Of a stretch of DNA of 64,000 bases, positions 1 to 64,000 are shown piece by piece; the stretch's first letter is position 1; every line of letters starts with the position of its first letter. Below the pieces are notes generated by a model, which had not been told where the DNA came from, did no database searches, and was given only the letters and a program-made list of their open reading frames with translations. The DNA is from Candidatus Poribacteria bacterium. GTDB taxonomy: Bacteria; Poribacteria; WGA-4E; UBA9662. The stretch lies in the NCBI GenBank assembly GCA_036339735.1, contig JAYZAL010000066.1, positions 1 through 64,000 on the forward strand. Reading direction: 5' to 3'. The translations under genes and the position numbers were made by a program.

Positions 1-417
1 GTCGCTACCGGTGTGAAGGTCAACACCTTTGGCAGCTTTGGCTTCGAACTCAACATAGGCCCAAGCATCGTGGTTGTTAATATCACCCGCCTTAAAGTTA
101 AGTCCCTTCTCATTCATCAAGTCCCCAACATTATTACCACCAGTGGGAGGCAATTTACCCCACATAAAGTAATGATCACCAACCTTAGTACCGGCTTTCA
201 CACCATTTTTAGCAACACCTTCTTGCGTTACAGAACCACCACTAGCTGCTTTAAGGGTATCTTGGTCAATGGCTTCGGCACCACCTTGGCCATCCGTGGG
301 GGCGATTACCCAGAGCCAGGGGCCTTCAATTTTGTCAGGTTTGGCATGCGAAGTGCCAACAAACAAACTACTGGCCAAAAAGCCGAACAACAACAAAAAT
401 ATAAAATTCTTTCTCAT
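1..417 (-). CDS. Secreted hypothetical protein, N-terminal 139 aa only (runs off the left edge; absent from the ORF track)
   Basis: Own translation of the minus strand from ATG at 417: MRKNFIFLLLFGFLASSLFVGTSHA-KPDKIEGPWLWVIAPTDGQGGAEAIDQDTLKAASGGSVTQEGVAKNG...AWAYVEFEAKAAKGVDLHTGSD. Classic Sec signal peptide (basic, hydrophobic, SHA), open to position 1. Confidence 0.85.
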   Translation of the reverse strand, partial: MRKNFIFLLLFGFLASSLFVGTSHAKPDKIEGPWLWVIAPTDGQGGAEAIDQDTLKAASGGSVTQEGVAKNGVKAGTKVGDHYFMWGKLPPTGGNNVGDLMNEKGLNFKAGDINNHDAWAYVEFEAKAAKGVDLHTGSD

Positions 418-542
418 TACACCGTATTTCCATTTACTTTTGACTTTAGAGTTAATTGGTCTCCGCGTGCGAGACTCGCCAAGTCTAGCACGCTTCAAAT
501 CAAAAAGTCAATAACGAACTTAGGATTGTGGAACACATGGTT

Positions 543-1487
543 TTAGCTAACAAGAGATTCTATCTCCAAATTTAACCACTGTATTTCGTTTTGACTCAAA
601 TTTACTTCCAAGGCTCCCAGGCTGGAATTTAATTCATCTAAGTTAGCCGGTCCAAAGATGGGAAAGGTAGGGAAAGGCTGATGTAACACATAGGCCAAAG
701 AAATCTGGATTGAAGTGCAGTTCTTTTCGCTGGCTAATTGCTTAGCTCGATCCAAACGTTCGAAATTCTCGTCGCTGTAATAAATATCAACAACATGAGG
801 ATTGTCAGGTTTATCCTGATAAAAATTTCCACTAAAAAAGCCACGAGCCTGAGACGACCAAGGAATCAGTGGAAATTGAGTTTCCTTGTGCCATTGCCAT
901 GCAGCTTGGTCTGTCAGGGTACATCCTCCCCAATGAGGCTTTTTAGCCTGAGCTAAACTTATGTTGTTACTGACTGCTACAAATGGATTCTTTCCGTGTT
1001 CAATAGCATACTCATTAGCAGATTGAACGCGTTGAGCAGACCAATTAGAAACACCAGCGGCCCGAATTCGTCCTCTCCGAATTTCTTCATCCAGATAGTC
1101 AACAATAGTTGATACGGGTATTTGCTCATCGTCTCGATGTAACAAGTAGAGATCAAAATAGCTAGTTTGGGTTCGTATCAGGGATATCTCTAGATCCGCA
1201 CGCACCTCTTCCGGTGCAATACGGGGACGAGGCACAAGACCACTGGGGTGTCCACCTTTACCAATAACATACATCTCATCTCGGTTATGACGATGCTTCA
1301 TCCATTGACCGAATACCCGTTCGGCATCCCCACCACCATATATGAAAGCTGTGTCAAATGCATTTCCACCAGCTTCAACGAAGCGATCAAAGACAGAATA
1401 AGCACTTTCAGCATTACCGGTATGATAAACCATAGTTCCTAATACTAATTGGGAAGGATTTTGATTGCCAATTTCTAAGTATTTCAA
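543..1487 (-). CDS. Aldo/keto reductase (NADP-dependent oxidoreductase)
   Basis: LVLGTM, GGNAFDTAFIYG (catalytic D/Y), IGKGGHP (K), DLYLLHRDD (H), GVSNWS, WSSQARG, PIFGP motifs. Confidence 0.92.
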   Translation of the reverse strand: MKYLEIGNQNPSQLVLGTMVYHTGNAESAYSVFDRFVEAGGNAFDTAFIYGGGDAERVFGQWMKHRHNRDEMYVIGKGGHPSGLVPRPRIAPEEVRADLEISLIRTQTSYFDLYLLHRDDEQIPVSTIVDYLDEEIRRGRIRAAGVSNWSAQRVQSANEYAIEHGKNPFVAVSNNISLAQAKKPHWGGCTLTDQAAWQWHKETQFPLIPWSSQARGFFSGNFYQDKPDNPHVVDIYYSDENFERLDRAKQLASEKNCTSIQISLAYVLHQPFPTFPIFGPANLDELNSSLGALEVNLSQNEIQWLNLEIESLVS

Positions 1488-1533
1488 CTGTTTACCTCTT
1501 ATACAAATAAGTGTTTTTCAGAATTCTTGGATT

Positions 1534-3864
1534 TTATAGTAAGAACAGAGAAATGGACAGGTTATTTCGTCGTTCGCCACCACCAACAGGTTCCAAGTAA
1601 TTTTGAATGATGTAGTCCGCTGTTACAAGCAAACCAACAGTTTGTCCGAATGTTTGCCCTTGTAAGACTAATTCAAAGAAGGCAACCGTTCTATTATAGT
1701 TATGAGTTGGTTCATATAAATCTCTCCAAGTTAGAAACTGGGTTCCTGCGCTGAGTTGTAGTTGCGCTGCCAAACGGTGAGTCAAAGTAACCATATAAGC
1801 ATTCCGTGTAATATCAATTGCTCGAAGTCGATCAAAAGGTTGAACATATCCGATCGTACGATCATTACGAAAAGCAGGTGCAATAGTCATATCCTCATTG
1901 ATTTGATAGTCGTAGCGAATTTGGTTGATTAGTCCAGTATCGATTAATCTTTCTTTGGTATTGAATAAATTATCTCTTTGATATTTGAACTTCGTCCGAA
2001 TGGTGAGATTTTTGACATTTTGGTAATCGACAATCATAGTAAAGATATTGCCTTGGTAATCTTGTAACATAAGATTGTCTTTGATCAACTGACCTGTTGA
2101 ACGGAGTACAACATCATCGGGAATATTGTCTTTAGCTCTGCGAAAAGTATGGCGAAAAAAAACTGTTCCGAAGTTGGGAATTCGTTCAGGAATATAGGAG
2201 AAGATATTATACCAACCCTTTGCTCTTTGGTTTTGCAAAATCATTCGTTTTTCGTACCGGCCTGGAATCACTGAAACACCTTCGACCAATGGAAGTTCCA
2301 TTTTTAGGAAAACGTGGTGTCCGAAAGATCCTTCGTCATAGTCCAACCGATAGTTTGGTTTATCATCATCTTCTAAATTGTCCGGCTCACCGTTATTATT
2401 GAAGTCAATAGATTCACGGTTCAAGCCAAGTCGGAATTTAGGTGGATCAGCGAAAAATAGTAGAAAATCATCATTCCAATCTTGAATTCTGTCTCCGTCA
2501 ATATCATCCTTGGTATTTCCAACTATCAAGATTTCTGGTTCTCTAGAGTCGGCATATGGGTTGTCATCATCATTATCATCTATGAAGTTAGTAGCGTGAT
2601 AAAAAGGATCGAGATGGGTATATTCCGCACTGAATGTTAATGGACCAAAACTACGATTGATATCTAAAAACCAGGCCCCTTTATTGACTGAAAACTGCCG
2701 TCCTTCTAGAGTTGGATATTGTTTTGTCTGGCTGTACCAAGCACGTTCACCTGAAATAGAAAAACCAAATAAGGTCATTTGCATGTCCATACCCATCGTT
2801 GATTCATCGGTTAGTTCGCCATAGTCAAAACTGTGTAATCGTCGGTTCGTACCATCTTTAATATTACCACTCGCACTCAATTCTAAATGATAGTTTTTAT
2901 TATCGGTTGATAACTCAACTAAATAATCATTAGCAATGTCTATATCAAACCGGACCCGAGCACGATCTTGTGCACTAAAAATTGGAAAGCGATAAACAAA
3001 ATATCCATCCTGTTCTGCTGCTCGATAACCAGCACCACGATTACTATTATGTGGCAAAAGTAAAATCCCTGGCGGTTCAGCACCTCCAATGACATCATAT
3101 TCTTTCACACCATCGATTCTTACTTGAACAGAAAATACTTTTGCCCCACCCCTATCTTGGGGAGATGCATCCCGAAAACGAAGAAATATCTCAGAGGGGG
3201 GATTACTAATCGTAACACCTTTTAAAGGATTAGAAGTCCGTGTCAAATCATAATTAGTAAAAAAACGATTAACAAAGCTTAGGCCGAATTGAGGTAATGG
3301 CACATTAAATGAAGGTAAAGCGCCCCACTGAAACTCATATGACCCAAGACTAGCTTCAGCCCGCACACCGGCCATTAGCCAGTCATTTTCGCTGGCAATA
3401 TCCTGATTTTCAACAGGTTGAGAACGTTCACCTGAGACAGTAAAGGTGTTGTTAGTCACTCGACCTGCAAACAATGAGACCCTACCCCGAGCAATAGGTA
3501 CTGTGATATTCCACCGGGCTGCATCGAACAATTCTTTATCCAAAGTAAAATTAGAAAATTTGGTTGGGAAATTACCAACGGTGAGCTGATGTCGCAAACC
3601 AAGCCCGTTTTCTTCTGGAGATTCAACTAGAAATGTAAAATAGTTTCGATTACCTGTTTTTTTCTTAAATTCTTTATCACGACGCAAGATCGAATTGCCT
3701 TCCAGTACACCAAAAGACGCTTGCATCCGATACAGTTCCTTGCCACTTTTATCGAAAACGGGGTTACCTAGAGGATCCATCCGTTGTGCATTAACACAGT
3801 GTATACCTACGAATAAGGAACAATTAATCAATAGTAGTAGAAGCAACCAGCTCTTAGTAATCAT
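1534..3864 (-). CDS. Exported protein, probable outer-membrane beta-barrel with acidic Ca-binding-like loops; function unknown
   Basis: Likely start is ATG 3864 (MITKSWLLLLLLINCSLFVGIHCVNA, signal-like), overlapping the upstream stop; the ORF-track start at 3972 overlaps the upstream gene by about 120 nt. C-terminal half has alternating amphipathic strands. Acidic motifs DDNDDDNPYAD, DIDGDRIQD, DFNNNGEPD. Confidence 0.7.
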   Translation of the reverse strand: MITKSWLLLLLLINCSLFVGIHCVNAQRMDPLGNPVFDKSGKELYRMQASFGVLEGNSILRRDKEFKKKTGNRNYFTFLVESPEENGLGLRHQLTVGNFPTKFSNFTLDKELFDAARWNITVPIARGRVSLFAGRVTNNTFTVSGERSQPVENQDIASENDWLMAGVRAEASLGSYEFQWGALPSFNVPLPQFGLSFVNRFFTNYDLTRTSNPLKGVTISNPPSEIFLRFRDASPQDRGGAKVFSVQVRIDGVKEYDVIGGAEPPGILLLPHNSNRGAGYRAAEQDGYFVYRFPIFSAQDRARVRFDIDIANDYLVELSTDNKNYHLELSASGNIKDGTNRRLHSFDYGELTDESTMGMDMQMTLFGFSISGERAWYSQTKQYPTLEGRQFSVNKGAWFLDINRSFGPLTFSAEYTHLDPFYHATNFIDDNDDDNPYADSREPEILIVGNTKDDIDGDRIQDWNDDFLLFFADPPKFRLGLNRESIDFNNNGEPDNLEDDDKPNYRLDYDEGSFGHHVFLKMELPLVEGVSVIPGRYEKRMILQNQRAKGWYNIFSYIPERIPNFGTVFFRHTFRRAKDNIPDDVVLRSTGQLIKDNLMLQDYQGNIFTMIVDYQNVKNLTIRTKFKYQRDNLFNTKERLIDTGLINQIRYDYQINEDMTIAPAFRNDRTIGYVQPFDRLRAIDITRNAYMVTLTHRLAAQLQLSAGTQFLTWRDLYEPTHNYNRTVAFFELVLQGQTFGQTVGLLVTADYIIQNYLEPVGGGERRNNLSISLFLL

Positions 3865-4849
3865 ACACAATGCTGAAACGATGGCTCCCCCAAGTCTGTG
3901 CAATACCAGAAACTGGATACATAAATCCATAATCGAGGGTAAAACTATCCGTTGGATGATAACTTCCACCAAGAGTTAAGTTGGTCCCCCAAGCTAGATT
4001 TTCCAAGCTAAAACCGAATCGAACCGCTGTTTTTTGTTCTTTGAACCAATACTCTATTCCTACCCGAACGTCAACTTCACTAGGCCGAAATAGTAAATCC
4101 ATATCCCAAACGGTCCGTTGTCCCAAGACTCCGATACCGATAGAGACCATCCTATTAAGGTAGACCGGTTGTTTGATATGAGACGCATCACTTTGACTAT
4201 TTGATCGTTGACTTGCGATATTTGGCCGATTTACATTGTGAATGCAAAAAGCTACGGGCACATTCGGAGAGGGCCGAAATAATCCTCCGAGATCAAGACT
4301 CAACTGGGTACGACCAGGCAAATTTTGGATAATTGTCTCATTGGCACCAATAGTGGGAGCTGTATCCCAATTCAACACCTTCGCTGATACTCCGAGGATA
4401 ATCTCTTTTGCATACTGCCCCATTTTAGCTGCTTCCCAACCGAATTTCTTGGCGCCACCAACAATTAGCAAAGTTTCACTATAAAGCAAACGTCGAGGTG
4501 TGTCAGCGGATAGACGTTTCAAAACAATACCAAGACTTTCGTTGGCTTTATTTTCCACTTGATCGCCGGGTTTACTGTATCCATAAGCTAATATATGTTG
4601 AGATAACTGGCTCCGATCTCCCAGCCCCGCATGTAGTCTAGCTGTGGTAGCCGTTAGTTGACGCGAGGAAATATTGACTAAGGTTGCAGGGTTTACAATC
4701 AAACCGTCGGCTCGATTAGAGACAGCCGAGACTGCGCCACTCATACCTAGTGCTCGTGCCCCCGTAAATTGATCGATGAAGGCAGCATCAGCGAATCTAA
4801 TGAACAAAAATAACAAATAGGTAAGACATCTCAAATTGAAGCCTCGCAA
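3854..4849 (-). CDS. PorV/PorP(SprF)/UPF0164-like outer-membrane beta-barrel
   Basis: Signal peptide, then GARALGMSGAVSAVSNRADGLIVNPA, matching the N-terminal GARxxGMGGA...NPA motif of PorV/FadL-like barrels. C-terminal DYGF...SHRFSIVYDY aromatic-ending strand. Confidence 0.75.
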   Translation of the reverse strand: MRGFNLRCLTYLLFLFIRFADAAFIDQFTGARALGMSGAVSAVSNRADGLIVNPATLVNISSRQLTATTARLHAGLGDRSQLSQHILAYGYSKPGDQVENKANESLGIVLKRLSADTPRRLLYSETLLIVGGAKKFGWEAAKMGQYAKEIILGVSAKVLNWDTAPTIGANETIIQNLPGRTQLSLDLGGLFRPSPNVPVAFCIHNVNRPNIASQRSNSQSDASHIKQPVYLNRMVSIGIGVLGQRTVWDMDLLFRPSEVDVRVGIEYWFKEQKTAVRFGFSLENLAWGTNLTLGGSYHPTDSFTLDYGFMYPVSGIAQTWGSHRFSIVYDY

Positions 4850-5196
4850 AAAACCTATGGGTTGATCAGCTAATACTGCTATACGATGAGACGAAAAAGT
4901 TTCCTATGGAGAAGAATTTAAAACCCGTAATTTTTGAGACAAACCATGTTTCCAAACCTATAGTAGATATGTGAGGTTGCTCATGAGTAAACTTTTTAGC
5001 CGATTCTTTGTTTTTCAACCTATTAAAATGTTAATTATCCAAATTGTATCTAGTAACTCTTTACGAGGTTACACCGGTCACTTGTTTCATATATGAAACG
5101 AAAATGAGCTAGGCAACCAGTAAATTTTTCCATTTAGTCGTAAATTGTCGATAATCTTTCGCTCGAGAGATTTTATTATATTATTTCCTATACTTT

Positions 5197-7197
5197 TTAT
5201 CTACCAACTGCGATAATACCACTGTTTTGGTATGCACCTAATCTAATTTGATAGATATAGACGCCTATGTCGACAGTACCTCCGCTGAGGTCCTTACCAT
5301 CCCATTCGATGCTGATAGCTTCGATATCAACAACCGAATGATCAATCAACGTGCGAATCAGTTTATTTCTAATATCAAAGATTTCAACTACCAGTTTTTC
5401 TGATTGACGACGATTGTCATAAGGACTACTATTTGAAGTGTCTAGCATTAATCGAGTGGTATCTGCAATACCATCTCCGTCGGGCGAAAAAGGATTAAAA
5501 CTCCAAGAAAACCCAAGATCAAAATTTACTGCTTCAAAAATGGCAAATGTTGCAATATAGTTTAGTTGAATTCGAACGGTTTGAGCGATAGGGTCTACAA
5601 TACCCCCTACTATTTGCCACTCTTTAGATGATGCTTCCCAAGTAAATAGACGTAAATTTTCAGCTCGCGTGATATTGGCCAAATTGAGATCGTTTGAGTC
5701 GTAGCTTAATTCTAGTTGAGCTGGTCGATGAAGTATTACGTGTTCTTCACTTGAAAAAGTTGTAATGGGCGCATCAGAAGGATCAAAAAATTCTATTTCA
5801 TCAATTTGTACATTATTAACTTGCTGACTCTCAGTAACTTCGATTCGTACAAATTGTGCCTGTGGTCGGGTTGGAAAATCTATGATGGTTTTCCTTTTAT
5901 CAAAATTGTCAAAAGTCATCAGTCGAGCGAATTTAATATTGTCATCAGAAATATGAATAGAGCAACTTTTAGGTCCAAAAGATTTTCCATCGACGATACT
6001 GGAATAAACAATCAGTTTGCCGACAGGCTGCTTTTGAGCTAAGTCGATGGTCAAAGAAATTGGTAATGGTGTCAAACGAGACATCCAGGTTGAGGGGGAA
6101 ACCCGAACACCATCAACTGCTAAGCTAGCGGGTTGATAAGGTAGCTGACTGGTCGCAACCGCAATTAGTGGTTGTTGTCGTAGTACTTCAAATCGGTAAG
6201 CTATAACGGGGGCAGTCTCCTCTACAATTCGAGGATTACTTAAATAAGTCAGCCGCGAGATCTCTGCTACTGGTATGGGAGAAAATTGCAATTTTTTAAC
6301 TCTAGGCCCCAAGGCTTCTGAAGAAAAATGGATTTCAGCTTTAGCACCATCGCTCAAAGTAAAATGGCCATCCAAACTAGCTGATGGATTCAATTCGGCT
6401 AGGTAATAGAGTTGCACCGTCTCCTCCCGAGAAGTTGTCGGTTCTGACTCGAAGGGAACGCCATATTTTTTTTGGGCTATATCATTTGCCTGCTGTACAG
6501 AAACGGTAATTCGATTTTCTCCATTCCTAAGTATAAGGCTTAAGTCCAAAATAGCACTAGAAAACCATTGGCTATTATCCACTGTAGAAATATCTTGAGA
6601 GCCAGTATTCAGAAGTACTGATAATCTTTTTAGGTTAGTTTGGACTATTTGCTCCTGATCATTTAGTAGTTCGAAGGATTGGATGGAGATCCTATTCTTT
6701 TGCCAACCTTCTACCATCTCCAACCGAATATATCGAGTCGTTACTTGGCTTGGTAAATCAACCAAAACTCGACGTAAATCAGGTTCAAGTGTGGCTGGTG
6801 CAAAGAGTAGCAATGGTGGCGAATAGGCTTTCCCATCTTTGGAGAAAGAAACCGAAACTGTTCTCGGCCCTAAGGAATCATGTGATTGTATTACCGGTTG
6901 TATTAACAAACTCTTTATTTTTAGAGGTTGACTTAGATCAACTTCAATAGCTTGAATTGAATGATTGATTTGTTCTAGTGACTGAATACCTGATGGCGTA
7001 TTGACAGAGACAATAACTAAGGATGGCTCAGTGGAAAAGATTTTAGCTTGGAGGTGCAAAACCTGATTATTAGTAACGAAGTTAGAACCAGGCTGCAGGA
7101 TTGTTACTGCTAGATCGGCGCTAAGTGATAATTGAAAAAAAAAACAAACTAATCTGATTCTTACTTGTTGGCACATCGTTTTGTCTAACGCATTCAT
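5197..7197 (-). CDS. Secreted protein with two discoidin (F5/8C)-like domains and a C-terminal FlgD-Ig / gliding-motility (T9SS type-B-like) CTD
   Basis: Discoidin-like motifs LAVDG..TW..LTIDL..AQFVRIEV..IDEIEFF and TTRYIRLEM. C-terminus NPFSPDGDGIADTT..VEIFDIRNKLIRTL..WDGKD..GVYIYQI..GIIAVGR. Confidence 0.75.
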   Translation of the reverse strand: MNALDKTMCQQVRIRLVCFFFQLSLSADLAVTILQPGSNFVTNNQVLHLQAKIFSTEPSLVIVSVNTPSGIQSLEQINHSIQAIEVDLSQPLKIKSLLIQPVIQSHDSLGPRTVSVSFSKDGKAYSPPLLLFAPATLEPDLRRVLVDLPSQVTTRYIRLEMVEGWQKNRISIQSFELLNDQEQIVQTNLKRLSVLLNTGSQDISTVDNSQWFSSAILDLSLILRNGENRITVSVQQANDIAQKKYGVPFESEPTTSREETVQLYYLAELNPSASLDGHFTLSDGAKAEIHFSSEALGPRVKKLQFSPIPVAEISRLTYLSNPRIVEETAPVIAYRFEVLRQQPLIAVATSQLPYQPASLAVDGVRVSPSTWMSRLTPLPISLTIDLAQKQPVGKLIVYSSIVDGKSFGPKSCSIHISDDNIKFARLMTFDNFDKRKTIIDFPTRPQAQFVRIEVTESQQVNNVQIDEIEFFDPSDAPITTFSSEEHVILHRPAQLELSYDSNDLNLANITRAENLRLFTWEASSKEWQIVGGIVDPIAQTVRIQLNYIATFAIFEAVNFDLGFSWSFNPFSPDGDGIADTTRLMLDTSNSSPYDNRRQSEKLVVEIFDIRNKLIRTLIDHSVVDIEAISIEWDGKDLSGGTVDIGVYIYQIRLGAYQNSGIIAVGR

Positions 7198-7519
7198 ACG
7201 ATGCGATTAAGTTTCGGCCAGTGTAACACAACTATTTTACTCCTCACAATCTAATTGACTACTTTTAGTCAACGCCTACTCACAAATGTTTTCAAAAATC
7301 TATGGATTGAAAGATTTATGTTTAGGGACGTAAACATAAAGTGAACTGACAAATTGATCTATAAACTAGCTAATTAGTAAAATTGTGGATATAAAAGGTG
7401 ATTTGTAGATATAATGTCGCTTATAAATGAAAATAGAGGCAGAAGGCTGTCTCTTTGTCACAATTGCTTGCCACTTATTATGGTTGGTGAGAGAAGGCTC
7501 AATCAAAAAAGGTACTCAT

Positions 7520-8713
7520 ATGACAACTGCTGAAATCAAAGCTTGGGCGACCGAATATATAATGAATACTTACGGGGATCGGCAGCTTGCTTTTGTCAAA
7601 GGCGAAGGTGCTTATGTGTGGTCGGCTGATGGTAAGAAATACCTTGACTTTCTGAGTGGAATTGCGGTTAATGGTCTCGGGCATTGCCATCCGAAAGTCG
7701 TCTCTGCTATTCAGAATCAGGCCGAAAAACTCCTACATGTCTCTAACCTTTACTATATCGAACCCCAAGCTCAATTAGCAAAACTGTTGGTCGAAAATGG
7801 TGATCTAGATCAATGTTTTTTTTGTAATAGTGGTGCTGAAGCTAACGAAGCGGCAATTAAAATTGCGCGTAAATTTGTCAAAGACTCAGGACGCCCAAAA
7901 GCGAACGAAATTATTACAATGAATCAATCTTTTCACGGCCGAACTATGGCAACTATCAGTGCTACCGCACAACCCAAATATCATAAAGGTTTTGAGCCAA
8001 TGTTGCCTGGTTTCGTATATGTTCCTTACAACGATTTGGATGCTGTTGAGTCCGCTATCAACGAAAACACTTGTGCTATTTTAGTTGAACCGATTCAATC
8101 GGAAGGCGGTGTTAATGTACCCAGCTCTGGTTATTTGGCTGGATTGCGTGATCTGTGTGATAGAAATGAGCTAGTTTTGATTTTTGATGAAGTCCAGACT
8201 TCACCGGCTCGGTTGGGAACATTTTTTGGTTACCAAAGTTGGGGGATTACGCCTGATGTAATTACTATGGCCAAATCGTTGGGTGGTGGAACACCTATTG
8301 GTGCCATGATGGCAACTAGATCTGTAGCAGAAAGCTTCGTGCCTGGAACACATGCTGCAACGTTTGGCGGGAACCCATTAGTGACAGCTGCAGCAACTGC
8401 TACTCTAGAAACGATTTTGGAAGAAGATATCTGCCAAAATGCCACAGAAATGGGTAATTACATGGTAAACACGTTCTCCAAATTGAAAGAACGTTATCCA
8501 TTGACCGATATTCGTGGTCGTGGCTTGTTACGAGGTTTAGTTTTTTCGATTGATGCCAAACCGTTGGCTGCGAAATGTGCAGATAATGGTCTCATCACCA
8601 TTTGTACAAATGACCATGTTTTGCGTTTTTTACCTCCACTTAACATTGGAAAACAACAGATCGACGAAGCCTATCAATTACTGGAGAAATCTTTAGCTGA
8701 TGTCGGTCTCTAA
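7520..8713 (+). CDS. argD: Acetylornithine aminotransferase (class III, PLP-dependent)
   Basis: YLDFLSGIAVNGLGHCHP, FFCNSGAEANEAAIK, SFHGRT, EPIQSEGG, DEVQT, MAKSLGGG, HAATFGGNP. Start moved to ATG 7520 (AAAGG upstream). Confidence 0.9.
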   Translation: MTTAEIKAWATEYIMNTYGDRQLAFVKGEGAYVWSADGKKYLDFLSGIAVNGLGHCHPKVVSAIQNQAEKLLHVSNLYYIEPQAQLAKLLVENGDLDQCFFCNSGAEANEAAIKIARKFVKDSGRPKANEIITMNQSFHGRTMATISATAQPKYHKGFEPMLPGFVYVPYNDLDAVESAINENTCAILVEPIQSEGGVNVPSSGYLAGLRDLCDRNELVLIFDEVQTSPARLGTFFGYQSWGITPDVITMAKSLGGGTPIGAMMATRSVAESFVPGTHAATFGGNPLVTAAATATLETILEEDICQNATEMGNYMVNTFSKLKERYPLTDIRGRGLLRGLVFSIDAKPLAAKCADNGLITICTNDHVLRFLPPLNIGKQQIDEAYQLLEKSLADVGL

Positions 8714-9590
8714 AACTTTCTTGATTCTATCCTACTACCTTTTATTCGCCTTCGTAATGGTTAGCGGGTGTAACCTATCAACCGTCGATACCACTCCGCT
8801 GTTCAAACTTCTTTTTTCTTCGTCTACTGAAATCGATAAGATGCTAGTTAACTATGCTCATCCTGATAGTGGTTCGGTTATGACCGTTTCTAAAGACAAC
8901 GAGACACATCAGGCTTCTACGTTATTCAATGGTGTGACTGATTCTAACTTATGGGACCAAGGTGAAGGTTGGAAAGTTGACTTTAGTGGTCGTTATAACT
9001 ATGGTCAATATACTGGTTACGGAGAAAGGGCTTGGGCAGCAGGTCAAGCTATGAGGCAACAAAGCCGATTGGATATGATGCAAGGGAGACAAAGCGATCG
9101 AGAAGATTCTCGGATAGATCCTAAGCAATTTGAGAATGATGACTACAAAACCCGGGGGCTTGCGGGGATTGATAATTATGGTGGAGATACCGCCTCAGCC
9201 ATGGCTTGGTTGGTCTTTGAGATCCCAGAGAAACGACTGATTAATCGGGTGATCGTTCACACGATTGATTCCATCAAGTACCCTGCCAGAAAATATGGGG
9301 TTAGTGACTTCATTGTCCAGTATTGGACATTACAAGCCAAAGGCTGGCAAAACGTAGACCGAATGGGCAAGAAAGTAGGAGATCAACACGATAGTATTCG
9401 TAATAATACTAAAGGTAAGGTCACAGTTCGATTTCGGCCAGTTGAAACTACAAAAATCAGAATTGTGATTCGCTTGACAAATGACAGCAAACGAAGGAAG
9501 CAGGGGATGGCTCGAAGTGAGTTTTTGACTGGTACGGTTCGTTTGATTGAAGTGGAAATTTACGGTTTAGAGAAGAAGCCACCGACTTAA
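8700..9590 (+). CDS. Putative lipoprotein with discoidin/galactose-binding-like beta-sandwich; unknown function
   Basis: Lipobox-like VMVSGC; LFNG...W, FRPVETTKIRIVI, VRLIEVEIYG motifs; start overlaps the argD end. Confidence 0.6.
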   Translation: MSVSKTFLILSYYLLFAFVMVSGCNLSTVDTTPLFKLLFSSSTEIDKMLVNYAHPDSGSVMTVSKDNETHQASTLFNGVTDSNLWDQGEGWKVDFSGRYNYGQYTGYGERAWAAGQAMRQQSRLDMMQGRQSDREDSRIDPKQFENDDYKTRGLAGIDNYGGDTASAMAWLVFEIPEKRLINRVIVHTIDSIKYPARKYGVSDFIVQYWTLQAKGWQNVDRMGKKVGDQHDSIRNNTKGKVTVRFRPVETTKIRIVIRLTNDSKRRKQGMARSEFLTGTVRLIEVEIYGLEKKPPT

Positions 9591-9632
9591 ATTCTTTCTA
9601 TGATTTAGGACTGTTATTTTCTGTGGGACAAT

Positions 9633-10481
9633 ATGAATTTATCTCTATCGTTGTCTTTTTTATCCAATTACTGTCTTGTTTTTTTGAGTCTATTCTCATC
9701 TCTTTTGTTGGTGGTTGGTTGTTCAACTAAAAAATCTACTGATTTAGGTGAATTCTCTGGGAGCCCGATTGATCAGAATCGATTAGTCAATTCAGTTTTA
9801 TCTGAGCTACAATTTCGATACGATCTAACTAATACCCTTCGCATGCAAATGAAGGTGTCGATTGAGGAGAAGGGTAAAAAAGAAGAAGTTCGGGAAACTT
9901 TGTGGTATAAGCGCTCTAGAACTGGTCAAGACCAACTTCATATTCAAGCCATGGGATTTTACAATCAGCCTCGAGCAGTTATGCTGGCTAATAATACAGA
10001 GTTTTTACTTTACTTAGTGAATGAACAGGAATCAATTCGAGCACCTCTTGAAGATGCAGTCTTACAAGATATTTTTGGGATTGATTTGAGAATCTCGGAT
10101 GTCAAGTCGTCTATTTTTGCAAACCCATTCTTAGATCGATCAACTCTTGGCGACTTCTGCATTCAGCCTTTTATTCTGAGTGATGATCACTTGCGTCTTT
10201 CTTGTAAAACTTCCAGCCAACATTTGGTTGAAGAAATAATGATCCTAAATTACACGGAGGAACCGATTGTTCGATCATGGAAAATTTTCGACCCTAGAGG
10301 TGAACTGGTACAAGAAACTCACTTTTCAGACTACCGAGAAGTCGATGGTATTTTACGGCCTTATCGCCTATTAATTAAGCGTCCTAAAGAAGAAACAAAG
10401 GTTGAAATTACGACCATCAAACCCGAAATTGGAGGTGAGATCAATGACCAAAAGTTTGATTTTGAAAGGTTCTCCAAATGA
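9633..10481 (+). CDS. Putative lipoprotein with LolA/LolB-like (DUF4292-like) fold
   Basis: Lipobox-like LLVVGC; beta-rich; C-terminal FSDYREVDGILRPYRLLIKRP...INDQKF pattern typical of LolA-like proteins. Confidence 0.55.
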   Translation: MNLSLSLSFLSNYCLVFLSLFSSLLLVVGCSTKKSTDLGEFSGSPIDQNRLVNSVLSELQFRYDLTNTLRMQMKVSIEEKGKKEEVRETLWYKRSRTGQDQLHIQAMGFYNQPRAVMLANNTEFLLYLVNEQESIRAPLEDAVLQDIFGIDLRISDVKSSIFANPFLDRSTLGDFCIQPFILSDDHLRLSCKTSSQHLVEEIMILNYTEEPIVRSWKIFDPRGELVQETHFSDYREVDGILRPYRLLIKRPKEETKVEITTIKPEIGGEINDQKFDFERFSK

Positions 10482-10487
10482 AAAGCG

Positions 10488-11336
10488 TCAAACGTTAGCA
10501 TACTTAAGCGTAGGCAAAATACTAGACAATAAACCCAAAAAGATTCCTGAAAAGACTATCAAGAAAGTTTGACGCATAGAAATAAAAGACAAGACTTCGA
10601 ATTGGTGGTTGAAAGACTGAAAGATTATAAAAGAAAGACATACTCCCATCAGACTACCGAATCCACCCAAAAAGCCACCTTGGACAACCAAAGGTATGCC
10701 AATATACCAAGAGCTAGCCCCCACCAAACGTAAAATTTCAATCTCCTCCCGCCGAAAATAAACGGTCAGTACAATCGAGAAAGCTATGATAACGATTGAT
10801 GCAACACTCATAATAATCCCAAGACCCAAAATGCCAATCTCAGCCTGATTTACAAAAGATGAGGTTAGCGTTTCGTAACTAACTTCTTCAATTTGTTTCG
10901 ACATCTGCTGAATCTGATTAGCAGTGATTTCTAGATCGCGCAATTTTAGATATTGCTCTTCGACTTGAATTTCAATTGAGGCTGGGAGCGGATTGACAGC
11001 TGCGAGTCCCTGAATAATATTACTGAACTCACCAAATATTTGGTTACTTCGTTCCAAGGCTTGTATTTTGGAAATGTAGACCACTTTCTTTACTGATTTT
11101 AGCCCGGAAATATCCTCTATGAGGCGTTCTTTCTCACTTTGGTTAATTGTATCTGAGAGAAAAACAATAATTGCTGCTGATGACTTGATTGCATCTACGT
11201 CTCTTCGGATAGTATTATGCAAAAGTGTTAATCCTGCTACAATCATTGTGGTCAGTGTAATGATGATTACACTCAAAATACTGACCACACCGCCATGCCT
11301 AATGTTTGAAATTGTCTCTTCCAATATGTAAGCCAT
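10488..11336 (-). CDS. ftsX: Cell division permease-like protein FtsX
   Basis: Directly downstream of ftsE; four TM segments, YISKIQALE, NPLPASIEI, RREEIEILRLVGAS. Start refined to ATG 11336. Confidence 0.9.
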   Translation of the reverse strand: MAYILEETISNIRHGGVVSILSVIIITLTTMIVAGLTLLHNTIRRDVDAIKSSAAIIVFLSDTINQSEKERLIEDISGLKSVKKVVYISKIQALERSNQIFGEFSNIIQGLAAVNPLPASIEIQVEEQYLKLRDLEITANQIQQMSKQIEEVSYETLTSSFVNQAEIGILGLGIIMSVASIVIIAFSIVLTVYFRREEIEILRLVGASSWYIGIPLVVQGGFLGGFGSLMGVCLSFIIFQSFNHQFEVLSFISMRQTFLIVFSGIFLGLLSSILPTLKYANV

Positions 11337-11346
11337 TGCTAGGTAA

Positions 11347-12003
11347 CTAAAATTCAATCGATCGACCTTCCTGAATCCGAATAACTCTTTTGCCAAGTTT
11401 TCGAATTAAGGCTACATCATGGGTGGCGACCAGAATAGTTGTTCCCCTAAAGTTGAAATTTTCGAATAAATGCATAATTTCTAACGATAATTTAGGATCT
11501 AAGTTACCAGTTGGCTCATCAGCCAATAGAATCGTTGGATTGTTAGCCATAGCTCTAGCAATAGCGACTCGTTGTTGCTCGCCACCTGATATTTCTTCCG
11601 GATAAGCGTCTCTCCGATGAACTAAACTCATCTGTTGCAAAAGCTGATTAACATTATGGTGGACTTCAGTCGGTTTTATTCCCGTAACTTTCATCGAAAT
11701 AGCAATGTTCTGCTGTACGGTTTTATTAGGTAAAAGCTTAAAATCTTGAAAAACTACACCAATCTGACGACGAAAATCTGGAATCTCAGATTTTGATAAA
11801 GTAGAAAGGTTACGTCCTGCCACAACCAACTCACCACTGGTGGGAATTAACCCTCGATATAATAGTCGCAGGATAGTCGTTTTACCTGCTCCACTTTCAC
11901 CAACCAGAAATACAAATTCCCCTTTCTGGACTTTAAAACTAACATCATTGAGAACTTGGATATCTTCTTTATAAGACATGTTGACGTTATATGCTTGAAT
12001 CAT
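11347..12003 (-). CDS. ftsE: Cell division ATP-binding protein FtsE
   Basis: GESGAGKT, RRQIGVVFQDFKLL, ISGGEQQRVAIARA, LLADEPTGNLDP. Confidence 0.95.
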   Translation of the reverse strand: MIQAYNVNMSYKEDIQVLNDVSFKVQKGEFVFLVGESGAGKTTILRLLYRGLIPTSGELVVAGRNLSTLSKSEIPDFRRQIGVVFQDFKLLPNKTVQQNIAISMKVTGIKPTEVHHNVNQLLQQMSLVHRRDAYPEEISGGEQQRVAIARAMANNPTILLADEPTGNLDPKLSLEIMHLFENFNFRGTTILVATHDVALIRKLGKRVIRIQEGRSIEF

Positions 12004-12236
12004 AAGTCTATCAATTAATTATGGGAGGGTATATTTTTCAACGAAGGTCCGACACACCCAATTTTTGTTCTGAATTATATTAACTGGCAAGAGAAGTAAA
12101 TCAATGAGAGATATTTAAATAATGAATTAACGTCAGCCACGAACGATTCGTTACGCTAGTTACCGATTTGTTTCTCCAAGAGCATATGCTATTTAGCTCT
12201 GTGTCGTTTACTAGTCGTATTTGCCGATTCCGAAGA

Positions 12237-14981
12237 TTATTTGGGGGGGCGTGGTTCTTTACCGTCAGATCGAATTCGCTCCTCGCGTGCGGCAATTAGC
12301 TCTAAAGCGTCATCAAAGCTTACCTTCATTGGGTCTTTTGCAGTAGGGATAGAAGCGTTTATCTGGCCATCAGTCACATAAGGGCCAAACCGACCGGTCC
12401 TCACCTCAATCTCCTTTTTAGTTAAGGGGCTAATCCCTAATTGGGCAAGTGGGCCTTGAACAGATCGACGTTTTCTTGCTGCAGGTCTGGACAACAAATC
12501 GATAGCTTCCTCTAGGGTACAGGTAAGCAATTGATCGTGATTCTCGAGCGATCGAGACTCACTTTTTCCGTCTTCCTTTTGGTAGGAGACATAAGGACCA
12601 TAAGGACCATCTTGAATAGTAATATCCGTATTCAGCTCAGGGTGTACGCCTAAAATTCTAGGGAATGACAACAGTAACTCGGCTTGAGTCAAGTTGAGTT
12701 GCTCAGGTTGCATATCGGGCCATAGACTTGCCATCTTTGGTTTCTGCTTTTTTCTACCTTTTGCTTCTGAGTCAATTTCTCCCAATTGTACATATGGTCC
12801 GTAGCGACCACTCTTCAGAAAAATAGTTTCACCTGTCTCAGAGTGTTCTCCTAATTCTCGATTAGAGCGCTCAGCTTCACTAATCAAATGCTCTGCTACC
12901 AAGGGACTTAATTCATCTAAGATAATTTCATCATCGATATAAGCCCGACGCTCCGTCTCTCCTACCTGAATATAAGGTCCAAACCGACCAACGCGGGCTA
13001 CAACGGGTTCTCCGTCTAGTTCTCCAATATCAAAAGTCGAAATGGCACGAGCGTCAATATGCTCTGCACTCACCGATAATTTTTCTTTTAAGCCAAGTTG
13101 CTCGATGTTTAAATTTACCTTCTCATGTTGTTCAACTTCTGGTTTTTGGCCAAAATAAAATCGGTGTAACCAAGGCTTTGCATCCTGTTTCCCACTTGAG
13201 ATTTGGTCTAAGTCGTCCTCCATCTGAGCAGTGAACTCGTAGTCAACTAGGCGGGAAAAATGCTTTTCTAATAATTGGTTAACTGCAAAAGCTGTTAGGG
13301 TAGGCACTAAGGCACCACTTTTTTTCCAAGCATAACCACGATCCTGAATGGTCAGTATTATGTTTGCGTATGTTGAAGGTCGACCAATCCCTCTCTCTTC
13401 CAGTACTTTTACCAGACTAGATTCAGTATACCTAGCTGGTGGTTTAGTTTGATGCTGATTTGCGAGTAGTTCATCAGCTGACAAGTGTTCACCAATTTCC
13501 AAGGGAGGCAAAAGGCGATCTCTTTCCCCAGTGTTCGATGGCTCTTCCATATCTGAGTCATATTTTTGGCCCATTGCACCCTCATATTCATAGACACGTA
13601 GAAAGCCATCAAATTCCATCACCCGACCAGTGGTCGAAAACACGGCTTTTCCCTGAACCCGATTGTCCGACTGGTCGAGTACAGCGGACTTTATGGTAGT
13701 CTCAGATAACACACGTGTGCGTTGTCCACTGGCATTTTTCATTTGGGAAGCCAGTGTTCGTTTCCAAATCAGCTCGTAGAGGCGAACTGCATCATCATCT
13801 AATTCGGATTTTAGTTGATTAGGGGTGCGAAAGACCGATCCAGTAGGCCGTATAGCTTCATGTGCTTCCTGAGCACCTTTGACTTTTTGTCTATATTCCC
13901 GATGTTGTGGAGGAAGATAATTGTTACCAAATAACTCCCCAACTTGGTTTCGGGCGGCTTGAATAGCCTGTTCAGATAAAACTACCGAGTCGGTTCGCAT
14001 ATAAGTTATGTAACCATTTTCGTAAAGCCGTTGAGCAACTCGCATAGTTCGGCTAGCCGTAAAGCGAAGTTTGCCACCAGCTTCCTGCTGTAAAGTTGAA
14101 GTGATAAAGGGCGCTGAGGGTTTCTGTGTAAAAGGTGTTTGGCGCACAGAGACGACGACGAAAGACGACGTTAGGAACTGTTTTTTAAGCTGATCGGCCG
14201 ATTCAGAATTCAGATGTAAAATATTTTCTGAGCCAGCGTCCTTTCTAAGGCTACCAGTGGAAGAATCAAAATCTTTTGATAGAGCAATTCGACGGTTGTC
14301 TAAACGAACCATTATTGAATCAATCTTCTTTGAATGTTCTTTGTCTGCTTTCAAGACAGCGCGGAGTGAACTGAAAGTAGCACTACGAAATGCAATCCGT
14401 TCCAACTCTCGATTCACAACTAAGCGGTTGGCCACTGATTGTACCCGACCAGCACTAAGCTTAGGCTTAATTTTAATCCATAGTAGAGGAGATACTTCAT
14501 AACCATACAGGCGATCGAGAACCCGTCGGGCTTCTTGAGCTTCCACGCGACGTTGGTCAATCTGGCGAGGGTTTTTCAATGCTTGGGTAATAGCTTGCTC
14601 TGTCATTTCATGAAACACCATTCTTCTTACGGGGATTTTCGGTTTCAAGATTTCGGTTAGATGCCAAGCAATAGCTTCTCCTTCTCGATCTTCGTCAGTT
14701 GCCAAATAAAGCTCGCTGACCGTTTGAACTAACCGTTTCAGTTTCTTGATTTGTTCTTTTTTCCCAGCAGGCACAATATAAAGTGGCTTGAACCCATTTT
14801 CAGTGTCGACGCCAATTCTTGCCCAGTCTTTTTTCTTGTACCGAGTCGGAATTTCACTTGCTTTGGAAGGCAAATCTCGAACATGCCCTATTGAGGACTC
14901 AACCAAATAACCTTCGCCTAAGAAACGGGATATCGTTCGTGCTTTGGGCGGTGATTCGACGATAATTAAAATTTTACTCAC
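12237..14981 (-). CDS. topA: DNA topoisomerase I (type IA) with C-terminal Topo_C repeats
   Basis: IVESPPKA, ATDEDREGEAIAWH, SAGRVQS, GYITYMRTDS (catalytic Tyr), AQEAHEAIRPT, GIGRPSTY; four G(R/P)(F/Y)GPY repeats. Confidence 0.97.
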   Translation of the reverse strand: MSKILIIVESPPKARTISRFLGEGYLVESSIGHVRDLPSKASEIPTRYKKKDWARIGVDTENGFKPLYIVPAGKKEQIKKLKRLVQTVSELYLATDEDREGEAIAWHLTEILKPKIPVRRMVFHEMTEQAITQALKNPRQIDQRRVEAQEARRVLDRLYGYEVSPLLWIKIKPKLSAGRVQSVANRLVVNRELERIAFRSATFSSLRAVLKADKEHSKKIDSIMVRLDNRRIALSKDFDSSTGSLRKDAGSENILHLNSESADQLKKQFLTSSFVVVSVRQTPFTQKPSAPFITSTLQQEAGGKLRFTASRTMRVAQRLYENGYITYMRTDSVVLSEQAIQAARNQVGELFGNNYLPPQHREYRQKVKGAQEAHEAIRPTGSVFRTPNQLKSELDDDAVRLYELIWKRTLASQMKNASGQRTRVLSETTIKSAVLDQSDNRVQGKAVFSTTGRVMEFDGFLRVYEYEGAMGQKYDSDMEEPSNTGERDRLLPPLEIGEHLSADELLANQHQTKPPARYTESSLVKVLEERGIGRPSTYANIILTIQDRGYAWKKSGALVPTLTAFAVNQLLEKHFSRLVDYEFTAQMEDDLDQISSGKQDAKPWLHRFYFGQKPEVEQHEKVNLNIEQLGLKEKLSVSAEHIDARAISTFDIGELDGEPVVARVGRFGPYIQVGETERRAYIDDEIILDELSPLVAEHLISEAERSNRELGEHSETGETIFLKSGRYGPYVQLGEIDSEAKGRKKQKPKMASLWPDMQPEQLNLTQAELLLSFPRILGVHPELNTDITIQDGPYGPYVSYQKEDGKSESRSLENHDQLLTCTLEEAIDLLSRPAARKRRSVQGPLAQLGISPLTKKEIEVRTGRFGPYVTDGQINASIPTAKDPMKVSFDDALELIAAREERIRSDGKEPRPPK

Positions 14982-15029
14982 TGGATTTCCATATGTTTTT
15001 TATATTTCGTAGATTAATTCTTACCAGTT

Positions 15030-15812
15030 TCATCTGATCCAATCTAGTAAACTGATCAAAAAAGATTTCATTTGATGTCGATGGACAATATGGTCAATCA
15101 TGCCGTGCTCAAGAAGGAATTCAGATTTTTGGAAATTATCAGGTAGTGTCTCTCGAATACTAGCAACGGCTCTAGGACCTGCAAACCCAATACGAGCATT
15201 GGGTTCAGCAATAACTATATGCCCAAGAGACACAAAACTGGCCGTGGCTCCACCGTAGGTAGGGTCAGTTGCTATCGAAATATAAAATAGTCCAGCTTCC
15301 GAATGACGAGTACAAGCTGCTGCTGTTTTCTGCATCTGCATTAACGCTAGTGTACCCTCCTGCATTCGCATTCCACCGCTAACAGCAACTGTAATCAGGG
15401 GAAGTTTGTTTTTGGTAGCATATTCGATAGTTCGAGTTAGTTTTTCGCCAGCTACAGCTCCCATAGTTCCGCCAATAAAACTAACATCTCCAATGGATAA
15501 AGCTACATTATGCTTACCAATTTGACCAGTTCCACTTAGCAACTCGTAAGGCCTACCTGTTTTTTTTGTGTCTCGCTCTAATTTTGTTTCGTAGTCTGGG
15601 AAGCCAAGTGTATTAACAGAGTAGAGTTCTGTGTCATGCTCTATAAAGGTGCCAGCATCCACTATTAGGTTAAGCCGTTCTTCTGCACTAATAATACCGT
15701 GGTGGTTACAAACCGGACAGACTTTATAACCTTTAAGGTATTTCGCTAAATCTATTTTGGCTTGACAGCTAGCACAGTTGATCTCTTGGTCAATTTCTCG
15801 TTGAATCGTCAT
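15030..15812 (-). CDS. accD: Acetyl-CoA carboxylase carboxyltransferase beta subunit
   Basis: C4 zinc finger CASC..CPVC, FIGGTMGAVAGEK, SGGMRMQEG, DPTYGGATASF, IGFAGPR, FQKSEFLLEHGMID. Confidence 0.93.
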   Translation of the reverse strand: MTIQREIDQEINCASCQAKIDLAKYLKGYKVCPVCNHHGIISAEERLNLIVDAGTFIEHDTELYSVNTLGFPDYETKLERDTKKTGRPYELLSGTGQIGKHNVALSIGDVSFIGGTMGAVAGEKLTRTIEYATKNKLPLITVAVSGGMRMQEGTLALMQMQKTAAACTRHSEAGLFYISIATDPTYGGATASFVSLGHIVIAEPNARIGFAGPRAVASIRETLPDNFQKSEFLLEHGMIDHIVHRHQMKSFLISLLDWIR

Positions 15813-15891
15813 TGTTTTTTACCAAAGCCAAACTGGAGCGGGTAATAATACCTGTGGCTATTTTAATTGTCAAGATCAGGGGCTTTCCGTA

Positions 15892-16710
15892 TTAACAAAG
15901 TAATTTTTGGTGGGCTTGGTTTACAATTTCGGCAATTGGTATCTGGGCCAATCCTTCTGCCTGCTTGGCTGTGAAATGCGCCAAGAACTCGATATTTCCC
16001 GCTGGGCCGCGCAGAGGTGAATGAGTGAGCGCGACCATTTGCCAGCCGAGTTTCTCGACAGTGTCTCGAACTTTTCGAATTACAAACAAGTGGGACGAAG
16101 AGTCCCAAACAACACCACCCTTTGAAACAAGTTCCTTTCCAGCTTCAAACTGTGGTTTGATTAAAGCAATAATTTGAGATGATGACGATAATAGACCAAT
16201 GGCTGTTGGAAGCACCTTGGTCAACGAAATGAAGGAGACGTCAATTACTGCAAGGTCTAGTTGTCTTGCGATGGATTTTGGGTCTAGGTGCCGAATATTG
16301 GTTCGCTCGATAACCTCCACTTGTTGCGTGTTTTGTCTCAATTGCCAGGCGATTTGACCATACCCGACATCAACCGCATAGACAAAGTTGACACCGTATT
16401 GTAATAAGCAATCAGTAAATCCACCAGTTGAAGCTCCAATATCGATCGCTACTTTTCCTACTACATTGATAGGGAATTCGTTTAGTGCTTTTTCTAATTT
16501 CAGCCCGCCCCTACTGACATATTTAAGTGGTGTCTTAACCTTAATACATGCATCCAATGGAACTAACTGGCCGGGTTTTATCGTTTGGGATTGCCCTGGA
16601 TTATCGATCAAGATCTGACCGGACAAAATCAGTAATTTAGCTTTCCCTCTACTTTCGACAATGCCTTTTTCAACCAGCAGTTGATCTAATCTTAGTTTTT
16701 TGACCTTCAC
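15892..16710 (-). CDS. tlyA: TlyA family rRNA (cytidine-2'-O)-methyltransferase
   Basis: S4 domain RLDQLLV; YVSRGGLKLEKAL, DIGASTGGFTDCLLQ, IDVSFISL, LIKPQFEAG, GPAGNIEF. Confidence 0.95.
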   Translation of the reverse strand: MKVKKLRLDQLLVEKGIVESRGKAKLLILSGQILIDNPGQSQTIKPGQLVPLDACIKVKTPLKYVSRGGLKLEKALNEFPINVVGKVAIDIGASTGGFTDCLLQYGVNFVYAVDVGYGQIAWQLRQNTQQVEVIERTNIRHLDPKSIARQLDLAVIDVSFISLTKVLPTAIGLLSSSSQIIALIKPQFEAGKELVSKGGVVWDSSSHLFVIRKVRDTVEKLGWQMVALTHSPLRGPAGNIEFLAHFTAKQAEGLAQIPIAEIVNQAHQKLLC

Positions 16711-16754
16711 GGATTATAACAATGGGTCTAGTATCCTTAATCAACCGCTGTATC

Positions 16755-18011
16755 TCAATTTGGACCGTCGTCTTGTTTTTTTCGAAATGATTCACTAACT
16801 TGAACTAAACGAACCATTTGGTCTTTTTGAATTCGTCCAAACCCATCAAGAGTACGCACTTGGGACAAGCGATCTGTCTGAACATCGATAACTTCAACCT
16901 GTCCAATTGCTTTTTTTAGATAACCTAAGACATCGCCTGAGTCAGGATCAACCAACCGTTCAAAAACGTCGAATTTTTGACCAATTTTTACCCCTTTTGC
17001 TGAACCAATATTGATGTAAACTAACTCCGGGTTATTGCTATCTGCATAGATAATTTTGCCAATGGGAATCTGAGTGTCAGAGTTTTTGTGTTTGAGTCTT
17101 GATGATGATTGGCTGATGTCGCTTGCGTTACCTGCATTTGATTCAGGACCGATAGTTTCTCGTAAGGCATCTAGGACTTTTTCCATTACTGCATTGGTAA
17201 CAATGCCCAGAAGTGTTCTATTATAGATTGGAGTCCCAAACTGAATTTGGCGTAACTGATCATGTGAAACTATGGGGCGGAGCCTCTCTTTTCGTTTCTG
17301 TTCTTCCGTTTTTGGTGTTTGACCTAATTGAAAGTCAGACCCTTGATCTGTCATCATCGCTCGTAATGCTGAAACTCTGGCTCCTCCCAATCGGTGGCGG
17401 TCACGCTCTGTTATTTTCCGAGTTGCAATTTTTGTCCCTGATCGCCCATAAATATCAACTTCAACATCAATACGAACTAAATAGACATAACCAGCCACTT
17501 GGTAACCACTGGAGAAACTACCACCCAGAGTACTTCCTTGAGCTCCACCTTCCAGAATACGACGAGAGACGTTAGCCCGAACACGTTCTTGATTAAAGTG
17601 GCGAATCTTTCCAACCACTAGCGCATCTGCGTTAATTTTTTTGGCTAATTCTGATCGCCCTTTTTCGTTTTTTGGTATTTCTTTTCTCGATAACCCAAGA
17701 GCGGCCATACCATCTAAAATTTCGTCCTGAGTAACATACTCGTAGACACCACTTTGTTCAACATTTTTGTTCATTAGCTGAAGAAAACCGACCTCTAAAT
17801 CCCAATCGTTAGCTCGCTTTTTGCGGCCAATAAAGTATTCAAGAGGGCCAACCGGCAAACAACCACAACCGGTACTAGAGTTGAATCCACTATGGTCGTC
17901 AAAATACAAAACTGCTACTCTCTTGGTTTGGCCCTCAGTGGCCAAGCTAGTCAGTCCAATTGAGCTAACTAACCATAAAAAGCAGAGCAAAAGGAAGCTA
18001 CGGTTTTGCAT
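16755..18011 (-). CDS. Exported protein with CsgG/TolB-N-like N-terminal domain and FlgT-C-like C-terminal domain
   Basis: Signal peptide from ATG 18011; RVAVLYFDD..ADALVVGKI; C-terminal VYINIGSAKGVKIGQKFDVF..DPDSGDVLG..IGQVEV. Overlaps the purE stop. Confidence 0.6.
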   Translation of the reverse strand: MQNRSFLLLCFLWLVSSIGLTSLATEGQTKRVAVLYFDDHSGFNSSTGCGCLPVGPLEYFIGRKKRANDWDLEVGFLQLMNKNVEQSGVYEYVTQDEILDGMAALGLSRKEIPKNEKGRSELAKKINADALVVGKIRHFNQERVRANVSRRILEGGAQGSTLGGSFSSGYQVAGYVYLVRIDVEVDIYGRSGTKIATRKITERDRHRLGGARVSALRAMMTDQGSDFQLGQTPKTEEQKRKERLRPIVSHDQLRQIQFGTPIYNRTLLGIVTNAVMEKVLDALRETIGPESNAGNASDISQSSSRLKHKNSDTQIPIGKIIYADSNNPELVYINIGSAKGVKIGQKFDVFERLVDPDSGDVLGYLKKAIGQVEVIDVQTDRLSQVRTLDGFGRIQKDQMVRLVQVSESFRKKQDDGPN

Positions 18012-18531
18012 ACTCTCTATATCCAACTTGGGATAGTCGCTCTGCCTTCGTCTCAACTCCTTTTGCTAGCTCATCCTTATATCCTAGGAGTCTGTGGCGT
18101 AGTTCGTCGGATTTTAATGCCAAAATTTGCACAGCTAAAATACCTGCGTTTCTTGCACCACCAGCCCCAATGGCCATTGTCGCCACAGGAATACCAGGTG
18201 GCATTTGAACTGTGGAATAGAGTGCATCAACACCATTTAGTGGGCCTCCATCGATTGGGACACCGATTACTGGCAAGATTGTATGAGCAGCTATAACGCC
18301 TGCTAAATGTGCGGCTCGACCAGCACCAGCAATAATAACTTCTATTCCTCTGTCAGTCGCCGTTTCTGCTAACCGCATCGCAGCCGCCGGGGATCGGTGA
18401 GCTGAAGAAACGGTCATTTCATAACCAACTTCAAAAAATTCCAGCATTTTGGCAGCCTCGGTCATTCTATCTAGGTCTGAATCGCTACCCATTACAATAC
18501 TAACGACAGGATTTTGGTGAACGTTTGACAC
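17998..18531 (-). CDS. purE: N5-carboxyaminoimidazole ribonucleotide mutase
   Basis: IVMGSDSD, SAHRSP, IIAGAGRAAHLAGVIAA, LYSTVQMPPGIPVAT. Confidence 0.97.
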   Translation of the reverse strand: MSNVHQNPVVSIVMGSDSDLDRMTEAAKMLEFFEVGYEMTVSSAHRSPAAAMRLAETATDRGIEVIIAGAGRAAHLAGVIAAHTILPVIGVPIDGGPLNGVDALYSTVQMPPGIPVATMAIGAGGARNAGILAVQILALKSDELRHRLLGYKDELAKGVETKAERLSQVGYREYAKP

Positions 18532-18960
18532 AATTTTATGTATGGTTCCTTTTTAAATATTTTGATTCGATCTGTTGGCGAGAAGAAAACTACGATTATT
18601 TACTTCAAAAGAGCCAACCCAAAGCCAATCAGAATCCACAAAGACAAAGAAATACTACTCTGATTCAAATTCCACAATCGGTACCGGTTACGCACGTATC
18701 AATCATGCGGTTATTATGATTTGAGCTGAGCAAACTTACGATTGATAACCAACGCAACCCATCTAAGCTACGAAATCAGTCAAACATCAGCGTCATAGAC
18801 AGCTGAACTGATATCGTTTTTACTCAGAACAACAGCATCCAACCAGAAAGACCTCAGGGTTGGGTGAAACCTAATTACCTACATTGAATACTTTGCTTGT
18901 GACAGGTACAGGACAAACCTTTCCTCGTAGAATAATCTAATCACTCAACACACGATGGCA

Positions 18961-18990
18961 AATGTAGCATCAGAAATTGTTGATTGTCAA
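18961..18990 (-). promoter_or_regulatory. Sigma70-type promoter candidate directed toward purE
   Basis: Minus strand reads TTGACA-N18-TACATT with an extended TG (TGc TACATT); perfect -35. Confidence 0.6.
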
Positions 18991-19320
18991 ACTGTTTCTA
19001 TTTGTCAGAATCAAGAATGAAATGTGATGTGGGTACTTTCCTTGATTAGTCTGACTTTAGCAGTGAAGTTAGAAATGTAGCTTTCATAGTTAACAACATG
19101 ATACTCTGATTTGATTTTCACCACCGTGACTCGTATGAAGTTCTTAAGGATTTACCATTTACTATCTTGAGAATTAACATCTATCACTGCGGACTTGTCG
19201 TAGCGCAAAAAGGAGAACGGTTCTAAAACATATCGGAGACAACTATGTACGACACACAATCTAGATCTCGCGTTCTTAATACTTTTCCCCTTGGACTTAC
19301 ACTTAAGAAGTTTGTGGTTG

Positions 19321-20619
19321 TTAACTAATATGGTTAGCCATTAAGTTTTCGATATCTTCTATTTTTTTTGGGACGTTCTCTGTTAAAACTTCGTGCCCTT
19401 CCTCAGTGACCAGTACATCATCTTCGATACGGACACCAATACCAAGAAAACTATCAGGTACCCCTTCAGTATCCGCAGCAACATAAATGCCAGGCTCAAC
19501 TGTAGTAATCATTCCTGGTTGAAATGTACGAAAAATTTCACCGTCTTTGATCCGGCAAACATCATGAACATCTAGTCCTATTGGGTGTCCAATACCATGC
19601 ATATAGAATTTTCGATAAGCTTTTCCCTCGATAAGCTTGTCTTTTTTACCGTTTAATAGTCCAATCCGAATCATACCGTCAGTTAGTAAGTCAATAGCTG
19701 TATGATTTAGTGTGTCTATCTTTGTTCCCGGTTGAATTAATTGTATTAGGGCCATTTGTACTTCAAGTACGATTTGATAGATTAATCTTTGAGGCTCAGT
19801 AAATTTACCACTAGCGGGAAACGTCCGTGTCACATCACCATTATAATTTCTATGCTCGCAACCAGCATCAATCAATACTAGGTCTCCATCCTCAATTTGT
19901 TTGTTATTATCGGTGTAGTGTAGGATAGTAGCATTTCCTCCACTAGCAACGATGGTATTATAGGCGGAATAACCGTCATCTACTTTCCGAAAAACAGAAT
20001 CTATCATAGCCTCAATCTGATACTCATAAATCCCAGGTTTTGTTAACCTCATTGCTTTGATGTGTGCTTGAGCAGTAATTTCGGCTGCTCGTCGGACTCG
20101 TTTAACCTCCTCGCCGTTTTTTATCAAACGCATTTCAGCAAAAATGTCCGTCGGATCGACGATTGATTTTGGCCCAGTTCCTTGACTTGCCCGGTCACGA
20201 CGGTTTTTTGTAACAAAGTTCACTATCTTATCGTCGTAAATAGAGTCGCCAAGAGCATAGTAGATTTTACTACACCCTTCAACAAATTGATTGATTTCGT
20301 CATCAAATGAGTTAATCGGGAAGGCAACGTCTGCGCCAAAATCACTTACCGCATTCGCAACACCAACTCTCTTACCATCCCAAGTTTCAGCGCCCTTATC
20401 TTTAGGCAAAACAAATAGTATAAACTGGTACTTCTTATGATTTGGGGCTAATACACAAACCGCTTCTGGTTCTGGAAAACCCGTTAGGTAATATAAATTA
20501 CTGTTTTGGCGAAATTTGTAACTCATATTGTTCGAACGTTTTACTAATCTATGAGCTGGTAATATGGCCACTCCGTCGGCAATTCTTTCCATAAATCGGT
20601 TCCTGTTTTCTTTATACAC
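19321..20619 (-). CDS. pepP: Xaa-Pro aminopeptidase (M24B)
   Basis: FRQNSNLYYLTGF, LHY, IDAGCE, GDVTRTFP, HGIGHPIGLDVHD, TVEPGIY, GVRIEDDVLVT. Confidence 0.95.
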   Translation of the reverse strand: MYKENRNRFMERIADGVAILPAHRLVKRSNNMSYKFRQNSNLYYLTGFPEPEAVCVLAPNHKKYQFILFVLPKDKGAETWDGKRVGVANAVSDFGADVAFPINSFDDEINQFVEGCSKIYYALGDSIYDDKIVNFVTKNRRDRASQGTGPKSIVDPTDIFAEMRLIKNGEEVKRVRRAAEITAQAHIKAMRLTKPGIYEYQIEAMIDSVFRKVDDGYSAYNTIVASGGNATILHYTDNNKQIEDGDLVLIDAGCEHRNYNGDVTRTFPASGKFTEPQRLIYQIVLEVQMALIQLIQPGTKIDTLNHTAIDLLTDGMIRIGLLNGKKDKLIEGKAYRKFYMHGIGHPIGLDVHDVCRIKDGEIFRTFQPGMITTVEPGIYVAADTEGVPDSFLGIGVRIEDDVLVTEEGHEVLTENVPKKIEDIENLMANHIS

Positions 20620-20837
20620 GTCTTTTCACCTTCCGTCTTTTCTGGATTACACAAAACTGATTTAAATGTTACAGTAAATTTCGGTAGGTGAGGGAGTTTT
20701 TTCTATTTTTTATGGAACGACAGTTGCAACCAATTGTTGATTTTTGACGTTTTGTTCAGGTAAGCCCCAAAATTCTGGCATGTTGGTGAACATAATTATC
20801 AGCATTTTGGAAAGTCAAAGTCGCTCTGGCATTTCTG

Positions 20838-20866
20838 TTGCAAAACGGGCGGTTTTGTGTTAGAAT
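20838..20866 (+). promoter_or_regulatory. Sigma70-type promoter candidate for rpsA
   Basis: TTGCAA-N17-TAGAAT with extended TG, about 130 nt before the rpsA ATG. Confidence 0.6.
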
Positions 20867-20994
20867 ACTGACTTTGCTTACAGACGGGAAAATCGGATTG
20901 GCACACCGATAAACATTAACGGAGGACACGGGCTTAGTCAACAAATAACGATTGTTGTTTTAGTTTTTACTGGCTGAACCTAAAAGTGAGTTGA

Positions 20995-23022
20995 ATGAAC
21001 CAGGATCAGAAACAAGAAAATAGTCCTGACATGACCGGCGAGGAAGCGGATCAGGCGTCTATTGATGGCGACCACGAAGAGTCATCAGCAGATGAAAAAA
21101 CGACGGTTTCAAATGAAATTGAGGAATTGGTAGTGGATGGCGAAGAGAAGTCGCTTGCTGGCGGAGAATCGAATACTGGTTCTTCTGGAGACGCGCAAGA
21201 AGAGGACGCTGTTACTGAAGGTGTAGTTGAAGACAACATGGCTGAAATGGATATGGAAGCCCTTTTGTCTGCTACTGATAGTTCGTTTGAGTCCGTTTCA
21301 GAAGGGCAAATTGTACCGGGAATAATTGTCAGCATCAGCTCGGATGAAGTGTTAGTAGATATAGGTTTCAAGTCTGAGGGCATCATTTCCACATCTGAGT
21401 TTGAGACTGATGATGAAGGTAAGCTGAAAATTGGCCTTGGGGATGAAATTGAAGTCTACGTCGTTAGGAAGGAAAATCTCGACGGTCAGGTAGAATTGTC
21501 CAAATCCCAGGCTGATGTTCAGAGGGCTTGGAACAGGATTGCCCAAGCATTTAATGAAAACGAGGTAGTCTCTGGTACACTCAACGAGCGTGTCAAAGGC
21601 GGTATGAGTGTTGAGGTTGACGGATTGCGCGGTTTCTTACCAGCTTCCCAGATTGAGTTGCGTGCAGTACCCGATTTAGATGACTATATCGGCAAAACAC
21701 TTGACATGCGAGTGGTTAAGTTTAACCGCCGGAGAGACAATATCGTCCTATCTAGACGAGTACTCCTTGAAGAAGCACAGGATGTTAAGAAGACTGAACT
21801 GTTAGGGCGAATCGAAACGGGAAAACTGATTAAAGGAATTGTCAAGAGTATTGCACCTTTTGGTGTCTTCGTTGATCTAGATGGAATCGATGGTCTATTG
21901 CATCGGAGCGATATGTCCTGGGGAAAAGTGAACCATCCTTCTGAGATGTTAGCGATAGGAGACGAGGTCGAAACACTAGTTATCGATGTCGATCAAGAAA
22001 ATGAGAGAATATCGCTCGGCTTAAAGCAGAAAACAACGGATCCTTGGTTGTCAGTACCTGATAAGTATCCGGTAGACACAATTGTCAAGGGTGAAGTTGT
22101 CAACATTGTCAGTTATGGCGCTTTCGTAGAAATTGAAGATGGCGTTGAAGGGTTGATTCATGTTTCGGAAATGTCGTGGACACAAAGGAACGTAGCTTTG
22201 TCCAAAATTGTTGGGAAAGGAGATACCGTCGAAGCTCGCGTATTGTCTCTAGATTCCGTTGGTCGACGAATTTCTCTGAGTTTGAAGCAATTAGCAGCAA
22301 ACCCGTGGGAACTCTTGGAATCTAAATATCCCAAAGATACTCGCTTATCAGGGGTTGTTAAGAACCTAACTAAGTTCGGAGCCTTTGTGGAAATTGAGCC
22401 TGGCATTGACGGACTGGTCCATACATCTGACTTTTCCTGGACTGAACGTAACGTAGTTCCTAGCCAAATCTTGAAAAAAGGAGATGAGGTCGATGTAGTG
22501 GTACTCGAAATCAACTCTGCTGAACAACGAATTTCGCTCAGTATTAAACATAATGTGCCGGATCCGTGGGAAGAGGTAACAGCCAGATATAAGCGCGGCT
22601 CAACAGTTCAAGGCCAAGTAGTCAATCTGACTGATTTTGGAGCCTTCGTCAAACTTGAAGAAGGGGTAGAAGGCCTGATTCATATTTCGGAATTGGCCGA
22701 CTACCGGGTCAATCGTCCGAATGAAGTAGTTAGTGTTGGAGATCAACTTGACCTCAAGGTGATAGAAATAAACCCTGATAAGCATCGCATCGGATTGAGT
22801 CTTCGTCGGGCTAAAGCTGAAGAAGGAGGAACTGCGGTTCGTGAACCGGCTAAAGATCGCGAACCTAGTAAGCGTCAGTATGAGCCGCCTGCCCGCCGGC
22901 GTTCAAGGCCTGCTCCAGTGGCCGATGAGAAGCCTAATATATCCGATGAGCCAACTAGCTTTGGGTCTCTCTTGCAACAGACACTGGGACGTACAATGAC
23001 TAGTAACCAAGAAGAAGAATAA
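20995..23022 (+). CDS. rpsA: 30S ribosomal protein S1 (six S1 domains, long acidic N-terminal extension)
   Basis: VDIGFKSEG, FLPASQ, repeated (F/Y)G(A/V)FV..G(I/V)(D/E)GL(I/L/V)H motifs and RISLSLK. Confidence 0.96.
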   Translation: MNQDQKQENSPDMTGEEADQASIDGDHEESSADEKTTVSNEIEELVVDGEEKSLAGGESNTGSSGDAQEEDAVTEGVVEDNMAEMDMEALLSATDSSFESVSEGQIVPGIIVSISSDEVLVDIGFKSEGIISTSEFETDDEGKLKIGLGDEIEVYVVRKENLDGQVELSKSQADVQRAWNRIAQAFNENEVVSGTLNERVKGGMSVEVDGLRGFLPASQIELRAVPDLDDYIGKTLDMRVVKFNRRRDNIVLSRRVLLEEAQDVKKTELLGRIETGKLIKGIVKSIAPFGVFVDLDGIDGLLHRSDMSWGKVNHPSEMLAIGDEVETLVIDVDQENERISLGLKQKTTDPWLSVPDKYPVDTIVKGEVVNIVSYGAFVEIEDGVEGLIHVSEMSWTQRNVALSKIVGKGDTVEARVLSLDSVGRRISLSLKQLAANPWELLESKYPKDTRLSGVVKNLTKFGAFVEIEPGIDGLVHTSDFSWTERNVVPSQILKKGDEVDVVVLEINSAEQRISLSIKHNVPDPWEEVTARYKRGSTVQGQVVNLTDFGAFVKLEEGVEGLIHISELADYRVNRPNEVVSVGDQLDLKVIEINPDKHRIGLSLRRAKAEEGGTAVREPAKDREPSKRQYEPPARRRSRPAPVADEKPNISDEPTSFGSLLQQTLGRTMTSNQEEE

Positions 23023-23055
23023 CTAAATCAAACATTTTTTGACAAAATGACTAAC

Positions 23056-23091
23056 AAAAGGCTAGCTTATACAACTGAGCTGGCCTTTTTT
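23056..23091 (+). terminator. Rho-independent terminator after rpsA
   Basis: AAAAGGCTAGCT-loop-AGCTGGCCTTTTTT hairpin with T-tract. Confidence 0.8.
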
Positions 23092-23149
23092 ATTTCCATT
23101 GTCATACATTATAATACTATAATACTCAACCTGTTATCTACTGGAGAAT

Positions 23150-24301
23150 ATGTTGAATACTGCTTCTAATTCTGATTTCGTATTTACCTCGGAGTCGATT
23201 ACTGAAGGGCACCCTGACAAAATGGCTGATTCTATCTCAGACTCGATTCTGGATGCTATTTTATCTGAGGACCCAGTCGCACGTGTTGCCTGTGAAACCT
23301 TAGTTACTACTGGCTTAGCTCTTGTTTCAGGTGAAATCACTACAACGTCTTCTGTGAATATCCCGGGGGTTGTCCGCGAAGTTGCGAGACAAATTGGTTA
23401 TACTAAGGCTGAATATGGGTTTGATGCTACCCATTCGTCAGTACTTACTTCAATCGATGAGCAATCACCAGATATTGCCGTGGGTGTTGACCAATTAGGT
23501 GCTGGGGATCAGGGGATGATGTTTGGGTACGCTTGCAAAGAGACTCCACAACTGATGCCTTTGCCAATTATGACAGCACATCAGTTAACCCGTCGTCTAA
23601 CTATTGCACGAAAGGAGAAAATTTTAGATTTTCTGAGGCCAGACGGGAAATCGCAGGTATCAGTTCAATACACGGACGGCCAACCGAGCATCCGAGCCGT
23701 TGTAATTTCTACACAACATGATCCTGAAATTGACACCGTGGATTTACGTGAGGCCATAGTAGAAGAGATTATAAAACCCATAATTCCTATTACACTACGT
23801 CATCCAGACATTGTTTATCATATTAACCCTACAGGTCGCTTTGTGACAGGAGGGCCACAGGGTGATACTGGGTTGACAGGACGCAAAATCATTGCTGACA
23901 CTTATGGTGGAATGGGGCGTCACGGTGGTGGAGCCTTTTCAGGTAAAGATCCAACCAAAGTGGATCGAAGCGCAGCCTATGCTGCCCGTCACGTAGCAAA
24001 AAATATTGTTGCCGCAGGCTTGGCTGAACGATGTGAAGTTCAGTTATCTTATGCCATTGGTGTAGTTGAGCCGACATCGATTATGGTCGAAACTTTCGGT
24101 ACTAGTAATCTGTCAGATGAAAAATTGACCCAATTGGTGACTCACCATTTTGATTTGACTCCATTGGGTATAATCGAAGGGCTAGAGTTACGACAGCCAA
24201 TTTACCGACAGACAGCCGCATATGGACATTTTGGTCGAGAAGAACCAGGATTCACTTGGGAACTGACGAACTACGTTGATCGGTTAAGAGCTGACGTCTA
24301 G
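23150..24301 (+). CDS. metK: S-adenosylmethionine synthetase
   Basis: [59 protein letters not shown]. Confidence 0.98.
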
Positions 24302-24360
24302 AATATCTAACAACCAAAATAATACAATATTTTATCTTTTAACACAATAGCGAGACTAAC

Positions 24361-25623
24361 GTGAAGTACGACATTAAAGATCCTAATCTATCTGAAACTG
24401 GCAAACAACGAATTTACTGGGCTGATCGGTTCATGCCAGTCCTCAGTCAGATCCGAGAGAGATTTGAAATTGAAAAGCCACTAGTGGGCACTCGGATTGC
24501 TGCGTGTCTGCATGTGACTACAGAAACTGCTAACTTAATGAGAACCTTAAAAGCTGGTGGAGCTGAAACGGTTTTGTGCGCGTCTAATCCTTTGTCAACT
24601 CAAGATGATGTAGCCGCATCCCTAGTGGTCAACGACGAGATTCCAGTTTTTGCTATCAATGGTGAAAACACTGAAACTTATTATCAACATATTGACTCGG
24701 CGATTGACTTCAAACCCACTATTACTATGGATGATGGTGCCGATTTGGTTTCTAAATTACATAGTGGAGATGTCAAAAGTGAGATTGTGGATGGTTTAGT
24801 TGCTGGGACCGAAGAAACAACCACCGGCGTTATCCGTTTGAAAAGTATGGCTTCGGAAGGGGTATTGAAATACCCTATCATTGCTGTCAACGACGCAAAG
24901 ACCAAACATCTGTTTGATAACCGTTATGGCACGGGACAAAGTACACTTGATGGCATTGTTCGGGCTACTAACCTGCTTATAGCTGGTACTACGTTTGTTG
25001 TCGGTGGGTATGGTTGGTGTGCCAGAGGCTTAGCAAGTCGGGCTAGGGGATTGGGAGCTGAAGTAATTGTGACTGAGGTTGACCCAATGGTTGCTTTAGA
25101 AGCAGTGATGGACGGTTTTCGCGTAATGCCGATGATTGAAGCTGTTAAAGAGGCTAACGTTGTTTGTACGGTTACCGGCGACATTCACGTTTTGAGACAT
25201 GAACACTTCGAAGTTATGAAAGATGGATGTATGGTGGCTAACTCAGGCCATTTCAACGTTGAAATCGATATTCCTGCGCTTGAATCCTTAAGCCAAAGTA
25301 AGGTTACCGTTCGAGAGTATGTGGAAGAATACAAACTCAAAGATGGCAGGAAAATTTATCTCTTGGGTCAAGGGCGGCTAATTAATTTGGCAGCGGCTGA
25401 AGGACACCCCGCTAGCGTAATGGATATGAGTTTTGCCAATCAAGCTTTGTCTGCTGAATATATTGTTCAACAATACCAAAACATGGATAAACAAGTCTAT
25501 TCTGTACCGAATGATATTGATCAAACCATAGCTAGTCTGAAATTAGCAGCATTGGGTATTGAGATTGATGAGTTAACTGAAGAACAAGAAACCTACCTGA
25601 ACTCTTGGACTATGGGAACCTAG
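24361..25623 (+). CDS. ahcY: Adenosylhomocysteinase
   Basis: [63 protein letters not shown]. Confidence 0.98.
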
Positions 25624-25654
25624 ATACAAATGTCAACGGTCCTAAATTGAGGAT

Positions 25655-25885
25655 ATGTGGAACTGGATTAAAAAGTCTGAACTCTGGGAAAATATCGTTT
25701 TGATTATCGGTGTTTTTTCTCTTTGGCCGACAATCGCACTGAGAGATAAACCACTCGAAGCATATAGTGGGTGGGTTGGAGTTTATCGACGTTACCTTGG
25801 TTTGTTAATTTTGGTTTTATTAATAATTTTAGCTCGTCGATTATATCGAATTACGATGGCCTTCAAAGAACAAAATCGGCGTTAG
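25655..25885 (+). CDS. Small two-TM membrane protein, unknown function
   Basis: GAGGA Shine-Dalgarno before ATG; two hydrophobic segments; fills the gap between ahcY and the kinase with short spacers. Confidence 0.7.
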   Translation: MWNWIKKSELWENIVLIIGVFSLWPTIALRDKPLEAYSGWVGVYRRYLGLLILVLLIILARRLYRITMAFKEQNRR

Positions 25886-25899
25886 TAGAAAAGTAAAAA

Positions 25900-26808
25900 A
25901 TGAGTATTTTAGTTGTTGGTTCGGTTGCACTTGATACAGTAGAAACGCCAAACGGTAAAGTTGTGGATTCACTCGGCGGATCAGCTACCTACTTTTCTGT
26001 AGCTGCGAGCTTTTTCCCTTCTACTATCCGGTTCGTGGGTGCGGTCGGAGATGACTTTCCCAAGGAGCATATAGATTTTTTAAAAAATCGAGGAATTAAC
26101 CTCGATGGATTAGATCAAATAAGAGGTGGAAAAACCTTTCGCTGGGGAGGTAGCTACATTGATGACCTCAATTCTGCACAGACCCATTTCACTGAATTGA
26201 ACGTTTTTGGTCATTTCGCTCCCAAATTGCCAAATTCTTACCGCGATACACCTTATGTCTTCCTTGCTAATATTAACCCAGAGTTACAACTTGAAGTTTT
26301 GAAGCAAGTTCGCAAATCGAAATTAGTCGTTTGTGACACTATGAACCTCTGGATCGATATTAGTAAGCCGGCGTTGATGGAAACACTGAAACAAGTTGAC
26401 ATTCTGATTATCAACGACAGTGAAGCCAAGCAACTTACCCAAGAAAGTAACCTGATTAAAGCTGGTAGACAAATTTTGACTTATGGTCCCAGCCGAGTAA
26501 TCATTAAGAAAGGTGAGCATGGAGCTCTCAGCCTAACGGAATCCGAATTTTTTGCATTGCCAGCGTATCCCTTGGCTAGTGTTTCTGATCCTACCGGTGC
26601 TGGTGACAGTTTTGCCGGTGCTTTTATGGGGCATCTGGCTAGTACAGACCAGCCAGACAATGAAGAAGCAATTCGACAGGCTATTGGGTATGGAACAATC
26701 GTTGCTTCTTTTAACGTTGGGGATTTTAGCCTTAATCGTCTGCGCAATTTAACTATTTTTGAAATAGAAGAACGTTATGAACAACTGCGAAAGATGGTCA
26801 ATTTCTAA
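25900..26808 (+). CDS. PfkB family carbohydrate/nucleoside kinase (probable adenosine kinase-like)
   Basis: VVGSVALD, LGGSATY, IKKGEHGA, DPTGAGDSFAG. Substrate inferred from its position after ahcY. Confidence 0.85.
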   Translation: MSILVVGSVALDTVETPNGKVVDSLGGSATYFSVAASFFPSTIRFVGAVGDDFPKEHIDFLKNRGINLDGLDQIRGGKTFRWGGSYIDDLNSAQTHFTELNVFGHFAPKLPNSYRDTPYVFLANINPELQLEVLKQVRKSKLVVCDTMNLWIDISKPALMETLKQVDILIINDSEAKQLTQESNLIKAGRQILTYGPSRVIIKKGEHGALSLTESEFFALPAYPLASVSDPTGAGDSFAGAFMGHLASTDQPDNEEAIRQAIGYGTIVASFNVGDFSLNRLRNLTIFEIEERYEQLRKMVNF

Positions 26809-26824
26809 TCGGCCTGTGATTGGG

Positions 26825-28084
26825 TTAGAAACTTCGGAAAGCTTGCTCCATTCTTTTAATTCCCTCTTCGGCCTCAGTAGGCTGAATGATCAAGGGTGGG
26901 GCTATTCGCAGAACGTTTCCAGCCAGTGGCCCCATTAGGTGTAGATTTTGGTGATAACAAGCTAAGACTGCTTGATTAGCCATTTTGTCATTTTCCATTT
27001 CTAGCCCCCAAACTAACCCCTCTCCACGTACCTTTCGGGCGAACTCGAAAGTATCGGTCAAATAGCATAAACCATCTTGGATAATTTTGCTGACTAGTTG
27101 GCAATTATCCAAAATTGGGAATGTATCGAAGGTATCTAAAACAGCTAGAATCGCGGCACAACCATTTGGTGTTCCGCTAAAAGTATCAGAAACCTCGCCG
27201 TAATCAAATGTGGTCAGCAAATCAGGTCGACCAATGACAGCGACAATCGGTTCACCATTCCCAATTCCTTTACCACAAACTACTAGGTCAGGAGTTAGTC
27301 CGTACTTCTTAGTAGCATACATTTCACCAGTTCGGCCGTGGCAAGATTGAACTTCGTCTAGAATAAAGATTACTTGATGACGTTGGCACCAGTCGTTGAG
27401 AAGTGGTAAATACCAATCTGGTGGATGATAAGACCCTTTCGCACCCAAATAAGGTTCGGTAACTAACATGGAAATTTGGTTCATATATTCTTTTTGAAGG
27501 TTAGCCAATTGTGCTACAACCTGTTGCTTCTGTTCGGACGTTGGCTGATCTCGTATGTCACGGACCATAGGAAAATCTATCCATCGTACATTAGGATTTT
27601 TGCTTTGGTCGCCAGTTATATCTCCAGCTAATCCTTTCTTACCATGAAATCCGTAACGCGTGGCTAAGATAATATGTCGATCTGGATGATAATTTTGTGC
27701 TGCCCACATAGCTTTGATAATACCAGCAGAGCCACAGGCAGCCCATAGCACTTTTTGCATATGAGGCAAATCAAAACTCTCAATTAGTCTTTGAGCAGCC
27801 TCAACTTCGACTTTAGTAAGCAAATTGTACGCATTACGAGGTAGGCCATTAGCATACTTCGACAGTTGTTGTTCAAAGTATGGGTGTTGATGACCTAGAT
27901 TAGCAACCAAAACACCAGAGGCAAAATCCATTAATTTTACCCCTTCCATATTTTGCAGCCAAATACCTTCAGCATTGTCGACAACTAGTTGAGTTGGAGT
28001 GTAAGTTTTTTGGCCTTTGGTAACTAATTGGCTGAGCTTATGACGAATCTCGTTGGATTGGTTCTCACCTGAAATTTGAATCAT
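26825..28084 (-). CDS. Class III PLP-dependent aminotransferase, substrate unknown
   Basis: DFASGVLVANLGH, GFHG, DEVQSCHGRTG, GKGIGNG (PLP Lys), TFSGTP, VLRIAPPL. Confidence 0.88.
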   Translation of the reverse strand: MIQISGENQSNEIRHKLSQLVTKGQKTYTPTQLVVDNAEGIWLQNMEGVKLMDFASGVLVANLGHQHPYFEQQLSKYANGLPRNAYNLLTKVEVEAAQRLIESFDLPHMQKVLWAACGSAGIIKAMWAAQNYHPDRHIILATRYGFHGKKGLAGDITGDQSKNPNVRWIDFPMVRDIRDQPTSEQKQQVVAQLANLQKEYMNQISMLVTEPYLGAKGSYHPPDWYLPLLNDWCQRHQVIFILDEVQSCHGRTGEMYATKKYGLTPDLVVCGKGIGNGEPIVAVIGRPDLLTTFDYGEVSDTFSGTPNGCAAILAVLDTFDTFPILDNCQLVSKIIQDGLCYLTDTFEFARKVRGEGLVWGLEMENDKMANQAVLACYHQNLHLMGPLAGNVLRIAPPLIIQPTEAEEGIKRMEQAFRSF

Positions 28085-28565
28085 TTGGTTTTTTATCCTA
28101 TTTTTTGATACGGACTAAATCGTCTGATAAAAATTATTATTTCATGGTTACTGACTATCATAATTTGACTAAACTGAAATCACTGAGTGTTTCATTCTAC
28201 ATTATCACGTTGCAACAGGCTCTCTGTAGGCAAATTTCTCTATTTTATGATGAGCTCACTTGGAAAAATAGCTGAGTTTGTGTTGTTATGTTCATTAAAA
28301 GTACGGGACATATCGGTTAGGTACACAATTGTAAGTCAATGATTTAAAACGCTAATATCGAAATAAATGTCAGAGTTGGATATACTAGCTAGTTCAACAA
28401 CTGAATCGAGCAAAATGGCTGTTTAAATTTTGGCCACCAAATAAGTGCTGATATGTGGAACTATGTTAACGGGCCTATTACCCGAAATCAAGTGTGCTTA
28501 GGCTGGATCTCATCAATGTAAATTTTTATAGACTGAAACGATTTCTTCACTAGGATTAACAAAGT

Positions 28566-30821
28566 ATGTATCAGGCAAATAAGTCATATTTTTTATTACT
28601 GCTGGTGATTTTATTTTGGCCACTTAATTTGCCAGCCCACAAAACTGGAATCGGTTATCATCAGGTGAAAGCATATCGTGTTAGTCAAGAATCGATCCCG
28701 GTGATTGATGGCCAACTCAACGATCAAGTGTGGAAATTAGCTGAACCAATCAATAATTTTATCCAGATACGTCCAAGTAGAGAGCAACCTGCAACTGAAG
28801 ACACAGAAGTTCGAATTTTGTATGATAAGTATAATTTATACATTGGTGTTCGTTGCTACGATTCTGCGCCAGAAAAAATTGTTAATCGATTAACTCGGCG
28901 AGACCAAATGTGGTCTTCTGATAACATTTCTTTTTTCATTGATCCGTATCACGACCACCGGACTGGTTACAAATTTGCCACTACACCTGCTGGTGTACAA
29001 AATGATGATTACCGTTATGAAGATGTACGAAGAGATAAGAACTGGCGTGGTATTTGGTGGGTGGAAACTAGTATTGACAAACAGGGTTGGGTGGCTGAAC
29101 TCAAGATTCCATTTGCGAACTTCCGATTTAAAGAATCAGATCAGCAGATCTGGGGATTTGATATTGAGCGAGTACACCGAAGAAAAGGTGAAGTTACAGT
29201 TTGGCATCAGCTAACCCAAGCAGGGCCACTTACTAGAATGTCTGATCTGGGACACTTGATCGGTTTAGAAAAAATTCAGGGCGGGAAACAATTCGAAGTC
29301 GCACCTTATCTTTTGGCAGGTGTTACCCGACGAGAGCATCAGTTTACTACCGGTATTGATATACAATACAACTTAGCTGGATCTTTAAAAACAAATCTAA
29401 CACTTAATCCTGATTTTGCCCAAATCGAAGCAGACCAGTTAGAGATTAATTTAAGCCGATATCCAACGCGTTTCCCAGAACGCCGTCCTTTTTTCGTCGA
29501 AGGTAATAGTTTTTTTGATACTCCTTTAGACTTGTTTTTCAGTCGCCGGATCGGTAATCGCGGTGACATTTTGTGGGGGGCGAAAATGACAGGTAAAATC
29601 GGGGCCTATTCCATCGGTGTTCTTAGCAGCCAGACCGGGAATTTTGCGCTATCTAGTATTTCTTCTTTGAATAAAGATAAAGACACTAAGAAAGAGTCAG
29701 CATTCTACTCAGCTATTAGGACCAAACGAGATATCTTGAAACGTTCTAATTTTGGCCTACTAGTAGCGACAAAAGAGGAAGAAAACAGTTATAGTCGAGT
29801 AGGTGGCCTAGATATGAACTTAGCCTTAGGTTCAACTTATCTAATGAGTGGGCAGATTGCACAAAGTTTTAGTACACAACCATCAGTAAGTACTCACCAT
29901 ATTAATTCTGCTACTGAAAACCGAGCTTACATTTTACGAATTAGCCAGCGCAATTACCTGTGGAGTACAGCCCTAACAGCTAAACGTATAGAACCCAATT
30001 TTGAGATTAATCAAACTGGATACCTACGCAAGGAAAACAATCGCGGTTTTCAGGGCCTTTACCTCGATGGCAATTATTTACCATCTGTTGGTTATCATCG
30101 ACTATCTCTTGGCCTTGAAACGGGATTGTACCGCACTTTATACGACGAAAGGTATTTTACCAATTGGGCGACTAATAATCCTCAACTCGATCTTGCTAAG
30201 GATTTTGAAGACGATATCTTAACTTGGGATATTCGTGCCAAATGTGGAATTGATTTTTCTGAATCAGTTTGGGATACGATTGAGGTCTCTTACATGAAGT
30301 ATAAGTCAGTAGAATTAACTGAAATGTATGTTGGCGATCAATTTGGACTTTCTTTAGAGACAAGTAATGCTTATTCAGTAGCTGGCTATGCTGATGTAAT
30401 ATATGGTGATTACTACAATTTTGTGCGTCAGAACGTTGGAATTAAAAAGCAAATTTCATTAGGAACAGTTTGGCGGCCGGTAAGTAATGTGTCTTGTGAA
30501 CTAGATAGCAGCTATGCACAAAGCCTGCAATCAACTGAGAAAATTGACGGCCGTTTTTTTGCAGGTTCGTTCCGTTTAACATATCTATTTCGTCGCAATT
30601 TGTTTGGTCGAATTTTTACTCAAGTAGGACATAATCGGACCAATTACTATCAGATAGAAACAGAGAAAAATTATTTGGTCAGTTTTCTTTTGGGTTGGGA
30701 ATACACGCCTAAAAGCCACCTGTTTCTCGCTTACAATGAAGATTGGAATACTACAGACAAGGTACTAAAGCTCGATAACCGCGTTATTGTAATCAAGCTT
30801 TCTTATTTGTGGAATCTTTGA
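28566..30821 (+). CDS. CBM9/DOMON-like sugar-binding domain plus DUF5916-type outer-membrane barrel
   Basis: Signal peptide; PVIDGQLND.VW, TEVRILYD..NLYIG, GWVAELKIPF, LTLNPDFAQIEAD, FPERRPFFVEG; C-terminal IKLSYLWNL. Confidence 0.85.
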   Translation: MYQANKSYFLLLLVILFWPLNLPAHKTGIGYHQVKAYRVSQESIPVIDGQLNDQVWKLAEPINNFIQIRPSREQPATEDTEVRILYDKYNLYIGVRCYDSAPEKIVNRLTRRDQMWSSDNISFFIDPYHDHRTGYKFATTPAGVQNDDYRYEDVRRDKNWRGIWWVETSIDKQGWVAELKIPFANFRFKESDQQIWGFDIERVHRRKGEVTVWHQLTQAGPLTRMSDLGHLIGLEKIQGGKQFEVAPYLLAGVTRREHQFTTGIDIQYNLAGSLKTNLTLNPDFAQIEADQLEINLSRYPTRFPERRPFFVEGNSFFDTPLDLFFSRRIGNRGDILWGAKMTGKIGAYSIGVLSSQTGNFALSSISSLNKDKDTKKESAFYSAIRTKRDILKRSNFGLLVATKEEENSYSRVGGLDMNLALGSTYLMSGQIAQSFSTQPSVSTHHINSATENRAYILRISQRNYLWSTALTAKRIEPNFEINQTGYLRKENNRGFQGLYLDGNYLPSVGYHRLSLGLETGLYRTLYDERYFTNWATNNPQLDLAKDFEDDILTWDIRAKCGIDFSESVWDTIEVSYMKYKSVELTEMYVGDQFGLSLETSNAYSVAGYADVIYGDYYNFVRQNVGIKKQISLGTVWRPVSNVSCELDSSYAQSLQSTEKIDGRFFAGSFRLTYLFRRNLFGRIFTQVGHNRTNYYQIETEKNYLVSFLLGWEYTPKSHLFLAYNEDWNTTDKVLKLDNRVIVIKLSYLWNL

Positions 30822-31071
30822 CAGGTAATCTTTGGCAAATAAATGCAATGAAAAAATATGACTTCGGCAACCAAAGCCAAATTTTAGGCTTTACATTGCT
30901 TCTCTCAAGCTGTTTTTATCCATTACATTCCTCCTGTTAACAACCAAGCGATCCACAAAGAAATAGTTGTTGTAAAAAACAAAATTAACTGCGTTTTTAG
31001 AAGTATTATAGCTTTTTGGCTGATTTGGACAATATGTGATAGTGTATTTTGGCTTTCATTTACAATGTTGT

Positions 31072-33204
31072 TTATTGACCAGTTGCCCCGATCCCCATCG
31101 TGTCGGAATTATGAGATTCGTCGATGGAATAGCATTCAGGAGCTGTATTTCCAGGCGTTCTAAAAATCCAACCTGAAACAGCGACCTTTGGTACGTTGCG
31201 AAATGTGTCCTTGACAACGAATATTGATGGGACTCGACCAACGGTTCCAATTACCCAAAGATTTTGTTGATTAATATCTAGTATCTGGTGGAATAAACTG
31301 ACATGTTCTACTGGATTAGGAGTCCGTTCGATTTGCTTGTATAAATTCATGCAGTGTAATATTTCTTCTGGTGGTTGAGTTCCTCTTTTACCTGCTGACT
31401 CAAACCAACGCGCATAACCGATTCCTTGAATTGAACCGTTACTGTAAGGAAAAAACCAACGTGGATCCATAACGGGAATGATTTCATCTGCTGCGCCCCA
31501 AACACCTACGTCATATAACATCGCATTTCGGCGCGTGCTGAAAAGTTGTCTCGCCATTACTTTTACTTTAGTCTTTATACCTACATTGGTCCATTGCTGA
31601 GCAACTAGTTGAAACATAGGAATACTAAAGAATACGGAAGCTAATTCAATTGTTAACTCAATTGGTTTACCATCCGAACGAATTCGAATTCCTTTGTGGT
31701 TTTTCCGATCTAACCCCATCTCATCTAGTAGTTGGTTTGCTTTCAGAGAATCGAAACGAATGTAGGCTTTTTCATAATTATTGGAATAAAAGTTTGAAAT
31801 TGCTGGTGGAGACATCTGAGATGGTTGGCCAATACCAAAAAATGCAATCTCGTTTAAAGTATTTCTGTCAATTGCATGAGAAAGAGCGATTCGAAAACGG
31901 CGGTCAGAGAAAATACTCCGAAGTATTGGATCCTTGTGGTTGAGATTTACAGCCAAAGCTTGTCCTCCACTATCAATCCATAACCGAAGACTGAAGTCCC
32001 GGTCCTGACTATTAACCTTAAATTTGGGGTAATTATCAAATTGGAGATGCCGACCTTGCATCCCAACTTCTCCATTCATCGCTTTCAGGTTTATTATCTG
32101 TGCATCGTAGATTTGAAATAGCATTTGGTCTATGTACGGTAACTGATTTCCTACCCCGTCTACTTTCCAGTAATATGGGTTCCTTTCAAACACTATTTGC
32201 TGCGCAGGCGGAGCCACTTTTAAAATCCAAGGCCAAAGGCGCGGTATCTCCGGGTTTTGCCAATCTGCTCGGTCTTCAAACAGCTGATACCAGAAATCAA
32301 ACGATCTTTTCTTGGCCAAATCGGTCAGTTTTTCTACCGACACAAAATCTGGATGAAACTGTTTCAAGTAATGGGCTGGATATTCGACCATCGGATAACT
32401 ACGACCCGAAGCTAATGCTTTCAGAAACAAACCGTAGGGACTGACAAACTTGAAACGAACTATATGGTCGGCTACTTTTTCCACTATCATCGGCACACCA
32501 TCTCTCTGGAATTCACGCGGGGTGGTGGGTGTTAGTTGTGGATTCTGAATCACGTGGTTATACCAAAACAGAATATCATCAACTGAGAACAGTCTACCGT
32601 CCGACCAGTGCACCTCCTGCCTCAGCCAAAATGTATAGGTCCTCCCCTGGTCACTGACTTTCCACTTGACAGCCAAGTTGGGCAAAATTTGTTGGGCCAT
32701 CGGTCCCCAGCGAACCAGTCCATCATAGGCTAGTCGAGCCCGAAAAATACCAACATCCGGTGCGCTGGTACCATATCTTTGCCATTGACCACCGTAAGGA
32801 CCATTTTGATCAGGCGGATAGATCACCAGTGGATTAAGAGGTAACCGCTCGGCAACCGGAGGTAGCGAAAGTTGATCCAGCATTGGTGCTTGCCTAAAAT
32901 GGCGATTTTGTTCCCATTCACCGACAGTATGAACACCATCTTTCATTTGCTCAAATTTGTCTTTGGTCAAGGGTTCGAAATCTGAGCTAGTCGGACTAGA
33001 CAGTGCAGAAGACTGTAGATTAGTATCAAGAATCTCAGAGAAAGAGTCTAGGTCTTGTTTTTGCCCCCAGTGGGCCAAATGCCAAGTGATTCGAGCTAAG
33101 AAAAAGACCATCAGGAAAAGAAAGGAAGAGATAACAAGCAAACGCCAGCCAATAGACTGGAAGGCGGCGGCAAATTTTCGGATGGAATCAGACAAGGAAC
33201 TCAC
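31072..33204 (-). CDS. ABC transporter substrate-binding protein, family 5 (DppA/OppA-like), with N-terminal membrane anchor
   Basis: QAPML..LPPVAERLP, PNLAVKW..SDQGRTYTFWLR..WSDG, ERNPYYWKVD..GNQLPYID, FRIALSHAIDR. Confidence 0.9.
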   Translation of the reverse strand: MSSLSDSIRKFAAAFQSIGWRLLVISSFLFLMVFFLARITWHLAHWGQKQDLDSFSEILDTNLQSSALSSPTSSDFEPLTKDKFEQMKDGVHTVGEWEQNRHFRQAPMLDQLSLPPVAERLPLNPLVIYPPDQNGPYGGQWQRYGTSAPDVGIFRARLAYDGLVRWGPMAQQILPNLAVKWKVSDQGRTYTFWLRQEVHWSDGRLFSVDDILFWYNHVIQNPQLTPTTPREFQRDGVPMIVEKVADHIVRFKFVSPYGLFLKALASGRSYPMVEYPAHYLKQFHPDFVSVEKLTDLAKKRSFDFWYQLFEDRADWQNPEIPRLWPWILKVAPPAQQIVFERNPYYWKVDGVGNQLPYIDQMLFQIYDAQIINLKAMNGEVGMQGRHLQFDNYPKFKVNSQDRDFSLRLWIDSGGQALAVNLNHKDPILRSIFSDRRFRIALSHAIDRNTLNEIAFFGIGQPSQMSPPAISNFYSNNYEKAYIRFDSLKANQLLDEMGLDRKNHKGIRIRSDGKPIELTIELASVFFSIPMFQLVAQQWTNVGIKTKVKVMARQLFSTRRNAMLYDVGVWGAADEIIPVMDPRWFFPYSNGSIQGIGYARWFESAGKRGTQPPEEILHCMNLYKQIERTPNPVEHVSLFHQILDINQQNLWVIGTVGRVPSIFVVKDTFRNVPKVAVSGWIFRTPGNTAPECYSIDESHNSDTMGIGATGQ

Positions 33205-33428
33205 TCATTAGAACAGGAGTAGAGGGGCAAAATACAGCGATCAAATAAGCAGATCGGTCAACCTTCATGTCCAGTATAACACTCTGTTCAAAGAACAACA
33301 ATGAGAAAGAACAATTTTTAAAAGGAGTTCATGATTAGTCAAGTTTAGCCTGAGTATTGACTTTGTTAATAATTTTTGCTATTTTAAGCTTTGTTCGTGA
33401 CGTGAATTCTAAGGAGAGACTAAATCTG

Positions 33429-33995
33429 ATGGAAAAATATATCCGGTGCTTGATGACGGTAGCACTAATTACCTCGGTTCTGAGCGGTTGCCTTATATTT
33501 CCCGGAGGTGGCCGCAGTAGAGAGAAGGTTGTTGTGTTGGAAACTAACAAAGGACTCATCATAGTGGAGCTTTACCCTCAAGCAGCCCCTAAAACAGTTG
33601 ATAACTTTAAAACCCTTATACAACAAGGGTTCTATGATGGTCTGAGTTTTCATCGTTATGTAGAAGGTTTTGTAATTCAAGGTGGTTGTCCACGGGGAGA
33701 CGGTACTGGAGACCCTGGCTGGTCAATTGAAGGTGAATTTCAAGATCCTGCACTACAAGCCAAGATGCCGCCGCATATCCAAGGTGTAGTATCGATGGCT
33801 CGTAGTAATGATCCGGATTCTGCGGGTAGCCAGTTTTACATCTGTTTGGACACTGCTAGCCACCTTGACGGAAATTACACATCTTTTGGCCGAGTAATTT
33901 CAGGGACTGATGTCGTGATGAAACTGAGAAAAGGGGACATCATGCATTCTGTCCGTTTGGAGGCTAAGAAAAATTATGTTGAGGATTCATCTTGA
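33429..33995 (+). CDS. Cyclophilin-type peptidyl-prolyl isomerase, lipoprotein
   Basis: AAGGAG Shine-Dalgarno before ATG 33429; lipobox VLSGC; APKTVDNF, FHRYVEGFVIQGG, SMAR, SAGSQFYI, LDGNYTSFG. Confidence 0.93.
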   Translation: MEKYIRCLMTVALITSVLSGCLIFPGGGRSREKVVVLETNKGLIIVELYPQAAPKTVDNFKTLIQQGFYDGLSFHRYVEGFVIQGGCPRGDGTGDPGWSIEGEFQDPALQAKMPPHIQGVVSMARSNDPDSAGSQFYICLDTASHLDGNYTSFGRVISGTDVVMKLRKGDIMHSVRLEAKKNYVEDSS

Positions 33996-34563
33996 TTCGA
34001 CTCTAAAAACTATCGTTCTAATATGGTCATTCTTGGTTGCTTGTTTGTTGGGTTGTGACTCTCCGGATTCCACACCACCTAAGCCTAGACCAACCCCAAA
34101 GGGTATGGCCGGAAAAGTCAAAGAAAAATCTCAAATTGATCTTGGGAGTAGCATCGTTGTCTTGAAAACGGAGAAAGGAGACATTGAAATCGAGCTTTTT
34201 GCAAAGATCGCACCAAAAACTGTAGCCAACTTCGCTAGTAAAATTGGCGGTAAACTCTACGACAATACGAGCTTTCATCGTGTAGAAAAGGAGAGTCTAA
34301 TTCAGGCGAGCTCACGCTTTCAAGCTTTAGAGACAATACCACTTGAAATTAGTGATCGCAAACACGTAAGAGGTACAGTGGCGATGGCCAAAGAAGAAGG
34401 GGCTACTGTATCTGATGCCTCCGATTTTTATATTTGTCTAAGAGATTTTCCTGACTTAGATGGGAATTATACAGTCTTTGGTCAAGTGACTAAAGGTATG
34501 GCGGTAGCTGACCGAATCATAAAAGGGGATAAAATTACCACGACGACCATTCAAGCAAACTAA
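33976..34563 (+). CDS. Second, divergent cyclophilin-type PPIase, probable lipoprotein
   Basis: Lipobox-like LLGC; APKTVANF, FHRV, VAMAK, FYICL, LDGNYTVFG. Confidence 0.85.
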   Translation: MLRIHLDSTLKTIVLIWSFLVACLLGCDSPDSTPPKPRPTPKGMAGKVKEKSQIDLGSSIVVLKTEKGDIEIELFAKIAPKTVANFASKIGGKLYDNTSFHRVEKESLIQASSRFQALETIPLEISDRKHVRGTVAMAKEEGATVSDASDFYICLRDFPDLDGNYTVFGQVTKGMAVADRIIKGDKITTTTIQAN

Positions 34564-34587
34564 AAGGATATATCTAAATCTCGTACC

Positions 34588-34630
34588 AAAAGCCACGATG
34601 TAGATGATTATTAAGCACATCGTGGCTTTT
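34588..34630 (+). terminator. Terminator-like inverted repeat after the cyclophilin pair
   Basis: Perfect 14-bp stem AAAAGCCACGATGT / ACATCGTGGCTTTT with a 15-nt loop. Confidence 0.75.
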
Positions 34631-35074
34631 AGTGTCTATCTTGCAGATAGTATTACGTTGTGATATCATTCCGGCCGGATTCAATATGGTTGTTTTTTGT
34701 TTTCTACGTTTTTCATTTTCTTTGTGAGATTTTCGATCGAGTTAAATACCTTAATCAATCGTATATTTTTTCTCCTCGCCACTTTATTTGTACTAAACAG
34801 CGGGCCGTGATTGCGTTTTTACTTTGGGACTTGTTAAATATAATTCGGGCAGAAACTGTTTAATTATATAATAGATGTTTGTGCCTAGCGGAAGAGGTAA
34901 TAACCAATTTGGTTTCTAAACTTGTCGACGGAGTAAAAGCCTAGTTAACCTTGATGGTATTCGTGGGTTGAATAACTTGGTCAAGTTCGTGCTCGCTAAA
35001 CACTCCGAGTCTCGGCCTCATTTTCGATTGAATATTATATACCATCCAACTGTATTCCAATTTTATTTCAATAC

Positions 35075-35890
35075 GTGCGGTCGCAACAGATTGTGTTGAA
35101 TGATTTTTGGTTTAGGAAATCTTCTTTGATTACTAACCTGTCAATGCATCTGATTTGTATATTCGTATTCTTTCTCAATCCACCCATCATCTCTTCAGCT
35201 AAACAGATTAGCTTAAAAAGTCTAGCTAATGAAAGAACTCCCCATCTGGGAGGGAAATTGACATATTCCATTAAGCTGGCTGGTGTCAGAGCTGGGACAC
35301 AAACAATCACAATTGGGCAAGAAACCGAATGGAAAGGGAAAAAAGTGTATCCTCTAACTTCTGTTGAAACCTCAACGGGCCTAGTTGAGAGGTTTTACCG
35401 ATTTCGGGCTGATCGCTTGACCTATATCGACACCAACCATCTCGGTCCTATTTTTCATCGTCGCTCAATAGAAGATAGAAAATACCATGCTACTGTCGAA
35501 GTCTACTATGACTACCAAGATCAAACAGTTACTCATAATAAAAATGGAAAAATCACAAAAGCCGTTCTAATTGAAGGCTGCCAAGATGAGCTTTCATGGA
35601 TTTATTTCTTATGTCACCACCCTTTGGAAATAGGGGGCAGTTATGATTTTCCTTTATTAAGCAAGTCGAGTATACATAAGGCTACATTCAAAGTAACCAA
35701 AGAAACGATTAAATGCAGGTTATTGGGAAAAATTGGAACCTTAGTAATAACCTCGGAATCAACACGACGCAAAATATGGTTATCCGATGATAATCGCCGT
35801 ATACCGGTTCGGATCGAAGCCAAAGTTAAAGTTGGCCGTCTGGTGGCAACTTTACGTAAAATTGAACCATTAACTCAAAGAAATCAGTAA
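35075..35890 (+). CDS. DUF3108-like exported beta-rich protein
   Basis: Signal-like N-terminus; GGKLTYSI, QDELSWIYF, IWLSDDNRRIPVRIEAKVKVG..ATL. Exact start uncertain. Confidence 0.75.
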   Translation: MRSQQIVLNDFWFRKSSLITNLSMHLICIFVFFLNPPIISSAKQISLKSLANERTPHLGGKLTYSIKLAGVRAGTQTITIGQETEWKGKKVYPLTSVETSTGLVERFYRFRADRLTYIDTNHLGPIFHRRSIEDRKYHATVEVYYDYQDQTVTHNKNGKITKAVLIEGCQDELSWIYFLCHHPLEIGGSYDFPLLSKSSIHKATFKVTKETIKCRLLGKIGTLVITSESTRRKIWLSDDNRRIPVRIEAKVKVGRLVATLRKIEPLTQRNQ

Positions 35891-35893
35891 TTT

Positions 35894-38800
35894 ATGCGCA
35901 ATCTCGTTACTAACAGTCAACCGTATGTCAATTTTCTTGCTCATTTTGGATCGATTGATAGAAATCAGTTCTGGCTAAAAGGGTTACACGGGTCTTCCTT
36001 AAGTTTCTTCATTCAGGCCTTGGTCTCCGATCAGCCTAATAGTCCTCTTTTGGTAGTATTGCCGTCTCAAAAGGAAGCTGAAGAACTTATTTTCGACTTG
36101 GCATCTGTTTTAGTCGACAAACCGCTTTTATTTCCACAGTGGCCAAATTTCGTTTTTGATTGGATTTCACCTCCTAAGAAAGTTGTCACCGATCGCTTGC
36201 TGTGTCTCCAACAGTTACTGAAGTACTCAAGTGATTCTCCGCTAGTAGTAGTGACTTCCATTCATGCACTAACGCAGCAGATCACTCCCAAATCCTTACT
36301 AGCTCAATCATTTCGAAGGATCGTAAGAGGAGATGAAATCAAACCTCAACAAATAATCAGTAACCTTCTTGATTGGGGATATCGCCCGTCGGACATGGTC
36401 GAAATCAAGGGGACTTTTTCTTTCAGAGGTAATATTTTAGATCTATATCCACTAATAAGTCATTATCCCATCAGATTAGATTTCTTTGGAGATGAAATCG
36501 ATTCAATTCGTACCTTCGATATCAGCAACCAAAGATCAGTTGAAATGTTGGAATACGCCCAAATTAGCCCAGCTAGTGAAGTCATCTTCACTCCCGAAAT
36601 CGTCGATAATTGGCGTGATTATGCACAAAAGACCGAAGCTCTCCATTTTTCACCTCCATATTTGAATACTATAAAAGAAATAACTGAACGAATTGAAGGT
36701 TGGCAAAATTATGGTCAATCTTCAGAAGTACTGGATGGAATTGAGGCTATTCATTCAAAATTGTATACAAATACCAACTACTTGCACAGTTATTTACCTG
36801 CCGAATCTTCTGTTCTTTTAGTTGAACAAAATTGGTTAGCTCATGAAGCAAAGCAAACAATTGATAGGTTAAAAGAAGTCTTCCAGAAAAAACAGGAACA
36901 AGATAATTTTATGGTTGATCCGAATGAGGTGTTCAACACTTATCAAAAAACCCTGATTGAGCTAAAAGATTTTAATTTGATTCGTACAGCAACAACACCT
37001 CCAACCGATGGGTTAGCTGGTGAATTAGAAATTCTAAATTATAATTTTACACCTCTTGACCTTCACAAAGGGAACTATCAGGAAAATATCGACCGGTTAA
37101 GGAATTGGACCGAACAAGGTTTTCAAATTGACATTTATTGTGAAAATGAGCCCTCTATCAAACGAATGAAACGGATTTTGGACGATCGAGATTTGCCTTG
37201 GGCCGGGATTCAACTAGAAGTTGGCAGTCTGGGACGTGGATTTGTTAGTTTGGATCAAAAGTGGATCGTAATCTCTGACCATGAGCTTTTCGATCAACCA
37301 CGTAACCCCGTTCAGCGGCAACCGAAAAAATCTAAATCTCATGCTGGAGCTCCAATTCTTAGCATGATTGATTTACACGTTGGTGATTATGTTGTTCATG
37401 TGTCTCATGGCATAGGTCACTACCAAGGCATCCAAAGAATAGAAGTAGATGGTAAATATCAAGATTTTCTACATCTAAAATATAAAGATGGAGACACACT
37501 ATATGTTCCGACTTATCAGATTGATTTAGTCCAAAAATATATTGGTGGACGAGACGAAGACTATAAACCTCGAATCGATAGGCTTGGCGGAAAAGGTTGG
37601 CGACGTACGAAAGCTAAAGCTAAGGCTTCCATCGAGAAGATGGCCGAAGAATTATTGCAGTTGTATGCTGAGAGGGAAAGCTCATCGGGTTTTTCTTTTC
37701 CTGGTGATTCTCCTTGGCAACAAGAGTTTGAGGCTCTATTCCCTTACCAAGAGACCGAAGATCAACAATCAGCTATTGACGATGTAAAAGTTGATATGGA
37801 ACGTTCACAACCAATGGATCGCCTTATTTGTGGTGATGTTGGTTATGGGAAAACCGAAGTTGCTATGCGAGCTGCATTCAAATCTGCTGCTGCCGGTAAA
37901 CAAGTGGCAGTATTAGTTCCAACTACTGTTCTTTGTTTACAACACTTCACAACTTTCCAGAAAAGATTCCAGGATTTTCCGATCAACATCGAAATGTTGA
38001 GTCGATTGCGTACAGATAAACAAAGCAAAACAATAAAATCTAACTTAGAAAAAGGATCTATCGATATTATTGTCGGCACTCATAGTCTATTGGCTAAATC
38101 AATTAATTTTCATGATTTAGGTTTGTTAATTGTGGATGAAGAACATCGGTTTGGTGTAAAACACAAAGAGAAAATCAAACAATTAAAATCTACAGTTGAT
38201 GTTTTGACTCTGACTGCAACTCCTATTCCTCGGACACTAAATATGTCGATGGTGGGAATGCGTGATCTTAGCCTGATTAACACACCCCCTGAAAGTCGTT
38301 TGCCAATTGAAACTTATGTGATGGAGTATAACTCAGATATTATTAGAGACAGCATTCTTAAAGAAATTAGTAGAGGTGGACAGGTCTTTTTTGTACATAA
38401 TCGAGTTCAAAGTATTTTGAGTATCGCTGCAACAGTTAAAAAGTTAGTACCGCAGGCTAGGTGTGCTGTCGGTCACGGCCAGATGCCTGAAAGGCAGTTA
38501 GAACAGGTGATTTTGGATTTTATGGATCACCAATATGATGTGTTAATTTGTACAACGATTATAGAGTCTGGTATTGATATTCCTAATGTCAACACGATTC
38601 TTATTAATCGAGCTGATGCACTGGGGTTAGCTCAATTGTACCAGCTAAGGGGCCGTGTTGGTCGCGATAGATTTCAAGCATACGGTTACCTATTTTATTC
38701 TGTAGATCGGGCTATTACTGAAGGTGCTCAAAAGCGCCTTAGGGTAATCGAAGAGTTTACAGATCTAGGGTCCGGTTTCAAAATTGCTTTACGAGATTTG

Positions 38801-39373
38801 GAAATTCGTGGCGCTGGTGATATTCTCGGACAAGAACAGCATGGACATATTGCATCTGTTGGTTATGATCTATATTGCCGGATGCTAGATGATGCGGTAA
38901 AAAAACTAAAAGGTGAAAAAGTCTCTGAAGATCTGGAGACGAAAATTAACCTCCCCATAGAAGCTTATCTGCCGGATAATTATGTCCCCGATAGTCGTCA
39001 AAAGGTGTCGCTTTACAAGAAAATTGCTAGCGCAAAAAACGAAGCTGATTTCAGCGAATTAAAAACGGAAATGAAAGACCGGTTCGGTTCCGTACCTGAA
39101 CCTGTTGACATGTTATTGCAAATGTCATTTCTCAAATGGAAATGTCAGCAAATGGGCATTGACAAAATAACTTCAACGAGAGAAAATATAAGGATTTTAT
39201 TTAATCCTGACAGGATTGAATTTGATCCTTCGAATATTATTACGCTAATTAAGAAAGATCAACGACTAGGATTAGAGCCACCAGCACAATTGACGGTTAA
39301 CACAGAAGGTTTGACAGGAAAAAACTTGCTGGTTACCGTTCAATCTTTGTTGGACAAAATTAGGGGAATTTAG
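35894..39373 (+). CDS. mfd: Transcription-repair coupling factor
   Basis: GDYVVHVSHGIG (RID), MDRLICGDVGYGKTEVAMRAAF, IVDEEHRFGV, TATPIPRTL, QLYQLRGRVGR, DLEIRGAG; C-terminal TRCF domain. Confidence 0.98.
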   Translation: MRNLVTNSQPYVNFLAHFGSIDRNQFWLKGLHGSSLSFFIQALVSDQPNSPLLVVLPSQKEAEELIFDLASVLVDKPLLFPQWPNFVFDWISPPKKVVTDRLLCLQQLLKYSSDSPLVVVTSIHALTQQITPKSLLAQSFRRIVRGDEIKPQQIISNLLDWGYRPSDMVEIKGTFSFRGNILDLYPLISHYPIRLDFFGDEIDSIRTFDISNQRSVEMLEYAQISPASEVIFTPEIVDNWRDYAQKTEALHFSPPYLNTIKEITERIEGWQNYGQSSEVLDGIEAIHSKLYTNTNYLHSYLPAESSVLLVEQNWLAHEAKQTIDRLKEVFQKKQEQDNFMVDPNEVFNTYQKTLIELKDFNLIRTATTPPTDGLAGELEILNYNFTPLDLHKGNYQENIDRLRNWTEQGFQIDIYCENEPSIKRMKRILDDRDLPWAGIQLEVGSLGRGFVSLDQKWIVISDHELFDQPRNPVQRQPKKSKSHAGAPILSMIDLHVGDYVVHVSHGIGHYQGIQRIEVDGKYQDFLHLKYKDGDTLYVPTYQIDLVQKYIGGRDEDYKPRIDRLGGKGWRRTKAKAKASIEKMAEELLQLYAERESSSGFSFPGDSPWQQEFEALFPYQETEDQQSAIDDVKVDMERSQPMDRLICGDVGYGKTEVAMRAAFKSAAAGKQVAVLVPTTVLCLQHFTTFQKRFQDFPINIEMLSRLRTDKQSKTIKSNLEKGSIDIIVGTHSLLAKSINFHDLGLLIVDEEHRFGVKHKEKIKQLKSTVDVLTLTATPIPRTLNMSMVGMRDLSLINTPPESRLPIETYVMEYNSDIIRDSILKEISRGGQVFFVHNRVQSILSIAATVKKLVPQARCAVGHGQMPERQLEQVILDFMDHQYDVLICTTIIESGIDIPNVNTILINRADALGLAQLYQLRGRVGRDRFQAYGYLFYSVDRAITEGAQKRLRVIEEFTDLGSGFKIALRDLEIRGAGDILGQEQHGHIASVGYDLYCRMLDDAVKKLKGEKVSEDLETKINLPIEAYLPDNYVPDSRQKVSLYKKIASAKNEADFSELKTEMKDRFGSVPEPVDMLLQMSFLKWKCQQMGIDKITSTRENIRILFNPDRIEFDPSNIITLIKKDQRLGLEPPAQLTVNTEGLTGKNLLVTVQSLLDKIRGI

Positions 39374-39449
39374 GTGAAATAGTAAACCTACTGTGGTTGG
39401 AGCCTGAACTATCTTATTCTGTTCAATCTAGAATTAAAGGAGAAATTGT

Positions 39450-40784
39450 TTGAAATATAAAACTAAAATTGGTTTTAGCAATGGTAGCGAGTCTGTTTGT
39501 ACTGGCAACCAATCCACTATTAATTCTTATTCACTTTTTTTACTTTTTGCTGTCTTTTTGATTCAACCATTGGCTGAATCAAAAATCATACCGATTCAAT
39601 CTTTTTATCAAACTCAGACCGTTTCCATCCAGTCAGGAGATACTCTTTGGAAATTAGCCCAAAAATACTACGGACATGGCCAAAATTGGACACACTTTCA
39701 AAGAGATAATCGTTTCACTGATCCACACATGGTTTATCCTGGTGATCAACTGAATATTCGTCTTCATGCTCCAGCTGGAGTTGGAATAATGAATAGTGCT
39801 AGGGCCGCCGTATCAGTAGTTGCGTCTACAGCTGGATTTGTAGATCCGGTTGTTTTGGAGTACGAGTGGGAAAATAAAAAATACCAAATTACTAACTCCG
39901 AATTCGTGACTGCCTTCCAAGATTTGCCCAGTTATAAACAAGAGAACTATGTAAGTGATGAAGGCGGAATTACTACTTATTTGGAAGAGTATGTTGGCGA
40001 AAAACTAAAGCTTTTAGCAGCGAGATCAAACGGCTTTGATAAAGATGATGATATTATTCGAAAAGCCGAAGATTACCGAAACCAATTGCTGGTCGAGCGA
40101 TTAACTGAAGTCGAAGTCGATGAGAAAATTGCCTATTCAGAAAAAGAATTGGTTGAATACTATGAGGAGAATAAGACTGAGTACATCGAAGAAGAAACTG
40201 TTCGGGCAACATGTGTTTCTCTAACTGATGAAAAGAAAGCTGAGAAAGCATATGCTATGTATCAAGAGGGGATCGATTTGGCTGAAATAGCTGAAACCTT
40301 CAAGAATGACTTGCAAGGTCCTGGCGATAGTCAGAATGATCCTGGCAACACTGGGGAATTTCGTCGAGATGCTAGTGAGAACTGGATGCCTTTCGTTGAA
40401 GCTATGTTCGGAATGGAAGTAGGAGAAGAGTCTACTGAACAAATGGAACTTGATGTTGGTGATAATGTATTCTACCTACTGTTCCGGAAGGAATCACAAA
40501 CGCCCGCACGACAACAAACGTTCGAAGAGGTTCGCGACAGCATCGTTACGATAATCGAGCAGCAGAAAAAACGAGAACGAATTTTGGCTTGGGTAGAAGA
40601 CGTAACAGCCAAAGGAAAGCTAAAGTTTTACCCAGATAAAGTCCCCGTACCCGAGGTACCATCCGATGATGAAGAGTCATCTGAAGAGTCATCTGAAGAG
40701 TCATCTGAAGAATCATCTGAAGAATCATCTGAAGAGTCATCTGAAGAATCATCTGAAGAATCAAATGCCGAGGAGGAAAAGTAG
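39450..40784 (+). CDS. LysM domain plus PrsA/SurA-like parvulin (PpiC-type) foldase with acidic EESS-repeat tail
   Basis: IQSGDTLWKLAQKYYG..DPHMVYPGDQLNI (LysM); helical SurA-N-like region; VRATC, PGNTGEF, QTFEEVRDSI. Start codon uncertain. Confidence 0.8.
   Translation: MKYKTKIGFSNGSESVCTGNQSTINSYSLFLLFAVFLIQPLAESKIIPIQSFYQTQTVSIQSGDTLWKLAQKYYGHGQNWTHFQRDNRFTDPHMVYPGDQLNIRLHAPAGVGIMNSARAAVSVVASTAGFVDPVVLEYEWENKKYQITNSEFVTAFQDLPSYKQENYVSDEGGITTYLEEYVGEKLKLLAARSNGFDKDDDIIRKAEDYRNQLLVERLTEVEVDEKIAYSEKELVEYYEENKTEYIEEETVRATCVSLTDEKKAEKAYAMYQEGIDLAEIAETFKNDLQGPGDSQNDPGNTGEFRRDASENWMPFVEAMFGMEVGEESTEQMELDVGDNVFYLLFRKESQTPARQQTFEEVRDSIVTIIEQQKKRERILAWVEDVTAKGKLKFYPDKVPVPEVPSDDEESSEESSEESSEESSEESSEESSEESSEESNAEEEK
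40671..40763 (+). repeat. In-frame 12-bp tandem repeat GAAGA(G/A)TCATCT, seven units plus a partial eighth, encoding (EESS)n
   Basis: Units read directly at 40671, 40683, 40695, 40707, 40719, 40731 and 40743; partial at 40755. Confidence 0.97.
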
Positions 40785-40786
40785 TA

Positions 40787-41800
40787 ATGCAGTACTATCT
40801 AAATACGATATGCAAATTTGGTCAAAGTTGTTTCTTGATAATCCTTGCAGTAATGTTAGGTTGTAGTGGTAAAGCCAATGCAATCGATGGTACTGTGATT
40901 GCTGAATTTGAGTGGAAAGGAAAGCACCAAATCACATTGGAAGAAATGATGGAGGAAATCAGTGAGTTACCTGAATACAAGCAAAATCAGTATGCGAAAA
41001 GTAAGGAAGGCCTCGTTGAATATATGACACTGATGGCGGAAAGCCGACTGATTTTGCTTATGGCTAAGGAACAAGATTTAGACCAGAAGGGAGAAATTAA
41101 AAGAAAGGTTCAAGAGTATCTTCATGAATTGATGGTGGAACAAATCACGGATATTGAAGTGGAACAGAAGGTCAAACCAACTGACGACGACTTTCAAACC
41201 TACTACGAAGAAAATAAAAAAGACTATGTAAGCCCAGATCAGGTTAGGGTTACCTGTATCGCTGTTTCCGATCAAGAAACAGCTACCAAGGCTTTGACAG
41301 AAATCCACCAAGAAGGACGAGATATCACTGAAATTGCGAGGGAATTATCCGATAAAGGCCAACTGGAAGGTCCAGGATCAGACCCAAGTAATCCTGGTGA
41401 TACCGATTTCTTCTCACGTGAGAGTTTTTCGCAGGTAGTCAAACCATTTGTAGATAAAGCGTTTGAAATGGAAATTGGCGATATAAACGAAGAGCTAGTT
41501 GAAGTAGAAGTCCAAGGCTCCAAGTACTACATGATATTTCGTAAAGAAGAGTTTAAAAAAGAGCGACAGAAGCCCTATGAGGAAGTCAAAGACGATGTCG
41601 CTTACGAAGCTGAAGAGAAGTTACGGTCAGACTTAACAAAAGCTTGGCTAGGTAAGTTAAAAGACCAGGCTTCCGTTAAGATATTTGGAGACCGAATTGA
41701 GTTGCCAAAGACTGAGGAGACAGAAAAAATGGAATCTGCGGGTGAAGGTACAAGTGATGAAGTAGAGAACGTGCCTTCCAATGAACCAGCGAAGGAGTAG
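40787..41800 (+). CDS. PrsA-like parvulin foldase, probable lipoprotein; paralogue of the upstream gene
   Basis: Lipobox-like MLGC; YYEENK, VRVTCI, PGDTDFF, KAFEMEIG, KPYEEVKDDV. Confidence 0.85.
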   Translation: MQYYLNTICKFGQSCFLIILAVMLGCSGKANAIDGTVIAEFEWKGKHQITLEEMMEEISELPEYKQNQYAKSKEGLVEYMTLMAESRLILLMAKEQDLDQKGEIKRKVQEYLHELMVEQITDIEVEQKVKPTDDDFQTYYEENKKDYVSPDQVRVTCIAVSDQETATKALTEIHQEGRDITEIARELSDKGQLEGPGSDPSNPGDTDFFSRESFSQVVKPFVDKAFEMEIGDINEELVEVEVQGSKYYMIFRKEEFKKERQKPYEEVKDDVAYEAEEKLRSDLTKAWLGKLKDQASVKIFGDRIELPKTEETEKMESAGEGTSDEVENVPSNEPAKE

Positions 41801-41809
41801 CTAAAAACA

Positions 41810-41840
41810 TGTGGTTAGCCAGTGATTCTGGCTAGCCACA
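41810..41840. terminator. Intergenic hairpin (terminator or mRNA stabiliser)
   Basis: TGTGGTTAGCCAG-TGATT-CTGGCTAGCCACA, 13-bp stem with one G-U; no strong T-tract on the + strand. Confidence 0.5.
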
Positions 41841-41861
41841 CTAATAAAACCAAGATTAAAA

Positions 41862-43256
41862 ATGAAATACTACCAACACATTACTCTTTTTGGTTTGGCC
41901 TTCTGCCAATGTATCGTTTTCGGCATACTAGATTTTGCGTCAGTGGAAGCCAAAACTTTTGACCGTATCATTGCTCAGGTCAACAATGAAATTATTACCG
42001 AATGGGAATTGACCACCTTAGTCAAGCAACGGTCAATTGAGTTACAGCGTGGATTCGGTGTCAATGACGAAGAGGCAATTCGTCAGGCTGAACAAGATAG
42101 ATCAAAATTGTTGGATCAGTATATCCGTCAATTATTGTTAGTTGAAACAGCTTTAACCTTAAAAGATCAAATTCAGGTTACTGATCAAGAAGTAGACCAG
42201 CGGATTAACACCTTTAAAGAAAGTGCAGGTATCGAAACAGAAAGTGATTTTCTGGAACAACTCAAAAGAGAAGGATTGACTTTTACAGCTTTCCGCGAGC
42301 AAACCAAACGAAATCTGATGGCAGAACGGCTGATCATGAAGCGAGTTTTACCTAAGCTACAGGTCAGAGATCAAGAAATAGAAGACTTTTTTTCCGAAAA
42401 CAGAGAGCAGTTTCCTAACAAAACAGATGAGGTTTATTTGAAGCACATTTTTATTCCTTATGAGCCCACAACGAACGACAAGAAGTTGACACGCCAGAAG
42501 GTTGAAAATGCAATTACAGACCTGACGCTCGGAGATAAATTCGAAGATATTGCTGCTCAGATGTCCATTAAAACAAGTTTAGATCGTCAGCAAACAACTG
42601 GTAAGATGGTAGAAATATCCTTAGATGAAATGAAAAGTTTGTCTACACTTTTTCAAAAATCATTAGCTGATTTAAGCTCTGGGCAAATTAGTCAACCGGT
42701 GGAGTCCGTCGATGGCTTCTACGTTTTTAGAGTTGAAAAAAAGAATGATCAAAAAATTGTTTTTCAATACTTTCTGACCCCCTTCCAGATCAGCCAAACT
42801 GCAAAAGAGAAGGCACTTCAAAAGTCAGAACAGCTTGTTGAAAAACTCGATCAAGGTAGTGACTTTGACCAAGTGCTGCAAACACACCGCCAAACAACTT
42901 CGGGGTATGACTCAGAACTCGAAAAAAATAGGTTTGGTGGAGACTTGGGATTTCAACCATTAGCCAATCTATCGACCGAAATTCGTAAAGTAGTCGAATC
43001 ATTGGGGGTTGGTGTTTATAGTGGCCCAGTTGAAACTAGTTCTGGGTTTCATATTTTTATTGTTATTGACAAACAGAAAAGCCAGTTAAATGAAAAAGAA
43101 AAAGAGCAGGTAAATCTTTACTTGAGAGATCAAAAGTTTCAAAAAGAATGGAAGAACTATACGAATCTTCTAATTGAATATTCATTTGTCAAATACTTTG
43201 ACCCAAAATTGATCATTGAACCGACTGAAAACGAGGGTGCCACGGCTATCGAATGA
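41862..43256 (+). CDS. surA: SurA-like periplasmic chaperone (SurA-N plus two parvulin domains)
   Basis: Signal peptide; DRIIAQVNNEIITEWEL, LKHIFI, GQISQPVES..GFYVF, GGDLGF, GPVETSSGFHIF. Confidence 0.85.
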   Translation: MKYYQHITLFGLAFCQCIVFGILDFASVEAKTFDRIIAQVNNEIITEWELTTLVKQRSIELQRGFGVNDEEAIRQAEQDRSKLLDQYIRQLLLVETALTLKDQIQVTDQEVDQRINTFKESAGIETESDFLEQLKREGLTFTAFREQTKRNLMAERLIMKRVLPKLQVRDQEIEDFFSENREQFPNKTDEVYLKHIFIPYEPTTNDKKLTRQKVENAITDLTLGDKFEDIAAQMSIKTSLDRQQTTGKMVEISLDEMKSLSTLFQKSLADLSSGQISQPVESVDGFYVFRVEKKNDQKIVFQYFLTPFQISQTAKEKALQKSEQLVEKLDQGSDFDQVLQTHRQTTSGYDSELEKNRFGGDLGFQPLANLSTEIRKVVESLGVGVYSGPVETSSGFHIFIVIDKQKSQLNEKEKEQVNLYLRDQKFQKEWKNYTNLLIEYSFVKYFDPKLIIEPTENEGATAIE

Positions 43257-46200
43257 CCCGCCCCAGTAATTCGGCGAGTCAGCAACAACTCTCTGCCATC
43301 CACGCTTTGTCTGTAAGCTTGCTCTCCGGTCTGTTCCTGTTGCTTCCATTCGGTCTTGACCACGTTTTGGCGCAAGATACATCAACTGGGCCCGTACTTA
43401 CCTCCCAAATAAATACCGAATCAAAAGATAATAACACTAGTGAGACACCACCGGTGCTCTCTCCTCAGCTTAATTCTCGGTCGGATCTTCTAAGACCAGA
43501 AGAAACAGAACCAGAAGAGGGTAAAATTATTGGTAAGGGAGATGAACTATTTCTAGTAGGAAATTTAGTTCACATTCATGGTAATGCACTAGTTAAGTCA
43601 GGAGATATGACTCTTTATGCTGACCACGTTTGGGCTGACTTCGATCAAAATCTACTACGAGCCTCTGGTAATGTTAGATTAATTTCTGGTCAAGAACGTA
43701 CTTACTCGAATGAACTTCTTTTCAATTTAGACAATAGAAAAGGTATTATCCGTCAAGGTTCGACTTATAGTGAACCCTGGTATTATCGGGGAAATGAAAT
43801 TTTCAAGACTGAGGACGACGAATCCTATATTCGCAAAGGATCATTGACTACCTGTTCCTTGAAACACCCACATTATTATTTCAGTAGTTCAGAGATTATA
43901 GTTAAGGTTGACAAAGAGTTGATTGCCAAAAATGTAGTCCTCAAAATTGGTGGAATTCCGCTTTTTTATATTCCAGCTTATCGTCGCGATTTACGTACCG
44001 ACAAATTAGCCAAGGTAATTGTAAGGTTAGGAACAGATAGCTATCAGGGACCATTTTTAAGCATTGAGTTGCCACTATCCCGCAAAAGGAGGCTGGATGC
44101 ACGTCTAATGTTCGACCATACCTCCAGAAGGGGACGTGGGGGAGGAGCCGATAGTACTTATCAAATTAACGATACACGTTATGATGAAATTTTTATCCCC
44201 ATCTTTCATGATGCCACTCCTAGCGAGAAGAAAAAATTAGAAGACCTCGCAACTGAGATTAGGGAAAAACTTGATGGAGATCATGATTCATACAAATTGA
44301 AGGAACTCTTCCTAGAATATCGGTTGGAGCCAGAGGATCTTGCTCGAGCCAAGGACAAAGTAGAAAAAATTTATAATAAACTAACAACTGATCTAATCAC
44401 GACCGAAGCTGATCAGCCATCCGATCCATTACCGTTAGGATCAGAAGCCGCTTTTGCACAAATCGCACAGGAGAACTCAGATCACCAAGAAACTCGCTAT
44501 GAGGGTGGAGATATGGGCTATATTATACGTGGTGAAGTCGACGAAGAAGGAAAACGACGACTAAGTCCTATGTTGGAGGATGCTGTTTTTTCATTGTCAG
44601 CTGGACAAATTAGTCCAATCCTAAAAACCAATTTTGCTTATCATATTTTTAGGGTCGATCATGTATTAGAAGTTTACGGAAAGAAAGAGATTAAGCTCCG
44701 CCGTATCGATATCAAAATTAGTCCGACGAGCGAAACGAAAGATCAAATACGCGAACTCGCTGATAAGATCCAAGAACAAGCAGTAGATGGTAAGGACTTA
44801 GCTGATTTGGCATTAAAAAACAAAGGTGCTATCTGGCGAAATGTCAATAATGGAGACTGGTTACCCCTAAACGAAATGGACGACAGATGGCAGTATTCGG
44901 TTAGACGGTTGGAAGAAGTGGGGGATGTAACTACAACGGTTATGACTGACAGAGGCGTACACATTTTTCAACTTGTTCAAAAAATGCCGACACCTACCTT
45001 CGCTGAATTAGCCAGCGAATTTGAGTCTCAGTACGGAGATTGGTTGCGTGAAGAGTATGAACGCCGCAAACCGGAAGAAAAAAAACAATCTCAGAGTTTT
45101 CTGATGGGTACAACTGCAGAGCGAGCCCCCCTCAAAAGAAAGCCTTCTAATATAGATGAGAAGAAGGAATTACCAAATCAAGCACCTTCGGAGACATCGA
45201 CAATTGATGAAGATGGAGTTGTAGAGCAAAAGGAACAATTAGAAGTTTTCCGTCAACATGACTTTCAGGGTAGTTGGCAAAATGAAAAGGCTGTTGCACG
45301 ACAAGCTCGTCAGTTAAATCGGGGCGAAACGAGTAACATTATCGATAGTAAAATAGGTTTCCACCTCATAGATATCAAAAAAAAGCGAACTTATCGGGGT
45401 GATTTTTACTTGTATGGCCAAGATCAATATTCCTATTCGCGAAAAGATGCTATGAAAATTGGGCGAGAATACGTTGCGCGGTGGGGGCATTATCATAGTA
45501 TCTACACACCTTGGGATAAACCAGAAGAGGGAAGAAAACCCCTTAACTTCATGGGAAGAGCTGAATGGCAAGCACGCCATTACGATGAAAATTATGGTAC
45601 ATCTGAATCGGCTATTCATTCTTTTGGTATGTTGACATGGGGAAATGCTTTTTCTGCTTGGGATACAGATGATCGCGATGCTGACGGCAATCTGAAATTT
45701 TCTACCAAAACTATTGGTGAGTTTTTAGGTCGTTTACAATTCAGTCATTCGTATGAATTAATCGAAAGTGATGTTGCATCTACCCTACAAAAACTACCTG
45801 AGTTATCTCTTCACTTTTCCCGAATGAGAATGAGTAACTTGCCTGTTTTTGAAACTATCAATGACACACTGGTCAAAATTTCGGAAAAAACAAAAACTAA
45901 TATACCTATATTGTCTCTCATATCTCTTCCTACTCTAGAAGATGCTTCATTTGATTTAGATATGAATTTAGGTAATTTTTTTAGAAAACGTTATGAAAAA
46001 GAGCAAGATGTTTATTTGAAAACAGGAGTGATGGGATTCGACATTCAAAAACAATCGACACTCAAGTTATCTTCTACACGGGAAGTTCGCCTAGATCTTG
46101 GCTTCGATTCTGATGCTGTATGGCATGATCGAGATCGGGATGGCCATAAAAACATTCTGAGGGGTATCTATAGCCTCAACGCCGATGCTCGCAACATATT

Positions 46201-47056
46201 ATTTCGTATCTATGACATTAGCTGGATTCCTGGAGCACGACGCCTAAGACACCAGATCAATTCTGGCGTGTATTTTAATTATCAGCCTGCCGTAGATCGG
46301 GATGAAAACAGCCGCTTATATCCCTTTGGACCAAGTACTTATTTTTACGAGCGCAAAGATATTAGCTACACATTAGAAACAAGCATTGAAATCAAAACGC
46401 GTAAGCATCGATCAGCTCTAAGATTGATCGATTTTCGCACCCAATTGCGTGGGGATTTTACAGAATATGCAGCTGAAAACAATAGGACTTATGATTATAT
46501 AGAGAGCGATATCACTCTCACACCACTACCCAATCGCACGATGAGTATTATCATGCGTACTACTCATGATCCTAACCCATCAGAGGTAGATGGGAAAAGA
46601 TTTAAACAAGTAGGTTTTCGCTCTAATTTTAGTTATCGTCGCGAAAAATGGAATCTAACTTTCGGTAACTCGTTCAGTAAACGAACAAGTTATGCCTCTC
46701 GTCGTATTAACACAAGTTTTCAATATCGTCCCAATTCAATGTTCGAAGTCGACTTTAATGCTGACTATGACTGGGTGGAAAAACAGTTTTATTCTCAAAG
46801 TTTAACCATTCGAAGGAACCTACATGATTGGGACTTGCGACTTTCCTGGCATCGGATTGGCATCAAAAGGCCACCTGATTTTAACAGTGTACGACAAGAT
46901 TTCACCTTTCAAATTAACCTGATTGCTGACTCAGCTGCTTCGGTTGGTCTCGGTTACGATGCAGTAACTGAGACTTGGGGCTTCCGTAGCCTGCCAGTTG
47001 GTGTACCTTATAACGCTTTTGGTGTTGGTAATGCTATGAGTCGCTCATATTTCTAA
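43253..47056 (+). CDS. lptD: LPS-assembly protein LptD-like outer-membrane protein with inserted parvulin domains
   Basis: OstA jellyroll (GNALVK..TLYAD..ASGNVRL), SLTTCSLKHPHY, KNVVLKIGGIPLFYIP, DHTSRRG, C-terminal barrel with RRNLHDW..FTFQINL. Internal GGDMGY, GQISPILKTNFAYHIF, GVHIF and GFHLI parvulin motifs. ATGA overlap with surA. Confidence 0.8.
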   Translation: MTRPSNSASQQQLSAIHALSVSLLSGLFLLLPFGLDHVLAQDTSTGPVLTSQINTESKDNNTSETPPVLSPQLNSRSDLLRPEETEPEEGKIIGKGDELFLVGNLVHIHGNALVKSGDMTLYADHVWADFDQNLLRASGNVRLISGQERTYSNELLFNLDNRKGIIRQGSTYSEPWYYRGNEIFKTEDDESYIRKGSLTTCSLKHPHYYFSSSEIIVKVDKELIAKNVVLKIGGIPLFYIPAYRRDLRTDKLAKVIVRLGTDSYQGPFLSIELPLSRKRRLDARLMFDHTSRRGRGGGADSTYQINDTRYDEIFIPIFHDATPSEKKKLEDLATEIREKLDGDHDSYKLKELFLEYRLEPEDLARAKDKVEKIYNKLTTDLITTEADQPSDPLPLGSEAAFAQIAQENSDHQETRYEGGDMGYIIRGEVDEEGKRRLSPMLEDAVFSLSAGQISPILKTNFAYHIFRVDHVLEVYGKKEIKLRRIDIKISPTSETKDQIRELADKIQEQAVDGKDLADLALKNKGAIWRNVNNGDWLPLNEMDDRWQYSVRRLEEVGDVTTTVMTDRGVHIFQLVQKMPTPTFAELASEFESQYGDWLREEYERRKPEEKKQSQSFLMGTTAERAPLKRKPSNIDEKKELPNQAPSETSTIDEDGVVEQKEQLEVFRQHDFQGSWQNEKAVARQARQLNRGETSNIIDSKIGFHLIDIKKKRTYRGDFYLYGQDQYSYSRKDAMKIGREYVARWGHYHSIYTPWDKPEEGRKPLNFMGRAEWQARHYDENYGTSESAIHSFGMLTWGNAFSAWDTDDRDADGNLKFSTKTIGEFLGRLQFSHSYELIESDVASTLQKLPELSLHFSRMRMSNLPVFETINDTLVKISEKTKTNIPILSLISLPTLEDASFDLDMNLGNFFRKRYEKEQDVYLKTGVMGFDIQKQSTLKLSSTREVRLDLGFDSDAVWHDRDRDGHKNILRGIYSLNADARNILFRIYDISWIPGARRLRHQINSGVYFNYQPAVDRDENSRLYPFGPSTYFYERKDISYTLETSIEIKTRKHRSALRLIDFRTQLRGDFTEYAAENNRTYDYIESDITLTPLPNRTMSIIMRTTHDPNPSEVDGKRFKQVGFRSNFSYRREKWNLTFGNSFSKRTSYASRRINTSFQYRPNSMFEVDFNADYDWVEKQFYSQSLTIRRNLHDWDLRLSWHRIGIKRPPDFNSVRQDFTFQINLIADSAASVGLGYDAVTETWGFRSLPVGVPYNAFGVGNAMSRSYF

Positions 47057-47281
47057 ACGAACTTTTCCGATTAGATAAACAAAAGTTTGAGTTGCTGAAC
47101 ATCAACCAAACGATCGGTTCTACGTCTAAAACAGGTCGAAAATCAAATATAGGCATAAAGATAGATTCAGCAAAAGCTAAGGCGTCCGAATTCGCCACTG
47201 TTGATCATCGAAATTACACTTCCATATCAAGTTATACAAGATCAGAAGTAGCATTCATTAAAATTTACGGGGGACAGTATT

Positions 47282-50200
47282 TTGGGTAAAAGGGGCTTGA
47301 GTTGCAAGGATAGCCAAGCGAGTATCAGTGTGCAGGCACCAATCACGGGAATTAGTCTAGGTGTCATTTGGTGGTATGTTCTTTGTTCATGTATCAGCGT
47401 TTATGCTGCCGATTTTGCCATTCCACCGCAAGTTCTTGACGATACGACAGAAATAGACGCAGTTTTTAGTCCCAATGGTGATAACATCCAAGATAAGGTC
47501 GTCATTGTCTTTGAAATGGATGGTACAACCGGTGAGTACGAGATAATCATCGATGTCCATGGGCCAGGCGGTGTTGGTAAACCTGACGGTCAGTTCAATG
47601 TAGATGATGACTGGTCAGTTTTAGGTAAGTTTGGCCCTGGTGTAACAATCAATGATGCCCCTAAGCGTTTTCGTATTGAATGGGATGGAAGAGATAGTGT
47701 TGCTGGAACAGCTAAAACTGTAACTGATGGAAACTATCAACTGCGCCTGCAAGTTGACTTTTTTCAGAATGAAATATTGGATCCAATACAGGATTCACAC
47801 TCCCAAATCTTTCCTATAATTGTTGATACAGAATCACCACAAACGTCGGCTAAGTTGGAAAGAACAGGCTTCTCACCCAATGGTGATGGTAACCGTGACC
47901 AACTACCTATTAACTATGTTTTAGGAGAACAATTATCCGGCCTGGAACTATTAGTTCCAAGCCATTCATCAATTCAATTATCGGACCTAGCAGCAGGCAA
48001 TCAAATTTTCAACTGGAATGGACAAGACGGGCTTGGAGCTGTTCTGCCAGACGAGTCTTACAATCTTCAATTAAGAAGTTTGGATTTAGCCGGTAACGAA
48101 AGTATCGTTTCTCTAGGGCAGATTTGGCTTGATACAAAAAAACCAACTATCAGCCAAATAATTCCATCTCCTGATGCCAAAGTGAATACTACAGTCAATG
48201 AGTTGATAGCTACCTTTGAAAGTGGAACAGGTAGTCAGATTGACTTTGATAACTCGATTATAAGTTTGACTCATCTTGATGAAACTATTCAAAATGGGAC
48301 TGTTAGTTATGAGAATATGACCTTGAGGCTAACATTAGAGAATTCTCTTAATTTGGCTTCAGAGAATGGGCTTTACACAGTGAATGTGCAAGCTGTTGAC
48401 CTCGCGGGAAATAGGGAAGTCTCAACTTTCAATTTGGTTTTTGATACGATTCAACCATCAGTACTACAAATTCGTCTCGATGAAGACAACTTGCGTGACC
48501 GAGTTCATGTTAATAGTAGTATCGGTTATATTGAGGCAGACCTAAGTGATAATCTTTCTGGATTAGATTTGGCAAATTCACTTCTGCAATTGTCAAAATC
48601 AGGTACAGTTGTAGATGGAGTTCAGTTACAGATCGATACCGATACAATTCGTTTTCAACTTAGCCGAGCACTTAAATCAGACGGGAGTGATGATGGAGCT
48701 TACGAAATCCTGCTTACGGTATTTGACACAGCGGGTAACAGTCAGGTACAAACACATCCGCTAGTTTACGATACTACAGCCCCTACTTTGATAGGAACAA
48801 ACCCTCCAGATCTTTCACAAGAAAAAGTCCGTATAGATCAAGCTGTAGCAACAATTGAGCTCACCTTTTCTGACCAAAACGATAATGTTGTTACTTCTGG
48901 GCTAAGCTTTGATGAGACGACAGTTTTTGTCACTAAAAGTGATGGAACGTTAGTCTCTACAATTAAGCAGGTCACTTCTCCTTCTAATTTAGAGCTACGC
49001 TTTTCTAGTTCTCTGACTGCTGGTGATTATACACTTTCATTCGTAGCAAGCGATAAAGCAGGCAATCAAGGAAAAGAAACTAACTATCCTTTCTATATCG
49101 ACCTGAGGGTACCAGAAATACAATTCACGCCAAATAACGTACCATTGGCTACATTAGAAGCAGTCTCAGCTCAATTGATAAACTATACTGGGATTGGTTT
49201 AGATCTGGTTAGGTCTAGCCTACTAGTTCAAGACGTTAGTGGTAATACGATTCCATCCCAAAAGACCGAGATAGTTGATCAATCTCTAGTTTGGCATATC
49301 AAAAACCAGTTACCAAAAAATGGAAGTCAAGATGGAAATTACATAGCCACGGCCAACTTTGCTGATTTTGAAGGTAGAACCTATACAGCGAGTTCGACCT
49401 TGACTGTTGATACGCTACCACCTACTATTGACAAGACCATCCCTGTTGATGGTTCGAAAGTCTCTGTCCTAAAAGAAGTTGACGTATTCCTAAACGACAA
49501 TTTAAGTGGAATTGACTTTAGTCAAACCGAAGTCTTGTTAAGTTCAGACGGTGGTACAATTTCTACCACAAAAAGTGATAATGGAGACAATCACATAAGA
49601 CTCACCTTTACTGACCGCCACGCGGACGGGTCGGCGGATGGTTTGTATACGGTTGGTATCACGGCAGTTGATTTAGCCGGAAATATTAGTGGGACTCAAA
49701 ACGTGTCCTTCTACCTAGTCACACAAAAGCCGGAAATTATTTCGGTTACACCGTCTGCTAACTCTCGAATCAATCATTTATCTACAATTTCTGCATCATT
49801 GTTGGATCTTAGTGGAAAGGGTATTGATTTTGATAAAACAACCATTACTTTGTCCAATTCTAGCGGTGAAGTTCTGGGTGGAACCTCATTAACACATACT
49901 GACTCACAGATCACATTAACAGGAATAGAATTACCTACAGATGGATCGGCAGATGGTATATATACTATGTTAATCACATTAGTAGATAAACTTGGTTCCA
50001 CAGCAGAAAAGCTGCAAAAAATTCACTATGATACGCAACCACCTGTCATGAGGACAAGCAATCAATCCTTCGAGAGACTATCAACAGACCAGGTGTCAGT
50101 TAGCTTCGAGGTAGTTGATTCCGGCAGTGGAATTGATATTACTAACTCTAGCCTACAGCTATCCAATACCGATGGAACAGTAGTCCCAGGCCAGTTTAGT

Positions 50201-53200
50201 TATGATGGTACAGCAAACCTCAGCTATAAGTCAGCTAAACTCAACGCTAGTGGCATTTATATGCTCCAAGTTGTACTTACAGATCAGGCAGGCAACAGCA
50301 GCATACCATATACTTTTTACTACGCATACGGGGTAGAGCTAGCAGAAGTTGTTGAGGTCACACCCCGTTTGACTAATAATTTGGAAGCGGTCGTTGTCAC
50401 ATTCAAGAGCCAGCAAAGTCTCGATTTTGAGCAGACGATTCTTGAACTGATAGCTCCGAATCAGCAAGTTGTTTCTGGTGTTATGACCAACGATGGTCAA
50501 CAACTGATAACCTTCACTCCAAGCATACCATTAGCTGTTGACGGAAGCCAAGACGGCGCTTACGCATTAACAATCCAGCCATCAGTTATGGCCATAGGCC
50601 GCTCAGATAAAAAGTGGTCTGGTGAAATTACTTTTGACACACAACCACCCGAAGTAAAGTCAATATCTTATATTACTCAACCTGAACAGTTAGCGGTTGA
50701 TTTGCAAGGCACGGTTGTGGGTTTACCCACACAATTTCAGTTGGTGTTAGCTGATACTATTAGTGGAATTAATGGGCAACAAACAACAGCTCAGTTGATT
50801 TCGCCTACAGGACAAGTTAGTACCACAAAATCCTTGAAAGCCGATATAGAAACCAATGAATACTCTATTAATCTAAGCCTAAACAGTCAGCCTAAACCTG
50901 ATCCTTCCGTAAATGGCGACTATGTTCTTGAAATTATAGCCGTTGACCTAGCTGGTAACTCAACGACCTACAGTCGTAGTTTTACAGTCATGTGGGCTGC
51001 AGCTACGGTTTCATCGACTCAACCAGCATCGTTTAGTAAACTGAATGAGTTGCAACGAGTCGACGTGATGCTTGAAAATATGGCCGAAACTGAAATTGAA
51101 AAAATGGCCACTGTTCGATTAGTAAGTCCAGACAACTCCGAGGTCGCAGGGCGACAAGAAGTTGTAGGTACTATGGTAAGTTGGATATTGGATCAACCAC
51201 CACCACAAGATGGAACTGCCGATGGAGTCTATACAATTCAATCCACGGTTCTTAAGAATGATCAGGTTCTGCTATCCGAAAACACCACATTCCTATATGA
51301 TACCAAAAGCCCTCAAGTTGATAGCGTAGTACTGCAGACAAACGAATTGACTGAACTGATACCTAGTCAAGTTATAATGGTTACAGAACCATTCTCTGCC
51401 ATAAAAATTAAGATAGTTGATCAGCTAGCAGGGACTGATTTGACGACCTCAACAGTTAGCCTGAGAACTAGTGAAGGTTTAGGGATCGAACAAGGCCTAA
51501 ATAATGGTACTGGCGAAGTTCTTGAGGTCAAGAATAATGGTATTGATACAATTACGGTTGAATTTGCAGAATTGAAATTAACTGGTATCTACACATTAGT
51601 GATTACACCAAAAGACTTGGCTGGTAATACTGGCCATCCATCGCTTTATCAAATTAACCTCAATCTCTCAAAGCCAAAACTCACTTCAATCAAAATTAGC
51701 GACCGACTGGGACTTGTCACAGCAGAATTAGCTAATGCGACCGCAGAGTATTCTACCATCGAAGTTGTGGGTCCTAATGGGCAAGTTATTGGTAAAACCA
51801 CAGAGGACAATCTTAAGAAACAAATTACTTGGACTCCGACAAATCTTGCTCAGGACGGTACTGATGATGGGGTTTATACGATTACGGTTACACCAGTTAA
51901 CAAGCAAGGTATATCCGGCCAAGTATTAGTAAAGCGGTTCACTTATGACACCCAAGAGCCTGAGATTAATAATATTACTGCTGTCGATCTAACACAACCG
52001 GTCTCTTATCTATCGAACCCAACGTCACAAATTACAGCAACGGTCTCTGATCTGGGACCAGCAGGGCTCGACACTGAACAACAAAAGATAACACTAATTG
52101 ACAGTAGTGGGCAAACTGTCAGCGCATTTTTAACTCATGATGGTAGAGAAAATCTATACTTCACTTTCAATCCATCGTTCGCCAAAGATGGGACTAACGA
52201 TGGAGAATATCAACTAGCTATTAACTTAATTGATAAGGCTGGTAACAAAAAAGACTTCACACATTCGGTATTTTATGATAGTTCTCCACCAACGCTGACC
52301 GATATTATTCCAGGCGATGGGGCTCTTCTTAAGGGAGAAATTAATCAGGTTACAGTTAATTTGGCTGACAAAAACGGAAGTGGTATCGATTTCAGTCTAA
52401 CGACCATTTCGGTAACAGATACTGAGGGCAATTCGGTGAGTGGTCAAATGAGCCACGATGGAAAGTCTAAAATAATCTTTAAAATTGATGATCTAGCACC
52501 AAGTGGATCCTATTTGGTTCGAGTTGAAGTCGCCGATCGAGCTGGTAATCAAGCCATATTCGAAAGCGGATTCACAAATTTGTCTAATTTACTTGTAGCT
52601 TCCTCCACTACACCTGTAACACGTCCAATTGAAAAGGCATTCAACCGAAAAAAACTAGATTCAGTTACAGTTCAACTGCCAAAAGATGTTGGGATCCACT
52701 TGTCTACGTTACATTTGGTCGACAGTAGTGGTCAAATGGTCATGGGGTACCAAGACCGTAATGGTTCTTCAGATTTACAATATCAGCTCCAAAAGCCATT
52801 GAAGGACGATGGATCAGATGATGGGACATATACTATTGTTTTTACTCCTATTAGCGCTAATGGGCAAAGAGGGCAACCACAACTTATGAGTTTCGTCCAC
52901 GATACAGTAGAGCCAGAAATCGATGATGGCCAAATTCGGCTGAATGTAGCTCAAGCAGGAGTTAATAACTCACTAGTATCAATTCAGCTACCAGTGTATG
53001 ACCCATCTCCATCTTCGGGTATAGACTGGTTAGAACGTCCATTGCCAATCGTAGTAACGTTAGAATCTTTCGCAAAGGAAAATATTGCAGGTCGGATTTT
53101 AGTTGAATCTGATAAAGAGGAGGTGACTTTTGTCCTAAACAAACCTCTGGCGAGTGACGGCAGCCAAGATGGGAAATATAAGCTGAAAGTCGATGTTACA

Positions 53201-54292
53201 GACCAAGCAGGTAATGACTTGAATTGGATTTATGATTTTGATTACGATACTCGTCCCCCAGAGATCCAAACCTCAGATTTACAGATTAATGGGCAGCCAC
53301 TAATTGTTGATGCTAACCATATCGACTACCCATCAGTTGCAGGTCGTGGTGGTTCAGTTATCATAACAGCCAAGATAAAGGATAGTGACGGTTTAGGGGT
53401 AGACTTATCAACTTCCAGCATAAATGTTATCTCACCAAGTGGTGAGGCCATAACCGGAGGCCTCACACAGAATGGAATTGATTTTCTGGTTTTTAGCTCA
53501 TCGCAATTATTGCCCAATCAAGGATACTATAGGGTGGTGATTACAAGCGTCGGGTTAGATCCTCAGAACTTGGGTTTCCAGCCGACAAAGACAATTAGTA
53601 CTGAATTCCTCTATGAGACATTACCACCGGTTGCAAGCCTCACTGATAGTGGTAAAGATAAGATTGAAGAAGGAGATGCCTTAACACTAAAAGGTGTAGC
53701 TTCAGATCCTGATAGTCAAGAAATACCAGCTTCTGGTGTTAGTCGTGTTGAGATTGTTGGTACAGGACCCGACGGAAAAGATATAGAACCGGCTGTAGCG
53801 GTGGACATGAGTAAAGGTGGTAGTAACCAATGGAGTAGCTGGAAAATTGATTACTTACCACCTAAATCTGGTAGATATGTATTGAGTGTTCGAGTTTATG
53901 ATAAAGCGGGTAATGCCGAAACTTATGAAAAGAAAGATGTTACTTTCACAGTTTCACTTGGATTCAAAGGTGAGACATTTTGTTGGCCTAATCCCGTATC
54001 GTTGTCTGCGTCATCTAGTGGTTCGGTGGCACATATATCTTTCGATCCTAATATAGCCAGTAATGATACAGCTAATCTGACCCTTAGTGTTTACGATTTA
54101 TCTGGTGACTTAGTCTATCGATATAAAGAACCTGATATAAAACCAGGTAGACAAGATACTACACTCAAATGGAATTTAAGTAATTCTTCTGGAAGTAAGG
54201 TCGCACGTGGTATTTACCTTTTTCGACTGGAAATAGTAAATGGCGTGGATGAATCATCCAATACGGTTGGTAAAATCCTAGTAGTGGAATAA
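47282..54292 (+). CDS. Giant secreted Ig-like repeat protein (2336 aa) with N-terminal FlgD-Ig-like modules and a C-terminal T9SS type-A-like sorting domain
   Basis: Repeats of about 100-115 aa with SG(I/L)D, DGSxDGxY, DxAGN and DTxPP motifs. C-terminus WPNPV..LSVYDLSGDLV..WNLSNSSGSKVARGIYLFRL..GKILVVE. Start uncertain. Confidence 0.85.
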   Translation: MGKRGLSCKDSQASISVQAPITGISLGVIWWYVLCSCISVYAADFAIPPQVLDDTTEIDAVFSPNGDNIQDKVVIVFEMDGTTGEYEIIIDVHGPGGVGKPDGQFNVDDDWSVLGKFGPGVTINDAPKRFRIEWDGRDSVAGTAKTVTDGNYQLRLQVDFFQNEILDPIQDSHSQIFPIIVDTESPQTSAKLERTGFSPNGDGNRDQLPINYVLGEQLSGLELLVPSHSSIQLSDLAAGNQIFNWNGQDGLGAVLPDESYNLQLRSLDLAGNESIVSLGQIWLDTKKPTISQIIPSPDAKVNTTVNELIATFESGTGSQIDFDNSIISLTHLDETIQNGTVSYENMTLRLTLENSLNLASENGLYTVNVQAVDLAGNREVSTFNLVFDTIQPSVLQIRLDEDNLRDRVHVNSSIGYIEADLSDNLSGLDLANSLLQLSKSGTVVDGVQLQIDTDTIRFQLSRALKSDGSDDGAYEILLTVFDTAGNSQVQTHPLVYDTTAPTLIGTNPPDLSQEKVRIDQAVATIELTFSDQNDNVVTSGLSFDETTVFVTKSDGTLVSTIKQVTSPSNLELRFSSSLTAGDYTLSFVASDKAGNQGKETNYPFYIDLRVPEIQFTPNNVPLATLEAVSAQLINYTGIGLDLVRSSLLVQDVSGNTIPSQKTEIVDQSLVWHIKNQLPKNGSQDGNYIATANFADFEGRTYTASSTLTVDTLPPTIDKTIPVDGSKVSVLKEVDVFLNDNLSGIDFSQTEVLLSSDGGTISTTKSDNGDNHIRLTFTDRHADGSADGLYTVGITAVDLAGNISGTQNVSFYLVTQKPEIISVTPSANSRINHLSTISASLLDLSGKGIDFDKTTITLSNSSGEVLGGTSLTHTDSQITLTGIELPTDGSADGIYTMLITLVDKLGSTAEKLQKIHYDTQPPVMRTSNQSFERLSTDQVSVSFEVVDSGSGIDITNSSLQLSNTDGTVVPGQFSYDGTANLSYKSAKLNASGIYMLQVVLTDQAGNSSIPYTFYYAYGVELAEVVEVTPRLTNNLEAVVVTFKSQQSLDFEQTILELIAPNQQVVSGVMTNDGQQLITFTPSIPLAVDGSQDGAYALTIQPSVMAIGRSDKKWSGEITFDTQPPEVKSISYITQPEQLAVDLQGTVVGLPTQFQLVLADTISGINGQQTTAQLISPTGQVSTTKSLKADIETNEYSINLSLNSQPKPDPSVNGDYVLEIIAVDLAGNSTTYSRSFTVMWAAATVSSTQPASFSKLNELQRVDVMLENMAETEIEKMATVRLVSPDNSEVAGRQEVVGTMVSWILDQPPPQDGTADGVYTIQSTVLKNDQVLLSENTTFLYDTKSPQVDSVVLQTNELTELIPSQVIMVTEPFSAIKIKIVDQLAGTDLTTSTVSLRTSEGLGIEQGLNNGTGEVLEVKNNGIDTITVEFAELKLTGIYTLVITPKDLAGNTGHPSLYQINLNLSKPKLTSIKISDRLGLVTAELANATAEYSTIEVVGPNGQVIGKTTEDNLKKQITWTPTNLAQDGTDDGVYTITVTPVNKQGISGQVLVKRFTYDTQEPEINNITAVDLTQPVSYLSNPTSQITATVSDLGPAGLDTEQQKITLIDSSGQTVSAFLTHDGRENLYFTFNPSFAKDGTNDGEYQLAINLIDKAGNKKDFTHSVFYDSSPPTLTDIIPGDGALLKGEINQVTVNLADKNGSGIDFSLTTISVTDTEGNSVSGQMSHDGKSKIIFKIDDLAPSGSYLVRVEVADRAGNQAIFESGFTNLSNLLVASSTTPVTRPIEKAFNRKKLDSVTVQLPKDVGIHLSTLHLVDSSGQMVMGYQDRNGSSDLQYQLQKPLKDDGSDDGTYTIVFTPISANGQRGQPQLMSFVHDTVEPEIDDGQIRLNVAQAGVNNSLVSIQLPVYDPSPSSGIDWLERPLPIVVTLESFAKENIAGRILVESDKEEVTFVLNKPLASDGSQDGKYKLKVDVTDQAGNDLNWIYDFDYDTRPPEIQTSDLQINGQPLIVDANHIDYPSVAGRGGSVIITAKIKDSDGLGVDLSTSSINVISPSGEAITGGLTQNGIDFLVFSSSQLLPNQGYYRVVITSVGLDPQNLGFQPTKTISTEFLYETLPPVASLTDSGKDKIEEGDALTLKGVASDPDSQEIPASGVSRVEIVGTGPDGKDIEPAVAVDMSKGGSNQWSSWKIDYLPPKSGRYVLSVRVYDKAGNAETYEKKDVTFTVSLGFKGETFCWPNPVSLSASSSGSVAHISFDPNIASNDTANLTLSVYDLSGDLVYRYKEPDIKPGRQDTTLKWNLSNSSGSKVARGIYLFRLEIVNGVDESSNTVGKILVVE

Positions 54293-54298
54293 TTCGGA

Positions 54299-55372
54299 AT
54301 GGGTCAATATAAACCACTTCAAGTTGCTATCGTGGGTTGCGGCAATATTTCACGTGCTTATGGTGCTAGCCTTAGTAAACGGCCAGATCAGGTTGAAGTA
54401 ATCGGGGCTTACGATCTAGATCAAGATAAAGCCACAAGTTATGTTTCAGAATTTGGTGGGCAAATTTATCCAAGTTTAGAAGCATTATTAGACGACGAGA
54501 AAGTTGAAGCTGTCGTCAACTTGACCATACATACGGCTCATGCTGAAGTAACTGCTGCAGCACTCAATGCTGGTAAACATGTTCACGTTGAAAAGCCTCT
54601 CGCTACAAATCGTGAAGATGGTCAAATGGTAGTTGATTTGGCAGAAGCCAAAGGATTACGCTTGAGTGCCTCTCCATTCACTTTTCTAGGAGAAGGACAG
54701 CAGACCGTTTTGAAAGCGGTTCAGTCCGGTCTGGTGGGTCCAATCTTGACGGCTTACGCAGAAATGAATTGGGCAAGAATTGAACGCTGGCATCCCAATC
54801 CAGCTCCGTTTTATCAAAAAGGTGTTGGCCCAATGTTAGATGTTGGTGTATACGCTCTAACTTTTCTGACTTCAGTCTTGGGAGTTGTCAAGAATGTACA
54901 AGGTTATGCTCAAATATGCCAGCCTCAACGAAAGACCAAAGCTGGACAAGCCTACCAAGTGACAACACCCGATCAAATCACTGGCTTTCTTCACTTTGAA
55001 TCAGGTATTACCGCTCGGTTGACTGCAAGTTTTCTAGGATTTAGCAAACAAGTAGGTGTTGAATTTCACGGCCGAAATGGATCTATTTATATCTCTTCCT
55101 CTCATGATTTCGATGCCATAGTAGAGGTACATACTCTCGACGATGAGTGGAAGACAATACCGTATATTGCTACGCCTTTTCGAGGTGTAGAGTGGGGGCG
55201 AGCCGTATTCCAATTAGCTGACTCCATAAGAATGGGCGTCCCGCAAAGATGTACAGGTCAACAAGCTAATCACGTCCTTGAAATTTGCTTAAGTATTTTG
55301 GACTCGGCTGAGGAAAACTCTGCTCTTATTCCAATCAAATCGACTTTTGAACTACCTATTCCTGCATACTAA
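54299..55372 (+). CDS. Gfo/Idh/MocA family oxidoreductase
   Basis: IVGCGNIS Rossmann motif, AGKHVHVEKPLA, GPMLDVGVY. Confidence 0.92.
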   Translation: MGQYKPLQVAIVGCGNISRAYGASLSKRPDQVEVIGAYDLDQDKATSYVSEFGGQIYPSLEALLDDEKVEAVVNLTIHTAHAEVTAAALNAGKHVHVEKPLATNREDGQMVVDLAEAKGLRLSASPFTFLGEGQQTVLKAVQSGLVGPILTAYAEMNWARIERWHPNPAPFYQKGVGPMLDVGVYALTFLTSVLGVVKNVQGYAQICQPQRKTKAGQAYQVTTPDQITGFLHFESGITARLTASFLGFSKQVGVEFHGRNGSIYISSSHDFDAIVEVHTLDDEWKTIPYIATPFRGVEWGRAVFQLADSIRMGVPQRCTGQQANHVLEICLSILDSAEENSALIPIKSTFELPIPAY

Positions 55373-55423
55373 CGTAATGGATTTATTGAATACACAAACT
55401 AAACCGAAGATCAAAATAAGCTA

Positions 55424-56356
55424 ATGAAAAAATACCGATATACCTCACTATTTGCGACGCTATTTATATTGCTCTGTGCCAACTTTTCCATGGCAGAAGA
55501 CATCCATAAAAAGTCGGGTACAACCTCTGCGGCATTCCTAAAAGTCGATGCTGCTAGTAGACCGATTTCCATGGGTGGAGCTTTCACTGGCTTAGCAGAT
55601 GATGTAAACGCTCTATTTTGGAACCCAGCCGGTCTCATGTCCCTCCAGAAACAACAGATATCAGCAATGCAGAACTTTTCTATTGGAAATGTTTACACTC
55701 AGGCTCTAAGCTATGGTAGAGTACTCAATCAAAAAATGGCCATTGGTGTAAGTCTACAAGGAGCATTCACTCGTATCGATTTTCGTCAAGCTCCAACGGC
55801 TACACCTGACCAAGAAGTAACTGTTGGTGGATTTGCTCCTGGTTTTAGTTTGGCTTATCAACCATTTTCTTTTTTTTCCGTTGGTATAACAACAAAAGCT
55901 ATTGTGGAGCAACTTGATGTTGAGACACTCTTAGGTTTTGCGGGTGATTTAGGCATTTTAATTCGGCCTTTTGGCGAGGCCACAAAGCTTGGTGCCACCT
56001 TGCAAAATCTTGGAAGTATTAATTCAGGTTCACCTCTGCCGACAAACTTTCGCGGTGGTATTTCCTTTCAGCCAACTAAAGCAAATATTTTGGCTGCGGA
56101 TATAAACTTACCGTTGGTTGCAGGTTATCCAAGTGTTCACTTTGGCGCTGAGAATTGGTTCGGTGATTTTGTCGCTGTGCGTCTTGGTTATTCCGTGAGT
56201 CAGGGAGAGAATCCACGTAACGGTATAACCGCTGGAATCGGACTAAAGCGTAAAGGACGTGTGTCACTGGAAAATATTAACTTTCAGTTTGATTATGCAA
56301 TCGTTCCTGACCCTATGGGCAATGTCCATCGTATTGCATGCCTGATGCGCTTTTAA
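55424..56356 (+). CDS. PorV/PorQ family outer-membrane beta-barrel
   Basis: Signal peptide; GTTSAAFLKVDAASRPISMGGAFTGLADDVNALFWNPAGL; DLG..LQNLG..LPT..G; FDYA..HRIACLMRF with terminal Phe. Confidence 0.85.
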   Translation: MKKYRYTSLFATLFILLCANFSMAEDIHKKSGTTSAAFLKVDAASRPISMGGAFTGLADDVNALFWNPAGLMSLQKQQISAMQNFSIGNVYTQALSYGRVLNQKMAIGVSLQGAFTRIDFRQAPTATPDQEVTVGGFAPGFSLAYQPFSFFSVGITTKAIVEQLDVETLLGFAGDLGILIRPFGEATKLGATLQNLGSINSGSPLPTNFRGGISFQPTKANILAADINLPLVAGYPSVHFGAENWFGDFVAVRLGYSVSQGENPRNGITAGIGLKRKGRVSLENINFQFDYAIVPDPMGNVHRIACLMRF

Positions 56357-56551
56357 TTTTTCTACTGAGAAAAAATTAATATTGTGTGGATTGAAAGTAT
56401 ATTCACTCAGAAGTTCGAGGGCAATAAATCAATTTCTGTCCCCAAATCTTTTATCTACAACATTAGCCTTGCTCGCTTTATGTAGGCTTGGCTGTCTCCT
56501 TCCACAGCTTACTCGATCTCTAAAACAGTAAACTATATAATATTTTTGTTC

Positions 56552-56599
56552 TTGTACCAAAAAAGGGGCTTTTTGTATAAGCCCCCTTTTTTGGTACAA
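56552..56599. terminator. Bidirectional Rho-independent terminator between the convergent PorV-like gene and ppdK
   Basis: TTGTACCAAAAAAGGGGCTT / AAGCCCCCTTTTTTGGTACAA inverted repeat of about 20 bp with one bulge; A/T tracts on both sides. Confidence 0.85.
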
Positions 56600-56611
56600 A
56601 TCTGTTTCTGG

Positions 56612-59329
56612 TTAGTCTTGAATTACTGCATGTGCAGCCGCTAGTCTGGCGATCGGTACGCGAAACGGAGAACAAGATACATAATCCATGTTAATGTTAT
56701 GACAGAAGATAACTGAATCGGCATCACCACCGTGTTCACCACAAATTCCAACTTTTAGATCAGGCCGGGTTTTGCGTCCACGCTCGATGCCAACTTCTAT
56801 CAATTGGCCAACACCATCCTGATCTACTGTTTGGAATGGATCATTGTCTAGAACACCTTGTTCGAGATAATCTGGCAAGAAACCAGCAACGTCATCACGG
56901 CTAAAACCGAAACTCATTTGCGTAAGATCATTGGTACCAAAGGAGAAAAATTCTGCAGCTTCAGCAACTTTATCCGCAGTTAAAGCTGCTCGGGGAATTT
57001 CGATCATAGTGCCAACCATATGATCAATCACATCGACATTATATTTCTCTCGCACTTCTTGATAGACTTGGTCTACAATTTTCTTTTGGTTCTTGAGTTC
57101 ATTGACATGTCCTAGTACTGGGATCATGATTTCCGGATGGGTATCCTTTCCCTCTTGAGTCAACTCAACAGCGGATTCAAGAATCGCACGTACTTGTGCT
57201 TCAGTAATTTCCGGAAAGCTTATACCTAGACGGACACCACGATGTCCCATCATGGGATTAGTTTCGTGCAGATCATCGCTACGCCGGTTAAATTCGGTAA
57301 TGCTGACATTCAATTCACTTGCCAACTCTTGACGAGCATTTGCATCGTGTGGAACAAACTCATGTAGTGGAGGATCTAACAGTCGAATTGTGACAGGATA
57401 TCCTGACATAACATCTAAAGTGGCTTTAATATCTGATTTCATATGCGGATAAAGTTCGTCGAGTGCAGCCCTACGTTCCACTTCATCTGATGACATAATC
57501 ATCTTTCTCAGCTTAAATAATGGCTCATCGGAACCTTCACCATAGAACATGTGTTCTATGCGGAACAGCCCAATACCTTCAGCTCCAAATCCAATTGCTC
57601 TTTGAGCATCGGCTGGCGTGTCGGCATTGGTCCGAATTTTTAACCGCCTGAATTCATCAGCGAAGTCCATCAGTTCGGTAAACTCGACATTAGTCTCTAA
57701 ATCTGGGTCTATTAGATCGAGCTGCCCTTCGTAAACGTTACCTGTTGTTCCATTTAGGGTAATCCACTCACCCTCTTTTAATATTTGTCCACCTATGGAC
57801 ATCTGCCGATTCTCAACATCAATTTCAATATCAGAACAACCAACGATGCAACACTTACCCCAAGCGCGTGCCACTAGAGCTGCATGACTGGTCATTCCAC
57901 CTTTAGCTGTTAGGACTGCTGACGCCGCATGCATTCCGTGCACGTCTTCTGGACTAGTTTCGTCCCGTACCAGAATAACTTTTTCACCATTTTCTTTACC
58001 TTGGGTTACAGCATCATCAGATGTGAAGACCAGTTTGCCATTGGCACCACCAGGTCCAGCAGGCAAACCCTTTGCCAATAATTCAGCCGTCCCTTCTGCG
58101 GCAGGATCCACCATAGGCAACAAAACCTGAACAAGTGAGTCTGCCGAGACTCTTTTTAAAGCTTCTTTTTTATCAATTAAACCTTCTTTACACATATCAA
58201 CAGCCATTTTAATTGCTGCTGCACCTGTACGTTTACCTGTCCGGCACTGTAGCATCCATAGCTGGCCATCCTCAATTGTAAACTCAATATCCTGCATATC
58301 TCCATAGTGTTGTTCCAACTTTTCACGAAGATCGATCATTTCATCGTAGCAGGCTTTATGGCGGGACTCCAAAGTTTCGGAATCATCACTACTGTCATTT
58401 TTCATTAGGTCATTAACTGGTAGTGGAGTGCGCAAACCAGCAACCACGTCTTCTCCTTGGGCGTTTGCTAGCCATTCACCATAGAAAATATTCTCACCTG
58501 TGGCAGGATCGCGTGTAAAAGCAACACCTGTAGCGGAATTCTCGCCCATATTACCAAACACCATAGCCTGAACGTTAACTGCCGTTCCCCATTCATCGGG
58601 AATCCCTTCGATCCGGCGATAGGCGATTGCACGCGTTGAATTCCAAGAATCGAATACGGCTCCAATAGCCCCCCAAATTTGCTCTTCGGCGGAATCTGGG
58701 AAAGGTGTTCCTAGGACTCTTTCGACTGTGGTTTTATACTGATCTACCAAATCTTTCAAATCATCAGCAGTTAGATCCGTGTCGCCTTCAGCACCAAGAG
58801 CTTCTTTCTTAGCTTCTAGTAAATGTTCTAGTTGTAATCGAATTCCTCTTCCTTCTCTAGGCTCGATCCCTTTACTCTTTTCCATGACTACATCTGAATA
58901 CATGGTAATAAGCCGACGGTAGGCATCGTAGGCGAAGCGCTCATTCCCGGTTTGTTTGATCAAACCACCAATCGTTTCCGTGGTTAACCCCACATTCAAG
59001 ATAGTATCCATCATTCCTGGCATTGATTGTCGAGCCCCTGATCGAACCGAAAGTAAAAGAGGATTTTCGGTGGAACCATAAGCTCCACCACGAATATCAC
59101 CCATCTTGACAATCGCAGCATTAACTTGTTCTTTTAGACCCTCGGGATAATCACCATCTAATTCGTAGTAAATGTTACACAGATCAGTAGGAATTGTAAA
59201 ACCGGGTGGGACAGGAAAACCAAGATTTGCCATTTCACAGAGGTTGGCTCCCTTACCCCCTAGCAGATTCCTCATTGTTGAATCACCTTCGGCAGTCCCC
59301 CCGCCAAAGGAATAGACGTATTTAGACAT
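56612..59329 (-). CDS. ppdK: Pyruvate, phosphate dikinase
   Basis: LLGGKGANL, SVRSGARQSMPGMMDT, GGMTSHAALVAR (phospho-His), FSFGTNDLTQM, GICGEHGG, YVSCSPFRVP; AAGGAGG Shine-Dalgarno. Confidence 0.98.
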   Translation of the reverse strand: MSKYVYSFGGGTAEGDSTMRNLLGGKGANLCEMANLGFPVPPGFTIPTDLCNIYYELDGDYPEGLKEQVNAAIVKMGDIRGGAYGSTENPLLLSVRSGARQSMPGMMDTILNVGLTTETIGGLIKQTGNERFAYDAYRRLITMYSDVVMEKSKGIEPREGRGIRLQLEHLLEAKKEALGAEGDTDLTADDLKDLVDQYKTTVERVLGTPFPDSAEEQIWGAIGAVFDSWNSTRAIAYRRIEGIPDEWGTAVNVQAMVFGNMGENSATGVAFTRDPATGENIFYGEWLANAQGEDVVAGLRTPLPVNDLMKNDSSDDSETLESRHKACYDEMIDLREKLEQHYGDMQDIEFTIEDGQLWMLQCRTGKRTGAAAIKMAVDMCKEGLIDKKEALKRVSADSLVQVLLPMVDPAAEGTAELLAKGLPAGPGGANGKLVFTSDDAVTQGKENGEKVILVRDETSPEDVHGMHAASAVLTAKGGMTSHAALVARAWGKCCIVGCSDIEIDVENRQMSIGGQILKEGEWITLNGTTGNVYEGQLDLIDPDLETNVEFTELMDFADEFRRLKIRTNADTPADAQRAIGFGAEGIGLFRIEHMFYGEGSDEPLFKLRKMIMSSDEVERRAALDELYPHMKSDIKATLDVMSGYPVTIRLLDPPLHEFVPHDANARQELASELNVSITEFNRRSDDLHETNPMMGHRGVRLGISFPEITEAQVRAILESAVELTQEGKDTHPEIMIPVLGHVNELKNQKKIVDQVYQEVREKYNVDVIDHMVGTMIEIPRAALTADKVAEAAEFFSFGTNDLTQMSFGFSRDDVAGFLPDYLEQGVLDNDPFQTVDQDGVGQLIEVGIERGRKTRPDLKVGICGEHGGDADSVIFCHNINMDYVSCSPFRVPIARLAAAHAVIQD

Positions 59330-59500
59330 AACGATGCCTCCTTAGTGTTAAAGTATTAATTAATAATCGTTCGGATTTGTTTACAAGCGGCCGAGTATTT
59401 TAAAGTAGGAAAATATAAAAACGCAATACAACTCTAGGAACACAGCTGTAAGTCTGCACAAATGTATTCCCATTTGGCTAATCACTTAATTCCTCAGTTT

Positions 59501-60859
59501 TTATATCGAGTAAATCATTTTACTTGCTTCCTCGTATTCAGCTTGAAGTGGATCAGTTGATAAAAATAACTTTTGGTAAGGTTCATAAAGTTGGATATAA
59601 CTCCAGTTTACACCACAAGTAATTTTCTTCTCATTGCAGAGTTGCACAAAACGTCCCCGGAATTTAGCCCGAGTGGTTTCAGGTGGAAAACGCATGGCAC
59701 GTTCAATATTTTTGTCTTTACAAATTCGATGAACTAGACTTTCTCTTTCCAACTTATAGTATAATCCCTGATCGGTACGAACGTTGTGATACTGTAAGTC
59801 AAGCATCGCAACTTTCGCCGAATCCCAGTTCAAATTTCTTGTTTTTACATACTTATCAATCAGTTTCTTTTTGATAACCCAGTCAAGTTCTCTGTCTAAT
59901 TGCATTGGGTCATCGGACAAATACTGCAAGACATATTGCCAGTATTCCATTGTCTGGTCAGTGATAAAATCAGATTCCTCTTGCTCTAAATAGCGCTTGG
60001 CTGTGTAAAAGTATTCCCACTGTAATTCAACCGCAGATAAACGCTTTCCATTTTCGAGCTCGATTTTACGCGTGCAAGTTATATCATCTGAAATTTGTTG
60101 AATGGCTCGAACGGCATTTTTCAAATTGAAACTTTGCTCAATAAAACCATCTTCTATCATCCTCAAAATGATGTTGGTGGTTGCTATCTTCAAAAAGTTG
60201 GTGAATTCTGACATATTTGAGTCACCAACAATAACATGTAAACGACGATATTTTTCTCGATCTGCGTGAGGCTCATCTCTTGTATTTATAATGCCACGCG
60301 CAGTTGTAGTAGCGATTGAGATCTCCTCACGAATGTGCTGAGCCCTCTGTGAGATAGAATAACGACCATCTTTTTCAAGTTTAATCTTACCTGCGCCACT
60401 AAAGACCTGACGTGTGACAAAAAACGGTATTAACTTCGATGCCAATTGGCGAAAAGTAACTCGTCTGTCCATCAGATAATTTTCGTGGCAACCAAACGTA
60501 TTGCCGGGAGTATCTGTGTTGTTTTTGAAAACCGAAATAACTCCATCAAACCCATCACTTTTCATACGGCGTTCGGCCGAACGGGCTAATTGAGCCAGAA
60601 TTCGTTCACCTGCTTTATCATGAGCAACAAGGTCAATTACATCATCACATTCAGGTGTAGCATATTCCGGATGGCAACCTATATCTTGGTAAAATCTAGC
60701 TCCATTTTCGAGAAAAACATCTGGATACATTCGACCATGAATGATTTCACGGAACAAATACATAACAGTATTTTGAATTGACATAGGCTTTGAATTCGGG
60801 TGCTTAGGAGTACAGATGATTCCGTATTCTGTTTCAATCCCAAATATACGTCTTTTCAT
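59501..60859 (-). CDS. pafA: Pup--protein ligase
   Basis: RRIFGIETEYG, FLENGARFYQDIGCHPEYATPEC, KNNTD..GCHENY, SQRAQHI..S.ATT, INTRDEPHADREKYRRLHVIVGDSNMSE, DLQYH, VNWSYIQL. No Dop-loop insertion after the first strand. Confidence 0.93.
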   Translation of the reverse strand: MKRRIFGIETEYGIICTPKHPNSKPMSIQNTVMYLFREIIHGRMYPDVFLENGARFYQDIGCHPEYATPECDDVIDLVAHDKAGERILAQLARSAERRMKSDGFDGVISVFKNNTDTPGNTFGCHENYLMDRRVTFRQLASKLIPFFVTRQVFSGAGKIKLEKDGRYSISQRAQHIREEISIATTTARGIINTRDEPHADREKYRRLHVIVGDSNMSEFTNFLKIATTNIILRMIEDGFIEQSFNLKNAVRAIQQISDDITCTRKIELENGKRLSAVELQWEYFYTAKRYLEQEESDFITDQTMEYWQYVLQYLSDDPMQLDRELDWVIKKKLIDKYVKTRNLNWDSAKVAMLDLQYHNVRTDQGLYYKLERESLVHRICKDKNIERAMRFPPETTRAKFRGRFVQLCNEKKITCGVNWSYIQLYEPYQKLFLSTDPLQAEYEEASKMIYSI

Positions 60860-61563
60860 GACAAAATTTCGGTTATATCCTCAACGGACAAGCGAGAAAA
60901 TTTGCGCCGATTTCTTTTTTGGTCCAAGACTGCGACCTCTAGCGTCGATGGGTTAATCGCATAACGATCTACCTCGTCGACGCTATCTTCAATAGAAATG
61001 AAGGTTTCTGTAGCCAATTTTACAGCAGCTGGTAAGCTAAGTTCAGCTTGATAGGTATCTTCCAGAATTTGAGAAATTTCATCGGACCTTCCACCAATTA
61101 CGGCGTAGTCTTTTTCTTCCCAAAATGTACCATCAAAAGAAATGTGGTAAATATTATTCGCTTGATTGCCTGTTTCAGCAACCTCACAAACCAATAACTC
61201 GACTTCTAAAGGTTTAGAATCCAACTGCCAAAATACACCACCGATATATTGGGAATAAACATTAGTCAACCACTTAGCCGTAACATCTTGCCTTGTGTAA
61301 GTTAGCCCTTTGATCTCAGCGTCGCGAATACCAACAAAACGGAGTGTTTCATACTCTCGATAAAGGCCGGTCGCAGCAAACCCAATCCGGTCATAGATCT
61401 CCGATATTTTAAAAACCGTTGACAATGGATTTTCCGCGACTAAAACGATTCCTTCTGCATACTCCAGAACAATTACTTCTTTGGCCTGATCAATACCTTT
61501 ATGGACAAAATCTGATTTATCCTGCATGATCTGATCTGGAGAAACATAGTACGGTGATGCCAT
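60856..61563 (-). CDS. prcA: 20S proteasome alpha subunit (bacterial type)
   Basis: PYYVSPDQIMQDKSDF, KISEIYDRIGFAATG, KPLEVELLVCEV, LEVAVLDQ..RRKFSRL. Confidence 0.93.
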   Translation of the reverse strand: MASPYYVSPDQIMQDKSDFVHKGIDQAKEVIVLEYAEGIVLVAENPLSTVFKISEIYDRIGFAATGLYREYETLRFVGIRDAEIKGLTYTRQDVTAKWLTNVYSQYIGGVFWQLDSKPLEVELLVCEVAETGNQANNIYHISFDGTFWEEKDYAVIGGRSDEISQILEDTYQAELSLPAAVKLATETFISIEDSVDEVDRYAINPSTLEVAVLDQKRNRRKFSRLSVEDITEILS

Positions 61564-61630
61564 AAAAACAAATTCCTCGCAAGCTATCCTAGATTTCTTT
61601 AAGTCTCAATCTTCAGTAAGAGATTAATTG

Positions 61631-62464
61631 CTACTCACTTTCGGAAAGCGAGCTTTTATTTTCGCTAATCCTTTGAAAGAGATCAGTGTAAAAGGATTTT
61701 ATTATTTCTGGGGAGACTTCGGTAATGCCTGATTGATCGATAATACGAACAATCGGATAAATGTTACGAAGGAAATCTGGACCTGCGGTCCCAACATCTT
61801 CGTCTGCAGCATCCCATAGAGCATGGAGAACAGCATGAAGGGCTTCCCTTGACTTCATTTCAGGACGATACAATTTTTTAAGAGCTGACCGAGCATCCTT
61901 GCCGCCTGACCCCTCAGCATAGTAATCTACCTGTTCGTAACGCCCTCCGGTAATATCATATTTGAAAATACGCCCTATATTCTCTTTTAAATCATAGCCG
62001 GCAAAGATTGGTATGACAATCAAACCCTGAAGTGCCAAGGGTAAATTGGATTTCAGCATGTTTGATAAATAACTGGCTTTTCCCTCTAGACTTAGGTGAG
62101 ATCCTTCGACTTTCTCGTAGAACTCCACCTGAGTTTGAAAGAGTTTAGCCATATCAATACATGGACCAGCAACACCTGCAATAGCAATAGCCGAATGTGT
62201 ATCAACCTCATATACTTTTTGGACCCTACGTTCACCAATTTGGAATCCTCCAGTTGCTTGACGATCTCCTGCTACAACGACACCGTCAGCGTAAATTAGA
62301 GCTAGGATCGTTGTGCCTTCTAAGAATTGTCCCACCTCGCCACGAGGCTGAGTAGATTCTATAAACTGAGCGTTAGTAGAAAAAGATTGTAACAAGCTAG
62401 GTTGTCGACACTTCAGAATTTGAAGAAGATCATTTGTTATGTATTCTGACTGATCGGGCGCCAC
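61631..62464 (-). CDS. prcB: 20S proteasome beta subunit (bacterial type) with a 50-aa propeptide
   Basis: G|TTILAL..AGDRQAT (Thr1, Asp17, Lys33 at canonical spacing), IAGVAG, GSGG..A..ALKK, DAADED.GTAGPD. Confidence 0.93.
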   Translation of the reverse strand: MAPDQSEYITNDLLQILKCRQPSLLQSFSTNAQFIESTQPRGEVGQFLEGTTILALIYADGVVVAGDRQATGGFQIGERRVQKVYEVDTHSAIAIAGVAGPCIDMAKLFQTQVEFYEKVEGSHLSLEGKASYLSNMLKSNLPLALQGLIVIPIFAGYDLKENIGRIFKYDITGGRYEQVDYYAEGSGGKDARSALKKLYRPEMKSREALHAVLHALWDAADEDVGTAGPDFLRNIYPIVRIIDQSGITEVSPEIIKSFYTDLFQRISENKSSLSESE

Positions 62465-62685
62465 TACTCTCCTCCCCGCTGAACGTAACTTTCTATAAAT
62501 TCCTCATATTCTTCTTCTAAGATTTCATCAATTTCGTCCAGAAGCCGATCTAAATCATCTTTGATTTCTTCACCTTTTTCCGTAACCTCTTTATTTGGTT
62601 GAACAGACTCAGTGTCTTGAGTTCCTTCTTGCTCTGCACTTTGCGTGTTTTTTTCTTCTTGTTCTTTATTCTTATCAGGCGACAC
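62464..62685 (-). CDS. pup: Prokaryotic ubiquitin-like protein Pup (73 aa, C-terminal GGE)
   Basis: AGGAGGT Shine-Dalgarno before GTG 62685; polar, disordered-looking N-terminus; DLDRLLDEIDEILEEEYEEFIESYVQRGGE; TAG/GTG overlap with prcB. Confidence 0.93.
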   Translation of the reverse strand: MSPDKNKEQEEKNTQSAEQEGTQDTESVQPNKEVTEKGEEIKDDLDRLLDEIDEILEEEYEEFIESYVQRGGE

Positions 62686-62704
62686 CTTGATACCTCCTAT
62701 TTGG

Positions 62705-64000
62705 TTAAGATGAATCACTAACGGGCTCAACAGGATCATCAGAAGAAGAAAGTTTCTCGACCAATTGGCTGACACTATTACAATTGAGCAAATCACCAAC
62801 TAAGGCTTTATTACCAAAATGCGGTCGATCCATAAAGATTTTATTCAACGACGAACCTTCAGTAGAAAAGACAATCGAATTCCAACTTACGCTGTGTATA
62901 TCCGCACTAAACTTTCTTAAGCATGTGCCACGAAAATAAGCTCGAGTATCAGTTGGTGGACAGGTCATCGCGTGAATGATTTCTTCTTGGTCAACAACTG
63001 AAATCACTTGATTGTTTTTGACCAAATGATGGTATAAACCTCTATCGGAACGTAAGTCGTGATACTGTAAGTCGAGCATCTTAATACGCGAGTCTTTCCA
63101 ATTTAGATTGTGTCTTTCTATATATGCCGACATCAGTCGGAGCTTGATCACCCAATCTAAATGCTTGTCTAACTGCATAGGATTACTTTCTAATTGATTT
63201 AAGACAAAATCCCATTTAGATAAAATATCTAGGTCTGTAGAGCTTAGTTCGTCTGTGGAAAAGCTTCGCCGGACTAAATTTAGATAGTCCCGTTGTAACT
63301 CAATTGGCGATTTTTCTTCGCCTGATTCTAGTCTCAGTTTTTTCTGACAGGTTAAGTCTCTAGAAACCTTTCTAATGTCACTAACAGGATCCATCAACTT
63401 GAACTGACACTTCAACGCACCAATCTGAATCAGTCTCAAAACCAGCGAGGTAATCCCAATTTTTAGGTATATTGAAAATTCCGACATGTTGGAATCGCCA
63501 ACAATCACATGAAGGCGACGGTAGATTTCATTATTGGCGTGTGGTTCATCTCTTGTATTGATAATTGGTCGAGAAACCATCGTACTTAGCCCAACTTCGG
63601 TCTCAAAGAAATCGGCTCGTTGGGAAATCTGAAAATCAACTGGTTCAGCGCCATTTTCAAAACCGATCTTTCCACTTCCTGCAATAATTTGCCGTGTGAC
63701 AAAGAAAGGTGTTAGTGCATCCGTAAAATCCTGAAACTCAATTTCTCTTGGTACAAGATAATTTTCGTGGCTACCATAACTATGTCCTTTGTAGTCGGTA
63801 TTATTTTTATAAATGAGGATTTCTTGTTCTGCTGGTAGGGTAGCTTCAGCCTTTTTACGTGACGAATCAACAATTAGATCCCCTGCTTTTTCATATATGA
63901 CTACATCTCTTGCCGTAGTACATTCTGGTGTGCAGTATTCTGGGTGGGCATGATCAACATAATATCTACCACCGTTGATAAGAATATCGTTAATAACAGT
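62705..64000 (-). CDS. dop: Depupylase/deamidase Dop (5' end beyond the window)
   Basis: Frame is open from 64000: LINGGRYYVDHAHPEYCTPEC, KNNTDYKGHSYGSHENY, SQRADFFETEVGLSTM..RPIINTRDEPHA, PPTDTRAYFRG, VSWNSIVF. YVDHAHPEY and SQRADFFE..VGL are Dop-type. Confidence 0.92.
   Translation of the reverse strand, partial: TVINDILINGGRYYVDHAHPEYCTPECTTARDVVIYEKAGDLIVDSSRKKAEATLPAEQEILIYKNNTDYKGHSYGSHENYLVPREIEFQDFTDALTPFFVTRQIIAGSGKIGFENGAEPVDFQISQRADFFETEVGLSTMVSRPIINTRDEPHANNEIYRRLHVIVGDSNMSEFSIYLKIGITSLVLRLIQIGALKCQFKLMDPVSDIRKVSRDLTCQKKLRLESGEEKSPIELQRDYLNLVRRSFSTDELSSTDLDILSKWDFVLNQLESNPMQLDKHLDWVIKLRLMSAYIERHNLNWKDSRIKMLDLQYHDLRSDRGLYHHLVKNNQVISVVDQEEIIHAMTCPPTDTRAYFRGTCLRKFSADIHSVSWNSIVFSTEGSSLNKIFMDRPHFGNKALVGDLLNCNSVSQLVEKLSSSDDPVEPVSDSS

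Follow-up and report, generated by a model that had tools for sequence, protein, structure and literature searches.

The locus raises the question of which protein is encoded by a long gene that directly follows surA in a genome of Candidatus Poribacteria, and why this protein carries parvulin domains. The gene lies in the window, the whole stretch of 64,000 nucleotides of DNA that was analysed, where a single open frame (43253..47056 on the + strand) translates into 1267 amino acids. We found this frame to be the LptD orthologue of Poribacteria, LptD being the LPS translocon of the outer membrane, and its identity and anatomy, namely an LptD with a jellyroll, a 26-strand barrel and a parvulin module in the periplasmic turn T2, are in our view close to certain. 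The reading as a whole, in which the T2 module of this LptD acts in cis, is given a probability of roughly 0.55. The parts of the locus are as follows.

41862..43256, + strand: surA-like gene, encoding a SurA_N-type core and two parvulin domains (Pfam SurA_N_3, SurA_N and Rotamase).
43253..43522, + strand: LptD residues 1-90, a signal-peptide-like start (judged by eye on the translation) and a low-complexity, poorly conserved stretch.
43523..43954, + strand: residues 91-234, periplasmic beta-jellyroll, LptA/OstA-like (all-beta in the AF2 model, 7omm_A profile, hhalign).
43955..44167, + strand: residues 235-305, the last N-domain strand IPLFYIPAY, a linker loop and barrel strands beta1C-beta4C (hhalign, AF2 strands of the canonical LptD_2 protein P0145).
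44168..44281, + strand: residues 306-343, N-half of parvulin A, a strand continuing beta4C and then a helix (DSSP E204-226 and H233-250, cut numbering).
44282..44680, + strand: residues 344-476, parvulin B (Pfam Rotamase, E 2.4e-14, 54.5 bits, over the cut-off).
44681..44992, + strand: residues 477-580, parvulin C (Pfam Rotamase_3 33.1 bits and Rotamase 32 bits, over the cut-off).
44993..45235, + strand: residues 581-661, a helix of parvulin A (H493-514) and a charged variable linker, predicted disordered.
45236..45385, + strand: residues 662-711, C-half of parvulin A, its final strand running into barrel strand beta5C (DSSP E612-636).
45386..46921, + strand: residues 712-1223, barrel strands beta5C-beta26C (22 DSSP strands in the AF2 model).
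46922..47056, + strand: residues 1224-1267 and stop, a 44-aa C-terminal tail ending RSYF (pLDDT <50).

The window protein fell below the cut-off of every curated Pfam and NCBIfam LptD model. Pfam LptD_N reached 12.4 bits (cut-off 20.4), residues 91-303 gave only a weak match to the NCBIfam LptD models (E 2.6e-6; 25.9 bits, cut-off 683), Pfam LptD and LptD_2 gave no match in the window protein or in a scan of its own genome, and the two flanks of the insert, scanned alone, had no Pfam match even at E<=10. The sequence-only reading had taken the gene for an LptD with parvulins inside it, and the HMM scan recovered the Rotamase part of this claim, in three stretches of the insert, but returned no Pfam LptD match. 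The tie to the family therefore comes from profile-profile comparison, a search of representative sequences and the fold. The profile of the whole alignment matched 10 canonical LptD_2 proteins with prob 100 and E 3.9e-48 over 654 columns (hhalign), the post-insert part alone matched 62 LptD_2 sequences (prob 100, E 1e-40), and the jellyroll aligned to LptD_2 and to the N-domain of E. coli LptD. In profile searches of solved structures, residues 91-303 matched the LptD chain 7omm_A (E 0.0011) and the post-insert barrel had no match in PDB. Against 1.84 billion representatives the barrel profile gave 49 matches at E<=1e-3; among the 18 that were Pfam-scanned, 13 were LptD_2 or LptD without Rotamase and five were long forms with Rotamase only. 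The AF2 model is of moderate quality (pLDDT 76, pTM 0.56, with weak pre-insert strands at pLDDT 49-73), and Foldseek placed LptD chains at all of ranks 1-15 (TM 0.43-0.51 on the target), led by 4q35_A (E 1.6e-20). By hhalign and Foldseek, the naming of the gene as LptD was upheld.

The orthologous long frame matched Pfam LptD_2 in 38 of 61 phylum genomes, over the cut-off in 34 of them, and no second LptD_2-matching gene was found beside it in these 61. LptD and LptD_2 scans of the window's genome (92% complete) likewise found no second LptD homologue. The parvulin-bearing form is the only LptD found in the searched Poribacteria genomes. Its relatives mostly begin to match at query residue 15-80, and the most conserved segment is the C-terminal tail, which is rich in proline and aromatic residues, has a mean identity of 72% and is 44 aa long in 80/80 sequences. 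Turn T5 is enlarged to 38 aa with two helices in the AF2 model.

The module spans about residues 306-711 (window 44168-45385, ~400 aa), the bounds 304-711 drawn by the sequence-only reading being at most two residues off. Pfam PPIC-type Rotamase was confined to residues 304-711, with three stretches detected when that piece was scanned alone (E 2.9e-28). The module consists of a split and degenerate parvulin A enclosing, in tandem, a well-preserved parvulin B and a divergent parvulin C, together with a variable disordered linker. B retains the GGDMG motif and an invariant terminal His464; S409, G419, G422 and H464 are present in 80/80 sequences, and S409, GG(D)MG and His464 in 71-80 of the 80, with 410 or 411 being Asp. 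At the position in the first strand that we take, from Pin1 and Par10, to be that of the first catalytic His, B has L/F. HMMs of B and C matched each of the two parvulins in the adjacent SurA (E 2e-8 to 1e-4), and Foldseek with the module listed SurA, PpiD (8zht_A, E 2.6e-5) and the PPIase 8hm4.

For the outer domain, the C-half of A reached 20.4 Rotamase bits against a cut-off of 21.7 (profile positions 52-96) and matched positions 70-109 of the B-HMM (iE 0.0011), and in the divergent relatives P0122, P0129 and P0141 it matched a parvulin HMM over positions 36-110. The N-half had no Pfam match by itself and was assigned from AF2 secondary structure only. Of the nested triple parvulin that had been proposed, B and C were borne out over Pfam cut-offs and the outer A in part. 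A and C, which do not carry the typical motifs, are the two degenerate domains of the insert. The module elements are nonetheless fixed in length (38 aa in 80/80 sequences for the N-half of A and 50-51 aa for its C-half) and share 39-52% identity across the 80 sequences, against 16% in the linker, which varies from 24 to 166 aa in homologues and has a pLDDT of 26-30 over positions 519-571 (cut numbering); these fixed lengths and identities suggest selection on the module. One sequence, L002, whose translation holds an X, was excluded from alignments A2 and A3.

The position of lptD directly after surA was confirmed, the surA stop overlapping the lptD start by four bases (ATGA), and in 13 of 14 related loci, too, the gene is immediately preceded by a co-oriented one for a SurA homologue. 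Three more proteins of the operon, SurA and two of PpiC type, carry parvulin domains by Pfam, and a promoter and terminator scan of 39300-47400 gave no signals above those of shuffled sequence. In the same genome we found LpxC (E 1.5e-84), two LptF/G proteins and one LptA-like ORF. Since lipid A synthesis, LptFG and an LptA-like protein are all present, Poribacteria LptD presumably remains active in LPS transport. Besides, a 187-aa ORF with a lipobox-like LFIGC (by eye) is a candidate LptE, scoring 18.7-19.2 bits with Pfam LptE against a cut-off of 23; since this sub-threshold LptE-like lipoprotein is present, the idea of the module as a barrel plug replacing LptE was set aside.

With regard to its role, the module is most likely a periplasmic peptide-binding or prolyl-isomerase unit acting in cis. 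It would assist in holding a barrel that is very large and dependent on SurA, in handing it over to BAM and in closing it, or alternatively would secure the N-terminal region once this is assembled. Such a role in assembly or stabilisation is proposed with low confidence, at somewhat less than even odds. A link in cis between LptD and parvulins is supported by the surA gene upstream, by the strong SurA dependence reported for E. coli LptD (PMC3747590) and by a sister class in which an additional parvulin, possibly circularly permuted, occupies another periplasmic turn, T5. Capture of parvulins by LptD would then have occurred at least twice, at T2 throughout the phylum and at T5 in the sister class. 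Complex prediction of the jellyroll against the module (score 0.00, mark 0.32) weighs neither for nor against binding.

The insert had also been described as a built-in chaperone module; the parvulin insert stands, and the chaperone part stays conjectural, as the insert has no SurA_N core and A and C are degenerate. SurA_N, SurA_N_2 and SurA_N_3 had no match in residues 304-711 at E<=10, and the neighbouring SurA has all three, which argues against the module being a copy of the SurA chaperone core. [quoted passage not shown] We infer a chaperone function as one that the module may have.

The module may instead be a structural brace, neither catalytic nor a chaperone, that replaces a lost disulfide and from T2 keeps the jellyroll aligned with the beta1/beta26 gate. 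At T12 the window protein has H-D-W where canonical LptD has H-C-W; the cysteine is kept in 59 of 62 LptD_2 sequences and is D, N, V or G in 80/80 Poribacteria sequences, whereas the jellyroll cysteine remains in 77 of the 80 (residue 201, the single cysteine of the window protein). The canonical disulfide between jellyroll and barrel is accordingly absent from Poribacteria LptD as predicted from its residues, and interdomain disulfides are described in PMC4353691 as fixing the N-domain beside the gate in Salmonella and E. coli LptD. The T2 site lies beside this gate and the jellyroll, four strands from the gate, and the degenerate domains keep their fixed lengths, both of which would suit a brace. 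Against it, the signature motifs of B are kept in 80/80 sequences, for which a mere strut would have no need, and the association of cysteine loss with the insert counts as one evolutionary event, so we regard a purely structural role as doubtful.

LptD could also serve as an outer-membrane platform whose PPIase or peptide-binding module acts in trans on other outer-membrane proteins or docks BAM or SurA. The flexible variable linker would permit this, the three parvulin proteins of the operon suggest a parvulin-rich envelope biology, and a parvulin domain of SurA is reported to modulate the interplay of SurA and BAM (PMC3747590). However, the neighbouring genes already supply SurA, free in the periplasm, and two proteins of PpiC type, and two parvulin captures in LptD itself point to a link specific to LptD, which makes action in trans distinctly unlikely.

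Returning to the module acting in cis, a more far-reaching form of this proposal is that maturation or gating of Poribacteria LptD depends on the prolyl isomerase or peptide-binding domains in the periplasmic turns of its barrel, which would replace the disulfide-rearrangement checkpoint on LptD maturation of Proteobacteria. In such a self-contained system the module would bind LptD's own tail or gate strands and time barrel closure or jellyroll docking. It would fit the two captures, the loss of the T12 cysteine and the highly conserved tail, and we consider it speculative and improbable.

The side of the membrane on which the module lies was assigned strand by strand using the AF2 model of the canonical LptD_2 protein (P0145), which has 26 barrel strands and a Cys in T12, E. 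coli LptD and the published nomenclature. In the AF2 model of the window protein, strand 204-226 (cut numbering) leads from the barrel into the module and strand 612-636 leads back, and the hairpin beta4C/beta5C seems to continue without a break into the sheet of parvulin A. A naive DSSP count gives five strands between jellyroll and insert and 27 overall, which leaves the side ambiguous and, read literally, would place the insert behind an odd-numbered strand, in loop L3 on the cell surface. Mapping to E. coli LptD and to the canonical model resolves the ambiguity. The first of the five strands, IPLFYIPAY, aligns by hhalign to E. coli VPIFYSPYL (208-216), the segment holding Y212 and Y215, which PMC4353691 assigns to N-domain strands beta11a/bN, with beta1C beginning after the loop V220-I230; it thus belongs to beta11N and not to the barrel. 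The remaining four pre-insert strands align to beta1C-beta4C, so that the canonical 26-strand model places the insert after beta4C. Beyond the insert, beta6-7 and beta9-26 each correspond to the canonical strand of the same number, beta8 being unaligned and beta5 partial, and the 22 strands finish in the periplasm. We know of no parvulins on bacterial surfaces, and a surface location is highly improbable. The barrel totals 4+22 = 26 strands, as had been expected of an LptD-type model, and the module is in T2, the periplasmic turn that links barrel strands 4 and 5, where the sequence-only reading had put it; this placement comes from strand counting and alignment and not from geometry.

That the insert is a misassembly or a false fusion of a parvulin gene with LptD fragments is refuted by conservation of the single frame and has practically no probability left, nothing having been found in its support although the window's genome is a 107-contig draft. 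The match lies in one stop-free frame in 41/41 relatives, single-contig genomes among them, and in 5/5 distant genomes (query residues ~84-591 contiguous, frames of 1120-1319 aa, reaching distant classes), and sequence composition is even across both junctions. Among 316 homologues, all 120 listed are of ~1143-1393 aa and carry Rotamase. A survey of the taxonomic range found matches at E<=1e-20 in 151/151 Poribacteria genomes, some of them single-contig, and the parvulin-in-LptD architecture is, by these matches, taken to be phylum-wide. None of the 120 relatives of P0145 listed for LptD_2 has Rotamase among its precomputed Pfam domains. No published description of an LptD with built-in parvulins was found in the literature, in agreement with the first impression that the architecture was undescribed.

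LptD is essential, an antibiotic target and a classic hard-to-fold client of SurA and BAM. Databases list the LptD of Poribacteria under the names "peptidylprolyl isomerase", "PpiC domain-containing" or "hypothetical", and Poribacteria therefore appear to be without LptD; the annotation of these "peptidylprolyl isomerase" and "hypothetical" proteins is corrected here to LptD. Parvulins fused into LptD and retained through the history of a phylum are natural evidence of a direct link between the two, and they offer, in a single polypeptide, a system to address the role of parvulins in a large barrel, a question shared with SurA P1 and P2. Apart from these, a periplasmic turn of a barrel is seen to be able to host three folded domains.

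Compared with the canonical LptD of E. coli, Shigella, Salmonella, Klebsiella and Neisseria (PDB 4q35, 4rhb, 5iv9, 8h1r and 7omm; Pfam LptD_N, LptD and LptD_2), the Poribacteria form shares the N-terminal jellyroll, PxFYxP on the last N-domain strand, the 26-strand barrel, H-x-W at T12, a long C-terminal segment after beta26 and linkage to surA, which lptD adjoins in E. coli too, in the reverse order. It differs in its ~400-aa module of three parvulins at T2, the enlarged T5, the lack of the T12 cysteine and of an interdomain disulfide and the highly conserved 44-aa tail, and the window protein is too divergent for curated models. Like SurA (PDB 1m5y), the module has tandem parvulins of the same Pfam family; unlike SurA, the insert is without an N/C core, its host is a membrane barrel and its outer parvulin is itself a split host domain. 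As in the foldases PrsA and PpiD, a parvulin is the guest in a domain-in-domain arrangement. There the helical host domain is soluble or anchored in the inner membrane, whereas in Poribacteria LptD two parvulins are guests of a third, itself the guest of an outer-membrane barrel turn.

The open reading frame at 43253..47056 (+) is uninterrupted, even in base composition and encodes 1267 residues. Its sole Pfam matches were Rotamase (PPIC-type) domains, all within residues 304-711, which scanned alone gave three Rotamase stretches (E 2.9e-28), but the flanks of the insert had no Pfam match even at E<=10; of the LptD and Rotamase domains that the sequence-only reading expected such a scan to find, only Rotamase was recovered. 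Weak matches of the N-terminal piece (1-303) were to LptD models of NCBIfam (E 2.6e-6 and 1.9e-5, both well short of the cut-offs) and to the chlamydial CT351 family. A profile of residues 91-303 (9 sequences) found the solved Neisseria LptD 7omm_A (E 0.0011) and the post-insert profile matched no solved chain. Profile-profile comparison decisively identifies the protein as LptD, as an alignment of 80 Poribacteria sequences matched ten canonical LptD_2 proteins over 654 aligned columns (probability 100, E 3.9e-48) and the post-insert part alone matched 62 LptD_2 sequences (probability 100, E 1e-40). The canonical set was drawn from a search of 1.84 billion representatives with an HMM of the post-insert barrel, which gave only 49 matches at E<=1e-3; among 18 of these scanned with Pfam, 13 were LptD_2/LptD without Rotamase and 5 were long Rotamase-only forms resembling ours. 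The AlphaFold2 model of residues 91-1267 (pLDDT 76, pTM 0.56) retrieved LptD chains at ranks 1-15 in Foldseek against PDB (best 4q35_A, E 1.6e-20; TM on target 0.43-0.51), with parvulin proteins (8hm4_B, PpiD 8zht_A, SurA 1m5y_C) matching the module part at lower ranks, and the earlier naming as LptD is thus upheld.

The genome (92% complete) encodes LpxC, two LptF/G genes and an LptA-like ORF, and none of its other genes matched Pfam LptD or LptD_2. Across 61 genomes of the phylum LptD_2 matched in 38 (over the cut-off in 34), and the matches listed were frames of 1113-1399 aa with a maximum of one per genome. Being the only copy found among present pathway genes, the protein would by homology be the LPS translocon. 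Separately, a 187-aa ORF of the same genome (G000:C36, L026:1282-1845) with a lipobox-like LFIGC and a Pfam LptE score of 18.7 bits, below the cut-off of 23, is possibly a divergent LptE.

The insert, residues ~306-711, is arranged as follows (A, split outer parvulin; B and C, nested parvulins).

Residues 306-343, A-N: strand extending barrel strand beta4C, then a helix (AlphaFold2 DSSP, alignment)
Residues 344-476, B: Rotamase, 54.5 bits (Pfam)
Residues 477-580, C: Rotamase_3, 33.1 bits (Pfam)
Residues 581-608: helix (AlphaFold2 DSSP)
Residues 609-661: linker, pLDDT about 28; 24-166 aa and 16% identity in homologues
Residues 662-711, A-C: Rotamase, 20.4 bits, below the cut-off of 21.7; last strand runs into beta5C

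Parvulin B keeps S409, G419, G422 and H464 in 80/80 sequences. In more divergent members of the family, the segment that follows C matched the B-domain HMM at positions 36-110 (iE 2.8e-5 to 3.4e-9), which identifies it as a predicted parvulin minus its first strand and helix, and the 38-aa A-N suits in size and secondary structure the strand and helix wanting in A-C. The Rotamase scores of B and C, these HMM positions and the size of A-N support the proposed nesting of two parvulins in a split third, well for B and C and reasonably for A.

The architecture spans the phylum. Each of the 41 nearest genomes, which come from 10 genera in 4 families and include several single-contig ones, gave a stop-free match at 50-92% identity, mostly full-length and in a few as two reported pieces of one frame; 151/151 sampled phylum genomes matched at E<=1e-20. 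Query residues ~84-591, which span the jellyroll, first barrel strands and parvulins, were also contiguous in 5/5 genomes taken from the other class and the other orders, within frames of 1120-1319 aa. A collection of 5.8 billion proteins held 316 homologues, with Rotamase domains in 120/120 among the matches listed; the few named ones are Candidatus Poribacteria entries called "hypothetical protein", "peptidylprolyl isomerase" or "parvulin-like peptidyl-prolyl isomerase", and the ESM Atlas labels the family "PpiC domain-containing protein". These comparisons show a genuine, phylum-wide insert and nearly exclude an artefact as its origin. A short member, P0150 (856 aa, Poribacteria MAG, 159-kb contig), contains the jellyroll, parvulins and only barrel-profile positions 1-142 before the protein ends, and may represent a split gene, a truncated gene or a smaller barrel.

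The side of the membrane was derived by strand mapping from DSSP and alignments. In the DSSP assignment five strands separate the jellyroll from the insert and another 22 follow, the last reaching residue 1223, but a total of 27 is untenable because both ends of such a barrel lie in the periplasm. PMC4353691 assigns LptD Y212 and Y215 to N-domain strands beta11a/bN, joins the N-domain to barrel strand beta1C by lumenal loop 1 (V220-I230), assigns Y247-W249 to beta2C and places the cysteines in T12, the turn that joins beta24C to beta25C; the named residues were confirmed at identical numbers in E. coli K-12 LptD. Our IPLFYIPAY aligned with E. coli VPIFYSPYL, which moves the first of these five strands out of the barrel and into the N-domain. 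The canonical LptD_2 protein P0145 (AlphaFold2, pLDDT 84.8) has 26 barrel strands, counted with two DSSP-split strands merged and one 3-residue strand left out, and carries its conserved Cys709 in the turn from strand 24 to strand 25. In the alignment of the 80 sequences with ten LptD_2 proteins, the remaining four pre-insert strands correspond to its beta1C-beta4C, and its turn T2 is where the insert begins; against 62 LptD_2 sequences, beta6-7 and beta9-26 mapped one-to-one to same-numbered strands, beta5 only partially, and beta8 lay in an unaligned stretch. The predicted 26-strand barrel is thereby recovered and the mapping puts the module in periplasmic turn T2, as had been proposed by comparison with E. 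coli LptD, so that surface exposure is nearly excluded.

The neighbouring genes (Pfam) upstream of LptD are as follows.

35894..39373 (+): mfd
39450..40784 (+): LysM and Rotamase_2 protein gene
40787..41800 (+): Rotamase_2 protein gene
41862..43256 (+): SurA-like gene, SurA_N-type core and two parvulins

The SurA-like stop and the LptD start share bases (ATGA), confirming the claimed position directly after surA. A SurA homologue lies immediately 5' on the same strand in 13/14 related loci, sister class included. The mfd to lptD interval (39450-43256) thus holds three consecutive parvulin-family genes, the first product ending in a long SEES-type Ser/Glu repeat. Directly 3' of lptD (47282-54292) is a 2336-aa ORF made up of numerous modules of ~90-100 aa that resemble one another and look Ig-like by eye.

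We tentatively favour a role in cis, in which the module would assist assembly or stabilisation of its own LptD, because LptD depends strongly on SurA (PMC3747590), parvulins were acquired at two periplasmic turns of one protein, and the structural elements of the module are constrained in length and sequence. The B and C HMMs match each of the two parvulins of the neighbouring SurA, and Pfam found no SurA-type core domain in the insert. PMC3747590 assigns SurA chaperone activity to the core and describes its parvulins as lacking intrinsic chaperone activity, with P2 the sole active isomerase, which speaks against the "built-in chaperone" part of the earlier proposal; its LptD part stands. The closest rival takes the module as a brace replacing a lost disulfide. 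Our LptD has one cysteine (C201, window 43853-43855; kept in 77/80 sequences), and the T12 cysteine, present in 59/62 canonical sequences, has been replaced by D, N, V or G in 80/80 from Poribacteria (H-D-W in ours, window 46823-46831); therefore the jellyroll-to-barrel disulfide cannot form, which speaks for the brace. An anchored PPIase acting in trans is a further rival to the favoured cis role. Literature searches on LptD with parvulin/PpiC and on Poribacteria LptD, LPS or outer-membrane PPIase, mostly at search-listing level, returned no description of the architecture, in agreement with the first reading.

Turn T5 of our LptD has 38 aa and two helices in the model. A fourth parvulin segment occurs at T5 (query residues ~880 to ~890) in sister-class genomes G041 and G042 as well as in family members P0129 and P0141; in P0141 HMM positions 38-111 precede 4-40 (weak, iE 0.0033), which weakly hints at circular permutation. 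The C-terminal 44 residues after beta26C (window 46922-47053) show the highest conservation within the protein (72% identity, no length variation in 80/80) and are rich in Pro, Gly and aromatics and ending in RSYF, with pLDDT <50. In E. coli lptD adjoins surA as well, but in reversed order relative to Poribacteria, and whereas the T12 cysteine of canonical LptD forms an essential interdomain disulfide, ours has lost it and leaves the jellyroll cysteine unpaired.
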